This document shows, one piece after another, positions 1 through 64,000 of a stretch of DNA of 64,000 nucleotides. The position numbers were made by a program, and so were the translations under genes. Every line of letters begins with the position of its first letter. Position 1 is the stretch's first letter. This DNA comes from an uncultured Chloroflexia bacterium (GTDB taxonomy: Bacteria; Chloroflexota; UBA6077; JACCZL01). The notes under the pieces were generated by a model. The model had not been told where the DNA came from and made no database searches. It was given only the letters and a program-made list of their open reading frames with translations. The stretch spans positions 96,001 to 160,000 of the forward strand of contig CAVXYC010000030.1 in assembly GCA_963765765.1 (NCBI GenBank), in the 5' to 3' direction.

Positions 1-135
1 GCCGATCAGGCGCACCGGCTCGGACGTTGGGGCCTGGGGAGGGAGCAGCCCGCAGCCGGCCAGCAGAGCGAGGCCTGACACGGACAGGCCGCCGCGCAGG
101 AAATCGCGTCGCTGTAGAACGTGGAACAAGGTCAC
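1..135 (-). CDS. ABC transporter substrate-binding lipoprotein (ABC_sub_bind-like), N-terminal part, runs off the window
   Basis: Manual translation from GTG at 135: MTLFHVLQRRDFLRGGLSVSGLALLAGCGLL; twin-Arg plus lipobox LAGC, near-identical to the signal of the upstream paralog; GTGA overlap with the upstream stop. Confidence 0.75.
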   Translation of the reverse strand, partial: MTLFHVLQRRDFLRGGLSVSGLALLAGCGLLPPQAPTSEPVRLIG

Positions 136-1143
136 TGGATTAGTTCCGTTGCCTCGGCAAGGACCGACTGAGGAATCGTAGATTCCGAGCATCTGAGCGG
201 TCTTGAGATTGATCACCAGGTCAAATTTCTCCGGCCGCTCCACCGGTAGCTCCGCGGGATTGGCGCCCTTCAGAATCTTGTCCACATAGGTGGCGGCGCG
301 TCGCTCCTGGGCGGGACGATTTGCCCCGTAGGCGATCAGTCCGCCGACTGCCACAAATCGCCGATCGGCCGACATCATGGGCAACCGGTGCGTGAGCGCC
401 AGCGCGCCGACACGCGCCACATTGCTCGCCAGCACGAGATTGTCCACCAGGGTCAGCGCATCCACGCGCTCCTGCACCGCTCGCTCGAACGCGCCCTCGA
501 TGGCGGCGGGCTCACGCACCTCCAGAGGCACAGCGTCAGCCCCAGGGGGCCGGCCGCGGCCTCCGCTATCTGCACCTGGCCGGCCTGGTTGAGATCAGGG
601 TCAGGGTTCCAGATAACGCCCACCGTGACACGGACGGGAGTGTCTTTCGCAGGACTTCCAACCGCTTCCCAATCAGCTCGCGGGCGATGCTGGTCTGCCC
701 GGTGACGTTGCCTCCTGGCCGGGCGAGACTGGCCACAAAGCCGTCCGCCACCGGGTTGTTCGTCTGTGCCATCACAATGGGGATGGTGCTGGTGGCACGC
801 ATCGCGGCCCGGATAGGGCCTGCCCCGGAGGCTACGATCACGTCGACGGGCATGTTCACGAGCTCGGCGGCCAGCCGGGGAGGCGATCGAGCTGCCCATC
901 GGCGCCTCGCCACTCCACGGTGACCGTACTGCCCTCGATGTAGCCCAGCTCTGCCAGGCCCTCCCGCAAGGCGTCGGCCCCTTCCTGCTCGCCGACCGAC
1001 AGATAGCCGATACGAGGTGTCCGAACCGCCGGCTGAGAGCGTGGCGATACCAGCCCGCAGCCGGCCAGCAGACCGAGGCCGGCCACGGACAGGCCACCCC
1101 TCAGGAAGCGGCGACGGGTGCTCGATGGTCCGAGTGGCGTCAT
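132..1143 (-). CDS. ABC transporter substrate-binding lipoprotein (ABC_sub_bind family), split by several indels
   Basis: RRRFLRGG..LLAGC signal; family motifs across frames: LREGLAELGYIEG, VDVIVASG, TSTIPIVM, GFVASLARPGGNVTG, RRAATYVDKILKGANPAELPVERPEKFDLVINLKTAQ. Confidence 0.85.
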
Positions 1144-1293
1144 GATGGCGCTAGTGTACGCCCCGAAGTGAGGGCGCTATGGTACTCGGAACTGGGCGGG
1201 CTCTCCGCTAGCTGCTCGCGCAATCATGGTAGGGACGCAGTGGCAGTTGGAACCGTGGCGTAGCGCTCTTAGGAACCAGGTTAGTGACCTGTT

Positions 1294-1344
1294 CCGTTCG
1301 ATAATGGGGGGTTATAGGAACGAGCGGTGGGGGTTATCGGAACT
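1294..1344. other. dif/Xer-like site plus an adjacent duplicated half-site
   Basis: CCGTTCGATAA-TGGGGGG-TTATAGGAACG (1294-1322), then TGGGGG-TTATCGGAACT (1328-1344); ATAA/TTAT cores around a 6-7 bp spacer. Confidence 0.4.
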
Positions 1345-1375
1345 TGGCGGCCGGGATGCTCGCCGACCCAGTCTG

Positions 1376-1555
1376 CTACTGGATAACCTCGGTCGCCTCA
1401 GCCAGGACGGACTGTGGGATGGTGAGCCCGAGCCCCTGTGCGGCCTTGAGGTTGATCACGAAGTCCAAGGTCGTGGGCTCTTCGACGGGGAGATCGGCCG
1501 GTTTGGCCCCTTTGAGGATCTTGTCCACGTAGGCGGCGCCGCGTCCGAGTCGCCC
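1376..1555 (-). pseudogene. C-terminal remnant of an ABC_sub_bind gene
   Basis: GAAYVDKILKGAKPADLPVEEPTTLDFVINLKAAQGLGLTIPQSVLAEATEVIQ*, with no upstream body. Confidence 0.85.
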
Positions 1556-1604
1556 TTTCCATCTAGAGAGCAGCGCTCTGGCGAATCCCGGCTGCCTCCT
1601 CGAA

Positions 1605-2210
1605 TCATGCGTTGGCGTCAAGCGGCGGGTGCTCGAGAACGCTGGGCCGGTACTCGACCAGCTGGATACGGCCGTCGAAGGTGCGGTTGTCGATCATCTC
1701 GAGGGCGACGTCCGGGTAGCCGTCGTAGATGCGTTCTGCGCCCGTGGCGCCGGTGATCACCGGGAACATGACGACCCGGAAGCGATCGACGAGTCCGGCT
1801 CGCAGCAGCGACCGGCACAGGCTGATGCTCCCGATCGTGCTCAGGAGGCCCGAGCCGTCCTCCTTCATCGCCCGGACGACTTCGACCGCCTCGTCGCGCA
1901 CGAGCGTGGTGTTTGCCCACGTGAGCGGCTCCTCGAGAGAAGCAGAGAACACCACCTTCGACGCTTGCGTGAGTTCGTCGACGGAGGCCTCCTCGTCGGC
2001 GGTGAACTCGTCCGTCCCCGCTGGGGTCTCTCCGGCGGCGAAGCCCGACATCAGTCGGTAGGTGTTCGCTCCCATCAGGTACGTGACCTCAGGTTGCTCG
2101 CCGAGCCAGGCGAGGTACTCGGGTCCTTCCAGCCCCCACCATCCTGGCCAGCCATCCGCCGACGCGTAGCCGTCGAGGGAGGTGATGAAATCGACGAGGA
2201 GTTCTGGCAT
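1605..2210 (-). CDS. Dihydrofolate reductase / RibD C-terminal family protein
   Basis: MPELLVDFITSLDGY, YLMGANTY, IGSISLCRSLLRAGLVDRFRVVMFPVITG; AAGGA RBS before the ATG at 2210. Confidence 0.88.
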   Translation of the reverse strand: MPELLVDFITSLDGYASADGWPGWWGLEGPEYLAWLGEQPEVTYLMGANTYRLMSGFAAGETPAGTDEFTADEEASVDELTQASKVVFSASLEEPLTWANTTLVRDEAVEVVRAMKEDGSGLLSTIGSISLCRSLLRAGLVDRFRVVMFPVITGATGAERIYDGYPDVALEMIDNRTFDGRIQLVEYRPSVLEHPPLDANA

Positions 2211-2239
2211 GGTCGTGTCCTTGTCCTTGGATGTCAGGT

Positions 2240-2322
2240 ACCGGCTTCTGCCGACGCGACCCGCAGCCGGCGAGCAGGCCGAGGCCGGCGCGCAGGAAGT
2301 CTCGACGACTCCACGGATCCAT
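2240..2322 (-). pseudogene. N-terminal remnant (signal peptide only) of an ABC_sub_bind gene
   Basis: MDPWSRRDFLRAGLGLLAGCG matches the signals of the two paralogs, then loses similarity. Confidence 0.65.
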
Positions 2323-2359
2323 GCCGGCCAGTATAGACCTGGCGGCCGTAACCTACAGC

Positions 2360-2581
2360 GGAACAAAGACACTCGCGCTCATCCCCCTCGACTTAGATGG
2401 TTACTTGTTCAGTGGTAGGTGGACGAGCGGCAAGGCAGTTGAGGTCAGGACGCGGTTCGCAGCCGACTTCATGGGCTGGGAGCAGGACAACGCCAAGTTC
2501 GAGCGGGAGTTCGAGCGCTTGGTTGCGGCGCTCAAATCAGGAGATGCTGGGCGCGAGACCGCGCCTATCCCGAAATTGTGA
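2360..2581 (+). pseudogene. C-terminal fragment resembling TIR-domain (TIR_2) proteins
   Basis: KTLALIPLDLDGYLFSGRWTSGKAVEVRTRFAADFMGWEQDNAKFEREFERLVAALK resembles the end of bacterial TIR proteins (from memory); no start codon or N-terminus. Confidence 0.5.
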
Positions 2582-2894
2582 TCACCTGGGTTGTGGCTGT
2601 CTGATTTGATGTGCTCCATCGTTCGTTCACCCCCTTTCCAGCGTGCCTTTGAGCATTGATGTCGGAAGGCTTGCTTGCCTTCCTTACTGGCTCAGAGAGC
2701 GAGCGGGGGTGAAGGGCGCACAGGGCGAGCGGAGCGAGTTCATCGTGACCCTTGCGCGCGAGGGGCGAAGGGCCCCTGGTATTGTGCGAGGAAACTTTTT
2801 ACTGACGAGAGCTGTAGAGGCTCCCCGTGAAACGCCCCGCGCTCTCCCGATCGCCGTATGCTCACATCGATCATCGAAAGCGGTGGGGGAATCA

Positions 2895-3104
2895 ATGCGT
2901 CGATGGACTGGCATCATTGGTGGTGGCATCCTGGCCTTTTTGGGGGCCGTCTGGATGTTGCAGGGTTTCAATGTCCTCGGGGGTAGTCGCATGTCCGGCG
3001 AATCGTTTTGGGCCGGCGCTGGGTTCGTGGCGCTCATTTCGGGCCTTGGGATTCTCGCCCTCAGTCTGCGGACTGCACCTGCCGAGACTAGGGGGAAACG
3101 ATGA
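2895..3104 (+). CDS. Small two-TM membrane protein
   Basis: MRRWTGIIGGGILAFLGAVWMLQGFNVLGGSRMSGESFW; GGGGGA RBS; two hydrophobic segments. Confidence 0.7.
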   Translation: MRRWTGIIGGGILAFLGAVWMLQGFNVLGGSRMSGESFWAGAGFVALISGLGILALSLRTAPAETRGKR

Positions 3105-3316
3105 CCTCAACAGAACCATGGAGCGAAGATCAGTTCACGCGCCTGCTTGATGATCCGAGCTCCTCAGCCGAGGACATTGCGCTACAGGTCGGTCGTTCCG
3201 TTGGCGCGGTCGAAACCGTCCGAGCCGGGCTGCACGCGCACCACCGTTGCGGTGACCAGTCCTTGCTTTCGGCGATGATGTGTCGCGTCATCGAGCAGCG
3301 GCAGGGTGCAACCTGA
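3101..3316 (+). CDS. Small hypothetical protein (possible HTH-like)
   Basis: ATGA overlap with the previous gene; WSEDQF..AEDIALQVGRSVGAV pattern. Confidence 0.5.
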   Translation: MTSTEPWSEDQFTRLLDDPSSSAEDIALQVGRSVGAVETVRAGLHAHHRCGDQSLLSAMMCRVIEQRQGAT

Positions 3317-4215
3317 TCGAAGGTGTCGCTGAACTGAACCTCGTATTCATCGCGGGTCACGTACCGATATGCGGCGTACAGATTACGTCCCCCATATTCA
3401 GTAGCGGATGACCGGAGCCCGACAGCGGCTCCTTTTCGAAGACATCAACGGCGACCATGCCAGGTCGGCCCGTCCTGACAGCCGATTCCAGCGCTCCAGG
3501 CTCGATGAGGGGCGCTCGACTGGTGTTCACCAGCAATGACGTGGGCTTCATACGGAATAGATCCGCGGCCGTAACGATGCCGCGTGTGGCAGGCACAGTC
3601 GCATGTGCAGCGAAAGCACATCGCAACCGTCGAAGAAGGCCTTTTGCTCGTTGCGGACTCGTAACCGTCCGCAACGGCCCGATTCCGCGATGGCTCGCGT
3701 GCCCAGACGAGCACGCGCATACCAAACGCCCGCCCGTAACCTGCCACGACTTCGCCAATACGCCCATAGCCAGAAATTCCGAGCGTCTACCCTCGTAGCG
3801 TGCTGCCCTCCTCGTTTGCCAGGTGCCAGTCTGAGCGCAGCGACCTGCTTGGGGATCTGGCGGACGGCAGCCAGAATGAGGCCCCAGGTCATCTCGGCCG
3901 CGGCGTAAGATGGCGTACCGGCGCGCTGGTCAGATGAGACGATGATCCTCAGACGTGTGCAAGTGTCCACGTCGATGTGTGGATAGACGCTTCGCTAACT
4001 GATGAGGCGCAAACCTGGAAGCCGCTCGAGCAGCGGCGCTCGAATCTCAGTGCGCTCGCGGATGAGGACAAGGGCCTCGCAGGCTGTAGACGCTCGGCGA
4101 GCATGTCGACGTCCTGCACATGATCGTTCCAAACGCTCACATCGTGCTCATCGAGCTTGGAAAAACACGGGAGGGCGCGCAGGATGTCGAAGTAGTCGTC
4201 CAGAATGGAGACTCC
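3305..4215 (-). pseudogene. D-2-hydroxyacid dehydrogenase family, frameshifted and apparently clipped at both ends
   Basis: [50 protein letters not shown](Y)VTRDEYE across frames; no clear start; the C-terminus runs into the convergent gene. Confidence 0.8.
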
Positions 4216-4322
4216 CAGATCGCCTCCATCGAGCAGGGACTCCCCGATCGCCCTCTCTTGCCATACTTGACGACCTTTTGCCAAACGCACGGCTCACTTC
4301 AGACGGAGGACAATTGTCAACC

Positions 4323-4445
4323 GACCTGTTTGCTCGGTCTGACCTGTTTGCTCGGTCTATTCCTGGACAGTTTCCGCACGTATCGCGATTCTCTCATTCG
4401 GGATCTTGATACAAAAGACTCTCCCGAACGAGACTCTCCCGAACG
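4323..4445. repeat. Two perfect tandem duplications (18 bp x2 and 15 bp x2)
   Basis: GACCTGTTTGCTCGGTCT at 4323-4340 and 4341-4358; AGACTCTCCCGAACG at 4416-4430 and 4431-4445. Confidence 0.9.
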
Positions 4446-4863
4446 GCAGCTCACGAAGGCTTCGTGAGCTCCGCTGTCAGCGACAATATTCTGAATTGGT
4501 TTTCAGCGTCGTCGACAAGCCAGTAGAGCTCGAGCTCGTTTCCAGCATCCTAGCCGTTGATAGCTTTAGAGTCTCTCGTCAACTCGGCGGCACAACAGCG
4601 TCCGGCGGCATCGCAAAACCGTCACCGGGCATAACCGTTTCATAAACGTAACGACTCTCTTGCATGACGTAGTTAAGGCTGTCACACAGAGGGTCTTATA
4701 GCCCGACCCGTTCTTGGCTCGCGGGCACACATTCTCATCTCAAACGAGTTGGCGATTGCCCTCACGCGATGCAATTTGGCCTCATTTTGGTTAAATTGTG
4801 TAACGTATTCGCCCACGTCGTGCTGCAAACAGAGGAGTCTCATCCGTTGGTCATCCTGCGCCA

Positions 4864-7800
4864 GTGATCCCTAGAGCTCGGTGGGTGCGTCATAGCGCAA
4901 GCGTAGGATTGGCCCTCGGCGTGCTGGTTGCAACCAACGCAGCTCTGCCTTCGGCCACCTCGGCGCGTGAGCCGCTGCACACCGTGCCGCTGCAGGTCAC
5001 ATCCCCGGGCACGGCGGGCAGCCCTACGGCTGCCGCTCCTACCAACATCATCGAAGCCCAGAAACCTCAGGCATCGGCAACGGTCCCGCCAACAGTGACT
5101 CCGAGCGCCGCTGACATCGAGGCCCTGCGGCGTCTGAACGCCGGAACACAACCATCGGCAACGCCTCGCGCGGCCACCCGTACTGCCACTCCGCGCGCCG
5201 GGGCACGCGGTGCTACGCTTACATCAACCCCCACGAGCACGGTCACGTCAATTCCATCAATGACCGCCTCCGCGACGGCCAGCCCAACGTCGGCAGTGCA
5301 GGCTGTATCGTCACCGGAAGCTTCCGCGACGCCCTCGCCCACTGCTACACCCCCGACGGCGACCCCGACGCCAACGTCAACCGCGCAAGCTGCGCAGTTC
5401 CGGGCCGCGTCCAGCGGAACTGTGTCGTACGGCCAGGATGCCTGCTTGCGTCCCTTCCAGTATTGGGACACGTTGGAGGCGGCTGCGCGGGCTGCCGGTG
5501 TCGACCCTGAGATCGTGGGCGCACTCATGATTGTGGAAGGGTCCGGGGAGCAAGCGGTATCGCCAGCTGGGGCGATGGGCCTGATGCAGCTTATGCCGGA
5601 CAAGTTTCGAACGGGTGACGATCCATTTGACGTCACCACGAATCTCCGCCGAGCAGCCGAGCACATCAGCCTTTTGCGCGCCCGTTGGGGCAGCACCGAT
5701 CGCATTGCCGCCGCGTATTTCGGCGCGATCGATGGCGGAGGCAACATCACCGGCGCGTCTGACGGAAATGTGGATGGCTACGAATACGTTCGGCGATTCC
5801 AGGGCGCCACCGATTGTCTGCGCACGGGCCTCGGCCGCGGCGGCGCCGCCGTCGCACGTCTCGCTTCGCCGCTCGGCATCTCGCTCGCGCGAACGAATGT
5901 CTCATTGGACTACTGGGGCGACGTCAGCAAATCGCCCGGCGAGCCAGCCCGCACCGCCGCGGAGCAACAGCGATTCGGAACACGCCACCTGGCCTGGGAC
6001 GTGATCATCCCCGACGCGCCGAGCAACGGTCGCGGCTCGCCGGTGTTCGCTCCCGTCGAGGGAACCCTACAGCGCACCAACGATCCGGCCGGCGGACCGA
6101 ATGGCCTGGTGATCGAGAATCGATCATCTGATCTCCGCGTGCGACTTCTGCACATGGATCGGCTCGCGCCCAATATCGCCACGGCCACGCAGGTGCAGGC
6201 GGGCCAGTGGGTGGGCGTCCTGGGCGGACAGGGGACCGAACAATTCCCGCATCTGCACGTCTCGCTGGAGCGGCTTTCCAACGGTGATCGCCTCGACCCG
6301 GCGCGGTTTTTCTTCCGACCAAATTCAGATGCGCGTATGTCCGGCAGTGGAAGCTCTGCCATGTTAGCGATACCTTCCGCGGACCTCATGGGAGCGATTC
6401 GCGTGCCAGCCAGCGGCGATGTGACCAGCGCAAATATTGTCGGCGATATCGTGGCGTGGTCCGAGGTAGACGGCGACCAGCGACACGTTCGTGGCTACGA
6501 CTCCGAGGTGGGTCTCGCTTTCCAGGTTGGAGATGCCAGCCAGGGTGAGCAGTTCAGCCCGGCGCTCGGGGTCAATCACCTGGCGTGGGTGGACACGCGC
6601 AATGCCTGGAACAGCGGCAAAAGCATCCAGGACGGTTCATTCGGTGACGTCTACATCTATGACCTGTCCACTGGCGACGAGCGCCGACTCACAAGTGTTC
6701 CAGGTGAATACTCAGATCTCGTTGTGGCCGGTGATCGCGTACTCTGGGTAAGCGCCGCGGGCAATCTTCAGGCGCTTCACCTCATGGAGCTAACCACTGG
6801 AGCGCATCAGGTGGTGGATTGGACGATCGGATCCATCTCGAGAGTCTCCGCTTCCGACAACGCCATTACCTACGTCGTGCAGCAAGCCACGGCCCAGTCA
6901 GACGGCCGTGAGATCCACCAGTACGATCTCGGCTCAGGACAAGTCACAAGCCTCTTCCGGGGGGCAGTGGGACAGCCGGTCCAGGTTGGACAGATGGTGG
7001 CCTGGGACGAGCAGCTTGGTAACGGTAAGCAAAGCATTATCCGCGCACTGGATACGCGCACGGGCGATATTCAGCTCTGGGCGGGGGACCCGGCTGTGCG
7101 GAGCGACCTTCAGGCGTTCGATCACACGCTGCTCTGGCATGAAAAGAGCCCTGACGGCTCACAGGTGCTGGTGATTTACGGCTTGAGCTCGAATACACTG
7201 ACTCGCATCGCCGATTCGTCGATCGACACTCGAGTAGCGGCATCGCTGGGGCAGGGCACGGTGCTCTGGAAGGCGGCAAGTGGAGAGCTGGTCGTCTCAC
7301 ATCTACGCGACTGGGACATTGGCGGCGGCCGCTACTTCGGTGAAGATGACGCCCAGCGCCGGCTGGCCGGTCAGACGGGCTACCGCGTGACCGATGACGG
7401 CGGAATCCCGATGTGGAGCGAGTATCAGCGCCTGGGAGGCGAGGCGGAGCTCGGCCGGCCGCTCTCCGGTCGCCTCCAGCTTTCGGACGGTGGCGTGTAT
7501 CAGCTCACCGAGCACGCACTGCTTCACTGGCAGCCAGAGCGAGGGCAAGTTGAGCGTGCAAGTGCATTTGAGATTCTCTCTCGACTGGGCTACGACGGCT
7601 GGATGCACGCGGTGAGGCAGGTTCCATTGCCCGCGAGTGTCGTGGCAAACGGTGATCCGGAGCGGGCTCGCCAGGTGCGCCTGAGCTGGCTCACCGATCC
7701 ATCGCTGAAGGCAGCCTACCTGGCGCCACCGGACGGTGTGGCGGCGCGAGCCTGGGGACTGGAATCCGCTATCAACCGCTACGGATTGCCAGCTTCTCCA

Positions 7801-8070
7801 CCGGAGAGCTTCGGTCCCTTCGTGGCCCAGAGGTTTGAGCGGGCTGTGCTCCAACACTGGGTGGTCGCCCAGCCCGGGCAGCCCGAGAATGTCGTCACGA
7901 CAGCTCTGGTTGGATCGCTCATCCGAGAGCTAATTCAGGATGGACTTGGCGTGGCGGACACCAACGGCAGTCCGCTCGACGCGCCCGTTGCCACGCTGAG
8001 TGCCGACCTGACGAATCGTTGGGTGTCACCCCGCGGCGTATCCGGGGCGGACGTGCCCAGTGGTGAGTAA
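4864..8070 (+). CDS. Secreted multidomain peptidoglycan hydrolase: lytic transglycosylase (SLT) + M23 peptidase + beta-propeller-like region + C-terminal surface repeats
   Basis: Signal peptide, Thr/Pro linker, ALMIVEGSG..GAMGLMQLMP (SLT), HLAWD..LLHM..PHLH (M23), repeated YDLSTG-type blades, LGRPLS / YGLPAS..FVAQRFERAVLQ repeats. Confidence 0.88.
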   Translation: MIPRARWVRHSASVGLALGVLVATNAALPSATSAREPLHTVPLQVTSPGTAGSPTAAAPTNIIEAQKPQASATVPPTVTPSAADIEALRRLNAGTQPSATPRAATRTATPRAGARGATLTSTPTSTVTSIPSMTASATASPTSAVQAVSSPEASATPSPTATPPTATPTPTSTAQAAQFRAASSGTVSYGQDACLRPFQYWDTLEAAARAAGVDPEIVGALMIVEGSGEQAVSPAGAMGLMQLMPDKFRTGDDPFDVTTNLRRAAEHISLLRARWGSTDRIAAAYFGAIDGGGNITGASDGNVDGYEYVRRFQGATDCLRTGLGRGGAAVARLASPLGISLARTNVSLDYWGDVSKSPGEPARTAAEQQRFGTRHLAWDVIIPDAPSNGRGSPVFAPVEGTLQRTNDPAGGPNGLVIENRSSDLRVRLLHMDRLAPNIATATQVQAGQWVGVLGGQGTEQFPHLHVSLERLSNGDRLDPARFFFRPNSDARMSGSGSSAMLAIPSADLMGAIRVPASGDVTSANIVGDIVAWSEVDGDQRHVRGYDSEVGLAFQVGDASQGEQFSPALGVNHLAWVDTRNAWNSGKSIQDGSFGDVYIYDLSTGDERRLTSVPGEYSDLVVAGDRVLWVSAAGNLQALHLMELTTGAHQVVDWTIGSISRVSASDNAITYVVQQATAQSDGREIHQYDLGSGQVTSLFRGAVGQPVQVGQMVAWDEQLGNGKQSIIRALDTRTGDIQLWAGDPAVRSDLQAFDHTLLWHEKSPDGSQVLVIYGLSSNTLTRIADSSIDTRVAASLGQGTVLWKAASGELVVSHLRDWDIGGGRYFGEDDAQRRLAGQTGYRVTDDGGIPMWSEYQRLGGEAELGRPLSGRLQLSDGGVYQLTEHALLHWQPERGQVERASAFEILSRLGYDGWMHAVRQVPLPASVVANGDPERARQVRLSWLTDPSLKAAYLAPPDGVAARAWGLESAINRYGLPASPPESFGPFVAQRFERAVLQHWVVAQPGQPENVVTTALVGSLIRELIQDGLGVADTNGSPLDAPVATLSADLTNRWVSPRGVSGADVPSGE

Positions 8071-8373
8071 AACGCTCACCGGACTCATGAGCCGTCTTAA
8101 GTAAGCACCATATGCGCTAGCTCTAGCGTCAAATTCCTCAATTAGGAAGAACAATCGTTGTGATCTCGGAGTCCAGCGCTGCCCCGTAGCGCTTAAGAAG
8201 CACGCCCCAGGGGACGGCTGCTGAATGTCTCCGGCCTCTCTGACAGTCCACTCAAGGCTATAAGCGGTACGATCAGCTCGTGTCGATACGCTTCTAGAGC
8301 GGTCATCACGTATGCATGAACGGCGATTGACATTGTGTCGAGCGGCGGCAAATGCAACTGGAACGGTCACGTC

Positions 8374-9645
8374 CTACCGGCGGCGTTCACCCATCTGCAC
8401 TACTTGCCGATCGGCGCTGCCGTTCTCCAACATGGGCTCACTTTCGCCCTGGAGCTCACTCGTGGAAACTGGTACTGACTCCGAGCCCTCCTCGATTGCC
8501 GGCCGAAGGGTGTGATTGAGAATCACCTGGATTGCCGCAGCCACGGGTACCGCAAGGAAGGCCCCGGCGGCGCCGTACAAAATTGAGCCGATCAGGATTC
8601 CCAAAATCACGGTGAGGGGGCTGACGCCAACGGTACGGCTCATGATGCGCGGTACGAGAAAATTGCCCTCGATCTGCTGGATCACAACGGCAATTGGAAT
8701 CAGTATCAGCGCCTTCACGGGATCCTCCGTCACAGCCACAAGAATGGCCGGAACAAAGGCCAGGAATGGCCCGATCATGGGAATCAGCTCAAAGAGGCCC
8801 GCCAACGCGGCCAGCAGCAGCGGATTGGGAAGGTCAAGAGCCACAAATGCCACACCCGCCATGGCGGCAACAGCCAACATGACCAGAAGCTGACCGCGGA
8901 CCCAGGCGCCCAGGCGATCCTCCACGTCCAGCCAGGTAGCGTTCACCTTACGCGCCCGATCCGAGGGTACCAGCCTGAGCAGCCCGCGCTTGATGGCGGC
9001 ACGCTCCGTCAGCCAATAAAACGCCAAAAGGAAGACCGTCACAACGCTCAAAAGTGAATGGGCAGCCACGCCACCGACGGCCTTGAGCTGCTCAGGCTCA
9101 GCCACGGTGGTCGGCTCCTGAATGCTCCGAGTGATGGACGGTGTAACTTCGTCGAGTGCTCGAAGGAGCACCAGCCGGAGTGGACGTACCTCGATTTGAT
9201 CCGCGAGCAAGCGCAGCGACGCGATATTGCTCGGGATCGCATCGACTAATTGCGCACTCTGGGTAACCAGACTGGGAACGCCAAACAGGCCGATGATCAC
9301 CAGAATCGAGAAAATCGTGGTGTACACGATGATGATCCCCTGGCTTCGACTGAACGGTCCACGCCGCAATCCGTTCACTATTGGCTCGATGGCTGTTGCC
9401 AGGAGGATTGCCAGAACAAGAAGCAGTAGCACTTCTTGAATGGTCCAGAGCAGATAGAGGAATGCGAGGGTCAATGCGACGACGAGCGTATAGCGCGCCA
9501 GGGCCCAGCTCGAGAGCGTGAACGACGTGCGCTGCTGTCCGTCTTGCGTGGCGGTCGCGGCCGTGCCCAGGGCCCCCGCAAAGGCCCCTTGATGCTCGTC
9601 CGGCATGGGTGGCGGCGCCGGGGCAGTATTGCTGTCTGTATTCAC
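8374..9645 (-). CDS. AI-2E family transporter
   Basis: LGAWVRGQL, FELIPMIGP, QQIEGNFLVPRIM, GAFLAVPVAA motifs; multiple TM helices. Confidence 0.92.
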   Translation of the reverse strand: MNTDSNTAPAPPPMPDEHQGAFAGALGTAATATQDGQQRTSFTLSSWALARYTLVVALTLAFLYLLWTIQEVLLLLVLAILLATAIEPIVNGLRRGPFSRSQGIIIVYTTIFSILVIIGLFGVPSLVTQSAQLVDAIPSNIASLRLLADQIEVRPLRLVLLRALDEVTPSITRSIQEPTTVAEPEQLKAVGGVAAHSLLSVVTVFLLAFYWLTERAAIKRGLLRLVPSDRARKVNATWLDVEDRLGAWVRGQLLVMLAVAAMAGVAFVALDLPNPLLLAALAGLFELIPMIGPFLAFVPAILVAVTEDPVKALILIPIAVVIQQIEGNFLVPRIMSRTVGVSPLTVILGILIGSILYGAAGAFLAVPVAAAIQVILNHTLRPAIEEGSESVPVSTSELQGESEPMLENGSADRQVVQMGERRR

Positions 9646-9822
9646 CCTTGCATTACTCGTGCGTGAGGATAAAGCAGACTTCGTGCCGCGATTCCGCCAA
9701 GCTCACGCTCACACGGTGGAGTCGAGTCCTTGAGGTCCAGGGAAATAATCTGTTGGCTGACCGTCAGTTGGAGCTACGCTCCCGGGGCGGGACTACAACC
9801 TGGCCAGGGGCTTCACCGTGAT

Positions 9823-11785
9823 TCAGGCGACGTGACAGACAGGCCGACGGGCAGGATCCGGCTCGTTGGCTCTGAAGCACCTCGTGGGTCACAGGCGGAA
9901 CGTCGCCTTCACCAAAAAGTAGGAAGCGAAAGACCTGGATCAACGGCGGAGTCTCGGCCCAGGAGAAGTAAACGTTGGGAATCTTTCCCGTCATATCGCG
10001 AATGTGGAGCAGAATCGCGGCAATGGCGTTCGGTACGGTGCTACTCCGAGCCCGCAACACGGGATAGCCGGCGACCTCTACGCCCTCGATGGTGATCTCG
10101 CCTGAGAACTCGGATGGATCCACCACGGTCACTTCCAGAAACAGCACCGGGTCGTGCTCTGGGATGCGATTGCAGGAGCGCTGCTCCTGCACCTTCTGCT
10201 CGTAGTGCTGTGGCGTGCGGATATCCGTGTCATGCGCAATGATTCGCAACTCGCCGCGGGCCACATCTCTTGTAATGAAGCGTTCTGCCGTTTCATCCAT
10301 GACCACGCTTGAGACTCGTAGCTCCGTGGACCGTGAGATCCGCGAAATGATGGACACTACCACGATCGCTAGGATGAAGAGCGCCGCGATCTTCACGCCC
10401 TCGGGTCGTTCCATGATGGTCACGACGGTGGTGAACACAAAGATGATGGCGATAACCGTGAACCAGACGGTTGCCCTGCGCTCACCGTGGCGGTGTGCTG
10501 AGAGCGCCACCGCCACGGTGGCCGAAGTCATGAGGGCGAGGACGCCGGTGGCATAGGCGCCGGCCTGCGCTTCTACGTCTGCCCTGAAGATCAGCGTGAT
10601 GACGGCGCAGACCGCTGTGAAGATCAGCACGAGCGGGCGTGTGGCCCGCGCCCAGTCGGGTGCCATGCCGTAGCGCGGCAGGTACCGTGGCACGATATTC
10701 AAGAGACCCGCCATGGCGGAGGCCCCAGCGAACCACAGGATGAGGATTGTGCTGAGGTCGTACAGCGTGCCGAAGCCGTCGCCGAAGAGCTGATGCGCGA
10801 GATAGGCGAGAGCACGCCCGTTGGCTTCGCCACCCTCCTGAAATTCATGTGCGGGTATCAGCACCGTGGTCACCAAACTGCTGGTGATTAACATGATGCT
10901 CATGATGCCCGCGGCGGCGGCCAGCAGCTTGCGTGTATTTCGTATTCGGCCTTCCGGATGCTCCGGATCATCCTGCGGATCGCCGCGGACCGACGGCATC
11001 ACGACGACACCCGTTTCGAAGCCGGAGAGACCCAGCGCGAGTCGCGGGAACGCCAGCAGTGCTGCCCCAATCATGGCCATCGGACTCCCGTATTCGCGAA
11101 ACAGCGCGGCCTGCCAGGACAACAGGCTGATGGGATGATCAATGATTTGAAACAGGCCGGCGCCAATGACAATCACGTTCAGCACGAGGTACGTCACCAC
11201 CAGCCCCACGGCTAGGCCGATGGCCTCGGTGAGACCCTTCAGAAATACACCGCCAAGGAAGCTGATGAGGATCAGCGTGAGCAGCACTTGATGGCCGCGC
11301 GTGAAGCGCATGTACGGGTTTTCCATAATGTGCGCCGTGGCATCGGCCGCTGAAAGCGTGATGGTGATGATGAATCCCGTGGCAACGAACCCGATGAGGC
11401 ACAACACGAACAGCTTGCCATGCCACCAGGAGAGTAGCCGCTCCAGCATGGAGATCGACCCGTCACCGTGCGGGCTTTCCGCCGCCACGCGCTGGTACAT
11501 GGGCAGCGCGCCAAGAAGGGTGATAGCCACGAGGATCAGCGTGGCGATAGGGGACACGGCGCCGGCGGCAAGCGCCGCGATACCGGGCTGGTAGCCCAGG
11601 GTGGAAAAGTAGTCCACTCCCGTGAGACACATGACCCGCCACCAAGGATGCCCTCGGTGCGGATCCCGTTTCTCGTACGGGCCCGCCCGCATCTCGACCC
11701 CCGGGGTTTTCAAAAGCCACTGCTTGAGCGGGCCCGAGGAGTGGGACGTTGAGGTGGAGGCTGACGCCATCACGACCCTTTGCAT
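9823..11785 (-). CDS. APC-superfamily amino acid transporter with C-terminal soluble domain (indel near the C-terminus)
   Basis: [41 protein letters not shown]; the likely true end [13 protein letters not shown] lies in another frame at 9823. Confidence 0.88.
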
Positions 11786-11907
11786 GTTGTAACTATGATT
11801 GTTGAGGCACGCGCCGTGCCCGGTTGATACTCGCTCATCAAGATGTTACTCGTCTACTAAGGCGCCCGATCGCGCGAACCCTGCTGGCGCCGATTCTGTC
11901 TTCCGCG

Positions 11908-12723
11908 CTACTTGAACAAACCCTCGGCGTTCCCGAATGCAATCCGCTCGGCCAGGTCGCGCGGCAGCTGATCGAGCCAGCCACGCACGGCCGCCATGAG
12001 CTGGGGTAAACGCGTCCATTGCGGCGTGATCCACGTGTCCGTCCCGATCATGAATCGATCCGGGTGCTGCTGAAATGCGGCCGACCAGCGTGGATCCAGG
12101 CGACCGCCCGGTGCCACGTCGGATCGGAGCGCAAGCTCCACCCACACATTCGGATAGCTGGTCAGAACCTGGCTCACGGTGGATGCATCGGCGCTCATAC
12201 CCGCATGGGCCCAGAGGATTGATGCATCGGGATAGGTGAGCGCGAGCTGCCGCACGCCTATGGAATCGGTGTGAGCGTGGAGAAAGAGCCCGCGCTCGGC
12301 GCTGACCTGACCGAACGCTTGAACGACTGGGGCGCTCGTGTCGCCGGCACTCAGATGAAATTCTCCGAGACCTACATACGCGTGCTGATTCAGACGCTGC
12401 ATGGAGTACTCGAGGACATCCGCGTCGTACATCCAGGTCGTCATGTCTGCGCGCGTGCGATACGGTCGCAGCACCGGAAGGATCCGCTCAGGATCGCGCT
12501 CCCACAGCATGAGCGTGCCATCATCCGGCGTGCTCGACACTAGTGCTCGATACACGCCGGCCTGGTCAAGCAGCGCCATGATCTCCTCCGGGGCATAGAC
12601 GGTCCATGCATCGGAGCTGTAGTGAAGATGCGTGTCGAAGATAGGCAGGTCTTGACTATGAGCAGACGAGGAGGATAGTGCCCAACCGACCGCGAATGCG
12701 ATGGCGAATAGCAATCGATGCAT
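11908..12723 (-). CDS. Secreted amidohydrolase-family protein
   Basis: Signal peptide; FDTHLHY, GLGEFH, LWAHAG, RFMIGTD metal-binding motifs. Confidence 0.85.
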   Translation of the reverse strand: MHRLLFAIAFAVGWALSSSSAHSQDLPIFDTHLHYSSDAWTVYAPEEIMALLDQAGVYRALVSSTPDDGTLMLWERDPERILPVLRPYRTRADMTTWMYDADVLEYSMQRLNQHAYVGLGEFHLSAGDTSAPVVQAFGQVSAERGLFLHAHTDSIGVRQLALTYPDASILWAHAGMSADASTVSQVLTSYPNVWVELALRSDVAPGGRLDPRWSAAFQQHPDRFMIGTDTWITPQWTRLPQLMAAVRGWLDQLPRDLAERIAFGNAEGLFK

Positions 12724-12829
12724 GTCAGTCTCTCCTCTAGCGCAAAAGAGCGGCCTCCATCACGTATTCCAATTCAGGAAAACATCAGGAAGACCGCTCT
12801 GTATCGAACCTCGGATCGGGTGTTGCCGG

Positions 12830-13855
12830 TTAGTGGCTAAGTCGGCCCTTCTCCTCCACGATGTCGTAGGCCAGCGCGGAGTAGCGCATGAGTTTATCGA
12901 AGTGGTGGACCGACTGAATACGTCGAACCGTCCCAGAGCGTGATCGCATAGCGAGCGTCTCGGTGGTGGCGCCGTTTGGAATGTACTGTACGCCTTGTAC
13001 AAGCTCACCATGGGTGACACCGGTGAGCGAAAAGAAAACATCGTCGCCCTTGACCAGGTCATCAATGCTCAGGACCCTGGTTAGCGGCAGGTCGAGCTTC
13101 TCCGCCGCCTCCCGCTCGCCGTCATTGCGTGGCCAGAGTCGGCATTGGATGTCTCCACCCAAACACTTGAGCGCGCACGCTGAGGTTACGGCCTCTGGCG
13201 AGCCGCCGATGCCCAGGAGGAGATCGACGCCAGTGTCGGGCATGGCGGCCATGAGGCTGCCGGCGATGTCGCCGTCACTGATCATTTTGATTCGGGCGCC
13301 CGTGTCGCGGATCTCCTGGATGAGCCCCGCGTGCCGATCGCGATCCAGCACTACCACCGTGATGTCGTCCGGATCCACGTGCTTGGCGGAGGCGAGAGCT
13401 CGGATGTTTTCGGCAACGCTGAGCTCCAGCGAGACGTGTCCCTTGCCTTCTGGACCTACGGCGAGCTTCTCCATGTAGACGATCCCTGGCGGGTAGTACA
13501 TGGTGCCGCGCTCGGCCAACGCGACCACCGCTACGGCGTTGTTTAAGCCTTTGGATAGCAGGGTGGTTCCGTCAACAGGATCCACGGCGATATCTACTCG
13601 GGGCGGATTGCCGTTGCCGATCTCTTCGCCGATGTAGAGCATCGGCGCCTCGTCCTTATCTCCTTCCCCGATGACAACAATGCCGTCCATATCGACGTTG
13701 TTGAGGGTCACGCGCATGGCGTTGACGGCGGCCTGGTCAGCGGCGTTTTTATCGCCCTTACCCATCCAACGCGCGGCGGAAAGAGCGGCTGCCTCGGTGA
13801 CCCGAGCCAGCTCAAACGAGATGTTGCGATCGAGATTATGTGGGTTGTCGGACAT
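12830..13855 (-). CDS. glpX: Class II fructose-1,6-bisphosphatase
   Basis: ELARVTEAAAL, ADQAAV, VIGEGDKDEAPML, DPVDGT, ISDGDI, GIGGSPE. Confidence 0.97.
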   Translation of the reverse strand: MSDNPHNLDRNISFELARVTEAAALSAARWMGKGDKNAADQAAVNAMRVTLNNVDMDGIVVIGEGDKDEAPMLYIGEEIGNGNPPRVDIAVDPVDGTTLLSKGLNNAVAVVALAERGTMYYPPGIVYMEKLAVGPEGKGHVSLELSVAENIRALASAKHVDPDDITVVVLDRDRHAGLIQEIRDTGARIKMISDGDIAGSLMAAMPDTGVDLLLGIGGSPEAVTSACALKCLGGDIQCRLWPRNDGEREAAEKLDLPLTRVLSIDDLVKGDDVFFSLTGVTHGELVQGVQYIPNGATTETLAMRSRSGTVRRIQSVHHFDKLMRYSALAYDIVEEKGRLSH

Positions 13856-14028
13856 ACGGTGATTCCTCCTCGAATCCTGCTCGCCATTGAGCGTGCCCGG
13901 TGCTGGGCGGACGATGTTCTAAAGCATAGCAGCGTCCAATTCCGGCGTAAATCGGCGGAGCGGACAGCTCAGCTCGTCACAATGTATCGCATCGTTAAAC
14001 GACTGTCACATGCGCGCATAATGAAGGC

Positions 14029-14889
14029 ATGACTGACAAGCCGCTTACGATCATGGCCGTTCACGCTCATCCAGACGATGAATCGAGCAGCACGGGGGGC
14101 ATCCTTGCCCGCTACGGGGCCGAAGGAAAACGCACGGTGCTGGTCACGTGCACGGGCGGCGAGCTGGGTGAGATCGGCGATCCATCACTAGCCACGCCGG
14201 AGAATTTGGGCGAAGTGCGCCGACGCGAGCTCGAGGCTGCCTGTTCGATCCTGGGCGTAAGTCAGCTTTACCTTCTGGGCTATCGCGATTCCGGCATGCT
14301 GGGCCTGCCTGAGAACGAGCATCCGGATTCGTTCCACAAGGCCGATCTCGACGAGGCCGTCGGCCGTCTCGTTGCGCTCATCCGCGCCGAGCGGCCAGAG
14401 ATTTTGGTTACGTATGACGACAACGGCTTCTATGGGCACCCGGACCATGTGCGAGCCAATCAGATCACCGTGGCAGCCTGGGAGGCAGCCGGCGATCCAC
14501 GTCGTTACACGGAGCCTGGTTTAGATCCATGGACGCCGCTCAAGCTGTACTACACAACCGTTGCTCGCTCCGGCTTCAAGACCTTCGGCGAAAAAATGCG
14601 CGCGGCAGGACTGGAGCCGCCATTCGAGGGTGAGGAGCCCGTGTTCGGCGTGGAGGACGACGTGGTCACGGCGACGATCGACATCTCGCGCTGGGTAGAG
14701 ATCAAACACGCCGCGCTCATGGCTCACAAGACCCAGATGGGCGCAGACGTATTCTTTTCCCAGCTTCCACCGTCGCTCTTCGCAGAGCTGTTCGATAGAG
14801 AGTCCTTTATTCGCTTCGCATCACGGATAGACGCGGCGGAGAAGGAAGCGGATCTGTTTGAGGGTCTCACCCCACAACATATGAACTAG
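14029..14889 (+). CDS. PIG-L/LmbE family deacetylase (MshB/Mca-like)
   Basis: VHAHPDDE, TGGELGE, LGYRDSGM, YGHPDH, AHKTQ. Confidence 0.92.
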   Translation: MTDKPLTIMAVHAHPDDESSSTGGILARYGAEGKRTVLVTCTGGELGEIGDPSLATPENLGEVRRRELEAACSILGVSQLYLLGYRDSGMLGLPENEHPDSFHKADLDEAVGRLVALIRAERPEILVTYDDNGFYGHPDHVRANQITVAAWEAAGDPRRYTEPGLDPWTPLKLYYTTVARSGFKTFGEKMRAAGLEPPFEGEEPVFGVEDDVVTATIDISRWVEIKHAALMAHKTQMGADVFFSQLPPSLFAELFDRESFIRFASRIDAAEKEADLFEGLTPQHMN

Positions 14890-14980
14890 ACATCAAGGCC
14901 GGCGGGTCGGAGTTCGCCTGACCTCGTGCTACAGTACTGGCCATTCCGCGCCGCAAGCACGTCTCGCCGGGGAGGGTGTC

Positions 14981-15932
14981 ATGGAGTCGGTTGGTTTCAT
15001 TGGTCTGGGAAACATGGGCGGCCATATGGCCCGACACGTTCAAGAAGCTGATTGTCCGATCATCGTTTCTGATCTGCGGATAGAGCTCACGCAGCCATTC
15101 GTTGAGCGTGGCGGACGCGCCTCTGCCAGCCCCGCCGAGGTGGCTCGTGAGAGCGAAGTGATCTTTACATCCCTGCCCGGCCCAAAGGAAGTGGAAGCGG
15201 TAGCGCTGGGCCCAGGTGGAATCCTGGAAGGCATCCGGCCGGGCTGTGTCTACATTGACATGTCCACCAGCCGTCCCACGCTTATCCGAGAGATCGAGCC
15301 CAAGTTCCGCGCGAAGGGTGCGCACGTGCTGGACGCGCCCATCAGCGGCGGAAAATCGGGCGCGGCCACGCGAAATCTGGCGGTCATGGTGGGTGGGGAT
15401 CGGCGATGTTTTCGACCGCGTCAAACCGATCCTGGACGCCATCGGTGACAAGGTCTTCTACGCCGGTGCTATCGGCGCCGGCAGCGTGGCCAAGCTGGTC
15501 CACAACATGATCGGCCACGGTGTTCGCCAGGCAATCGCCGAGGGTCTGACGCTGGGTGTGAAGGCTGGCGTCGATGCGGACGCGCTCTGGGAATGCATCC
15601 GACGCGGAAGCCTGGGACGCATGAACTCGCTGCACGAGGGCATTCCGCGCACGACGTTTCGCGATACGTATGAACCGGCCAGCTTTGCCCTGGCATTGGC
15701 GCACAAGGACATCATGCTGGCCACCGAGCTCGGTCGAGAGTTCAATGTGCCGATGCCGGTGGCCAACCTGGCGCTCCAGATCGCCGTCCAGGCAATGAAT
15801 CGCGGTTGGGCGGAGATGGATAACAGCATCACGGTCAAATTGCAGGAAGAGGCCGCCGGCGTGGAAGTTCGTGCGCCGCAGGTTGACCCAGCATACGGCG
15901 CCAGGTTTATCAGCACGCATCCAGACGCTTAG
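14981..15932 (+). CDS. NAD(P)-dependent beta-hydroxyacid dehydrogenase (3-hydroxyisobutyrate DH family), indel near 15400
   Basis: GFIGLGNMG, DMSTS, LDAPISGG, then GAGSVAKLVHN and LAHKD in a second frame. Confidence 0.9.
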
Positions 15933-16022
15933 CGTCAGCTCGCTCGGTTGAAGGGACGTGAGCGACCTCGGGAACTTCGAGGACGGTCCCTGATGTCCTT
16001 TGATCAATAGAGAGGAACCCCA

Positions 16023-17688
16023 ATGCCACGGATGACCGGCTCACGCTATTTCGCGGAGATGATGCAGGGCTACGGCGTGACCCACATTTTCTTTGTGCCG
16101 ACCATGCTCTTGCCGGCGCTTGCCGAGATGGAGGACATGGGCATCCGGCGCGTGATGACGCATGGTGAGAAGGCCGCCGCGTATATGGCAGACGGTTATG
16201 CACGGGCGTCCCATCGGCCCGGGTATCTGTATGGCTCAGGCGATCGGCGCGGCCAATCTGGCGGCCGGTCTGCGCGATGCGTACATGGCTGGCTCGCCGG
16301 TAATCGCGCTCACCGGCGGTCAGGACGCGAGCTCGCGCTATCGACATCTCTACCAGGAGATCGAAGACTTCCCGATGTTCGAGCCGGTCACCCATGCAAA
16401 CATGTATCTGGATGCTCTTCCGCGTCTCCCGGATACCTTGCGGCAGGCATTCCGGGCTGCAACCACCTCGCCTGGGCCTGTTCACATTCAGATGCGTGGC
16501 ACGCACGGTCAGGTGCTGGAAAGCGAAGCCGATCTGGAGCTCGTCGTTGAAGACGCGTATCGCGTGTATCCGCCGTATCGGCCATCCGCTGATCCCGAGA
16601 TGGTGCGGCGGGCGCTACGGGTTCTGGCCGAAGCCGAGCGCCCGATTATCGTCGCTGGCGGTGGGGTGAGCGCGTCGGGCGCAGAAGCCGAGCTCGTAGA
16701 GCTGGCTGAGAAGCTCAACATCCCCGTGGCCACATCGCTCCAGGCGAAAGCCAGCATAGCGGGTGATCACCCACTTTCGGTCGGCGTCCCCGGCACTTAC
16801 TCACGCTGGTGCGCGAATCGGAGTATCGCCGAAGCCGATCTCGTGTTCTTTGTAGGAAGCCATACCGGGAGCCAGGTCACTAACAACTGGAAGATTCCCC
16901 GCCCGGGTACCACCGTCATCCAACTCGACATTGACGCGGCGGAGCTCGGACGCAACTATCCCAATCAAGTCTCACTCCACGGCGATGCCAGGGCCGTGCT
17001 GCGCCAGCTCATTGATGCGGCCGAGCCGCGTGCGGCTCGCGCCGAATGGCTTGACCTCATTCAGGGATACGTTCTCGAGTACCGGTCGGAGATGGAGCTG
17101 CAACGCACTTCAAACGCCGTGCCCATGCGACCCGAGCGGATCATGAAGGAGATCGGCGACTCGCTTCCAGACGAGGCAGTGGTGGTTGTGGACACCGGAC
17201 ATTCGGGGATGTGGGGAGCTCAGGCGCTGGAGCTCGACAAGCCGGGCCAGCGCTTCCTGCGCGCGGCGGGATCGCTCGGCTGGGCATTCCCGGCATCGCT
17301 CGGCGCAAAATGCGCTCTTCCAGATACACCAGTGATCTGCTTCACTGGCGACGGCGGCTTCTACTACCACTTAGCCGAGCTGGAGACTGCGGCGCGATTC
17401 GGCATCAACGCGGTGATTGTGGTGAACAACAATGCCTCCCTCAACCAGGAGACGCACTTATTCAATGAGGCATATGGCGGTCAGCAGCGCGGCCGCGCCG
17501 GCGAGATGTGGAAGTTCCATCCCACGAACTTGGTCCAGGTGGCCGAAGGTCTCGGCTGCCGCGGTGTTCGTGTGGAGCAGCCCGGCGACCTGGCCGACGC
17601 CCTACGTGATGCCCTGGCAGCGGACGGCCCGGTAGTGATCGACGCGATCAGCGATATCGAGGCGATGGCCGCGAGGGCCTGGGGATAA
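16023..17688 (+). CDS. Thiamine diphosphate-dependent enzyme (acetolactate synthase-like), indel near 16225
   Basis: HGEKAAAYMADGYARAS, GAANL, GSLGWAFPASLG, GDGGF..NN ThDP motif. Confidence 0.92.
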
Positions 17689-17704
17689 GTGCCAACGGTT
17701 TACT

Positions 17705-17792
17705 CTGTCATCTTGAGTGCAGCGAAAGATCTTCCCGCAACGAGCTCATTGACGCCGGCGGGAAAGATCTTTCGCTGCACTCAAGATGACAG
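17705..17792. repeat. REP-like inverted repeat pair (TGTCATC..GATGACA family), copy 1
   Basis: CTGTCATCTTGAGTGCAGCGAAAGATCTT ... AAGATCTTTCGCTGCACTCAAGATGACAG between convergent genes. Confidence 0.88.
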
Positions 17793-17825
17793 GGAGATCC
17801 GTATCGTCTCTCTAGGTGTATAGGG

Positions 17826-18813
17826 CTAACTCGACATCCACGCCACAGACGACACCTCGCTGAACTCGCGCCAGAGCTTGGTCCACGTGTCGCCGCCGTC
17901 ATTGCTTCGATAGAGGTAGCCATAACGCGTCGCGGCGAGCATGTGGTCCGGGTTCTCCGGGTGCATGGTGACGGTCCACATCGCCGAGTTAGGCTGCTCG
18001 GGAAACGTGAGTGCTTCCCAGGTGTCACCCGCGTCGCGGGAGCGCATGATGGTGCCAATGCGTCCGGGCGTGGTGTCCCCGATACACACATAGACCGTCT
18101 TCGGATCGTCCGGCCGCGCCACGATGGTGCGCGGGTACTGGTATGGAAAGACGGTGCGCATTCCTACGGGGCGCCAGCTTTCGCCATCGTCACGGCTCAG
18201 CCAGACCTCATTGTTGACCACCCCGAATACCGTTTTCGGTGGACCCAGCCGTTACCAGCACGCTGTGGAAGTCGGGATTTGGTATCTGCTCTGACGCGGC
18301 CGACCAGCTTTCGCCGCCGTCAGTGCTGCTGCGCATGCCGTCCACTTCAAGGCCGGCCCAGATACGCCGAGTGTCGGTGGGATCGATTGCGATGCCTGTG
18401 AACCTCGGGACCCCGACGGCCGGGCAATCTTCGGCTACCTCCATCGGTCGCTGTTCCCAGCGTTGGCCACCGTCCGTGGATCGATAGATCCCGGCTGGAT
18501 TGGGGGTCCCTGTCCCTGCGTAGAGTCGTGTCGGATCGGCTGGATCAACGCTCAACACCCAGACGGCTTTGCCATTCATGGCCGTATCCAATAGCGTCCA
18601 GGTGATGCCGGCATCCTCTGACCGATAGAGTCCGCGATCAGATCCGGCGAAGACCGCGCCGGATTGAGCGCGATCTGGCGCCAAACAACGAATGATCGCG
18701 TCCGAGTGCATGCCCTGACCGATGCCAACGCGCGCCCATGTGTCGCCATCGTCTCGACTTGCCAGGATGCCTTGACCCACGGTTCCTACCAGAATGGCCT
18801 CTGTATCTGCCAC
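17826..18813 (-). CDS. BNR/Asp-box beta-propeller protein (YCF48/glycoside-hydrolase-like), indel near 18240
   Basis: Repeated Asp-boxes SRDDGDTW, SEDAGITW, STDGGQRW, STDGGESW, SRDDGESW, SRDAGDTW, SNDGGDTW; GGAGG RBS before GTG at 18813. Confidence 0.88.
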
Positions 18814-18863
18814 GGTCTCACCTCCCGCACAGCCAGGCGGCCGGATCGCCGCCAGCACCGGAC

Positions 18864-18891
18864 ATGGTAGTGCGGCAGGGCAGGATGTCAA
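18864..18891 (-). promoter_or_regulatory. Putative sigma70 promoter for the BNR gene
   Basis: TTGACA-16 bp-TACCAT on the minus strand, about 50 bp upstream of the start. Confidence 0.55.
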
Positions 18892-18898
18892 GGACTAG

Positions 18899-18999
18899 TT
18901 TTGGCTGCAGTGGCTTTTCCCGCTTTTCGGCCGGTTGGAAGCCGATCTCACGGACCGCTCCAATCTGGATTTAAAGGGCGAAGACCGCCGCAGTACAAA
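18899..18999. repeat. Dispersed palindromic repeat, homologous to the element between nuoL and nuoN
   Basis: TGGCTGCAGTGGCTTTTCCCGCTTTT..GGTTGGAAGCCG..GCTCCA..GGCGAAGACCGCCGCAGTACAAA aligns by eye along its length with 60197-60299. Confidence 0.7.
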
Positions 19000-19033
19000 T
19001 TCATCGGCTGGAACTCGTTCTACGAGGGTCGCC

Positions 19034-19708
19034 TCACCAGCGCCTGAATGCTTCCCGCTTCTGTAGCGTGTCGGCCAGGTTGTCCTTCTTGCTGTTGCGC
19101 AGGAACATCGCGTGCTGGGTCACGTGGCACTCGGCCGCGGCGAGCTTCTTATCGAACCAGGATGTGATGTCCAGTGAAAAGCTGGCCGGGTCGCCCTGAT
19201 TTGTCACTCGATCGCGCTCGTTGCGACTGTCCTTGGCGCACCAGGTGAGTAGCTCGTCGGGTTGCCAGGGCGCCAGGTCGCGGATGGCCTGAAAGACGCA
19301 CTGATGCGTGTAAACGTGTTGCGGATGGCCGTACTCACCGTTGGTTCCATGGGTCACGATGATATTCGGCCGCAAGCGATCAAGCTGCTCGCGGAGCGCG
19401 GCCGTGAACTGAGTGGGCGTGGCGTCGATTTTCTGTGCCACCCCATCGATCTCCATATGCGGATCGACGAAGTCGAGGAAATAGACGTCCACTGCGCCAA
19501 GGGCTGCCGCCGCTCGGCGCTGCTCCTGCTCACGCACCTCCCCCAGACGATCCTTGGTGCAAAGCGGGGGCTCACCCACCTCGCCACCCTCGCCGCGCGT
19601 GGTCACGAGCAGATGAAGCTCATTCCCTTCGCTCGCGAGCTTGGCCAGATATCCGCCGCCAAAAAGCTCATCATCAGGATGTGCCGAGATCGCCAGCACG
19701 CGCGCCAT
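19034..19708 (-). CDS. PIG-L family deacetylase
   Basis: SAHPDDE, TRGEGGE, GEYGHPQH, CHVTQ; GGAGGAG RBS. Confidence 0.9.
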   Translation of the reverse strand: MARVLAISAHPDDELFGGGYLAKLASEGNELHLLVTTRGEGGEVGEPPLCTKDRLGEVREQEQRRAAAALGAVDVYFLDFVDPHMEIDGVAQKIDATPTQFTAALREQLDRLRPNIIVTHGTNGEYGHPQHVYTHQCVFQAIRDLAPWQPDELLTWCAKDSRNERDRVTNQGDPASFSLDITSWFDKKLAAAECHVTQHAMFLRNSKKDNLADTLQKREAFRRW

Positions 19709-19924
19709 GTAAGTCTCCTCCAAGGTTATCCGCTGAGTACGCGGCGCCTCCAAAATGCTACCGAATCCCCGTCCTTACTGGTCGCTATTCCCACCGCACG
19801 TAGTGCACTCAACGCTCACTCGTGAGGGCGACTCACGGAAAGCGGTGTACGAGGAGGCTTATCGTTGTCCCCGACCCCGCCGGGGCGTACGATGCCCAGG
19901 AATCCCCTGCGTTGGGAGGCGAAG

Positions 19925-21098
19925 ATGCAGACCACATCGACCGAGACGCGACGCGGCGAAGAGACCTGGAACATGCGACTGGTGGGCCACACGGACATGA
20001 ACGGCCACGGTGACGGCATGCACATCAATCTGAAGGATGGCTTCGCCTTCGTGGCGCACATGGGTGACAGCCGCGTGGGCACGTCAATTGTGGACGTGAG
20101 CGATCCGACTAAGCCACGGGTCGTGAACGAGATCCTCACCCCGCCAGGGACCCATTCTCACAAGGTCCAGATCGTTGGCGACATTCTGGTGGTCAATAAC
20201 GAGCGCAACCCCGAGGAGCGCGACGCAAAGGAATGGGCGCACGGGCTGCGACTCTTCGATGTTTCGAAGGCCGATCAGCCCCGAGAAGTGGGATTCTTCA
20301 ACACGCCCGGCAAGGGCGTGCATCGCATGACCTACTGGCATGAGCCATTCGTCACGATGAGCGGAAGCGACGAGGGCTACACCGACCAGTTCTTCATCGC
20401 CGCGGACCTCTCCGATCCGTCCAATCCGAAGGAGGTTGGCCGTTGGTGGAATGCCGGGCATGAATGCCGCCGCGGGTGAAGAGCGAACCTGGCCGCAGGG
20501 TCGACGCTGCGCCATGCACCACGCCATCTTCCGTGGCGATCGTGCGTATGTCGGTTGGTGGGATTCCGGCCTGGTGATCCTGGACGTTTCCGATCTCACC
20601 AAGCCGTCGCTAGTCAGCCATCTCGACTTCGGCGCAGACGTCAGTGGTTGTACCCACACGGCGCTACCCATCGCCGATTCCAATTACCTGGTTGTGACCG
20701 ATGAATCCACGCGTGATCCTGGTCAGGAAGTCCAGAAACAGGTGTGGGTGGTGGATATCGCTGACGAGCGCAATCCTAAGGTGGCGGCTCAGTTCCCAGT
20801 ACCTGAAGGTGATTTTGCTACGCGCGGCGGCCGGTTCGGCCCTCATAACATTCACGAGGGCAGGCCGGGGACGTTTCAGGATCCCAATACGATTTATTTG
20901 ACCTACTTCAATGCGGGCGTGCGAGTGGTGGACATCTCAAATCCGCTTGAGCCTAGAGAGATCGCCTACTACGTGCCCGAGGCGCCGACCGGGCAGAAGG
21001 CGCCCGCGTTCAACGACATCCTGGTGGGAGCTGACGGACTGGTCTACGTGACTGATCGGTACCATGGCGGGCTCTACATCCTGGAGCACACGCGCTGA
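19925..21098 (+). CDS. LVIVD-repeat protein, indel near 20455
   Basis: NMRLVGHTD, SIVDVSDP, HSHKVQ, LVILDVSD, GRFGPHN, VRVVDISNP, YVTDR..GLYILE; GGGAGG RBS. Confidence 0.88.
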
Positions 21099-21106
21099 CG
21101 TGACTA

Positions 21107-21147
21107 AACATGCGAATGGCGGGCGATTCGCCCGCCATTCGCATGTT
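21107..21147. terminator. Bidirectional terminator hairpin
   Basis: 19-bp perfect stem AACATGCGAATGGCGGGCG-ATT-CGCCCGCCATTCGCATGTT between convergent genes. Confidence 0.85.
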
Positions 21148-21164
21148 GTTGTGCCCAGAGAAGG

Positions 21165-21624
21165 CTAGACGTACCGCGGGCGAACGTGGATATGAATCCA
21201 GACCAACGCCAGCGTGATGATCAGACCGAGTATGGAGAATGAGACGAGATCGTTCAGTAGGCCGACGGCCAGACCTATGCCGTAGATCCACCAGCCGGTG
21301 GCGCTCATGTGCCTTCATCTTCCATCCGCCAACGAAGCTCAAAGCGCTGCCGATGCCACCCAGTACGATGGCGAAGACACTACCCATGCCGGCACGGAGG
21401 CCTTCTGCTCCGGCGAGGACAAGAAACGGACTGAGCACGGCGCCGAATAGACCGAACACCACGGTGAAGATGAAGCCGATAGCGCCAAAGATGATGGCGA
21501 TCCAGGGGATCCACTTCACGTAAGCGTCCATGATCCCGGGAGGCGGCTCCGGGAGTTTTTCACGAGCTTGCTCTACGTAGTCCTCCCACCGTCCGCGAGA
21601 ACCGCTACTGCTCGAACTCATCAT
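21165..21624 (-). CDS. Hypothetical membrane protein, indel near 21305
   Basis: GGAGG RBS; YVKWIPWIAIIFG plus further hydrophobic segments; C-terminus WIHIHVRPRYV* in an alternative frame. Confidence 0.7.
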
Positions 21625-21785
21625 TGTGAGGCCTCCACAACTATCGAGCTCGCCGGCAGGTCGGTTGCGTTATGTCAGCGAGTTAACCGAAGCCTATGCT
21701 TTCCGCAAATCCACGGCAAGGATCTAATTTGCTAACCGCATTACGATGGATTCACAGTTTGCGAATGTCGCTGAGGTGAGCGCTT

Positions 21786-22266
21786 GTGACGCGTTCGATC
21801 GGGTCCATATTGCCCACCGTGTTGGTGGAGTTTCTGGATGGAGAGCGTCTGGAGACCAAGGTGGGCGATGCCATTCACTGCATCACCGTATCCGATGACG
21901 GCTGGCCCTACCTGGCATTGATCAGCGTCGGCGAGCTGCTAGCAACCGCACCGTCAAAGATGCGTCTAGCCGTCTGGCCCACCAGTACGACACGAAAAAA
22001 TCTGGATCGAGACGGTCGATGCGCATTGGCCCTGGTGCACGCGGAAATCAGCTACGTCATTCGCTGTCTGACCAGCCCCGCGGGTAGCATCGATCAACTT
22101 GACGGGCCTCCACTGAGTGTCTTCGACCTCGCCGTTGTGGACGTGCTCGGAGGACGTGGCGCCATATGCCACGCTCACTTCTGGCGTGACCTATGAGCTG
22201 CATAATCCGGACGCGGTCGTCGCGCGGTGGAAACGGACGATCGGTTTGCTGCGGTCGGAGTTGTAG
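21786..22266 (+). CDS. Pyridoxamine 5'-phosphate oxidase-like FMN-binding protein, indel near 22150
   Basis: TVSDDGWPYLALISVGE, STTRKNLDRDGR, then EDVAPYATLTSGVTY..RW in a shifted frame. Confidence 0.8.
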
Positions 22267-22340
22267 CTTCGATTGCGAGCCCCTCACCCAACACTTGCAC
22301 CTCCAAGTAGCCCGCTCGTCGAGTATGCGACCATAGTCGA

Positions 22341-23183
22341 ATGCTGCCTTTGTTCCTGGCATTTCTCGCCAGCATCTCCTGGGGAGTCGGTGATTTTCTT
22401 GGTGGGCTGAAGTCACGAGTATTGCCGTTACTGGTGGTCTTGTCTGTGGCTCAGTTAGTCGGTCTGCTGGCGATCGGTATCATTGTCATGATCCGCGGCA
22501 GTGGTCCGCCCGATTCGGACTTCGTCCCCTTTGCAGTGGCCGGCGGCGTGGCCGTCTCGGTTGGCATTGGCGCGTTCTTCCGAGCCCTGGCGATTGGCAC
22601 GATGAGTGTCGTGGCGCCCATCTCGGCCGTGGGGTCCGCCGTTCCCGTTGTCTACGGCATTCTGTTAGGTGAACGCCCAGGCACCGGGCAGATCTTCGGA
22701 ATCGTCTTGGCCATCCTGGGCGTTGTCCTGGCGGCGCGTGAGCCGCCCAAGCCCGGTGAATCAAGTGGAACCGTGGCGACGGGGGCCGGCCTTGCCGTAG
22801 TGGCGGCGCTGGGCTTCGGACTGTTTCTCACGACGATGCACCGAGCGAGTGAGGACGATGCTTTTTGGGCGACGCTGGTCCAGCGCGCCACGGCCATGGC
22901 TATATTCGCAGTACTGCTGCTGGCGAGGCGGCCGTCGTTCAAGACGGCCCGGCCACATACAGTCGGGCTGATTGCCATTGGCCTGTTGGATGTGACCGCG
23001 GCCGTGCTCTTCGCCGTGGCTTCATCGCAAGGGCTGGTCAGTTTAATCGCGGTTATGGCATCGCTGTATCCCATCGTCACGGTTCTTCTGGCACACGTCA
23101 TTCTGGGGGAGCGTTTGGCGCTGAGCCAACGGGTTGGTGCTGGCGCGGCGTTCGCCGGCGTAGGACTGATCTCACTCGCTTAG
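22341..23183 (+). CDS. EamA/DMT family transporter
   Basis: WGVGDFLGG, GTMSVVAPIS, LGERP, SLYPIVTVLLA..LGERL; 10 TM. Confidence 0.92.
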   Translation: MLPLFLAFLASISWGVGDFLGGLKSRVLPLLVVLSVAQLVGLLAIGIIVMIRGSGPPDSDFVPFAVAGGVAVSVGIGAFFRALAIGTMSVVAPISAVGSAVPVVYGILLGERPGTGQIFGIVLAILGVVLAAREPPKPGESSGTVATGAGLAVVAALGFGLFLTTMHRASEDDAFWATLVQRATAMAIFAVLLLARRPSFKTARPHTVGLIAIGLLDVTAAVLFAVASSQGLVSLIAVMASLYPIVTVLLAHVILGERLALSQRVGAGAAFAGVGLISLA

Positions 23184-23194
23184 GAGCTACACCA

Positions 23195-24103
23195 ATGGGT
23201 CACATCGGACTGACCTTACCTATCTCCACACCGGATCATTCGCCAGACACGGTGCTTCGCTGCGCGCGGTTGGCTGAGGACGCCGGTGCTCATTCCCTCT
23301 GGACCATCGATCGACTGACCTTCGGCAATCAGGAGCCGTTACTCGGGTTGGCCGCGGCCGCGGCAATCACTACCAGCGTCAAGCTGGGAACCAGCGTGCT
23401 CCTGGGCACGTTGCGCGGTCCCGCGATGCTGGCCAAGCAAATCGCCACGCTGGATCAGCTCTCAGGCGGTCGCGTCATCCTGGGCCTCGGGGTAGGGAGC
23501 CGTACGGATGATTTTGAGGCCGCCGGCGTGCCGTTCGAGCATCGCGGCACCCGAGCCGAGGAGATGGTGGACATCTTGCGACTGGCCTGGTCCGGCGAGC
23601 CGGTGAAGTATCAGGGCCAGTTCTATTCCATGGATGTCGGGCCCATCGGACCCCGCCCGATCCAGTCACGCATTCCCATCTGGTTCGGGGGCAGCGCCCA
23701 GCCGGCGCTGCGGCGCGCCGGCCGCATTGCCGATGGGTTCATCGGCGGCTCCAGTCGCGGCGCCGAGGGTTTTCGAGAGAGTATGGAGACCGTCAAAGAT
23801 TCGGCGGCGTCAGCGGGACGCGATCCCGAAGCGCTGAGCGGCGCGACGCTCATGATGGTGAGCCTGGATGACGATCGAGAGCGAGCTCGACAGCGAGCCT
23901 TCGACTACCAGGCAAATTACTACAGCGCGGCGCGAGCAAATCCGGACCAGTGCGTGCTGGGCTCGGTGGACGAATGCGCCGCGCAGGTACGTCCGTATCT
24001 CGAGGTCGGGGCGGACGTTCTGATCATCAGCCCGGTCACGTCAGATATCGACCACTACGCGCGCATTTGCTCTGAGCTCTTACCCAAGCTCTCCGATTAT
24101 TAG
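23195..24103 (+). CDS. LLM-class flavin-dependent oxidoreductase
   Basis: AEDAGAHSLWTIDR, LAKQIATLDQLSGGRVILGLGVG, IPIWFGG, RRAGRIADG; AGGAG RBS. Confidence 0.92.
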   Translation: MGHIGLTLPISTPDHSPDTVLRCARLAEDAGAHSLWTIDRLTFGNQEPLLGLAAAAAITTSVKLGTSVLLGTLRGPAMLAKQIATLDQLSGGRVILGLGVGSRTDDFEAAGVPFEHRGTRAEEMVDILRLAWSGEPVKYQGQFYSMDVGPIGPRPIQSRIPIWFGGSAQPALRRAGRIADGFIGGSSRGAEGFRESMETVKDSAASAGRDPEALSGATLMMVSLDDDRERARQRAFDYQANYYSAARANPDQCVLGSVDECAAQVRPYLEVGADVLIISPVTSDIDHYARICSELLPKLSDY

Positions 24104-24237
24104 GCCGAAAAGTTCAGGGGGTTTTCAGGTCCTCCGAATCTCCATCGCGGCATGAGACGTGCGTGACTATCAAGCCGACTAGATTGACCGTGCGAAGCGG
24201 CTCGGACTGGATCTCAGGAATTTTGTGGAGGGACATC

Positions 24238-24450
24238 ATGGGTCGTGGCCCAATAGTGTTTCTGGTAATCATGGCAGCAGTCGTGGCGGCGGCGCAATTT
24301 TTCATACGGCGCAGGCGCCAACAAAAAAAGGACCTCGTCGGTCGTATGAGCAACCAGCTTGGAGGCCTTTCGCGGAGTAAGCCGGTTGAGAAGCTCGTGG
24401 ACGACGCTGATGTCCTCCTCAAGGAGATCCGTAGGCAACTCAAGCGGTAG
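24238..24450 (+). CDS. Small membrane-anchored protein (70 aa)
   Basis: GGAGGG RBS; N-terminal TM followed by a basic patch; terminator downstream. Confidence 0.7.
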   Translation: MGRGPIVFLVIMAAVVAAAQFFIRRRRQQKKDLVGRMSNQLGGLSRSKPVEKLVDDADVLLKEIRRQLKR

Positions 24451-24486
24451 TTGAAAAGAGCGCTTCCGTGGGACGCGCTCAATGTG

Positions 24487-24521
24487 ACGGGGATCGATCG
24501 GTCTATCGATCCCCGTTTTTT
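24487..24521 (+). terminator. Rho-independent terminator
   Basis: ACGGGGATCGAT-CGGTCT-ATCGATCCCCGT followed by a T run. Confidence 0.88.
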
Positions 24522-24648
24522 GTTGCGCTCAGCTCAAGCCTTCCCACCCATTCACTTCTGTGCAATCTATTGGCCGTATGTCACCTCATGCCAGAATCTG
24601 GCATAGAAGGTGCTTCAGGCGTCACCACGAATGTCAGAGGAGTGGGTC

Positions 24649-24774
24649 ATGTCTCGGTGTCAGCATTGCAAAGGTGATGATTTGGTGTGGTTCACACCAC
24701 GACGTTTCGGTCGTCCAGGCATCGTTCTGTGTCGGTTGTGCGATCGCGTAAGTGTGCTTCTAAGCCGCATGTAG
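24649..24774 (+). CDS. 41-aa zinc-ribbon microprotein (not in the ORF track)
   Basis: GAGGAG 6 nt before the ATG; MSRCQHCKGDDLVWFTPRRFGRPGIVLCRLCDRVSVLLSRM*; CxxC-x20-CxxC. Confidence 0.7.
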   Translation: MSRCQHCKGDDLVWFTPRRFGRPGIVLCRLCDRVSVLLSRM

Positions 24775-24778
24775 TGGC

Positions 24779-27403
24779 TCAGGGCGTCGGAGGAGCGGAC
24801 GCTTGCTCCGACGGTTTCGTACCAACGAGTATCCGGCCACGGGCCGGGGCGTACCTGCTGGTGAGATTGAGCGTCCGTGGGCTCGTCTCGCCCGATGCGA
24901 TCACCGAGCGTTGAAGACTTACACTGAAGCCATCTGACCGATCCTCGATCCACGCCTCCTGACCCATGGGAGCCGACGGATCTTCGTGCCGTTCCGGTTC
25001 GTCATCCGGCGGCGTCGTTGCGGTGATCACAGGCTCCAGGACTTGCACGGTCCAGGTGGGCCTGGTGCCGTACAGCGCCACAATGGCGTTGTCTCCGTAT
25101 ATGGAGGACTGAATCAGTAACGGCTGCGGGGTGTTGTTCGTGAATCGGAAGTCCCGGTTCTCCGCCGCGTCCACTACCGCGTCAAGGCCTGGCTGGCCGC
25201 GCGGTGGTTCGCCTGCCCGAACGGTCCAGTGGGCCGGAGCCTGACGCTCTTCAATGCCGTAACCGGTCCAGAAGACGACCTGGGCAAGTGACGACGCGAC
25301 CAGGTTCACTCCGCGCGCGATCACGGATGCATCATCCGGCGCCGATCGGTATCCTCGGCCCTCATTCACGGTACCCAGCGCGTCCAGTAAGGAGAAGGTC
25401 TGGCCCGGCAAGACGAGTCGACCGTGCAGGTCGCCCAGCGCCCGATCCGTATTGGCTCGAGTCCACTGATCGAGCCCGCCAAGCGGCAGCGACGCGTCCA
25501 GTACAAGCTCACGAATATTGAGCGTACCCGGCGTCGTCCAGGCCCAGGGCATGTACCGGCTGTGGGGGGAGTGTCGCGGGTCCGCCCTGAATCAGCACCT
25601 GCTGCTCCAGGGCAGCAGCCGCTGTGCTGAGATCGAGCTGCTGGCCGTCAGCTCCTGGCACGGCCACGCTCAGACCACCCGGTGACCAGTTGAATCGCGC
25701 GTGGACGGGAGGGCGCGCCACGCGCTCAGCGAGTGGCCGCAGTAGTCGGCTTGTCTCACCATCCAGCAGATGGAGCGACACCTGTGAGCGACCGTCGACG
25801 TGCGCTTTTCGCACACTCAAGATGGATGCAATTTGGGATCGATCCAATTGAATCGATTCATTGCCGGAGGTCACCGTGAGAGGTTGCGCCAGCATTCGCT
25901 CTGCCATGGCTCGGGGGGCGGCCAGGTCAGCCTCTGACACGTTGGGAGGAACCTCAGCGGTAGGAAGGCGAAGTGTTCCCGCGCCCAGCGCCTGCAACCG
26001 ATCACGGATTACTTCGGCGCTGGCGGATCGATCCAGTGTTCGACCGGCCCTGCTCGCCTGGATTCGAACGGTTCCAGATGGCTCAATGAGCATGGCCGCG
26101 TCCTGGGCCACGCCGGTGGTGGACTCCACCCGCTCAGCCAGGGGCGTGAGCGCGGCCTCCATTCGGGCATCATCTACCTGATAGACCAACGGAGTATCGC
26201 GCTCCAGAACCAGTCCACGGGCCTGTTCAAAAAGCTGTCGAGCCAGAGTGCCGCTGCGGCCAATCTGGAGTGCGCGTTGAGCCGTTGCGGCCGCGTCGAA
26301 CCGGACACCCAGCTCGCCGGCCGCGAGGTAGAACTCCTGCCCGGCAATTTCCAGCGTGATCGCCTGGCGGGCGTATTCAGCGAATTGTGTTTCCAGAGCC
26401 CGCGTAGCCTCGTCCACGGAGCGTCCGCCCAGGTCCACACTCAAGGCGTGCACGCCCGGGTAGATACGCTGATTGAACGCGAGCTGGTAGAGCCAGATGG
26501 CCCCCAGCCCAACAAGAACAACGGCTAACGCGACGATGCCCGCGAACTTGGCCGGGCTACTCCAGATTGGTTCGGGTAAAGCAGCTTCAACGGAGCTTGG
26601 CTGACTGGCCACCGACGGCGCGGGAGTGTCCGTGGCCTGCACCACTGGCTCGACGATCAGGACGATGACGCTAATGTCGTCGCTGCTCCCGGCCGTACGT
26701 GCCGCGCGCACGAGTCGATCCGCCGCGCCACGAGCGTCTTCACCGTGACAGCTCTAGCAATGGCGGCATCGTCGAGCGTAGCGCTGAGCCCATCGGTGCA
26801 CAGCACAATCACATCACCGTCCTGGAGCGGCTCCTCTAGAAGGTCCACCGCCACATCCGCCGCTGCGCCAAGTAGACGGGTTGGAGCACTTTTGAGTGGG
26901 TGATCCTGAAGCCGCGATCGGTCAAGGCCCTGCAACTCTTGCTCCCCGGCCCACGTGTGATCCTGAGTTAGCTGCCGCGCCCGGCCATGGCGAATGAGAT
27001 ATGCGCGACTGTCGCCCACATGGCCGATGATGAGTCGACTGTTATGCACCACGGCCGCGGTGCACGTGGATGCCATGCCTCGTAGCGATGCGTCGTTGGC
27101 CGCGAGGCCCAGGATGGATTGACCGGCCTCCCGTAACGATCGATCCAGTGTGGCCGTAGGTGAGCCGTCGAACGCACGCCGATAGGTCTCGAGCGTGGAT
27201 TCCACGGCTGTCTGGCTGGCCACCTGGCCGCTGTCGCGCGGACCAACGCCATCGGCCACCACGTAGACCACGCCCATGCGCGCCCGCGTGGTCATCAGGT
27301 CAGGCGCCCATCGACCCACGGCGTCCTGGTTGACTTCGCGCCCCGGCGCCACGATGGATACCTGCGCGCTGGCCGCCACTCCGAGCGCGCCTGTCTCAGG
27401 CAC
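24779..27403 (-). CDS. PP2C/PPM Ser/Thr phosphatase - TM - peptidoglycan-binding (PG_binding_4-like) - VanW-like - G5-like fusion, two indels
   Basis: REVNQD, VVADGVG, HVGDSRAY, QLTQDH, LCTDGL; final PP2C motif GSSDDISVIV is in frame with the TM and ectodomain; LVLPGQTFSLLDALG, DFRFTNNTPQPLLI, YGTRPTW (VanW-like); DGFSVSLQRSV..SRYAP. Confidence 0.82.
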
Positions 27404-27407
27404 GATT

Positions 27408-27519
27408 GCGAGTGAAGAGTGAACAGTGAAGAGTGAACAGTGGACAGAGTCCCGGTGATTCCTGGGATCGTGCTCGCCAGATCCCGCGTTTCACTCTTAA
27501 CTCTTCACTCTTCACTCGC
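27408..27519. repeat. Inverted arrays of a 7-bp tandem repeat
   Basis: (AGTGAAG/AGTGAAC) x5 at 27411-27445 and complementary (CTTCACT) x4 at 27489-27516. Confidence 0.88.
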
Positions 27520-27573
27520 CCGAAGGCACTCTGTCCTATAATCGGCAGGTCCTGTCCGCGTCCCGGGGATTCA

Positions 27574-28209
27574 ATGACAGCGCGTCGCGCAATACTCTTG
27601 ATCGTAGTCATAGAAGCGGTGTTTTGCGCGGCAGTTGCAAAGGCCGGGGGCAATCGTCCCAACCTCCACTTCGTTGAGGGTGGCATTGTCACCTGGGTGA
27701 ACGCCTTTCAGATCTTTGCGCTAAGTGTCGTTGCGGTCGCAGTGTACCGTGCGCGTAAAGACGAGAACGACTCAATGGGCGCCGCGTTCTGGCTCGTCGC
27801 CGCCGCCGGCGCCATCTTCTTGACGCTCGACGAAACATTCGAGTTTCACGAGCAGCTCGGCAACTATTTTCAAACCCACCGCTTCCCTCGTCCTCCGCTC
27901 CTGAACGGCTGGGGCGATGTCGTACTCATCGCGTACGCATTTCCGGTGCTCGGCATCTGCTGGTGGTTTCGCCGGGAGATCCTTGCGGATCCAGAAGTCC
28001 TCCGCTACCTGCTCCTGGGCGGCGGCGTTCTCGTGCTCTCGCAGCTCGTCGATACCTTCGGCGTACATCAGGGGCGAGAGCGCTTCTGGTGGTCCGTGTC
28101 CGAAGAATCGTCCAAGCTTATCGGATTTGGGATCCTCTTCGGCGCGGTGATCCTGAAGTGGTCCAAGGTCCGCCTCGCGCACCGGCAAGCCGCCCACGCG
28201 GCGAGCTAA
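27574..28209 (+). CDS. Hypothetical multi-pass membrane protein
   Basis: FVEGG, FLTLDETFEFHEQLG, SEESSKLIG; about 6 TM. Confidence 0.78.
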   Translation: MTARRAILLIVVIEAVFCAAVAKAGGNRPNLHFVEGGIVTWVNAFQIFALSVVAVAVYRARKDENDSMGAAFWLVAAAGAIFLTLDETFEFHEQLGNYFQTHRFPRPPLLNGWGDVVLIAYAFPVLGICWWFRREILADPEVLRYLLLGGGVLVLSQLVDTFGVHQGRERFWWSVSEESSKLIGFGILFGAVILKWSKVRLAHRQAAHAAS

Positions 28210-28259
28210 TTATCCGCCCAGCTGCCACAGTCGACGGCTACCTAACATGATCAGGGTTC

Positions 28260-28348
28260 TTGTCATCCTGGAGCGCAGCGAAGGATCTTGCCCAACGGAT
28301 TCCAGGGCCCCGGCGGGGAAGATCCTTCGCTGCGCTCCAGGATGACAA
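28260..28348. repeat. REP-like inverted repeat pair (TGTCATC family), copy 2
   Basis: TTGTCATCCTGGAGCGCAGCGAAGGATCTT ... AAGATCCTTCGCTGCGCTCCAGGATGACAA. Confidence 0.88.
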
Positions 28349-28827
28349 CCAGGCGTAAACCGTAACCAGAACTCCTCGCTTCGGGTGCGCCCAGATCACA
28401 AGTCCCGCGCTCACAGCTACGGCAATCAGCGGCGGAACGTCCGCACTCGTTTGAACTCCAGCGGCTCACCCCGAATTGTGCTCAGCGCAATCGCTGCCAG
28501 ACCGAGTAAGTAAAGCTGAATCGCCGCCGTCCGCTCCAGCGGCGTCCGGCTCGCATTGAAAGGCGCCACCACCGGCGCCACGAACCACAACGAGATCATG
28601 TAGTTCTGCATGTGGCCAATCGGCTCAGCTATGCTCCACCTCCAGCTACCCGGTGCAAAAGAACCCCACGACCAGCAGAAAGAGCCTAGATGACCGCGTC
28701 GATGCGCAGCGCCAGCTTGAGCCTCGCGTCCAAGTCCAGCCCCCGGTGTGCGCGAAATCCGTTTAGAAGAATACATCCGTCAGTAGTCTCGATTGACAGC
28801 CGGCCATTTTTACAGAAAAATACTCGC

Positions 28828-29097
28828 ATGAAGACCACCGTGGAATTCCCAGACGAGCTGATGGAGGAAGTGAAGATCGAGGCGGCAAGGCGTCGAAAGA
28901 AGCTGAAAGATCTTGTGCCAGAGCTTGTTCGCGCCGGTTTGGAGTCGCATCGGAAGAATGAGTCAACGAAGCGACACATGACACCCGACGAGGCCGCGGC
29001 TTGGGTAGTGAATCTCAGAGCTATGGGAGACGAGATGCAGCGTCATTCGCAGGATCCGCGGACTCTGGTTCAGATCCTCAACGATGATCGCCGTTGA
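28828..29097 (+). CDS. VapB-like ribbon-helix-helix antitoxin
   Basis: MKTTVEFPDELMEEVKIEAARR..LKDLV; TTGACA at 28793; TTGA overlap with the PIN gene. Confidence 0.82.
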   Translation: MKTTVEFPDELMEEVKIEAARRRKKLKDLVPELVRAGLESHRKNESTKRHMTPDEAAAWVVNLRAMGDEMQRHSQDPRTLVQILNDDRR

Positions 29098-29527
29098 GTC
29101 TCACGGTCGATGCAAACATCTGGCTTGCCGCCGCTGATCCGCACGAGCCAAGTCAGGATATATGCGCGCGCTTCCTCACACTTGCGCTTAGCACGAATGA
29201 GTCCTCTTGAGTCTCCGCTGCTGTTACAGGTCGAGATCGCCGGGGCAACTTCCCGAAAGACAGGTAACAGCGACGACGCTCGCAACGTCACGCTCGAGAT
29301 CGTGAGCATCGCGGCGCATCGATGGCACGCCCTAGACGAGTACCTCGCATCTGCTGCTTCGGCGCTTGCGGGAGAACTGGGCTGCGAGGTGCTGACGCAG
29401 TTTACGCAGCCGTCGCAGCATATACGGGCAGCACGCTTATCACCCTGGATAGTCAGCCCAGGCGCGGACTAACCAACACATTTCCGTGATGACACCCGAT
29501 GGCTGGATCGCGGCACGCACGACTTGA
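29094..29527 (+). CDS. vapC: PIN-domain (VapC) toxin, several indels
   Basis: Manual translation across frames: LTVDANIW, LLQVEIAGA, RGADAVYAAVA, LITLD. Confidence 0.78.
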
Positions 29528-29592
29528 CTTCGGCCATCATCTCATCAAAGATTCTCGCCGCGCAGTGAAGCAAGCAGCGTGAATGCGATCGC

Positions 29593-31972
29593 ATGAACAA
29601 AAAAGAGCTCACCGAAACAGACATACGCACCAAGTTCATCACGCCCGCCATCTGCGGTGCCGATGGAACGAAGTGGGACAAGATGACCCAGTTGCGCGAG
29701 GAGTTCTACTTCACGCGCGGCCGTGTCATCGTGCGCGGAAAGAAAGTGAGTCGCGGCGCGGCCAAAAAGGTCGATTACATCCTCTATTACAAGCCCGGCA
29801 TTCCGCTCGCCCTTGTTGAAGCGAAGGACAACAACCACGCGGTCGGCGCGGGGATGCAACAGGCCCTCGAGTACGCGGAGTTCCTCGATATCCCCTTCGC
29901 GTACAGCAGCAATGGCGACGCGTTCCTGGAGCACGATCGGACCGGCACAGGGCCAACCGTTGAGCGCGAGATTCCGCTGGATCAATTCCCTTCACGGATG
30001 AGCTCTGGTCACGCTACAGCAAAGCGAGAGGACTCACGCCAGCCGAAGAAGAGGTAGCGACTCAGGAATACTACGAGGATGGCTCAGGCAAGGTGCCGCG
30101 CTACTACCAGCAGATCGCCATCAACCGGACCGTCGAGGCCATCGCCCGCGGCGAGAATCGCATTCTCCTCGTCATGGCCACCGGCACCGGCAAGACCTAC
30201 ACCGCGTTCCAGATCATCTGGCGGCTATGGAAGGCCGGTGCCAAGAAGCGGATCCTCTTCCTCGTCGATCGCAACATCCTGGCCGATCAGACAAAGACGA
30301 ACGACTTCAAACCGTTCGGTCAGGCGATGACCAAGATCACCAATCGCACGGTCGACAAGGCGTTTGAGATCTACCTCGCGCTGTATCAGGCGGTCACGGG
30401 AACTGAAGAAGAGCAGAACATCTACAAGGAGTTCTCGCCCGACTTCTTCGACCTGGTGGTGGTGGACGAGTGTCATCGCGGGAGCGCGGCCGACGACGCT
30501 TCGTGGCGAAAGATCCTCGAGTACTTCTCCTCGGCCACGCAGATTGGTTTGACGGCCACGCCCAAGGAGACGAAAGACGTTTCCAACATCGAGTACTTCG
30601 GCGATCCGATCTACACCTACTCGCTCAGGCAGGGAATCGACCGACGGATTCCTCGCCCCCTATAAGGTCATCCGCATCGGAATCGACAAGGACTTGGAAG
30701 GGTGGCGGCCTGAGAAAGGACAAGACGGATAAGTACGGCCAGCTCATCGAAGATCGCGAGTACAACGAGACGGATTTCGACCGAATCGCTCATCCTGGAG
30801 AAGCGCACCGAGGTCGTCGCCGCCAAGATCACCGAGTTCCTGAAGGCCACCGATCGCTTCGCCAAGACCATCGTCTTCTGCGAGAACATCGATCACGCCG
30901 AACGCATGCGGCAGGCGCTGGTGAACGCCAATCCGGACCTCGCCGCCGCGAACAGCAAGTACGTCATGCGGATCACGGGCGACAACGATGAAGGCAAGGC
31001 GCAGCTCGACAATTTCATCGACCCGGAGTCCACATTCCCGGTCATCGCCACCACCTCGCAGCTGATGACGACGGGCGTCGATGCGCAGACGTGCCGACTG
31101 ATCGTTCTCGACAAGCACATCGGCTCGATGACCGAGTTCAAGCAGATCATCGGTCGTGGCACGCGCATCAACGAGGACTACAACAAGCTCTACTTCACCA
31201 TCATGGACTTCCGCCGCGCCACGGCGCTGTTTGCCGATCCGAACTTCGATGGCGATCCGGTGCAAATCTACGAGCCAAGGCTGGCGATCCGCCCGTGCCG
31301 CCTGACGAACGCCAGACGGCCGGCAGCGAGACCCGGCGACGAGGGCGCAGACCTCCGGATGACGGCGGTGGACCTGTCGCTCCGACGGACCGCGCCAGCG
31401 AAGTACTACGTCAACGACGTGGAAGTCTCGCGTTGTCTCCGAGCGCGTCCAGTATCTCGATGCCGACGGCAAGCTCATCACCGAATCGCTCACGGACTAC
31501 ACGCGCAAGACGGTCCGCAAGGAATACGCGTCGTTGAACGCGTTCCTGAACGCCTGGAATGATGCCGACCGCAAGCAAACCATCATCGACGAACTCGCCA
31601 GCCAGGGCGTATTCCTCGATGAACTGGCGGAGCAGGTCGGGCCACGACTATCGATGCCTTCGATCTCGATCTGCCACGTCGCATTCGATCAGCCGCCGCT
31701 CACGCGGCGGGAGCGGGCCGAAAGGGTCCGCAAGCGCAACGTGTTCGCCAAGTACGGCGACAAAGCGCGCGCCGTACTCGATGCCCTGCTAGAGAAATAC
31801 GCCGACGCGCGGCATCGAAGAGCGTCGAGTCGCTCGAAATTCTCAAGGTGGACCCGCTGACGCACGTTTGGGACACCGGTCGAGATCGTCAATCTGTTCG
31901 GCGGCAAGGCAGCAAGTATCTCACTGCCATCCACGAACTCGAAATCGCAGCTCTATCAAGGAAGCAGCCTGA
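29593..31972 (+). CDS. hsdR: Type I restriction endonuclease subunit R (EcoAI-like), many indels
   Basis: [67 protein letters not shown]. Confidence 0.93.
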
Positions 31973-31976
31973 GTCT

Positions 31977-33439
31977 ATGGCCAACGTCTCCAACTCGTCA
32001 AAACCATCCAGGACATCATGCGCAAGGACGCCGGCACATACGGCGATGCGCAGCGCCTGGAACAGCTCGGCTGGATGTTCTTTCTGAAGATCTTCGACGA
32101 CCGCGAGAAGGAGCTGGAACTTCTCCGCGACGACTACAGGTCGCCGCTAGCGGATCATCTGCGCTGGTCTGCGTGGGCAAGCGACGACGAAGGAATCACC
32201 GGCGAGCGGTTACTCGACTTCGTCAACAACACGCTGCTCCCCAAGCTCAAGTCACTCGACCGGCGGCGGCGACAAGATCGCCGGCCTGATCCGCATGACC
32301 TTCGAGGATGCCAACAATTACATGAAGAACGGCACCCTCATGCGGCAGGTCATCAACAAGATCAACGGCATCGACTTCAACGCCTCTGATGACCGCCACA
32401 TGTTCGGCGACATCTACGAGAAGCTGCTCAAGGACCTGCAGTCCGCGGGTAACGCCGGCGAGTTCTACACGCCGCGCGCGGTGACGCAGTTCATCGTCGA
32501 GCAGGTCAATCCTCAGCTCGGCGAAACGATCCTCGATCCCGCCTGCGGCACCGGCGGCTTCCTCGTCTGCGCCATCGAGCACCTGCGCAAGCAGGCAAAG
32601 ACCGAGGTCGACGAGCGAACCATCCAGGAATGCTTCGCCGGCATCGAGAAGAAGCACCTGCCGCACGTGCTGTGCATGACCAATCTCCTTCTGCATGGCA
32701 TCGACGTCCCGTCCAATGTCCGCCATGACAACACGCTGGCGCGCCCGCTGCGCGACTGGTCGCCCGAAGGAACGCGTGGACGTGATCGTCACCAACCCGC
32801 CCTTTGGCGGCATGGAAGAGGACGGCATCGAGGCCAATTTTCCGGCCGAGTTCCGCACCGTGAGACCGCCGACCTTTTCCTCGTGCTGCTGATGAGGCTC
32901 CTGAAGCCCGGCGGCCGCGCCGGCCTGGTGCTGCCCGACGGCACGCTCTTCGGCGAAGGCGTGAAGACGCGCATCAAGGAAGCGCTTCTCACCGAGTGCA
33001 ATCTGCACACGATTGTCCGCTTGCCCAACGGCGTGTTCAATCCCGTACACCGGCATTCGCACGAATCTGCTCTTCTTCACGAAGGGCGCAGCCGACCACG
33101 GAGGTCTGGTATTACGAGCATCCATATCCACCGGGCGCCAAGAGCTACAACAAGGGCAAGCCGATTCGCATCGAGGAGTTCGACGGCCGAGCGAGTCGTG
33201 GTGGGACAAACCGCGTGGAAAACGAGCAGGCCTGGCGCGTTCCGATCGACCAGATCAAGGCCGGCAACTATCAACCTCGACCTCAAGAACCCACACGACC
33301 TCCGACACCGGCCCTGGCGACGTGGACCATCTCCTGCCGGAATACGAAAAGCTTCTCGCCCAGATCGCCGAGACCCGCGCCGCGCTCGAAGCAGGAACTG
33401 CAGCGCCGCCCTGGCGAGCTCAGCTGAACCAGCCGATGA
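31977..33439 (+). CDS. hsdM: Type I RM methyltransferase subunit M, many indels
   Basis: QDIMRKDAG, GEFYTPR, DPACGTGGFL, TNPPFGG, VLPDGTLFGEG; end coordinate approximate. Confidence 0.93.
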
Positions 33440-34165
33440 GGCTGGAGACCTTCTTCGAGAAATTTGATCAATCGCGTAATGTTCCCAACGCCGTTGCGAA
33501 AATGCGGGAGCTCGTTCTCCGGAATGGCGACAAGAGGGCGAATCGTCAGAACAAGACCCAGCAGATCCGACGGTTCCGAGCTTGCTAGACGAAATATTTG
33601 AAATTAGAGACAACTTCATCGGACGGAGGGCCGCGACAAACCGCGTCGACGGTAGTCAAATCGAGCGGTGCACACCGATTACATACCAGATGAATTGGGC
33701 GATGGACGAATTTCGTTACAGTGTTGCGAACTTCAATACGGCTACAGGTATCCGCGGTGATGAGCTACTTCGACGGCTGGAGCATACCTGGCTGGGTCCG
33801 GGCGATATCAATCGTGGTGACAATTCCTCGACTGCCGATGGAGCGAAGAGCGAGATTGAGATACTTAGCATTGGAAGCTGGTGACTTACAGCTCAATAGG
33901 CCGGGGTACGAATCTCGTGTAAGGCGCATGTATGTAGGTCGCGCAACCCGTGAGTGAATTGCTCGTGACTGATCGCTGTTGTCGGTAGAGCGACGCTGAA
34001 CGAATACGTGCTCTGGGAACTCACTCGGGCGACTGGAAGTTGATAGAACTCAATGTGAGGGAAGCGTCGGAGGTTACATTAAGCTGTGGGAAGTAAGATA
34101 GTTGATAGCTGATTTCCCTGTGCCTTGCGAGCGGAAGCGGATCGTGGCGCAAGGTGCTGACGGCC
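33436..34165 (+). pseudogene. hsdS: Type I RM specificity subunit S, about half length and of poor sequence quality
   Basis: MRLETFFEKFDQ..NAVAKMRELVL start; degraded E(Q)KRIVAKV conserved-region motif at about 34125-34160; no second TRD. Confidence 0.65.
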
Positions 34166-34214
34166 AATCCAACCGTCGCTGCACCCCGCGACATCCACGC
34201 GCCGGCCCGTCGCC

Positions 34215-34679
34215 CTACGAGTCAGGTATCTTGACGCCCATCGCGGTCGCAATCCGCTCGAAATCCTCTGCGCTGATTTCGAAGAGGCCACGGCGGAAGA
34301 TAAAGCCCCAGCGGCGCTTATCGATGATGAAGGGCAAGTCATCCAGAAGCGGGGCGATCGGGATTTCGGCGCAGGGCACGAATTCGAGGTTGCGGCGCCA
34401 CGGGCGGAAGTCCGGGGTCATCTCGGCCTGGTGGGGCTCGTCGTCGGTGATGCGGCCGAGGGCGGTGAAGGCCTGGAGGGGAGCGCCGTCGGGGTAGGTG
34501 GTTCTTGGTGAATAGAAGACCATGAGATCGCCGCGCTGGAGCTTGCGTAGGTTAGTTGAGCGCCCGTGGTTAGCCTGGGTGAAGCCGCGGATGACACGGG
34601 CCCGCTTGGGCGCGCCCTCCATGCCGCGCTGGACGTGGTCGCGGGAGACGGTGTTGATCCAGTAGCGCGGGCTCACCAC
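34215..34679 (-). CDS. EVE domain-containing protein
   Basis: RYWINTVSRDHVQRG, FTQANHG, GDLMVFYSP, WGFIFRRGLFEISAEDF. Confidence 0.9.
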   Translation of the reverse strand: MVSPRYWINTVSRDHVQRGMEGAPKRARVIRGFTQANHGRSTNLRKLQRGDLMVFYSPRTTYPDGAPLQAFTALGRITDDEPHQAEMTPDFRPWRRNLEFVPCAEIPIAPLLDDLPFIIDKRRWGFIFRRGLFEISAEDFERIATAMGVKIPDS

Positions 34680-34690
34680 CGGAGCCGCGC

Positions 34691-35245
34691 CTACTCCCAG
34701 ACCTCGGCCAGATCGATGGCTAGCTCAGAGAACGGGGGCGCGGAGAACGGCTCATTCGGGCTCGATTCCCTGGTGGGCTCGTAGACGTCGCCGACCAGGG
34801 TGTGTGCCGTGATGGACCGCGGACTCGGATCGACAATCCAATAATGCTGGACGCCGTGTTCGGCGTAGACCTGCCGTTTGACGTTCAGATCGTTTACCGC
34901 CGTGGAGGGTGAGAGCACCTCGATCACCAGGTCGGGAGCGCCTTTGACGTTCGCGGGCTCGACGATGTGCAGTCGCTCGCGGGCGACAAACAGAATATCG
35001 GGCTGTACGATGTTGTGCGTGCTCAGGAGCACGTCACATGGGGCGACCAGGATTTTCCCTAACCCCTGCCGCCGCACATAGTCGGAGAGTAGTCGCGTCA
35101 GATTGGTAACAGCGTCCTGGTGGAATGTTGAGGGAGCAGGGGTCACCGAGAGCACGCCATTAAGGATCTCATATCGATTGCGATCACTCGGGATTGCAGC
35201 GTAGTCCTCATAGGTGAGGAGGACGCCATGTGGGTTCGTTGCCAT
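34691..35245 (-). CDS. Uma2 family (PD-(D/E)XK) endonuclease
   Basis: LTYEDY, RYEILNG, VQPDILFV, GAPDLVIEVLSPST, KRQVYAEHGVQHYWIVDP. Confidence 0.93.
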   Translation of the reverse strand: MATNPHGVLLTYEDYAAIPSDRNRYEILNGVLSVTPAPSTFHQDAVTNLTRLLSDYVRRQGLGKILVAPCDVLLSTHNIVQPDILFVARERLHIVEPANVKGAPDLVIEVLSPSTAVNDLNVKRQVYAEHGVQHYWIVDPSPRSITAHTLVGDVYEPTRESSPNEPFSAPPFSELAIDLAEVWE

Positions 35246-35304
35246 TGGAGCAGATCCTCGTGGACTGCCGTCCTGGTGAGATCATAGCAGCGCAATTGAT
35301 CGTT

Positions 35305-35391
35305 CGTAGTGCGGGATTCATCCCGCCGTCCTCTGGCGAATCACAGGATAAAACCATCGTGGCGGGACGGCGGAATGAATTCCGCGCTACG
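35305..35391. repeat. GTAG-type REP pair
   Basis: CGTAGTGCGGGATTCATCCCGCCGTCC ... GGACGGCGGAATGAATTCCGCGCTACG. Confidence 0.82.
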
Positions 35392-35402
35392 GACGGCGGG
35401 GG

Positions 35403-36740
35403 CTACGATCCGGGGATGTTTCCGACGATCGCCGTATTCAGCTCGGGGTGCTCCACGAAGGCGCGGCGGAGGTGCTCGGTGGCGGCGACCCAGTCCGCGT
35501 CGCGTTTGAGGATGACGCCGCCGGCGCGGACGCCGAAGACGGCGGGATCGTCCACGCCGGGCGGAGTGGCGCCGTGCTCTCGCAGGTCACGCGCAGCCTG
35601 GAGGAGTCGGCGGCGCGTGCGGATGATCATGCCATCGCTAGTACCCAGGTGCTCGCGGGTTCGGTCGTAGATCGCTCCCATGCTCTCGGTCACGGCCTGG
35701 TCCTGCAGATGAATACCGCCGATGCCGGTGTAGCTCTGGCCTGAGCGTTGCGCGGCGCGGTCGATCAGGTAGTCGTTGCGCTTGTTCGCTTCCAGGCGGA
35801 AGCGGCCGTGCGGATCGGACGTGTTGGGCAGGAGCTTCGCGGGTGAGAGTAAGGGGTTTGCCGCGACCGGGGCGGAAGCGGCGGTGCTGCCGACTGTCCC
35901 CAGTTTTGGGGTCAGCATGAAGAACATGGTGTGCTCGTCGTCAATGGGCACCCAGGCGCGCGCAACGATCTTCACACCCAGCACGTTGGTGGGCGGCATG
36001 GTCCAGAAGGGGAACAGGAAGTGGGCGATCCGCCAGTAGTACGTGTCTTCCGTGGCCGGCCGATACGCGCCGTACATCGTGCCATAGTCCGTCTCCACAA
36101 CGGCGTACTTAGGCGCTCGATGAGCGATCCCATAGTATGAGAACGTGTCCGGGGTCGCTTCCGCCGGGTCGTAGCTGCCCTGATGGAGGAAGCCCAGGTG
36201 GCTGGTATCGATATCGCCCTCGAACGCCTGGACGAAGTTGCACTCGCGCATGCCGGCCCACACCGAGTAGGTGCCTTCGGGCAGCATGTTGCCTTCCATA
36301 TCCGGCAGCGGCGGTGGGGTCTGGCGCGGACCCATATAGGTCCAAACGAGCCCATTGCGCTCGGTGCAGGGATATGCCGTGACCTTCACCTTGTGCTTGA
36401 AGTTGGACTCCGGCGGCTCATTAGGCATGTCTACACAGGTGCCGCTGGCGTTGAACTTCCAGCCGTGATAGACGCAACGCAGGCCTTCTTCCTCGTTGCG
36501 GCCGAAGAATAGCGAAGCACCGCGGTGCGGGCAGTTCTCGGCCACCAGGCCAACGGCTCCGCTGGTATCGCGGAATGCCACGAGGTCCTCACCGAGCAGG
36601 CGCAGACGCACGGGCGCCGAGTCTGGCTCCGGAAGCTCGCTGGCCAGCAGCGCTGGAATCCAGTACTGACGGATCAGATCGCCCATCAACGTGCCCGGGC
36701 CTACACTGCATAGGGCCTGATTGTCGGCGTGGCTCAGCAT
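35403..36740 (-). CDS. Rieske non-heme iron oxygenase (phthalate 4,5-dioxygenase/LigX-like)
   Basis: CPHR..CVYHGW Rieske motif; EGDIDTSHLGFLH and QD iron ligands. Confidence 0.93.
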   Translation of the reverse strand: MLSHADNQALCSVGPGTLMGDLIRQYWIPALLASELPEPDSAPVRLRLLGEDLVAFRDTSGAVGLVAENCPHRGASLFFGRNEEEGLRCVYHGWKFNASGTCVDMPNEPPESNFKHKVKVTAYPCTERNGLVWTYMGPRQTPPPLPDMEGNMLPEGTYSVWAGMRECNFVQAFEGDIDTSHLGFLHQGSYDPAEATPDTFSYYGIAHRAPKYAVVETDYGTMYGAYRPATEDTYYWRIAHFLFPFWTMPPTNVLGVKIVARAWVPIDDEHTMFFMLTPKLGTVGSTAASAPVAANPLLSPAKLLPNTSDPHGRFRLEANKRNDYLIDRAAQRSGQSYTGIGGIHLQDQAVTESMGAIYDRTREHLGTSDGMIIRTRRRLLQAARDLREHGATPPGVDDPAVFGVRAGGVILKRDADWVAATEHLRRAFVEHPELNTAIVGNIPGS

Positions 36741-37133
36741 GGCGCCTCCTTCACTGTTGTGCTCTCCTTCATTGAAGGCAGAAGTGGGTCAGCGTGTCAA
36801 TCTTTGACCGCTTGGGGCAAAAGTTCGGAGTTGTAGGGACAATCCACCGGGCTACGACGATCATCGCCTGGCTCTCCCCCTACCTCTAAGCGGGTAGGGG
36901 TTGGGGACTGGCGAACAGCAAGGCCCGGTGCGGGATTGGTCGGACGAGTCAATTACAGCGGCAGCCGATGTACGCGAGATCCCCTCGTTCCTCGGAATAA
37001 CGATGGCTGGGCACGTATCCGCTGCTGGTTCAAAGCGTCCCGAAACACGCGAGCGTATGGTGCCCGGGATGACACGGTCACTTGTGGGGGTTTAGTTTTC
37101 GCGCGTCCACCTCGGTAGGCAGGCAGGTCTTGA

Positions 37134-38478
37134 TTAGTTGGGCGTTTGATGACCGGCGGCGCCTGATCCGCTGACGTTTCGGAAGGAGCCGGCGCCCAGA
37201 AGAACCAGCAGGGCGGCCATGGCGCCAATGGTGGCGGGTGCGCCGGCGAGGGAGGTGCCGAAGCCGGCGATCATCGAGCCGAAGGGCACCATCCCGCGAT
37301 TGAGGAACATCGTGCTGAGGATGCGCCCGCGATAGGCATCGTCCACAGACTCCTGGATCAACGTATTGTTGAGCGACATGTAGACCTGCTGCGCGAGCCC
37401 GGCCGCTACCAGGGCCACCGCGGAGAGCCAGAGCAACTGCGAGAACGCAAACAGGATGAGCGATGCGCCGAAGCCAATGAGCGCGATCATCATGACTCGG
37501 CGCCGCTGTCGTAGCGCACCACCGGCGACGATGAGCGCACCACCCAGAGCGCCGAATCCAGTGGCCGCGGTGAGGATGCTCAGACCCGTGCCACCCGCGC
37601 CCAGAATATCTTGCGCAAAGACCGAAAGCATCGTCATGTACGGCATGCCCAGGACCATGGGAACCAGAGCAAAGAGCACGAGCGTTCGCAGACGCCGCTC
37701 GCCCATGAGGTAGCGTAAGCCGTCCACTAGATCGCCGACCATGCCCTTACGTGCGCGAGCTTTTGTCGGAGGGATATCCATCATCATCAGGCTCACAAGC
37801 ACAGCCAGAAAGCTGAACCCGTTCGCGTAGAACGCTCCAGCGATCCCGACGGTGGCGATCAGGATTCCGCCTATTGTGGGTCCCAGAATCCGCGTGAAAT
37901 TGAGTGTGGCCGAGTTGAGCGCAATGGCGTTGGTCAGGCTTGATCGAGGGACGAGCTCTGAGATGAGCGACTGCCGCGCCGGCTGGTTGAATGACATCAT
38001 CGTGCCGCGGCCCACTGCGATCACCAGTACCATCCAGAACTGGACAAGCCCGGTGGAGACGAGAATGGCGAGGATGAATGCCAACACCATGGCAATCGCC
38101 TGTGTGCTGAAGAGGAGTCGCCTTCTGGGCCATCGGTCGGCCACCACGCCGCCGATGAGCGTGAACAGCAGGATCGGCACGAAGCGGCATAAGTTCAATA
38201 TGCCCAGCGCCACGGCAGACCCGTGAGCTGATAGACCAGCCAGTTGAGCGCCATCTGGTCCATCCAGTCGCCCGTTTGAGAGACCAGCGTGCCTGACCAA
38301 AGCAAGCGATAGTTGGGATAGTGAAGCGATGAAAAGACGCTGCTGAGCGACCGGGTCGGGGCGCTCGGATACTGCTTGGCTCAGATTCGATTGCTTCAGG
38401 CGCCAGCGTCGTGGCCCGCACCTCGATTTCTGGAGTAGTAGCGTCTGCCTCCGGGGCGACTGATTGTGTTGATGCCAT
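37134..38478 (-). CDS. MFS transporter, indels near the N-terminus
   Basis: GGVVADRWPRRRLL, FNQPARQSLISELV, NAIALNS, YRGRILS. Confidence 0.9.
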
Positions 38479-38600
38479 ACGCAACAAACATTGTCTCACC
38501 CCCGAAGCATCTAGCTCTAAAGATCAGAAACGGGTCATATGAAGATTGTCTTAAAGTTGGTCGGGCGGCGGCCAATGCACGCGATTGTGACTTGGGGAGG

Positions 38601-38721
38601 CCCCTACCCCAGCCCTCCCCGTGCGCGGGGAGGGAGCCAGATTCCCACCAGATTCTCCGGCCACCGAACCATTCTGCGCGCAGACTCTCCGGCTCCCCGC
38701 GGGTGGGAGGGCAGGGATAGG
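38601..38721. repeat. CCCT..CCCC-type REP-like pair
   Basis: CCCCTACCCCAGCCCTCCCCGTGCGCGGGGAGGGAG ... CTCCCCGCGGGTGGGAGGGCAGGGATAGG; a related single unit lies at about 36873-36906. Confidence 0.6.
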
Positions 38722-38734
38722 TCCTTCGGAAAGC

Positions 38735-39407
38735 CTACTCTTCGCGCAGCTCGAACATGGGCTGAGCGGAGATCGCGGCCCAGATGATCTCGTGCTCCGC
38801 CGGCGTGACGATTGATTTGAAGTAGCTGCATGTGGCCAAATCACGTGCGGTGGCCAGGCCCTTCGCTCCTCGGAGATCGGTTTTGTAGAAATTTACGTTG
38901 GTCAGTGTTGCGCCGGTAAATTCGACATTGCGGAACGTCGCTCGGGGAAGCTGCGCGCCCGTTAGATCCACTCTCTGGAGTACCGCGTCGGTGGCATTGC
39001 ACTCGTACATATCGGCTCCGCGCATCAGGGCGTTCCTAAAGCTCGCCCCACCCAGCTTCGCCACCACGAACGTTGCCCCGCTGAGATTCGCCTGCTGCAG
39101 GTTGGCGCCCTGAAGGTCCGCTCCTCGCAGGCTGGCCTGACGGAAATCTGCGCCGCTCAGGTCCATCGCCGGCCATTTTGGTGCGCTCCCAGAAGAGGCC
39201 AACCGCCCGGACGCCGCGCCAATCGGCGCGCTCGAAGTTGAGCGGATTGGCCCGGAGGTCCTGTTCCTGAAGATAGGCGATCATCTCTGAGTAACCTCTG
39301 GCCTCGTCCAGGTTGACAGCGACCAGTCGCGTCTCGCTGAAGTCGCGCTCGCCGTCCAGGATACGCCGTACCAGCTGGTCGGCGGCAATCTCAGTCTTTG
39401 CGGCCAT
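38735..39407 (-). CDS. Pentapeptide repeat protein, indel near 39175
   Basis: RILDGERDFS N-terminus; DLSGADFRQASLRGADLQGANLQQANLSGA repeats. Confidence 0.9.
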
Positions 39408-39472
39408 CTCTCATCTCCACTGCGTGCGGTGGTGTTATAGCGCCAGGATCGTGATTGGCCGAGATTTCTCGC

Positions 39473-40240
39473 TTACGAGGCTTTTGCAATCGCCTCGCGC
39501 AGCATGTTCTCGATACCGTCTCGCACCGCGGCTGCATGCTCATGCTCGGATGCGGACGGGTCAGCAGTTCCACCAAGCACGGCGCTGGCTTTTTCCGTGG
39601 CTGGCAGCACAAAAGTCGGGGCGTTTGCATCGTGGTGCGTCACCACTCCCGGCAGGGCGAAGGAAGCCACGGCCGTGCCCGCGGCGAGCACTCTGACCTG
39701 GTGATCGTCACGCTCAACGTCAATGGGCGAATCCGTTGAGCTCAGGAGCTCGCTAAGAATAGTGTCCATCCAGGGCCTGGTCCGGCGTTCGGCTTTGAGC
39801 TCGGTGCCGCCGCTGAGCTTCGGCAGCGATGGAGGCTCCCCAGCCCCGAAGAATCCCCAGATCAGTCCGTCGTGCTCCGCTACCGAGTAGGCGATGGTGT
39901 CGATGCCGAATCCGTCCGGGTGCATCGGAGTCTCGAGACAGACCCCATTCACGTCGAATTTCCAGCCGTGGTAATTGCAGCGAATCCCATCGTTATCAAT
40001 GGAGGAGAAAAACATGTCGCCGCGCGCATGCGGACACAGGCCGTAAATCAGACCGAGCCGACCTTCGCCGTCTCGAAAGGCCACGAGCCGCTCATCCAGA
40101 AGCTGGGCGCGGACCGGTCGCTCGGCACCCTCAGGCAGGTCGGCGGCTGGGCAGATCGGAAGCCAGAATTGCCGCAAGAAGTCGCCCAACTGTGAGCCGG
40201 GCGCCACGGCGCGGAGGTCAATGGAGTCAGGGGCGGTCAG
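39473..40240 (-). CDS. Short Rieske 2Fe-2S domain protein; start uncertain
   Basis: LRQFWLP, LVAFRD, CPHA..CNYHGW; AAGGA before CTG at 40240; the ORF-track extension to 40312 runs through a REP. Confidence 0.78.
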   Translation of the reverse strand: MTAPDSIDLRAVAPGSQLGDFLRQFWLPICPAADLPEGAERPVRAQLLDERLVAFRDGEGRLGLIYGLCPHARGDMFFSSIDNDGIRCNYHGWKFDVNGVCLETPMHPDGFGIDTIAYSVAEHDGLIWGFFGAGEPPSLPKLSGGTELKAERRTRPWMDTILSELLSSTDSPIDVERDDHQVRVLAAGTAVASFALPGVVTHHDANAPTFVLPATEKASAVLGGTADPSASEHEHAAAVRDGIENMLREAIAKAS

Positions 40241-40270
40241 TGGGGTGTCCTTGCCAGTTGAAAAAATCAC

Positions 40271-40356
40271 TGTCATCCGAGCGACGAGCGAAGAATCTTC
40301 CCAACGGCGCACAGATACCGGCGGGAGAGATCCTTCGCTCGTCGCTCAGGATGACA
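40271..40356. repeat. REP-like inverted repeat pair (TGTCATC family), copy 3
   Basis: TGTCATCCGAGCGACGAGCGAAGAATCT ... AGATCCTTCGCTCGTCGCTCAGGATGACA. Confidence 0.82.
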
Positions 40357-40404
40357 ATGCCCGGTGGCAGGCTAGCCCGACACCGGGCACCAGGCGAATA
40401 CCTA

Positions 40405-41547
40405 TTAGTTGATGCCCAGCAGCCGCTGGATGTTGCCGCCGAGGATGTTGTCCTTGTCCTGCTGGGACAGGCCTTCCATCTCTTCCAGGCCGGCGGCGGT
40501 GTTGGGGTAGGTCGAGGGCGGGTGCGGATAGTCGCTGCCCAGAACGAAATTCTCGCTGCCAATCGAGGAGATCGCTGCCGCGAGAGGGCCCTCGTCCGGC
40601 TCGGCGGCCACAAAGCATGAGCGACGAATCAGATCGCTCGGCTTCTCGGTGCAGCGCGCGCACTGCGGCTCCACGCCGTAGACGCGGTCGAGTGTGTACA
40701 TCGCCCACGGTAGCCATGAGCCGCCGGCCTCGAAGAAGACGAACTTGAGGTTCGGGAACTCTTCCAAGGACGCCACCGAGGTCAGGCTGGCCATGCCAAC
40801 CATGTACTCAAAGGCGAATCCCAGATAGTTGCTGATGTGCAAACGGCGCATCCGCTCCCAGCCCAACGTGTAGGTGGAGGGCAGATGGTCGCGCACCGAG
40901 CAGTTGAACGGGTTGTGATGCACGTAGAGCACGGCGCCAAGGTCGTGCACCGTTTTCCAGAAGGGGTACAGCTCGATCTCGTCGTAGTTGCGACCCTGCC
41001 AGTTGCCGTTGATGCAGATGATCTTAAGGCCCAGCTCCTGGACAGCGTAGCGAGCCTCATCACAGGACTCCTCGACATCGCGGAAGGGAACGACCGCTGT
41101 GCCTATGAACTGCTCAGGGAACTCTTTCTGCGCCTTGGATGTGGCCACGTTGAACGCGCGGCAGAGTGCGTGGGTCATGCCCGGCTCCGCCTGTCGGGCC
41201 AGCGGCGATCCGAATGGGTTGGCGTAGATTCCGTCCGGAATCAGCACCTGCATATCGAAGCCGGTCTCGGGGAGCAGCTTGGCACGATCAGCCACAACGC
41301 CGTGCCCGACGGGGCCACCACGAGCCGCGGCAGGAGCGCTACCGGCCAGTCGCTGCCCGGCCGCGGTGGCTCGGAAGCCAGCGTTGCGCGCATTTGGATT
41401 GGTAAATACTGATACATCGCGCTCAACCATCTGCAGCGCTTCTGGACTGAGATACGGGAGCGCGGTGCCGAGATCGATGAAATCGGCTGGCGGAAAGAAA
41501 TGACTATCCGCGTCGATCTTACGCAGCTTGGGTACTGCCTGAACCAT
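40405..41547 (-). CDS. Amidohydrolase-2 family protein (decarboxylase/hydratase-like)
   Basis: IDADSH, LYVHH, FFEAGGSW, GSDYPH. Confidence 0.88.
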   Translation of the reverse strand: MVQAVPKLRKIDADSHFFPPADFIDLGTALPYLSPEALQMVERDVSVFTNPNARNAGFRATAAGQRLAGSAPAAARGGPVGHGVVADRAKLLPETGFDMQVLIPDGIYANPFGSPLARQAEPGMTHALCRAFNVATSKAQKEFPEQFIGTAVVPFRDVEESCDEARYAVQELGLKIICINGNWQGRNYDEIELYPFWKTVHDLGAVLYVHHNPFNCSVRDHLPSTYTLGWERMRRLHISNYLGFAFEYMVGMASLTSVASLEEFPNLKFVFFEAGGSWLPWAMYTLDRVYGVEPQCARCTEKPSDLIRRSCFVAAEPDEGPLAAAISSIGSENFVLGSDYPHPPSTYPNTAAGLEEMEGLSQQDKDNILGGNIQRLLGIN

Positions 41548-41654
41548 TCAGAGGCCTCCTTCTACGTTGAACAGAGCAAACACATGACCGCGGTGCCATG
41601 ACACCAGTGTCGATGCAGTGATCATACCGGCATGCGGTCGAGACTCGAAAACTG

Positions 41655-41692
41655 GACGGGTGGGACAAGGATCTCTTCCTGTCCCACCCGTC
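41655..41692 (-). terminator. Terminator hairpin after the thiol dioxygenase gene
   Basis: GACGGGTGGGACA / TGTCCCACCCGTC stem followed on the minus strand by CAGTTTT. Confidence 0.75.
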
Positions 41693-41695
41693 TGA

Positions 41696-42334
41696 TTACT
41701 CGGTCTTGTCGCAGTCGATATTGACGTAACCCGATCGGAACGGCTCGACCTTGTTCTCATCTGGATAGAACCGATGGCGCCAGATGCAGCCCTGGTCATT
41801 TCCCAGAAGATGGAGGGAGACGGATGTGACGTCTGACGTGGTCGTGACGTTGTGGATATCGTTCTCTGGCATGAGCTCGTAGAAATCGCCAGGCGTCAGG
41901 GAGTTCCGCTCGGTGATCACGAGATTGGCAACGTCATCGTGGCTGCCATCGTCTCGGCGTTGAAAAACCACTTCATCCTGCAGGCCACGGTAGAGTCCAA
42001 CGAGACCCCAGGCAAGGTGGTCGTGCACCGGGGTGGACTTGCCAGGATGTAGCACCAGGGACGAAAACGCGAGCCCCCCGTCGCCAGCCCGGTAGAGTAG
42101 CCACATTCCCGTGCCAGCGCCCATGCCACTATCCGCACTCGGCTCCTGATACATCTCAGGAAGCCAATCTTGATCCGCCATCAGCTCCGCGAAGTATGGT
42201 CGGATCGCATCTACGGTGGCGTGCGGGTCCATCCCCTGGAACCGAATCTCGTTCACTGCGTCGATAAATCGGCGGACGGTCGAGTTGTCGAGGATAAATT
42301 GATCCTCGTGACTCTTGGTATGGATCGTTACCAT
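41696..42334 (-). CDS. Cysteine dioxygenase family (thiol dioxygenase) cupin
   Basis: TPVHDHLAWGLVG, DIHNV, SVSLHLLG: 3-His iron site. Confidence 0.88.
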   Translation of the reverse strand: MVTIHTKSHEDQFILDNSTVRRFIDAVNEIRFQGMDPHATVDAIRPYFAELMADQDWLPEMYQEPSADSGMGAGTGMWLLYRAGDGGLAFSSLVLHPGKSTPVHDHLAWGLVGLYRGLQDEVVFQRRDDGSHDDVANLVITERNSLTPGDFYELMPENDIHNVTTTSDVTSVSLHLLGNDQGCIWRHRFYPDENKVEPFRSGYVNIDCDKTE

Positions 42335-42650
42335 GGGCAGCCTCTCATCAAGGGTTGCGCAGGTCATGACTTGAACAATTCTCGGGGCAATCGAGCTCAC
42401 CAGTCACAGCTCGCGTCGCGGATGTGCCTATAACACTGAGGGCTTCTGGCTCTAGTTCACTATACTGAATGACACGAGCCGTTCTCCCGAGTGCGCTCAA
42501 GGCTTGTGTCATCAACTCCCAACCGCCCGGTCGTTGCACATCCGCGGCTCTCGGCTTTCGCGGAAACCGGTGTCGTGATTCTGACTCGCTAGACTGAGAA
42601 CCTGATTATTACCGTCCAACGCTGTTCAAGAGCTTCCTGGAGCGGCGTGC

Positions 42651-43410
42651 GTGGAGATAACACTCGATGAGCTGCTCCAGGCACTAGTCAACCCCGGCGC
42701 GCCACTCCCGGCTGCATGGCCGCAGGGTGCCCTGGGCGCATTCCTTCTGTTCATGTTCCCGATCGGTGGCGGAATTCCCTTCGGCGTCATCATGGCGCGC
42801 GATGCCGGAGTTTCACCCCTCGTGACGTTTGCGCTCTATGCCGTCTCGGACGTGCTCGGCGCCATTATGACCGAGCCGTACGTGATGTTCTTCCGTTGGC
42901 TCGGCCGCAAGGTGAGCTGGATAGGACGCATCGGCGAGCGCATTACGCGAGCAACTGGCGCCGCGGGATTCTCCGAGCCGGGTAAGCGTGGACCGTTGGG
43001 CATCGCATTGGTGAGCTTCACCGTTTCAATGACGACCGGTCGGGCGGCCGCTGTCGCGGCCGGACACGGACCAGTCACGGGCTGGGCGCTCGCGATTCTG
43101 GGTGATCTGGGCTACTTCCTCGTGCTCATGGCCTCAACGCTCTGGCTCAGCTCCGTGCTGGGTGACGAGCGGATCACCGTCGGTGTCGTGCTCGTTGGCA
43201 TGTGGGTGGTTCCCATGCTCATTCGGAAATGGCGTGAGCGGAATGCTGCCGAAGCCGCGCCGCGTGCGGACGCCTGTGACCACGACGGTAAGCGCGGTCG
43301 AAGTGACTGAGGAAGATGGGCCTGTCGCCGTGAGGGTGGCCCCACCAAAGCGTCGCGGTTCACGCGCTGCCCGAAAGCGAGCCAAGCTTGCCGAGGGAAC
43401 GGCTCGGTAG
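42651..43410 (+). CDS. Hypothetical membrane protein, indel near 43265
   Basis: PIGGGIPFGVIMA, TGWALAILGD; several TMs; basic tail in a second frame. Confidence 0.7.
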
Positions 43411-45015
43411 TAATCGGCGGCGGGTCAGCTCGGGCGGCGCCTCAAGGCACTCACCGGGCACTTCGTTCAGTACCCTCGGAATTTGCGGCAGAAGATCTGA
43501 TGCCAGCAGTGTCCGCCAGCGGTTCCGTCTGACTACTCGCTCCGCGGCCCGTGCATGCGCCCATACGGCCAGTTTGGCCGCCTCAGCGGGTGCCATGCCT
43601 TGAGCCAGCAACCCTCCCGTCAGACCGGCCAGCACGTCGCCTGTGCCTGCCGTAGCCAGCGCGGGATTCGCCCAGGGGTAAACCCAGGTATCGCCTTCAG
43701 GACCGGCAATGGCGCTGAACGGGCCCTTCAGTATGAGGACCTGCTTCCAATCGGCCGCCTGTTCTCGAGCGATCTCCCAGGGCAAGGTCCCAACGGTGCG
43801 GGACCGCACGCCCATAAGTCGGCCCATCTCACCATGGTGCGGCGTGAGCACGAGACCCGAGCCGACCTGTGATTGCCAGCCGTCCCAGTCGCCGAGCATG
43901 GTGAGCGCGTCCCCATCCACGACCGTTGGCGGCGGATTGGGCATCTGTGAACGGTACTCAAAAAACAAATGAAGGAATCGCGCAGCCCCTTCAGAGCGCC
44001 CGAGGCCCGGACCGATAACCACTGCGTTCACGTCATTCAGAGCGGAACGAACCGCCCTGAGAGCTTCATCGGCATCCCGCTCGGGCTCCACCGGTTGTTC
44101 AGTGTACGTGGCCTCTGGAAGCTGGATGGAGGCGACGCGCTGCACGGAATCGGGTGTGCCGAGAATCACCAACCCAGCACCCGAGCGGGCGGCCGCTGCC
44201 GCTGCCAGGAAGGGGGCACCGATGTAGCGCGCCGAGCCGCCGATAATCATTACACGGCCATGGTCGTACTTGTGCGAGCCAGCGCTTCGACGCGGCGGAC
44301 GAGGCCGCTCACTATTGGAAAGGATTCGGTAGGGGATGCTTTCCCGCGTGGAAGTCTCTAAACCGATACTGCGAATGACGAGCCGTCCCACAAGGTCGGC
44401 GGCCGGGAAGCTCAAGAGGCCTGTCTTCACGGCTCCGAGAGTCACGGTTACTTCGGCGCGCACCGCCGCGCCGGCAACCTCGCCACTGTCAGCGTCAATA
44501 CCGCTCGGGACATCAACCGCGACGACGAGCGGATGAGTCGCTCGTGCGCTAATGGCGTTCAGCGCGTCCGCCACGCCGGAGAGTGGGGCTCGCATGGCTC
44601 CACGCGCACCCACACCGAGCAGTCCGTCCAGAACGACGTCCGCGGCTTCAAGGGCACTCGAGAACTCCGACGTTTCGCCCTCTGCCGCGATGAGTGTGTA
44701 GGCGATCTGACGTTCTACCAGCGTCTGAAGCTCGTTGTTTGTCACACTGTGGCCCGGAGTGAGCCAGAGGTGAGTGCGCCAGCCGCGCCGTGCCAAATCG
44801 CTGGCGGCGACCACCGCGTCGCGGCCGTTGTTGCCTTTGCCCACCAGGGCTTCCACAGTCCCCGGTCGTCGGCGCATGCTTGCAACGACCTCCGCGATCC
44901 CTAAGCCGGCGCGCTCCTGCAGCTCGTGCTCGCTGACTCCCGCGGCCATGGCGGCGGCCTCCAGCGCACGCATCTCGGCCACCGACACAAGGCGAAATGA
45001 CTCGGGCATGGTCAT
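43360..45015 (-). CDS. nnr: Bifunctional NAD(P)HX epimerase/dehydratase (YjeF)
   Basis: GKGNNGRD, DGLLGVG, AVDVPSG, SHKYDHG, IGPGLG, VLTPHHGEM, LATAGTGDVLAG. Confidence 0.95.
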   Translation of the reverse strand: MTMPESFRLVSVAEMRALEAAAMAAGVSEHELQERAGLGIAEVVASMRRRPGTVEALVGKGNNGRDAVVAASDLARRGWRTHLWLTPGHSVTNNELQTLVERQIAYTLIAAEGETSEFSSALEAADVVLDGLLGVGARGAMRAPLSGVADALNAISARATHPLVVAVDVPSGIDADSGEVAGAAVRAEVTVTLGAVKTGLLSFPAADLVGRLVIRSIGLETSTRESIPYRILSNSERPRPPRRSAGSHKYDHGRVMIIGGSARYIGAPFLAAAAAARSGAGLVILGTPDSVQRVASIQLPEATYTEQPVEPERDADEALRAVRSALNDVNAVVIGPGLGRSEGAARFLHLFFEYRSQMPNPPPTVVDGDALTMLGDWDGWQSQVGSGLVLTPHHGEMGRLMGVRSRTVGTLPWEIAREQAADWKQVLILKGPFSAIAGPEGDTWVYPWANPALATAGTGDVLAGLTGGLLAQGMAPAEAAKLAVWAHARAAERVVRRNRWRTLLASDLLPQIPRVLNEVPGECLEAPPELTRRRLLPSRSLGKLGSLSGSA

Positions 45016-45908
45016 AGAGTCTCGGGGTCGCGAATCGCGCCACGTAGCACCGTGACGCACTCGCCACCTACCCTGACGGCGGTCACGGTCTCGCCATCAC
45101 GATCGACCTCAACATGGACTTCGCCCGGGCGGCCGAGCACGTGCCCTTGTTCGATCATGAATTCCGTGCGCTCTATAAGACGATTGTGCATCAAGAACGC
45201 CGCCATGCCGCCGCTCGCGCTACCGGTCACCGGATCTTCATCAATGCCAATCGCCGGCGCAAAGTGACGGGCTTGCGCGTGTCCGCGCGCAGTCACACCT
45301 CCTAGTGTGAAGACGTGCAGTCCGGCGTATTGATCCTCACGGGCGAGGTCCGCGAGTCGCGACATGTCCGGGCGAAGCGCCTGGAGATCCGCCGGGGAGC
45401 GCAGGAGGAGCATGAGCTGGGGCGTGCCGGTGCTGACAACGGTGGGCCTAACGCGCGGATCGAACGCATTCTGGTGCAGGCGGAGAGCCTGGGCCAGAGG
45501 CCGCGGATCCACTCGGTGGAGAAACTCCGGTGGCTTCTGCGTCATGAAAATTTCTGGACCCGGCCGGATCTCGACGGGGAGCACGCCCACATTGAGCTCC
45601 TGGGAGACCATTGTCGATCCGGTGTCCAGATGCACGCGACCCAACTCCACTAGCGCGTGCCATGCGGCCAGGGTGGGATGGCCGGCCAGGGGCAACTCGG
45701 TACGTGGAGTGAAGAAACGCAAGCGCGCGGTGGCCCGTGTCGAGACTGTGATGAACACCGTCTCGGAAAGATTCATGTCGCGCGCGATGGTCTGCATTTG
45801 AGAGCCCGACAGGCCGGCCGCGTCGGGCACCACCGCGGCCGCGTTGCCCGCGTAGGGCCGGTTCGTGAACGCGTCAACGATCAGGATGTCGCGCCAGACT
45901 TCCGACAT
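45012..45908 (-). CDS. PhzF family isomerase
   Basis: VDAFT..GNAAAV, NLSETVF, ELPLAGHPTL, EDPVTGSA, EQG..LGRP. Confidence 0.93.
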   Translation of the reverse strand: MSEVWRDILIVDAFTNRPYAGNAAAVVPDAAGLSGSQMQTIARDMNLSETVFITVSTRATARLRFFTPRTELPLAGHPTLAAWHALVELGRVHLDTGSTMVSQELNVGVLPVEIRPGPEIFMTQKPPEFLHRVDPRPLAQALRLHQNAFDPRVRPTVVSTGTPQLMLLLRSPADLQALRPDMSRLADLAREDQYAGLHVFTLGGVTARGHAQARHFAPAIGIDEDPVTGSASGGMAAFLMHNRLIERTEFMIEQGHVLGRPGEVHVEVDRDGETVTAVRVGGECVTVLRGAIRDPETL

Positions 45909-46026
45909 CGATTCGGCCTCCCGGGCCGAGTATAGCCGGCGCCGTCGGACGGTCGATAGGCTCGGGGCGGCGAGTTAAGCGGCGTGAACGCTCGCCGCTC
46001 ATCATCGTCTGCCGTACGATGGCCCC

Positions 46027-46224
46027 ATGGATGCTCGCTCATTCGTCGTCTTTACGTGGACGACAATCTCGCTCATCGCAGCCGTTGCCGTTCTGGTTGG
46101 CACTGAGAATTTGGTTTATGGCGCGCTCATCGCTCTTTTTGACGTTATTCTTGGATTTGTGCTGTTCTGGTTCGTCGGTCGGCTTGGTATCCGCCCGCAT
46201 GAGGAGACGGAAGACGATCTCTGA
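46027..46224 (+). CDS. Small two-TM membrane protein
   Basis: Two hydrophobic segments and an acidic tail; fills the intergenic gap. Confidence 0.6.
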   Translation: MDARSFVVFTWTTISLIAAVAVLVGTENLVYGALIALFDVILGFVLFWFVGRLGIRPHEETEDDL

Positions 46225-46236
46225 CGCGGTCGATCG

Positions 46237-48513
46237 CTAGGGGATGTTCAAGGAATAGATCCAGAGAACCGGATTGCGGCCGTTTTCTCGTATCTCCTTG
46301 AGGTCGCCGCCGGGAAACCACTGGCGCGCAAGCTCTAGCTCGCGCATACGTTCAGGAAGGGCTGCGAAGACCGTTGGCCCGAGGACTGTCGGCCGCGGGG
46401 TCCTCTCGGTTAGCGGTTCGGCGACATCAACTCCGCGGGCGCCACGAGCAATGAAAGCCAGGCTCTGAAAGCCACCGTATGACATGCGGGGAAGACCCAG
46501 GAAGTACACGGTGGTTTCTCGTGGGAGGGGCCGCAGTGCATTGCCGAGCTCCGTAGCCACGAGCGAGTTGTTGTCCCCGTAGAGCCGCGTATCTCGAGGC
46601 CCGAAATAATGATAGAGATTCCAGCCCATAAGCCCTGCCACACACAGACCGACGCTCGAGAGCACGAACCGCGGCGATGCTTTGGCGAGGTTTTGAGCAA
46701 TCCGTCCTGTGGTGCTGATGGCAACGGCGCACATGATCGCCATCAATCCGCTCACCACCACGTATCGCTGTGTTTGTGTCGGGTCCTCGGTAAGCCCCAG
46801 GCCGAATGTGCCCGCCCAGTACGCGAGCGCCAGGCCCAGATAAGGCCCGCGCCAAAAACTGAGGGTCGTCAGCGTCAGTCCGAGCGCTAGAAACACCGCC
46901 ATCGGCACACCAACGAACGGTCGCTGATTGATGTACCAGCCACCAGGCTCCGTATAAAACGGCAGCAGAAATGCACGCCATATCTGGTTGAGCGTCAGAT
47001 CGATGGCACCGCGGCCCGTCATCTGCATCTCGCGCTCCAGCCAGCCGGAGCTAAACATCGAGACATCATCCGTTCGGAAGCTGAACTGATCTGGATTGTC
47101 TGCAAAATGCGCTGCCAGCGGGGCGTAGGTCAAGACCGCGCCCATGATGATCCACAACACTAGCGTGGCCGGGATGGCTCGCGGCCCAGCGCTCCGTGCA
47201 TCCCCCTGGGCCCATCGCGCGGTGGCGAAGGCCGCGGCAACGTACGCGACGGCGACGAACGGAATAAACCGTCCAGCAAAGGAAAAATACTGGCTGAGTC
47301 CTATTGCGATACCGGCGAGTAGCGCATCGAGCGGCCGACGTTTATCGATTGTTCGCTCCAGCGCGTAGAGGACCGCGACGATTGCGAGCGAATCTGCGAT
47401 CTGATTAGACGAGAGTCGGCTGAAGTGAACGTGAAAGTGGAAGGTGGCCAGCAGCAACGCGGCGATGACCGCGGTCACTGTCCCAAAGAGCCGGCGCGTC
47501 AACAGGAACGTCACCCAGACGGCCGCGACTCCCATGAGAACGGCGATCATGCGGGCCCCCGAGACCGAGTCCCCAACGATCCAGAGGGCTCCTGCCTGAA
47601 GGAAGAAGAATAGGTTTGGCACCGAGTACCAGCCGGTGCCAAACGGATTCTTTGTCAAGCCGTTCAGCACTGCCACAGCAGACATGGCTTGGGATCCTTC
47701 ATCTCCACCGAACACATACGGAATGTGGTCCAGATCGATGACACGCACAAGGAAGGCGAGCACGAGAATGACTCCCAGTATCACCGTGGGCCAGCTCACG
47801 CCGGTGGCCTTGACCGGCGCCTTGTCGCTCCCTCTCGATAGCGAGTGCACGACCATCGCGGCGGCGATCGCCGCCGCGATCGATACGAGCCAGGCCACCA
47901 CTGTGGGAAGGAAGCTCGCGTCCTGAGGATGTCCGCGCATGCTCGCCCATACCATCAAACCGAGCACCACGGCCGTGGCTACGAGCAACATCTGGACCTT
48001 TCGCCGACCTCGAAGCGCGCGCAAGTTCGGCGTTCCCATGCTCTCAGGCGAGACACGAGAAGCGACTTGAGGCTCAGTCTCGATCAAACGATTCTGGGCC
48101 TGGCGAGCCGCTTCATTTAGTGCTGCGAACAGCAACAGCCCCACGGCATACGCAGTGACGGCGAAAGGATTCAATGTAGGGCCAAGAATTCCGCGTTGGC
48201 CGAATAACACGAGGACGATAGCGAACACGAGCAAGACCGCGGCAGTCGCCGGAGAAAGACACGTTGTCGCCTCAAGCCGCCGATACCACCCATCTGAGAG
48301 TGGGGCAGTTACGGCAACATGGTCGCTCTGCGCAAAGGTCTGATTGGGGTTTTCTGTTGTTGGGCGCGCAGGCTTGGGCGCCGTGGGCAGACCGTTCCCT
48401 GATCGGCGTTGTGAATTCCTGTCGCCGCGCAGCGTGCGCCGCAAGAGGTTCTCGATTGGCCGACGAGCAAGTACTCCCAGGACTAATGCCACAATTGGTA
48501 ACAGCCGATTCAC
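46237..48513 (-). CDS. GT-C membrane glycosyltransferase (ArnT/PMT-like)
   Basis: FLVRVIDLDHIP..GGDEG, GARM, HVHFSRL; many TMs. Confidence 0.88.
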   Translation of the reverse strand: MNRLLPIVALVLGVLARRPIENLLRRTLRGDRNSQRRSGNGLPTAPKPARPTTENPNQTFAQSDHVAVTAPLSDGWYRRLEATTCLSPATAAVLLVFAIVLVLFGQRGILGPTLNPFAVTAYAVGLLLFAALNEAARQAQNRLIETEPQVASRVSPESMGTPNLRALRGRRKVQMLLVATAVVLGLMVWASMRGHPQDASFLPTVVAWLVSIAAAIAAAMVVHSLSRGSDKAPVKATGVSWPTVILGVILVLAFLVRVIDLDHIPYVFGGDEGSQAMSAVAVLNGLTKNPFGTGWYSVPNLFFFLQAGALWIVGDSVSGARMIAVLMGVAAVWVTFLLTRRLFGTVTAVIAALLLATFHFHVHFSRLSSNQIADSLAIVAVLYALERTIDKRRPLDALLAGIAIGLSQYFSFAGRFIPFVAVAYVAAAFATARWAQGDARSAGPRAIPATLVLWIIMGAVLTYAPLAAHFADNPDQFSFRTDDVSMFSSGWLEREMQMTGRGAIDLTLNQIWRAFLLPFYTEPGGWYINQRPFVGVPMAVFLALGLTLTTLSFWRGPYLGLALAYWAGTFGLGLTEDPTQTQRYVVVSGLMAIMCAVAISTTGRIAQNLAKASPRFVLSSVGLCVAGLMGWNLYHYFGPRDTRLYGDNNSLVATELGNALRPLPRETTVYFLGLPRMSYGGFQSLAFIARGARGVDVAEPLTERTPRPTVLGPTVFAALPERMRELELARQWFPGGDLKEIRENGRNPVLWIYSLNIP

Positions 48514-48740
48514 CAGAGCGCACCGCCAGGAAAGGAATTAGAAAGGATGAGAGTCACGGAATTGGCTTCGCCCGCTGTGTGGACTGAGCGAGTGTATCGG
48601 CGCGAAAGCGATGCGTTATGGCCAACACGACCTGGAATGCGCTGCACACCGGCGCTCCGCGCAAGGCTCGGTATGACCATCACTCGTTAGTACAATTACT
48701 TTGGACATACAGAAGGCCGAGAGACAACGTGGAGGCCCAC

Positions 48741-48851
48741 ATGCTGATGTTGAATGTGTACGAGATCGATACCGACGACGAGACGCCGGGACCAACGGGT
48801 CCGGACGTTGAGACTGATCCTGAGCCAATGCCGGAACCGCCCTTGGCCTAG
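48741..48851 (+). CDS. 36-aa acidic, Pro-rich peptide
   Basis: GGAGG 5 nt before the ATG; MLMLNVYEIDTDDETPGPTGPDVETDPEPMPEPPLA*. Confidence 0.5.
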   Translation: MLMLNVYEIDTDDETPGPTGPDVETDPEPMPEPPLA

Positions 48852-48885
48852 ATCGCACGACTCCTGATGCATGCGGAAGGCGCGC

Positions 48886-49530
48886 ATGATGTCGTGGAAC
48901 TGCCGTTCGCGAACCGAGCAGCGGCGGGTCAAGCGCTGGCGCAGGCTGTCCAGAGATCGACTGCCCGGCGTCGAGCTGATTCTCGGATTGCCTCGCGGCG
49001 GTGTCGCGGTTGGCGCTGAGATCGCCTCCGCTCTGCATGTGCCTCTTGATGTCTTCCTTGTCCGAAAAGTTGGCGCCCCCGATCAACCAGAGCTCGCAAT
49101 GGGAGCCCTGGCGGAGACTGGCCATATCGAGCTGAACCATTCAGTCCTGGATAGGTTGCAAGTCGCCGACGATGTCTTGAAAGCAACTATCGAGACCGAG
49201 CGCCGTGAGATCGACCGGCGACTCGCGCGTTACCGCCAGGGGCGCGCTGCGCCCAATGTGCAGGGACGCCGAGTGGTCGTCGTCGATGACGGCGTAGCCA
49301 CCGGTGCAACTACGCTTGTGGCGTTGAGGGCACTGCGAGCTCAGAGGCCGGCGCATCTTGCTCTGGCAGTGCCGGTCTGCCCGCGCTCTGCCCTTCACCG
49401 GTTGGAGAGCGAGTCCGACCAGGTGGTGGTCCTGGTCACGCCCCAGCCCTTCGGCGCGGTAGGCTCCTGGTATGGCGACTTTCACCAGATGACGGACGGC
49501 GAGGTCACCGTCCTACTCGGGCAGTGGTAA
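48886..49530 (+). CDS. Phosphoribosyltransferase family protein (N-terminal indels)
   Basis: LGLPRGGV, VRKVGAP..ELAMGA, VVVVDDGVATGAT, AVGSWYGDFHQMTD. Confidence 0.9.
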   Translation: MMSWNCRSRTEQRRVKRWRRLSRDRLPGVELILGLPRGGVAVGAEIASALHVPLDVFLVRKVGAPDQPELAMGALAETGHIELNHSVLDRLQVADDVLKATIETERREIDRRLARYRQGRAAPNVQGRRVVVVDDGVATGATTLVALRALRAQRPAHLALAVPVCPRSALHRLESESDQVVVLVTPQPFGAVGSWYGDFHQMTDGEVTVLLGQW

Positions 49531-49760
49531 GCCCTGGAATTAGGATATTCACATCGTCTAATCCGGCCCCTTGGACGGGCAATGGGAGATTCGTCTCCGT
49601 GATGCGCGTGCTTTGCCGAGAGCCTGAAACGGCCCGTATACTTTAGCGAGCCCCTCGCGGTTGGTAAAGCCACTTGCGCGAGCGCGAGGCTCGCGTATCG
49701 CCGAGCCGATTTGGCTTGGTGGCCTGGCAACGATGCTAGGCGTCCGGTGTTTCTTTCACA

Positions 49761-50114
49761 GTGACTGATTACTCGTCGCTCCTGGTTTACCTTGCACTGG
49801 TGGTCTTGTTGGCCGGCTTCATATTGCTGGTTATCGGCCGCCTATCTCCGTCGCGCCCATCGGAGGCTAAATCACGGCCGTACGAATGTGGTGTCTCAGA
49901 ACCTCAGCCTACGGCGGCCCGTTGGCCGATTCATTTTGCGCTCGTAGCCATGCTCTTCTTGATTTTTGATGTTGAAGCGTTGTTCTTCTATCCCTGGGCG
50001 GTCATCCTGCGGGAGCTCCGCTGGAATGGAATTCTGGCATTCTCGGGGTTCTTCGCCGTTCTCGGCGTGGGCTATATCTACGCTCGATCTCGGGGCGCGC
50101 TGAAATGGCGCTGA
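49761..50114 (+). CDS. nuoA: NADH-quinone oxidoreductase subunit A
   Basis: [20 protein letters not shown]. Confidence 0.95.
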
Positions 50115-50599
50115 ATATGGCAGCGTCGGATGGGCCGGGCCATGAGAAAGACGGAGCGCATGGATTCCTGCTCTCAAAGCTCGAGAGCTGGAGCCGTGAG
50201 AAGTCGCTCTGGCCGGTCACATTTGGACTGGCGTGCTGCGCTATCGAGATGATCTCCACATCCGCGGCGCGCTTCGATATCGCTCGCTTTGGATCTGAGC
50301 TTTTTCGACCCAGCCCACGTCAGGCGGACCTCATGATTGTCTCAGGCCGTGTGTCCCAAAAGATGGCGCCTGTACTGCTCGAGATTTACAACCAGATGCC
50401 GGAACCAAAGTGGGTCATCGCCATGGGCGATTGCGCCGCTTGCGGAGGCATCTTTAACAACTACGCGATCATCCAGGGTGTGGATAAGATCGTTCCCGTA
50501 GATGTGTACATCCCAGGCTGCCCGCCGCGTCCGGAGGCCTTACTCGACGGCATCATCAAATTGCAGGAGCGCGTCCACGAAGGTGCGACGCGCGCATGA
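50105..50599 (+). CDS. nuoB: NADH-quinone oxidoreductase subunit B
   Basis: [27 protein letters not shown]. Confidence 0.97.
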
Positions 50600-51060
50600 C
50601 CGAGAGGCTGGATCAGGCGCTCGACTCGCTGACGCTCACGGATCTCGAGCATGGCACGTCCGCGGATGGCATTGATTTTCTACGGGTTCCGGTGGATGCC
50701 ATACCGAGGCTGGTCGATGCAGTGATCGGCGCAGGATTTGGTCGATTCATTGATCTGACGGCTGTGGACGAGCCGCGTCGGGCCGATCGCTTTGAGCTCC
50801 AATACCTCCTTCACTCTATGCAGGATCAGCGTTGGCTGCGCCTAAAGGCGCGCACCGCCGAGCACGCGCCATCGATCGTAAGTCAATTTGAAGCGGCCAA
50901 CTGGTACGAGCGCGAAGTCTTCGATCTGTACGGAGTGTGCTTCGATGGACATCCGGGGCTTACTCGAATTCTGATGCCGGACGATTGGGACGGGCATCCG
51001 CTTCGCCGGGACGTGGATCTGGGCGGCGAGCCGGTTCAGTTCTCGGACAACATCTCGTGA
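50596..51060 (+). CDS. nuoC: NADH-quinone oxidoreductase subunit C
   Basis: [31 protein letters not shown]. Confidence 0.95.
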
Positions 51061-52331
51061 GTATTGAGACGCGCCCGGGTGCCGCTGAGATTGCCGAAGC
51101 GATGAGCTCAACGTTGACGCCAAGCCCGATGAACGGCAAGGGACCGGGCGTCGATTCGTCGACCGCACCTCATACCCTGCGGATCAACATGGGACCGCAG
51201 CACCCCTCGACCCATGGTGTGCTGCGTCTAGAGCTCGAGCTGGATGGCGAGATCGTAGTCTCCTGCAAGCCCATCATCGGGTACTTGCACACCGGCACCG
51301 AAAAGACCATGGAGAACCTGACGTATCTCCAGGCGCTGACTGTGACGGATCGCCTTGACTACCTGAACCCGATGGGCAACAACCTGGCGTATTCGCTCGC
51401 TGTCGAGGCTCTGTTCGACTGCGAGATTCCCGAGCGCGCCATTATTGGTCGGGTTCTGCTGGCCGAGCTGACGCGACTAAACTCGCATCTCGTCTGGCTG
51501 GGCACTACCGGGATCGATCTGGGCGCCAGCTCCGTGCTGCTCTATACGTTTCGCGAGCGTGAGGTCCTACTGGACTTCTTCGAGTCGCTTAGCGGCGCGC
51601 GCATGATGACCAGCTTTATTCGGCCCGGTGGTCTGGCCGATGATTTCACCGAGGATTGGTTCCAGGGCGTAGGAAAATTTCTTGATGACCTGCCGGCCCG
51701 AATCGACGAGTACGAGGCGTTGTTAACTCACAATCCCCTCTTCAGGGACCGCATGGTGGGCATTGGTGTCCTGGATGGACAGCGTGCGCTCAGCATGGGG
51801 GTTACGGGTCCGATCCTGCGAGCCAGCGGCATATCGCACGATATTCGGAAGGCGCGTCCGTATTCGGGTTACGATCAATTTGACTTCCATGTTCCCGTGG
51901 GCTCCCACGGTGATGCGTATGACCGATATCTGGTGCGGATCGAGGAGATGCGCGAAAGCGTGAAGCTCTGTAAGCAAGCGATAGCCAAATTGCCCGTCGG
52001 CCCGGTAAAGACCTCCAATCGGAAGGTGATGCCACCACCGCGAGAAGAGCTCGGACAGTCTATGGAAGCGGTGATTCACCATTTCAAGCTGTGGACCGCC
52101 GGTATGACGCCTCCGGCTGGTGAAGCGTACATCCCCGTTGAGTCCCCTCGTGGAGAGCTGGGTTTCTATGTCGTTAGCGACGGTTCAAACAAAGCCGTGC
52201 GGGTGCGCGAGCGAGCCCCATCCTTCGCCAACCTGCAGGCGCTGCCGATCATGGCGCAAGGCGGCCTGGTAGCCGACCTCATCGCAATCATCGCTAGCAT
52301 CGACCCGGTCCTGGGGGAGATCGACCGCTAG
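51057..52331 (+). CDS. nuoD: NADH-quinone oxidoreductase subunit D
   Basis: NMGPQHPSTHGVLR, GYLHTG, DRLDY, ESPRGE, DPVLGEIDR. Confidence 0.97.
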   Translation: MSIETRPGAAEIAEAMSSTLTPSPMNGKGPGVDSSTAPHTLRINMGPQHPSTHGVLRLELELDGEIVVSCKPIIGYLHTGTEKTMENLTYLQALTVTDRLDYLNPMGNNLAYSLAVEALFDCEIPERAIIGRVLLAELTRLNSHLVWLGTTGIDLGASSVLLYTFREREVLLDFFESLSGARMMTSFIRPGGLADDFTEDWFQGVGKFLDDLPARIDEYEALLTHNPLFRDRMVGIGVLDGQRALSMGVTGPILRASGISHDIRKARPYSGYDQFDFHVPVGSHGDAYDRYLVRIEEMRESVKLCKQAIAKLPVGPVKTSNRKVMPPPREELGQSMEAVIHHFKLWTAGMTPPAGEAYIPVESPRGELGFYVVSDGSNKAVRVRERAPSFANLQALPIMAQGGLVADLIAIIASIDPVLGEIDR

Positions 52332-52334
52332 CCG

Positions 52335-52907
52335 ATGGCGATCCTATCTGAAACCACCGAGGCCAGAATCCGCACCGAGGTGGAACGCTATCACCCGCAT
52401 TATCGAACGGCACTCCTGCCGTCGTTGAAGCATGCCCAGGCGGAGATTGGCTGGCTGCCGGCCGAAGCCATAGCCAGGGTGGCGGATCTCGTCGGTGTTT
52501 CGCACGCCGCGGCGGCTGAGCTTGCGCAGTTCTACTCGATGCTCCACACCGAGAATCACGGCCGTGTGCACGTCGAGGTGTGCGTACAGGTGCCGTGCGC
52601 GGTGTCTGGAGCTGAGCGATTGCTGCGATGGCTCAGCGAAGAGCTGGACATTCCACCGGGCGAGACGACAGCCGAGGGTATTCGGCTGGAGCGCACGTCC
52701 GAGTGCTTCGGCTCCTGTCATCGAGCGCCGATGTGCAGGGTGAATGAGGACTATCACGAAAACCTGACTCGAGATTCGGCCCGCGAGCTCGCGAGCACGA
52801 TTCGGGCGCGGCTCCTGGCCGAGAATGCTGCCCTCCAGGGTGTTGGCGTCGGTCGCGCCACCTCGGGCTCCACACCGCAGGAAAATGACGGAGAGCTGAC
52901 GTGGTGA
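52335..52907 (+). CDS. nuoE: NADH-quinone oxidoreductase subunit E
   Basis: FYSM, CVQVPC..CFGSC..AP 2Fe-2S motif. Confidence 0.93.
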   Translation: MAILSETTEARIRTEVERYHPHYRTALLPSLKHAQAEIGWLPAEAIARVADLVGVSHAAAAELAQFYSMLHTENHGRVHVEVCVQVPCAVSGAERLLRWLSEELDIPPGETTAEGIRLERTSECFGSCHRAPMCRVNEDYHENLTRDSARELASTIRARLLAENAALQGVGVGRATSGSTPQENDGELTW

Positions 52908-54190
52908 TCGACTATCAGCCCGTGCTTATTCCCAATCAGGGCCGCCCGACGCCGCTCTCGCTGCAAGAGTATCGCGATAAGGGTGGGTACCAGGGGCTCG
53001 AGACGGCCCTGACCAAGATGACGCCCGATGAGGTTATCGACGAGGTCAAGGCGGCCGGATTGCGCGGTCGAGGCGGCGCGGGATTTCCGACTGGATCGAA
53101 ATGGAGCTTTGTTCCACGAGATCCCGGGCCCAAGTATCTGGCCGTGAACGCGGATGAGTCTGAGCCAGGAACATTCAAGGACCGCGAGATCATGGAAACC
53201 GAGCCGCACATGCTGCTCGAAGGCATTGCGATCTGCTGCTACGCCATTGGCGCTCAGACGGCGTTCATCTACATCCGCGGTGAGTATGTGGTGGCAGCCG
53301 ATCGGTTGGACGCGGCAATCGTTGAGGCAAGAGAAGCCGGATTGCTGGGCGAGGGCATACTAGGCACACAGACCAATCTCACGGTTCACGTGTTTCGTGG
53401 CGCGGGTGCTTATATCTGCGGCGAAGAGACGGCGTTGCTGGAGTCGCTGGAAGGCCGGCGACCCATGCCGCGCTCGCGGCCCCCCTTTCCGGCTGTCGAG
53501 GGCCTGTACCGTCGCCCCACGTGCGTCAACAACGTGGAGACACTGGCCAACGTGCCACACATTCTCGCCCGAGGTAGCGCCTGGTATCAGTCGGTGGGTG
53601 AGCCGCCCCAAAATACTGGCCCGAAGATCTTCTGCCTCTCCGGTACGGTGAATCGTCGCGGCAACTACGAGCTGCCGTTGGGTGCGGTTACCGTCCGCGA
53701 GTTGATCGAGGACTATGGCGGAGGTGTCCCGGAAGGTCGCAAGATCAAGGGCGTCCTGCCGGCCGGCGCTTCTGCGCCGATTCTGCCTGAGTCAGCGTTG
53801 GATGCCAAGCTCAGCTATGACGGCATTCGCGACGCCGGCTCCATGCTTGGCTCGGCCAGCTTCATCGTGCTGGATGAGTCGGTGTGCATCGTGCGCGCGG
53901 CCGCTCGCATGGTGGAGTTCTTCCGCAATGAATCCTGCGGCAAATGCACGCCTTGTCGAGAGGGGACCATGTGGCTGCATCAGGTGCTTCTGAGGCTTGA
54001 ACGCGGGCGGGGCACGGAAGCAGACCTGGATCTACTGTTGTCTCTCTCGGGCGAGGTGAGCGGCAAGGTGTTGTGCGCGCTCGGTGACTTCGCCACGAGT
54101 CCCGTGACGGCTACGATCAAGCACTTCCGCGATGAGTATCTTCAGCACTTCGAGCTGGGCCATTGTCCCTCCGAGGACTGGGCGAATTGA
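52901..54190 (+). CDS. nuoF: NADH-quinone oxidoreductase subunit F
   Basis: GLRGRGGAGFPTG, NADESEPGTFKDR, GAGAYICGEETAL, ESCGKCTPCREG. Confidence 0.97.
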   Translation: MVIDYQPVLIPNQGRPTPLSLQEYRDKGGYQGLETALTKMTPDEVIDEVKAAGLRGRGGAGFPTGSKWSFVPRDPGPKYLAVNADESEPGTFKDREIMETEPHMLLEGIAICCYAIGAQTAFIYIRGEYVVAADRLDAAIVEAREAGLLGEGILGTQTNLTVHVFRGAGAYICGEETALLESLEGRRPMPRSRPPFPAVEGLYRRPTCVNNVETLANVPHILARGSAWYQSVGEPPQNTGPKIFCLSGTVNRRGNYELPLGAVTVRELIEDYGGGVPEGRKIKGVLPAGASAPILPESALDAKLSYDGIRDAGSMLGSASFIVLDESVCIVRAAARMVEFFRNESCGKCTPCREGTMWLHQVLLRLERGRGTEADLDLLLSLSGEVSGKVLCALGDFATSPVTATIKHFRDEYLQHFELGHCPSEDWAN

Positions 54191-56064
54191 GCGACCTCGT
54201 TACGCTCACCATTAACGGGCGCGAAGTCCGGGTACCCAAGGGAACCTTGGTAGTCGAGGCCGCGAAGCAGGTCGGCATCGAGATTCCAGTGTTCTGTTAC
54301 CACCCGAAGCTCAAGCCTGTTGGCGCCTGCCGTATGTGCCTGGTTGAGATCGAAAAGATGCCCCGTCTCCAGACCGCCTGCACTTCGCCGGTGGCGGAGG
54401 GCATGGTAGTGACAACGACGTCCGATCAGGTCATTCAGGCGCAGACTGGTGTCATCGAGCTCCTGCTTGCCAATCATCCGCTGGACTGTCCGATCTGCGA
54501 CAAGGGTGGCGAATGCCCGTTGCAGGACAATACCTTCAACTTCGGTCTGGGCGTCAGCCGCTTCACCGAGGAGAAGCGGCAAGCCGAGAAGGCGTTCCCA
54601 CTTTCCGATCGCATTCTCCTGGATCGCGAGCGCTGCATCATGTGCTACCGTTGCGTGCGCTTCCATCAGGAGATTCCCGGCGACGAGTCCCTGGCCGCGA
54701 TCAATCGCGGCGGCCTCACGGTCATTGGCACGCTCGAAGGCGAGTCGTACGACTCGCTGTTTTCCGGGAACACTATCGATATCTGTCCTGTGGGAGCGCT
54801 GACCAGCCGACAGTATCGGTTTCGCGCGCGCCCATGGGATCTCGATCGGACGCCGTCCATCTGCTCGGGCTGTGCCGTGGGCTGCAATACCGAGATTCAC
54901 AGTCGCCGAGGCGACGTCCTGCGGCTCGTTCCGCGCGAGAACCTGGAAGTCAACGACGAGTGGCTGTGCGACGCGGGCAGGTTCGATTCGCTGCCGCCAC
55001 TCTCGGAGCATCGTCAGCTCGAGCCGATGGAGCGGGTTGACGGTCAGATGCGTGCGACGACCTGGGATCAGGCATTGGACCGCGCGGCCGACGTCATCCG
55101 CACCCAGGGTATAAGACTGGCCGTGGGGCCAGAAATCTCGAACGAGGCGATCTGGGTACTCGAAAAGATTCATACGGCGTTCGACGGTGAAAGGCAATCA
55201 ACGCCGACGAACCCCTGGGTCTTGCACGGGCGAATGGAGTCACTTGTTGGCTGCAAGCTCATCGTCCTCGTTGGCCTGGATCCGTGGACGGAATTACCGA
55301 TCCTGGCTCTCTGGCTTCGGAAAGCTGTGGCCGCCGGAGCAAGGCTCATCGTTATTGGCGCTGAGAACGGTCTGCAACGCGACACGGCGCACTGGATTCG
55401 AGTGCCGGCGGGCGAGGAGACGGCTGTATTGCAGAGACTCATGTCAGATCCCACAACTGTGAGTACGGAGCAAGCTATTCCAGATCCAAGCGTTCTGGAG
55501 GTCTTTCACGGACGTCCCGCGGCTGTGCTGGCTGGCGCTCGGATTGGACAGGATTCAGACGCGCTGGCTGCGACGCGCGCACTTGCAGAGCGGCTGGAGG
55601 CTGTCTTTGGTGATGCGCCGGTGGGCATTCCGTCCATTGGCGCAAATGCGCGCGGCCTACATGACCTTGCGCCCGAGATTCCGACAACCGCGGGCTCGGC
55701 TTGTACGCTACGGTTCGGAGATGGTGTCACGGGTCCACGCCCACTCAACGGCGAGTCAATACAGGCTGCCTACCGAGCCGGCGCGGGGGATGTAGGAAAC
55801 TTGGTCGTGCTGCTTCCCCTGGCGCATCCCTACGAGCAAGACGGATCGTTCACCAATCTGGAAGGTCGAGTGCAGCTGCTACGCGCCGGTGCCCGCATGC
55901 CGGGTCAGGCGCTGGCTGACTGGGAGCTCGCGGTGAGATTGGCGCAAAAACTCGATGTGCCGGTTCCGGCAGACCTCGAGTCCATTCGTGCCGATATAGC
56001 CGCGGCGCACGCCGACTATGGACGCACGCTGTTGAGACCGGTGCTGGAGCCGACGCGTGACTGA
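54187..56064 (+). CDS. nuoG: NADH-quinone oxidoreductase subunit G (short C-terminal part)
   Basis: [43 protein letters not shown]. Confidence 0.95.
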
Positions 56065-57040
56065 GCTGGCCATCGATGTTATCCGCTCGGCTGTGCTCAT
56101 TCTGATGCTGCTCACGGGCATGGCGTACATGACGCTCTTTGAGCGGCGTGTCATCAGTCGAATGCAGGTCCGACTCGGTCCGAATCGCACCGGCCCATCG
56201 GGCTTGCTGCAGCCACTCGCGGATGCGCTCAAGCTGTTTTTCAAGGAAGACGTCGTCCCGGCAGCGGCGGATCGTTTGATCTACCCGATCGCGCCGGCGC
56301 TTGCGCTCATCGCAGCGCTCGCTTCATTCGCGGTTATCCCGTTGGGCCCACCGGTTGAGCTTGGCGGTGTGACGATCGCCCCGCAAATTGTCGATCTCCC
56401 GGTCAGCGTGCTCTATCTCATTGGCGCCAGCAGCCTTGGAGTGTACGGGGTCGTGTTCGGCGGATGGGCATCAGGCTCAAAGTACTCGCTTCTGGGCGGT
56501 TTACGCGCGGCCGCGCAAGTCGTTTCTTACGAGCTGATCCTAGGGCTTGCTGTCGTTGGCGTGGTGATGATCAGCGGCACGCTGGCTCTAGGGGGGATCG
56601 TCGATGCGCAGTCGCGCTCTGTCTGGTACATCCTGCTCCAACCGCTAGGATTCGCGCTGTACTTCATCGGCGCCGTGGCAGAGGTAAACCGTGCGCCGTT
56701 CGATTTACCTGAGGCAGAGACCGAGCTGGTGGCCGGCTATCACACGGAATATAGCGGGATGCGCTTTGCGATGTATTACATCGCCGAGTACGTCAACATG
56801 ATTACGGTCTCCGCCGTGGCGGCGACGCTCTTCCTGGGTGGTTGGCTGGGACCCTTTGTACCCGGCCCGCATTGGCTGCTGTTAAAGATGTTGGCGTTTC
56901 TCTTCTTGTTCGTCTGGCTGCGCGCGACACTGCCGCGGCTTCGCTATGACCAGTTGATGGGGCTTTCCTGGTCGGTACTCTTGCCGCTTGGACTGCTGAA
57001 CGTGGCACTAACGGCGCTGGCCGTTGCCGCGTTCGGTTAG
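56057..57040 (+). CDS. nuoH: NADH-quinone oxidoreductase subunit H
   Basis: [48 protein letters not shown]. Confidence 0.97.
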
Positions 57041-57054
57041 AAGGAGAACAGCTC

Positions 57055-57630
57055 GTGTTGCTGGATAGTGTGCGCGCGGTCGCACTCGGCTTCTGGACAA
57101 CGCTCAAGCACACGCTGCGGCCCCCGGTCACGCTGTCATATCCGGAAGTCAAGCGCCAGCCGGCACTCAAGTTCCGCGGACGGCACCGACTTTATGCCAC
57201 TGAAGATGGATTGGAGCGCTGCATCGGCTGCGAGCTCTGTGCGGGGGCATGCCCGTCGCAGGCGATCCTCGTTGAAGCCGAAGAGAACGATCCCGAACAT
57301 CCGGTATCACCCGGTGAGCGTTACGCGCGACGGTACGAAATCAACATGATTCGCTGCATCTTCTGCGGTTACTGCGAGGAAGCGTGCCCTGTGGATGCCA
57401 TCAAGCTGGGGCCGGAGTACGAGCTCTCCGATTTCAACCGTGAGAGCTTTATCTACACCAAAGAGATGCTGCTGGACCCCGAGAAGTACGCTCCTCGCAA
57501 CCAGTATCACGCGGACGTGGACCGCTCTATCGACGAGCGCGGCGTCCACACGACGCTTCTCGAGACATACCGCAAGCACTATCCCAGCAGTACATATGAG
57601 GACGCTCCTGAGGCGAGGGAGCGGCGCTAG
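57055..57630 (+). CDS. nuoI: NADH-quinone oxidoreductase subunit I
   Basis: CIGCELCAGACP and CIFCGYCEEACP. Confidence 0.97.
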   Translation: MLLDSVRAVALGFWTTLKHTLRPPVTLSYPEVKRQPALKFRGRHRLYATEDGLERCIGCELCAGACPSQAILVEAEENDPEHPVSPGERYARRYEINMIRCIFCGYCEEACPVDAIKLGPEYELSDFNRESFIYTKEMLLDPEKYAPRNQYHADVDRSIDERGVHTTLLETYRKHYPSSTYEDAPEARERR

Positions 57631-57631
57631 C

Positions 57632-58127
57632 TTGCAGGACCTTTTCGTCCCCGCGGCGATCGTCGCGGCGCTGACTATCGCCGGGGCCCTTGGCGTTGTG
57701 CTTTCTCGCCGACCAGTGCACGCTGCCCTGGCGCTGCTGGGACACACCCTGGGTCTCGCCGGTTTATTCCTGGTGCTCTCAGCGGAGCTCGTGGCGATGG
57801 GGCAAATCGTGATTTACTCTGGCGCCATCGTGGTGCTTTTCCTTTTTGTTGTGGCGCTGCTTCCAACAGGCGGATTCGATGGGCGCGTTTGTCTCCGGTC
57901 GCGCTGCTTCGGCGTTGGTCATGGTGGCTATCGTTCTCGGGACGCTGGGCGTGGTGATCGGAGTGGGCGCCCCTGTGGCGGCGGCGACGACAGATCACTC
58001 CGTTGAATCGGTTGGTCGCGCACTGTTTGACCAGCTCATTGTCGCATTTGAGCTCACCGCACCCCTGCTCCTCGTGGCAGTGATTGGCGCCGTGGTGATC
58101 TGGCGCCGGCAGGAGCGGGTGCGATGA
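57632..58127 (+). CDS. nuoJ: NADH-quinone oxidoreductase subunit J, indel near 57880
   Basis: PVHAAL, QIVIYSGAIVVLFLFVV, then FEL..LLLVAVIGAV in a second frame. Confidence 0.92.
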
Positions 58128-58169
58128 GGGTTGCAACATCGCGGCTAGTCAGTTCAATGGTCGTCTCAA

Positions 58170-58472
58170 TTGACCACTGAAAACCTCCTCCTCACCACCT
58201 CCGCGATTCTCTTCGCGATCGGTATCGGAGGTGTCCTCTATCGCCGCAATCCGATCTCGCTGCTCATGTCGATCGAGGTCATGCTCAACGCGGCCAATCT
58301 CCTCATTGTCCTTGGTGCTCGGGTGCATGGCGCTGCGACCGGGCAAGCCGTGGCGCTGATTGTCTTGGTGGTTGCGGCCACCGAGGCCGTTGTGGGCCTG
58401 GCGATCGCATTGGCGCTCTTCCGCGATCGTGAGGGCGCTGACATCGATGAGCCCAGCGAGGTACACGGTTGA
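58170..58472 (+). CDS. nuoK: NADH-quinone oxidoreductase subunit K
   Basis: RRN..LMSIEVMLNAANL, VAATEAVVGLA. Confidence 0.96.
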   Translation: MTTENLLLTTSAILFAIGIGGVLYRRNPISLLMSIEVMLNAANLLIVLGARVHGAATGQAVALIVLVVAATEAVVGLAIALALFRDREGADIDEPSEVHG

Positions 58473-60186
58473 GCGGATTGCTCCTCTGGGGCTGGCTGTT
58501 CACGTTGCCCGGTCTGCTTCTTACAGCGTCAGGTTTAGGGCGGCCGAAAGGTGTTTTGAGCGTGCCGGGCCCGGCGCGGTGCTTGGTCTCGTGGCGTTGG
58601 TGGCACTCGTTTCCGGCGGTGGCGCGGAGGCGCGCTTTCCCGACTGGCTGCCATTCCTGCCCGACGGCGCGTTCCATCTGCGCGCCGATTCCCTGGCGGC
58701 GGCGATGCTGACAGTTGTGGGACTTGTCTCTACCGCGGTTTACGTCTACTCACTCGGATACATGAAGGGCGACCCTGGCCAGGCGCGCTATTTTGCTTTC
58801 CTGGACCTGTTCTTGGCGGCCATGACGCTCCTGGTTCTCGGCGGTAATCTGGCTGTTTTGCTCATTGGTTGGGCGGGCGTGGGTCTGACAAGCTTCCTGT
58901 TGATCTCATTCTGGAATAGCAGACCTGATAGTCAGGATAGGCCGTTGAAGGCTGGGCTCCAGGCGCTTACGGCGAACGCGATAGGCGACGCTGCCCTGAT
59001 GCTGGCGATCGTGCTATTGCCGGTTGGCTGCGGCGACTTGACAACGCTGCAGACCGGCCAATGCACGGCGGGTCTGGCGGGCCCGGGATTGCTCGGAGCT
59101 CTCATTCTCATTGGTGCCTGCGCGAAGTCAGCTCAGGGGCCGCTCTACTTCTGGCTACCTAGCGCGATGGCGGGTCCCACGCCAGTGAGCGCACTCATCC
59201 ACGCAGCCACAATGGTCGCCGCGGGTGTGTATCTCCTGGTGCGGACCTCGCCGCTACTGGCACTCTCCCAGTCGATACTCAACGCGACCCTTATCCTGGG
59301 TGTCGCGACGGCTATCCTGGCAGCCTTAATCAGCCTTTTCCAGGGCAACTTCAAACGCAGTCTGGCGTACTCAACCGTGAGCCAGCTCGGGTTCATGTTC
59401 GCGGCGATTGGCCTCGGTGCGCCGTTCGCGGCGTTCTTTCACCTGGTGACGCATGCCTCGTTCAAGGCGCTTCTATTTCTCTCAGCCGGAAATGTCATTC
59501 ACTATAGAAACGGCGAAGAGCAGCTTGCGAATCTCGGCGGTCTGCGACGCGCGCTCCCATGGGCTTACGCGGGCTTTCTCATCGGCTCGCTGGCGTTGAT
59601 CGGCGTTCCTTTCACTGCCGGCGCATTCAGTAAGGACGCAATTTTGGACGCTGCGCTGCAACGAGGGCCGATAGTGGCCTGGCTCCTCGCGGGAGCCACC
59701 CTCCTTTCCGGTTTGTACAGCGGCCGCTTGTTCTTCGGCGTGTTCCACGGGCCTGAGTCCCAGCAGCATGCGGGTGAAGGGCACTATGAGACTGAGCCCG
59801 CGACCATGCGCTGGCCACTCGTTCCCCTGGCTGCCGGTGCCCTCTTGCTTGGCTACCTCGAATGGCCGAACGCAATTCTGAGTCAGCTACTCGCTGGCGC
59901 TGTGGAACATGCGGAGCCGGTTTCCGCCATCAGCCCAATCGGATTGGCGGCATTCGCGCTCGGGATAGTCGGCTTTGGTGCTGCCGCCTTTTGGCGCGGA
60001 AAAGTCGTATCTTCGATTTCCACCGAAGCGGAGCCCGTTGGCGTTCGCTGGGTGGAGCCAATCGCAGCGGCTGCGGAAGGTATCTCGCGCTCGCTCGCCA
60101 GTGTTCACAGCGGTCATCTGGGCCGATATCTGCTCGCCTCACTCATCGGCATCGTGGCGATCGTCTGGATTGGACTGCGAGGATGA
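58469..60186 (+). CDS. nuoL: NADH-quinone oxidoreductase subunit L, atypical (short lateral helix; indel near 58580)
   Basis: YSLGYM, KSAQ.PL..WLP.AMAGPTPVSALIHAATMV, AYSTVSQLG, FHL.THA.FKA, FSKD, C-terminal SG.L.RY TM. Confidence 0.93.
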
Positions 60187-60196
60187 GGCGGATATT

Positions 60197-60299
60197 CTGT
60201 GGTCTGCGGCGGCCTTCGCCGCCTTTCCGAGAGGCTGGAAGCCGGCCACGACGAGGCTCCACTTGTCAAAAGTGCGGCGAAAACCGTCGCAGTCCAAAA
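60197..60299. repeat. Palindromic REP-like element at the nuoM position, inside an 11-bp direct repeat
   Basis: GGTCTGCGGCGGCCTTCGCCGCCTTT ... AAAGTGCGGCGAAAACCGTCGCAGTCC; TGCGAGGATGA at 60176-60186 and 60305-60315. Confidence 0.78.
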
Positions 60300-60340
60300 T
60301 TGGGTGCGAGGATGATCGCGTTCCCGAGAGTAGCCTCATA

Positions 60341-61670
60341 ATGCTCTCCTCCATTCCGCCCCACTTAATGGCCGTTATTGTGCTTGTAATTGGCGCGCTT
60401 GTCATTCTTGCATGCGCGGCTCCTCTCACTCAGCGCGCCGGGCTGGTCTCGGCATTGACGTTCATTGCGGCCGTCTGCGCGGGCCTCGTGGGATTTAGCG
60501 ATCCGACGACACGTATTGCTACGCTGGGTCTGGCCGGCGTGGCCGCGATTGTCGGCCTTCTAGTGCCCACATTGGAGCTCGAGCTACCTGCGCAACGACC
60601 CGAATCGGCAGCGCTGGTGCTGCTGGGAGCGAGCGGCGGAGTTGCCCTCGCCGCCGCGGGAGATCTCTTGCAGCTCGCGGTCGGGCTTCGAGGTACTCTC
60701 TCTGAGCGCTGTCGTGCTCATTGGTATGAGCGCTGGCCGCGCACCCGTCGAGGCGGCCTTCAAATATTTTGTGTTGGCTACCGTGAGCTTGTCAGCGCTG
60801 CTCTTTGGTCTGGGGCTGGTCTACCTGGCCACCGGAAGCATTGCGTTCCCAAGCCTCTCGGGGTCGCCCTCGCCCTTAGTGGTCGCGGGTATTGCTCTAA
60901 TTGGCGTAGGGATCGCGTTCGAGCTCGCCCTAGTCCCTCTCCATTGGGGACCGCTTGGTGCCTATACGGCTGCCTCGCCCGGTATTGCTGGTTTTGTCAT
61001 GGCCGCCTCGAAGCTTGCCGCGGCACTGGCTCTTGGCCGGCTGGCGTTGGCGGCGGGCGTGGAGCTCGACGACGTGCTCGCCGTCATAGGAGTGCTGAGC
61101 ATTGTCTGGGGAACGGTGGGGGCCCTGGCTCAGCAGGACCTTCGACGACTTCTGGCCTACTCAGCGGTCGTCCACGCAGGGTTTATTGCGCTCGCTGCCG
61201 GTTCGGGTGTTGAAGGACGAATAGCCGCGGCTTTTTATGGACTCAGCTACGCTGCCATGTCACTGCTCACATTTGCCGCCATCTCGGGGCGAGGCTCCGG
61301 AGCCGTGCCACTTTCACGACTGACCGCGGAAGGGCTGGGTGCCGGCCGCTCCCTGGCGCTCACGTTGGCACTCTTGTCGCTGGCGGGGGTACCGCCCACC
61401 CCAGGCTTCTGGGCCAAACTAGCCGTCCTCGGTCCGGCCTGGACTAACGCGGGACCACTGGTCACGACTATCGCCGTGGCCGGCGGTGTGGCAGGTGCCC
61501 TGTACTACCTCAAACCTATCCCGAACCTGCTCGCGTCGCTTCGCCTACCAGAAGTGGCGCGACCCACGTCGCGCTCAGCTATGATGCTGGCTGGCGTGGC
61601 CGTCACGGTTCTGGGCATTGTGCCTGGCGTAGCGTGGGCGCTGGCTATCCTGGCCACGGGCACGCGCTAG
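60341..61670 (+). CDS. nuoN: NADH-quinone oxidoreductase subunit N, atypical (indel near 60685)
   Basis: EVLSLS, EAAFKYFV, VPLHW, ASKLA, RRLLAYS.V.HAG, LSLAGVPP..GFWAK, YYLK. Confidence 0.9.
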
Positions 61671-62641
61671 TCTGTCACTGTGGGGTCGTCCTGGCTCGAA
61701 GTCGAGGGCGCAGAAGTATTCTCGGTCAGCTCCATATCCTGTTGCCGGCGGTACCAAAGCCACAACAGCCCGATTCCGACGAGCTCGGCGACGATAGAGA
61801 CGAGACCAGCCTCCGGTCCAAAGGCGCCACCCGTGATGGATTCGGGCCCGATGACGCGATGGCTGACAAGTCCCCCGGCGTCGATCCCCGAGACCGGGAA
61901 CCCGAATAGTGGTCCCTCGCCGAAATTCCATCCGAAGTGAATGCCGATGGGCAGCCAGAGTGAGCGAGTCACGAGATAAGCGACGGCCAGGAGAACACCG
62001 GCGAACGCAACTCCCAGGCTCGCGATGACACTCGAATTGTCATTGAAAATATGCAAGAACCCGAAGATAACTGACGAGATCACGACAGCGGGTGTGGTGC
62101 CCAATCCGGATTCCAGATTCTGAAGCAGATACCCCCGCACGATGAGCTCCTCATTCCAGGCGACAGCCAGGAACACAAGCACCATGATCATGAGCCCCAC
62201 AAGGGGACTACCGCGACCTCGCCAGCCGACTTGATCGATCGCGATCCAGCCCAGGGCCAGCTCGGTGACGAAGATGCCCGCTTGTAAGGCGACTCCCAGC
62301 AGCGCGCCGCCAAGGAGATACTTGATCCACGGGCGTTCGAGTGAAAGACCGAGGCTCACAAAGGAGCGCCGGTCCAGCCAACGTCGGGCCACACACACCG
62401 TGATGGTGGCCACGACGATTCCAACACCGTTCGAGATAAGGGCAATCGGATCCGATGAGCCGAGGGAACCCTGAATCAAGGCCCTCGGGTCGATAAAGAG
62501 TCCGATGAGCAGCACAATGGCTGTCTGCAGCACCATGGCCAGTGCGCCAAAGACCAATAGGCGCCAGCCCGTGCGGAGGCGGCCTTCGCTGTCTATTAGG
62601 AGCTTGCGCATGGGTTCGGTAGCGGCCTCTCGGCGCGCCAT
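61667..62641 (-). CDS. CPBP (CAAX protease / Abi) intramembrane metalloprotease
   Basis: EELIVRGY, FGFLH, LWLPIGIHFGWN, TGGAFGPEAG. Confidence 0.93.
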   Translation of the reverse strand: MARREAATEPMRKLLIDSEGRLRTGWRLLVFGALAMVLQTAIVLLIGLFIDPRALIQGSLGSSDPIALISNGVGIVVATITVCVARRWLDRRSFVSLGLSLERPWIKYLLGGALLGVALQAGIFVTELALGWIAIDQVGWRGRGSPLVGLMIMVLVFLAVAWNEELIVRGYLLQNLESGLGTTPAVVISSVIFGFLHIFNDNSSVIASLGVAFAGVLLAVAYLVTRSLWLPIGIHFGWNFGEGPLFGFPVSGIDAGGLVSHRVIGPESITGGAFGPEAGLVSIVAELVGIGLLWLWYRRQQDMELTENTSAPSTSSQDDPTVTD

Positions 62642-62659
62642 CCTAGGCCTCGCGCTACA

Positions 62660-64000
62660 TCACTCAGAGGCATGTCGAAATGCGTACAGCAAGATTCGTC
62701 CCTGCTCGTCTCTAGCTGTATACGCTTCCTGGAGGTATGGCCTGGATTGCAGCCAACGGTAGTCTTCCTCGAACGCCGGCCCTCGGGCGACTCCGTTTGA
62801 ACGGCGAACTGATTGAAATCGATGATCCAGTCGTAGTTGCCTGAGCGAAGTATGTCATCCGAAAGGTAACGTCGCCGATCACTTGCGATCTCATCCCAGG
62901 CTCGAATGCCGCGGAAGCCGGTAATTCCAAGGTCACCATGCCAGCTTAACTGGTAGGGCTTCGACGTAATCGTCCTATCTTCAGGGGCCACGTTGGATCG
63001 CAGCCACGGCTCGGCCCTACGGAAGGTGGCGACCCGAATGCCGCCGCTGACTCGCTGGTAGTACGGGTCGTCTGGAAACCCGCGAAACTCCCGCTCGCGC
63101 GCAACAAGGGCCAGAACCGCGGTAATGCCCTTTGTGATCGGCCCGCCAGGGATTACCACCAGTCCTAGTGCCAGAATTCCGAACGCCACCAGCAGCGCCG
63201 GCGATAGGCGAGTCGTAAGAGCGCGTAAGCTTTGTCCGATGTACAGGCAGCCGATGCCAAAGAACACCGCGCACGACGGCATGATTGGCAGGAACATGCG
63301 TGGCAGAAAGCTCACCTGCTCCAAGCGCAGTGCAAAAAATCCTATGGTCGTGGCAATGTAGATCGCCTGACTTGCCAGAAATGCTTGGAGAAGGCGAGAG
63401 TCGCCCGCGCTTGGCTCGTTCGTCTCGTGATCGTGGGGCAGCGACTTGCGCGAGAAGCTCAGAGATGCAAAGAGCACCATCAGTGTCATAACGGCCGCGG
63501 CCAGCAGCGCATCCCAGGCTGCGGAAGCGACAATTTGCCCGAGAAATAGGGCCGCCGGAATGGTGACGGCGACCAGCATCGTGACGGTTCTCCGAGACAA
63601 CTTCAGGCATCGATGCTGTGGAACAGTAATGGCCAGACAAACCGACCCGACCAGGCCGATCGCGACAATTGCTCCGCCAACCACATTGACGCCAAACGCG
63701 CTGCCAAACCATTCGAGGCCGAACGAGCCTGTCCTGAGTGCGTTCGACAGTGACGTGATCCACGAGCCGCCAGCGGATTCATCGAGAGAGGGCGCAAGCG
63801 GAGGAAGCCCATCGAGGCTAGATGGCTCGGCTAACGATCCGCCGATGACCGCCAAGACAATCGCTCGGGGCACCCCGAGCCCAAACGCGCTCAGGATGAC
63901 CGCGACCATCAGCCCACATCCGAGAGTGACCACCGACATGGACGTGACGCGGAGAGACGCCGCGGTGTATCTGATGGAAGCGGTATAGAGCACCGCCAGA
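62660..64000 (-). CDS. Large multi-pass membrane protein (probably GT-C-like); N-terminus outside the window, indel near the C-terminus
   Basis: Multiple TMs, PRMFLPIMP motif, soluble tail; likely end LLYAFRHASE* at 62660. Confidence 0.65.

Follow-up and report, generated by a model that had tools for sequence, protein, structure and literature searches.

How complex I couples the reduction of one quinone to the pumping of four protons, and what share each antiporter-like subunit has in this, is still debated. The canonical enzyme (NDH-1, NuoA to NuoN), with solved structures from T. thermophilus, E. coli, and P. denitrificans, has three antiporter-like subunits, NuoL, NuoM, and NuoN. Analysis of the window (the whole stretch of 64,000 nucleotides under study) revealed a nuo operon at positions 49761 to 61670 that shares the other 13 gene products with the canonical complex, in the usual order, but lacks NuoM. 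The same absence was found in 34 related operons. The best matches in the Protein Data Bank (PDB) were Nqo12/NuoL (E value of 1.8e-80) and NuoN (E value of 1.6e-34). Apart from the missing NuoM, this M-less operon differs from canonical complex I in the linker that holds the lateral helix of NuoL (approximately 37 versus 78 to 79 residues), in the replaced Glu of NuoL transmembrane helix 5 (TM5), and in NuoN, where the TM7 break has no Pro and the TM7 Lys is often Glu.

Described variants with extra pumps include the "2M" complex I of Nitrospira, green complex I, and the five-pump complex of "Ca. Manganitrophus" (PMC9040806). According to that source, the variants differ in how many antiporter-like subunits they have, the lateral helix is adjusted in length accordingly, and a 26-residue insertion in this helix accompanies one extra NuoM (PMC9040806). 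Both features vary in the M-less operon too, but in the opposite direction: a subunit is lost instead of gained, and the helix is shorter by about 41 residues where the source describes a 26-residue insertion (PMC9040806). Neither an additional NuoM/MrpD gene nor a lateral-helix insertion, the two marks of a 2M complex, was found in it.

In having one NuoL/MrpA-like subunit beside one MrpD/NuoN-like subunit, the operon also resembles the Mrp module (MrpA-MrpD) and the membrane arms of the MBH, MBS, and FHL type; the MrpA chains 6z16_A and 7qru_A were among the PDB matches of the M-less NuoL. In contrast to these systems, it encodes a full peripheral arm with NuoEFG together with NuoA, NuoH, NuoJ, and NuoK. 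Features of Mrp or of group 4 hydrogenases were not found in it: all 13 genes are of the Nuo type, none of the MrpB, MrpE, MrpF, or MrpG type, and NuoD has no NiFe cysteines.

Complex I with fewer antiporter-like subunits has been made in the laboratory, from Y. lipolytica without ND4/ND5 and by deletions in E. coli, and is described as unstable or substoichiometric, with conflicting results (10.64898/2026.10.02.756245). These experiments, as described, bear on the proton count (10.64898/2026.10.02.756245). Whereas they removed distal subunits, in the M-less operon it is the middle subunit that is missing, and the distal one is kept, adapted, and conserved in nature. Finally, 11-subunit NDH-1-like complexes without the N-module have been described (PMC3144371), and a second operon in the genome of the window (G000), on contig C27, corresponds to this type. 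The window operon is the reverse case, with NuoEFG present (between nuoD and nuoH) and NuoM absent.

Gene content of the M-less operon

Searching the open reading frames of the window with NCBIfam profiles revealed the order nuoA, nuoB, nuoC, nuoD, nuoE, nuoF, nuoG, nuoH, nuoI, nuoJ, nuoK, nuoL, and nuoN, all on the plus strand. The Q-module is represented by nuoB (50105 to 50599; 238.6 bits versus a cutoff of 116), nuoC (50596 to 51060; NuoC_fam, 108.6 bits, below the cutoff of 122.45), nuoD (51057 to 52331; TIGR01962, 550.2 bits versus 459.35), and nuoI (57055 to 57630; NF004537, 169.3 bits versus 163). The start of nuoD is uncertain and could be the GTG at 51057, which overlaps the nuoC stop, or the ATG at 51102. 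The NuoD translation was inspected for the N- and C-terminal Cys pairs that are the NiFe ligand motifs, and these were not found. The N-module comprises nuoE (52335 to 52907; nuoE_fam, 132.6 bits, below the cutoff of 142.4), nuoF (52901 to 54190; 588 bits versus 558.65), and a short form of nuoG encoding 633 amino acids (54163 to 56064; TIGR01973, 483.7 bits versus 470.05, covering model positions 1 to 435 of 606). Cofactor motifs are visible in the translations of NuoB, NuoD, NuoE, NuoF, NuoG, and NuoI; those of the three N-module subunits are flavin and Fe-S motifs, and NuoB has the tandem-Cys and PGCPP motifs. No second NuoF-type gene above the cutoff was found in G000 or in the relatives that carry the M-less operon.

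All four small membrane subunits are present: nuoA (49761 to 50114; 84.5 bits with NuoA models, below the equivalog cutoff, and 64 to 73% identity to the NuoA of relatives), nuoH (56057 to 57040; NF004741, 358.1 bits versus 305), nuoJ (57632 to 58127), and nuoK (58170 to 58472; NF004320, 96.7 bits versus 57). In the window assembly, a 1-nucleotide break divides nuoJ into two open reading frame pieces, one corresponding to the N-terminal half of NuoJ models and the other to the C-terminal half. Two frames are likewise occupied by nuoL (58469 to 60186) and nuoN (60341 to 61670).

The first-pass annotation had described a tightly packed nuoA-to-nuoL series followed by nuoN, without nuoM, and with complete NADH (EFG) and Q modules. 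Profile searches and tblastn bore out the gene order, and every subunit of both modules was recovered, NuoE and NuoC scoring below their cutoffs. When the NuoM of G000 itself was used as a tblastn query, the only matches in the window were paralogous ones inside nuoL and nuoN. The tight packing holds from nuoA to nuoL but not between nuoL and nuoN, where the 154 bp noted at first pass (60186 to 60341) were found again and are occupied by one copy of an interspersed repeat, which is short and palindromic (60187 to 60340; minimum free energy of -73.8 kcal/mol). A 41-nucleotide core of this repeat has 12 further matches on 10 contigs of G000. The spacer was also considered as a relic of nuoM; this was rejected, as tblastn with NuoM matched nothing in it. 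It is absent from the nuoL-nuoN junctions of the 11 relatives that were fetched.

The nuoL-nuoN junction in related genomes

Eleven relatives whose NuoN is orthologous (53 to 63% identity) were fetched, and all have nuoA through nuoL and then nuoN, with nothing between the last two. The nuoL stop and the nuoN start overlap by 4 nucleotides in 9 of them, the offsets in the other two being -1 and 0; as read from the sequence, this shows translational coupling of nuoL and nuoN in those 9 relatives. A species-wide genome collection yielded 36 further loci (10 of them duplicates of the first set of relatives), and nuoL lies directly before nuoN in 33, the remaining 3 beginning at nuoN with an unreadable junction. 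Among the 34 distinct related genomes with a readable junction, nuoL is followed by nuoN in every case, and none has at this locus the nuoM that the first-pass annotation had named as evidence against its reading. Nor was a conserved gene that might replace NuoM seen 3' of nuoN: in 18 loci and the window, no downstream open reading frame was common to more than 3 other loci, all of them close kin.

By their depositors' labels, the 34 genomes belong to Chloroflexota, Planctomycetota, and Myxococcota/Deltaproteobacteria. One locus (L043) carries the depositor label "Proteobacteria," and genome classification places the same genome in the order of G000. None of the 38 collected loci was seen to come from a cultured organism. 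The M-less variant is rare. A sample of 401 Chloroflexota genomes contained 16 carriers from 5 families, including the unpublished genome G090. When a library of 1.84 billion proteins was searched, about 10 full-length M-less clusters, plus fragments, were found among 3,465 NuoN-like clusters (E value of ≤1e-30).

NuoL and NuoN of the M-less clade

Comparison of the NuoL sequences revealed a linker between TM15 and TM16 of 30 to 53 residues, typically 35 to 41, in 31 of 31 M-less operons and of 78 to 79 residues in 11 of 11 ordinary NuoL, all taken from the same order and class of Chloroflexota. In none of the 31 M-less NuoL is the lateral helix long enough for two neighboring subunits. Alignment to T. 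thermophilus Nqo12 by phmmer gave 35 versus 72 residues. AlphaFold2 models agree with this difference: they place, with low confidence in this region, a helix at residues 521 to 539 between TM15 (486 to 506) and TM16 (544 to 569) of the M-less NuoL and, also with low confidence there, helices at 550 to 612 between TM15 (522 to 544) and TM16 (624 to 646) of the ordinary NuoL of G000. Since the deletion of about 41 residues exceeds the published 26 per NuoM, the anchoring geometry would not simply be that of one subunit less.

M-less NuoL scores 388 to 402 bits with the NuoL profile, for which the cutoff is 407.5. Counts of alignment columns revealed that 8 of 9 relay positions are kept and that the TM5 Glu is replaced in 31 of 31 sequences. 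D178, K229, H254, H334, K342, K399, and D400 (E. coli numbering) are kept in all 31 and H338 in 25 of 31. The window copy has Ala at the TM5 position and the remaining relay residues in place.

A tree for which this order and class of Chloroflexota supplied all ordinary sequences placed the 35 M-less NuoN in a single clade (SH-aLRT support of 100). Its sister group is the 13 ordinary NuoN (99), and the 13 NuoM branch separately (100). The monophyly of L-N operons, a point raised at first pass, is thus borne out for their NuoN, and the tree shows the retained subunit to be, by its placement, of the N type. Intact M-less NuoN reach 182 to 218 bits, with a profile cutoff of 332.6. The Lys residues of TM8 and TM12 are kept in 35 of 35 sequences and the TM5 Glu in 34. 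The TM7 Lys is kept in 10 and is Glu in 25, including the window copy, and the Pro of the TM7 break is lost in all 35. Changes in NuoL and NuoN had already been noted in the first-pass annotation; they prove to be clade-wide and fit a direct L-N junction. Because of the changes at the NuoL TM5 Glu and at the NuoN TM7 Lys and Pro, pumping by one subunit or by both may be altered or absent.

Complex prediction for NuoL with NuoN gave a score of 0.54, the best of 3 controls reaching 0.00. Contacts agreed by at least 93% between runs, and the partner pLDDT was at least 79. Of the 157 solved complexes, 116 passed the mark applied, as did 2 of 215 mismatched pairs; passes at scores of ≤0.60 comprised only 18 of the 157 solved complexes and both of the passing mismatches. 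The prediction thus weakly supports NuoL-NuoN pairing, and its pass may reflect likeness to the solved L-M and M-N interfaces.

Alternative explanations and the proposed enzyme

The first-pass annotation had raised the possibility of an orphan nuoM elsewhere in the genome. A search of G000 with the NDH_I_M model gave a sole match above the cutoff, on another contig than the window. This intact NuoM (569.8 bits) is not an orphan but part of the C27 operon, nuoABCDHIJKLMN, which has 11 genes and lacks nuoEFG. Hence, G000 could borrow nuoM, so that the complex would contain a NuoM supplied in trans and the two operons would share parts, NuoM one way and perhaps EFG the other. Because 40 of the 41 genomes of an order-level sample, G000 included, have NuoM elsewhere (the exception, G013, is 74% complete), co-occurrence would leave room for such borrowing in the lineage as a whole, and the fact that the only NuoF above the cutoff lies in the M-less operon makes cross-talk between the gene sets conceivable. 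We nevertheless consider borrowing unlikely. The M-less NuoL linker is about 41 residues too short for an extra subunit in all 31 sequences, nuoL and nuoN are translationally coupled in 9 of 11 relatives, and the C27 NuoM falls in the ordinary M clade, with the NuoM of 11-gene operons and not with the M-less operon. Moreover, no NuoM above the cutoff was found in any of the three metagenome-derived assemblies G042, G048, and G049, which carry the M-less set, an absence that could reflect missing contigs. In G042 (5.1 Mb), the only two Proton_antipo_M genes are the nuoL and nuoN of the M-less operon, and there is one NuoH.

An M-containing sister operon near G042 was also looked for. The candidates, three-gene clusters in G441 and G436, have only 28 to 31% identity to any NuoL, NuoM, or NuoN and were rejected as another antiporter-like system.

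A second alternative is that the operon is decaying in this strain and that its membrane arm is no longer made. nuoN, treated as a single open reading frame (60341 to 61670) in the first-pass annotation, changes frame at about 60689, and the window assembly has two further breaks of 1 nucleotide, in nuoJ at about 57880 and in nuoL at about 58570 (58565 to 58580). One extra base is present at the nuoJ and nuoN sites, and one base is apparently missing from a G/C run in nuoL. As real mutations, these breaks would have in their favor that all three lie within the last 4 kb and none in nuoA to nuoI, that no contig from other runs covers the nuoL site, and that the second nuo operon of G000 could take over. 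However, the extra base is absent from every other-run contig that covers 57880 (X1 and X3) or 60689 (X1, X2, and X4), with 0 to 2 further differences in these otherwise identical or nearly identical contigs; X1 is possibly the source sample and, for that reason, not independent. Frame splits also affect at least five more genes of the window (those for a dehydrogenase, a TPP enzyme, HsdR, and HsdM and one of the VanW type) and another gene on contig C28, which points to indel errors across the assembly. In 11 of 11 relatives, the nuo genes are intact, nuoJ being a single frame in each. Given the bases missing from the contigs of other metagenomes at two sites and the other split genes, the three breaks most likely arose as errors in the consensus of an assembly prone to indels, and decay seems improbable.

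A mis-assembled or collapsed nuoL-nuoN region from which nuoM has dropped out is hardly credible, and the first-pass annotation had already argued against a simple assembly deletion. The window assembly is error-prone, and no single contig of the other runs bridges 60186 to 60341 (several bins are uncovered), but the same junction recurs in all 34 readable related genomes, which come from many independent assemblies, NuoL and NuoN form a distinct clade with features of their own, and a contig of run X4 covers 60236 to 60386 with one difference.

The M-less operon probably represents a natural short-arm complex I in uncultured soil bacteria. This reading draws on a gene order that is conserved across genomes, nuoL-nuoN coupling in relatives, the shortened lateral helix, a retained subunit of the N type, and the presence of most proton-relay residues. 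There is a good chance that the product is an NADH-oxidizing complex I with two antiporter-like subunits, NuoN and NuoL, in which NuoL would dock straight onto NuoN in the membrane arm and be held there by a lateral helix that lacks about 40 of the usual residues. Such an enzyme would assemble and work without any NuoM and, as a result, its proton yield per NADH would be below that of the ordinary enzyme, in the simplest case 3 versus 4 per 2 electrons. As proposed in the first-pass annotation, a lower ratio might suit a small redox span or a high flux, and the short arm might be matched to a quinone of low potential. On balance, we lean toward a broader reading, in which the two-antiporter complex I arose once, through loss of NuoM, removal of about 40 residues from the NuoL helix, and rewiring of charges between NuoN and NuoL, spread among Chloroflexota, Planctomycetota, and Myxococcota, and serves as the NADH-linked complex I of these cells, with at most 3 protons per 2 electrons. 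As for the quinone genes, G000 (91.8% complete) has no match to MenA (TIGR00751) or to the MqnA/D type (PF02621) and just a UbiA-like prenyltransferase below the cutoff.

A full-text literature search found no published description of the M-less variant. What appears to be new here, judging from the sequences, is a complex I variant with one antiporter-like subunit fewer, the opposite direction to the 2M-type variants. In the scoring schemes that they describe, one published survey counts operons without a subunit as "no complex I" (PMC4453560), and another counts incomplete operons as "Nuo-Partial" (PMC12361115), so carriers of the M-less operon are likely mis-scored in metabolic reconstructions that follow such schemes. 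If the proposed reading is true, the M-less enzyme offers a natural means of testing whether the contribution of each antiporter-like subunit is one proton. A natural enzyme without the middle pump and with an adapted distal one would allow the stoichiometry to be measured directly and the structure of a direct N-L junction to be determined.

Organization and conservation of the nuoM-free operon

Analysis of the ORFs at positions 49761 to 61670 (plus strand) with NCBIfam models revealed the order NuoA, B, C, D, E, F, G, H, I, J, K, L, and N in the source genome (G000; 6.49 Mb in 33 contigs, 91.8% completeness, 6.85% contamination), in which the window spans positions 96001 to 160000 of contig C30. 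NuoB, D, F, G, H, I, and K passed the curated cut-offs, and the matches of NuoA, C, and E were under theirs. NuoG (54163 to 56064) is a short form of 633 amino acids, with a model match confined to positions 1 to 435 of 606. The nuoL stop (60186) and the nuoN start (60341) lie on the plus strand. A tblastn search with the NuoM of G000 itself yielded zero matches in the spacer between them and only paralogous matches within nuoL and nuoN. The ORF naming and this search bore out the absence of nuoM from the operon claimed in the first-pass annotation. Both flanks are unrelated to nuo genes: a phosphoribosyltransferase is encoded upstream and an Rce1-like protease downstream on the opposite strand. 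The 154-bp spacer (60187 to 60340) forms a strong hairpin (MFE, -73.8 kcal/mol), and its 41-nt core has 12 recurrences over 10 contigs of G000. No such spacer is present at the nuoL-nuoN junction of relatives. This G000-specific spacer is one copy of a small palindromic repeat, dispersed in the genome, that landed between both genes.

Operons with nuoL directly followed by nuoN and without nuoM are referred to here as M-less, and sequences from nuoM-bearing operons are referred to as ordinary. In the order and class of G000, 41 genomes were searched, and NuoN orthologues with 53 to 63% identity were found in families f1, f3, f5, and f7. Twelve loci were fetched, and all 11 orthologue-bearing loci contain nuoA to nuoL and then nuoN with nothing between. 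The nuoL stop and nuoN start overlap by 4 nt in nine of them, with offsets of -1 and 0 in the remaining two. The twelfth locus, from genome G039 of another family, encodes a NuoN with only 42% identity and has an ordinary nuoM between nuoL and nuoN. A species-wide scan with the alignment of M-less NuoN as the query revealed 38 loci, two of which (28 to 31% identity) were unrelated. nuoL is located immediately 5' of nuoN in 33 of the other 36, and the remaining three loci start at nuoN; 10 of the 36 duplicate the order-level set, and one (L048) comes from G051, which is unpublished. The survey of relatives proposed with the original claim thus revealed 34 distinct genomes in total, with L then N in every one. 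The carriers bear unverified depositor labels of Chloroflexota, Planctomycetota, and Myxococcota/Deltaproteobacteria. One label is demonstrably off (locus L043, from genome G015, which is placed in the same order as G000); in the tree described below, like-labelled groups from different depositors cluster together.

Changes in NuoN and NuoL

A maximum likelihood tree (quick search, LG+G4) was calculated from 35 M-less NuoN, 13 ordinary NuoN, and 13 NuoM sequences with 8 NuoL sequences as the outgroup; the ten duplicates, L048, and proteins of <400 amino acids were omitted. The M-less NuoN form a single clade with a long stem (SH-aLRT, 100) relative to ordinary sequences of this order and class only. 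The clade is sister to ordinary NuoN (SH-aLRT, 99), and NuoM stands apart (100). Monophyly, raised for the L-N operons in the first-pass annotation, holds for their NuoN as far as this order- and class-level comparison reaches. The TM5 glutamate is present in 34/35 M-less NuoN and the TM8 and TM12 lysines in 35/35; the TM12 position is glutamate in 13/13 NuoM. The TM7 lysine is replaced by glutamate in 25 of the 35, including the window copy. The proline of the TM7 break is found in none of the 35, versus 26/26 ordinary NuoN and NuoM. Intact M-less NuoN score 182 to 218 bits, below the NCBI curated cut-off of 332.6.

For NuoL, 31 M-less sequences were aligned with 11 ordinary ones (one from G000, nine from relatives, and one from the G039 operon). 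At nine relay positions, numbered after E. coli, D178, K229, H254, H334, K342, K399, and D400 are retained in all M-less NuoL, and H338 is retained in 25/31. The TM5 glutamate (E144) is absent from all 31 (Thr in 20, Ala in 9, Ser in 1, and Met in 1; Ala in the window copy) versus its presence in 10/11 ordinary NuoL. Intact M-less NuoL score 388 to 402 bits, below the curated cut-off of 407.5. The TM15-TM16 linker comprises 30 to 53 residues in 31/31 M-less NuoL versus 78 to 79 in 11/11 ordinary NuoL, with about 41 alignment columns absent. When compared with Thermus thermophilus Nqo12 by phmmer, the linker measured 35 residues in the M-less and 72 in the ordinary protein; taken alone, the second stretch of the alignment was not significant. 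AlphaFold2 models, made identically, predicted one helix (521 to 539) between TM15 and TM16 in the M-less NuoL of genome G005 (579 amino acids; mean pLDDT, 80.3) and helices across 550 to 612 in the ordinary NuoL of G000 (647 amino acids; mean pLDDT, 72.8), both with low confidence in the linker, which is unsurprising for a clamp predicted in isolation from its partners. In 2M and five-pump variants, one extra NuoM is accompanied by a 26-residue insertion in the lateral helix (PMC9040806). The M-less deletion exceeds one such unit, so the NuoL anchor probably sits differently and not just one subunit nearer. The claim that both subunits are altered was supported by clade-wide residue changes in NuoN and by the short linker and lost TM5 glutamate in NuoL. 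In loci L067 to L070, from Myxococcota-labelled MAGs, NuoL carries a Lys/Arg/Glu-rich tail of about 60 to 110 residues after TM16; in L068 to L070, nuoG, nuoH, and nuoI are not upstream of the nuoK-L-N cluster.

NuoL and NuoN of genome G038 were submitted to a two-chain prediction with their own alignments. The score was 0.54 (best of three controls, 0.00), with contact agreement among runs of at least 93% and partner pLDDT of at least 79. Among 157 solved complexes, 116 pass the mark, and among 215 mismatched pairs, 2 do; both of these mismatches and just 18 of the solved complexes pass with scores of 0.60 or under. The model weakly supports a predicted NuoL-NuoN contact, and the pass may only mirror likeness to the L-M and M-N interfaces, because these are already solved.

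NuoM elsewhere and frame breaks in the window

The absence of nuoM does not extend to the whole genome. The genome-wide check revealed an intact NuoM in a second, 11-gene operon of G000 (contig C27, 143900 to 157250; nuoABCDHIJKLMN, without EFG), and NuoM is encoded elsewhere in 40 of the 41 order-level genomes (including the unpublished G006); the sole exception, G013, is 74% complete. The M-less complex could therefore borrow its NuoM. The short helix of NuoL and the L-N coupling argue against borrowing, as do three MAGs outside the order (G042, G048, and G049) in which no NuoM above the cut-off was found. The only two Proton_antipo_M genes of G042 (5.1 Mb) are the L and N of the operon, and this genome has one NuoH; G048 and G049 contain the L/N pair and weak, distant antiporter-like genes. 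This evidence is suggestive, not decisive, because the completeness of these MAGs is unreported. Further antiporter-like genes are present in twelve other genomes tested alike, and no conserved gene able to replace NuoM was found 3' of nuoN in 18 loci and the window. In G048 and G049, the strong NuoH is encoded on a different contig. Relatives of G042 carry three adjoining antiporter-like genes (L095 and L096, on G441:C145 and G436:C43) with 28 to 31% identity to any NuoL, NuoM, or NuoN, which constitute some other multi-subunit antiporter-like system.

Three genes occupy two frames each in the assembly (plus strand): nuoJ (57632 to about 57880, then to 58127), nuoL (58469 to about 58570, then to 60186), and nuoN (60341 to about 60689, then to 61670). 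Logan contigs from four public metagenome runs (X1 to X4) were aligned to 57600 to 61700, with the nuoL break outside their cover. One base fewer was found at 57880 in the single covering contig of X1 and of X3 and at 60689 in that of X1, X2, and X4, with only 0 to 2 other differences from the window. With 0.61 of the words sampled, run X1 may represent the source sample itself and is then not independent. When 116 ORFs located upstream of the operon were scanned with Pfam, further genes split over overlapping frames were revealed: a 3-hydroxyisobutyrate-dehydrogenase-type gene (14885 to 15929), a TPP enzyme (16011 to 17685), a VanW-type gene (24782 to 26753), the R subunit of a type I restriction system, broken into four or more pieces (29569 to 31857), and the methylase of that system (31973 to 33464). 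One more is located on contig C28 of G000. nuoJ and nuoN are single ORFs in 11/11 relatives. Because of the contigs of other runs, the further split genes, and the intact genes in relatives, we read the breaks as probable consensus errors of an indel-prone assembly, and strain-specific decay of the operon is a minor alternative. Both surplus bases (57870 to 57881 and 60683 to 60692), absent from the other runs, are in a TTCGA context, which, speculatively, could mean that base calling fails systematically where this motif is modified. An N6 DNA methylase is encoded in the window itself. Locus L029 (genome G030) has similar breaks in nuoD, nuoF, and nuoG.

Distribution and putative role

The M-less NuoN profile matched 16 of 401 sampled Chloroflexota genomes (including the unpublished G090): 4/5 of family f1 plus G000, 4/4 of f3, 1/1 of f5, 1/1 of f7, 5/5 of f29, and none of the others. 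In family f2, which belongs to the order of G000 as well, ordinary 14-gene operons take the place of the M-less operon. Among 1.84 billion representative proteins, 11 scored 326 to 516 bits, followed by a few fragments and by a plateau of ordinary NuoN from about 215 bits down (3,465 proteins with E values up to 1e-30). The M-less complex is a real, conserved complex I variant with co-adapted subunits. No description of a nuoM-free complex I operon was found in full-text literature from outside subscription journals, and the variant is new as far as this literature was searched. Two surveys class such subunit-short operons as "not complex I" (PMC4453560) and "Nuo-Partial" (PMC12361115), and their supplements may list cases.

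In G000 and every operon-carrying relative, a single NuoF exceeds the curated cut-off, and its gene is part of the M-less operon; other NuoF-like genes are longer and lower scoring. Judged from gene content, the M-less enzyme would thus be the NADH-linked complex I of the lineage, whatever donor serves the 11-gene complex. The genes for the NADH-oxidizing and electron-transfer parts are all present. NADH would be oxidized at NuoF, and its electrons would reach quinone at NuoD/B/H through the usual chain of clusters. The membrane arm would terminate past NuoN and NuoL. With one uptake and transfer module fewer, the simplest expectation would be 3 H+ per 2 e- versus 4, and the altered junction and NuoN TM7 residues would leave room for fewer still. 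G000 (91.8% complete) yielded no match for MenA or for an MqnA/D-type protein and only a UbiA-like prenyltransferase gene (138 bits, under the cut-off), located about 2 kb past nuoA of the C27 operon. Given the midpoint potentials, with a low-potential quinone, e.g., menaquinone, three protons would be thermodynamically comfortable where four are marginal. The short membrane arm of the putative enzyme may be suited to such a quinone.
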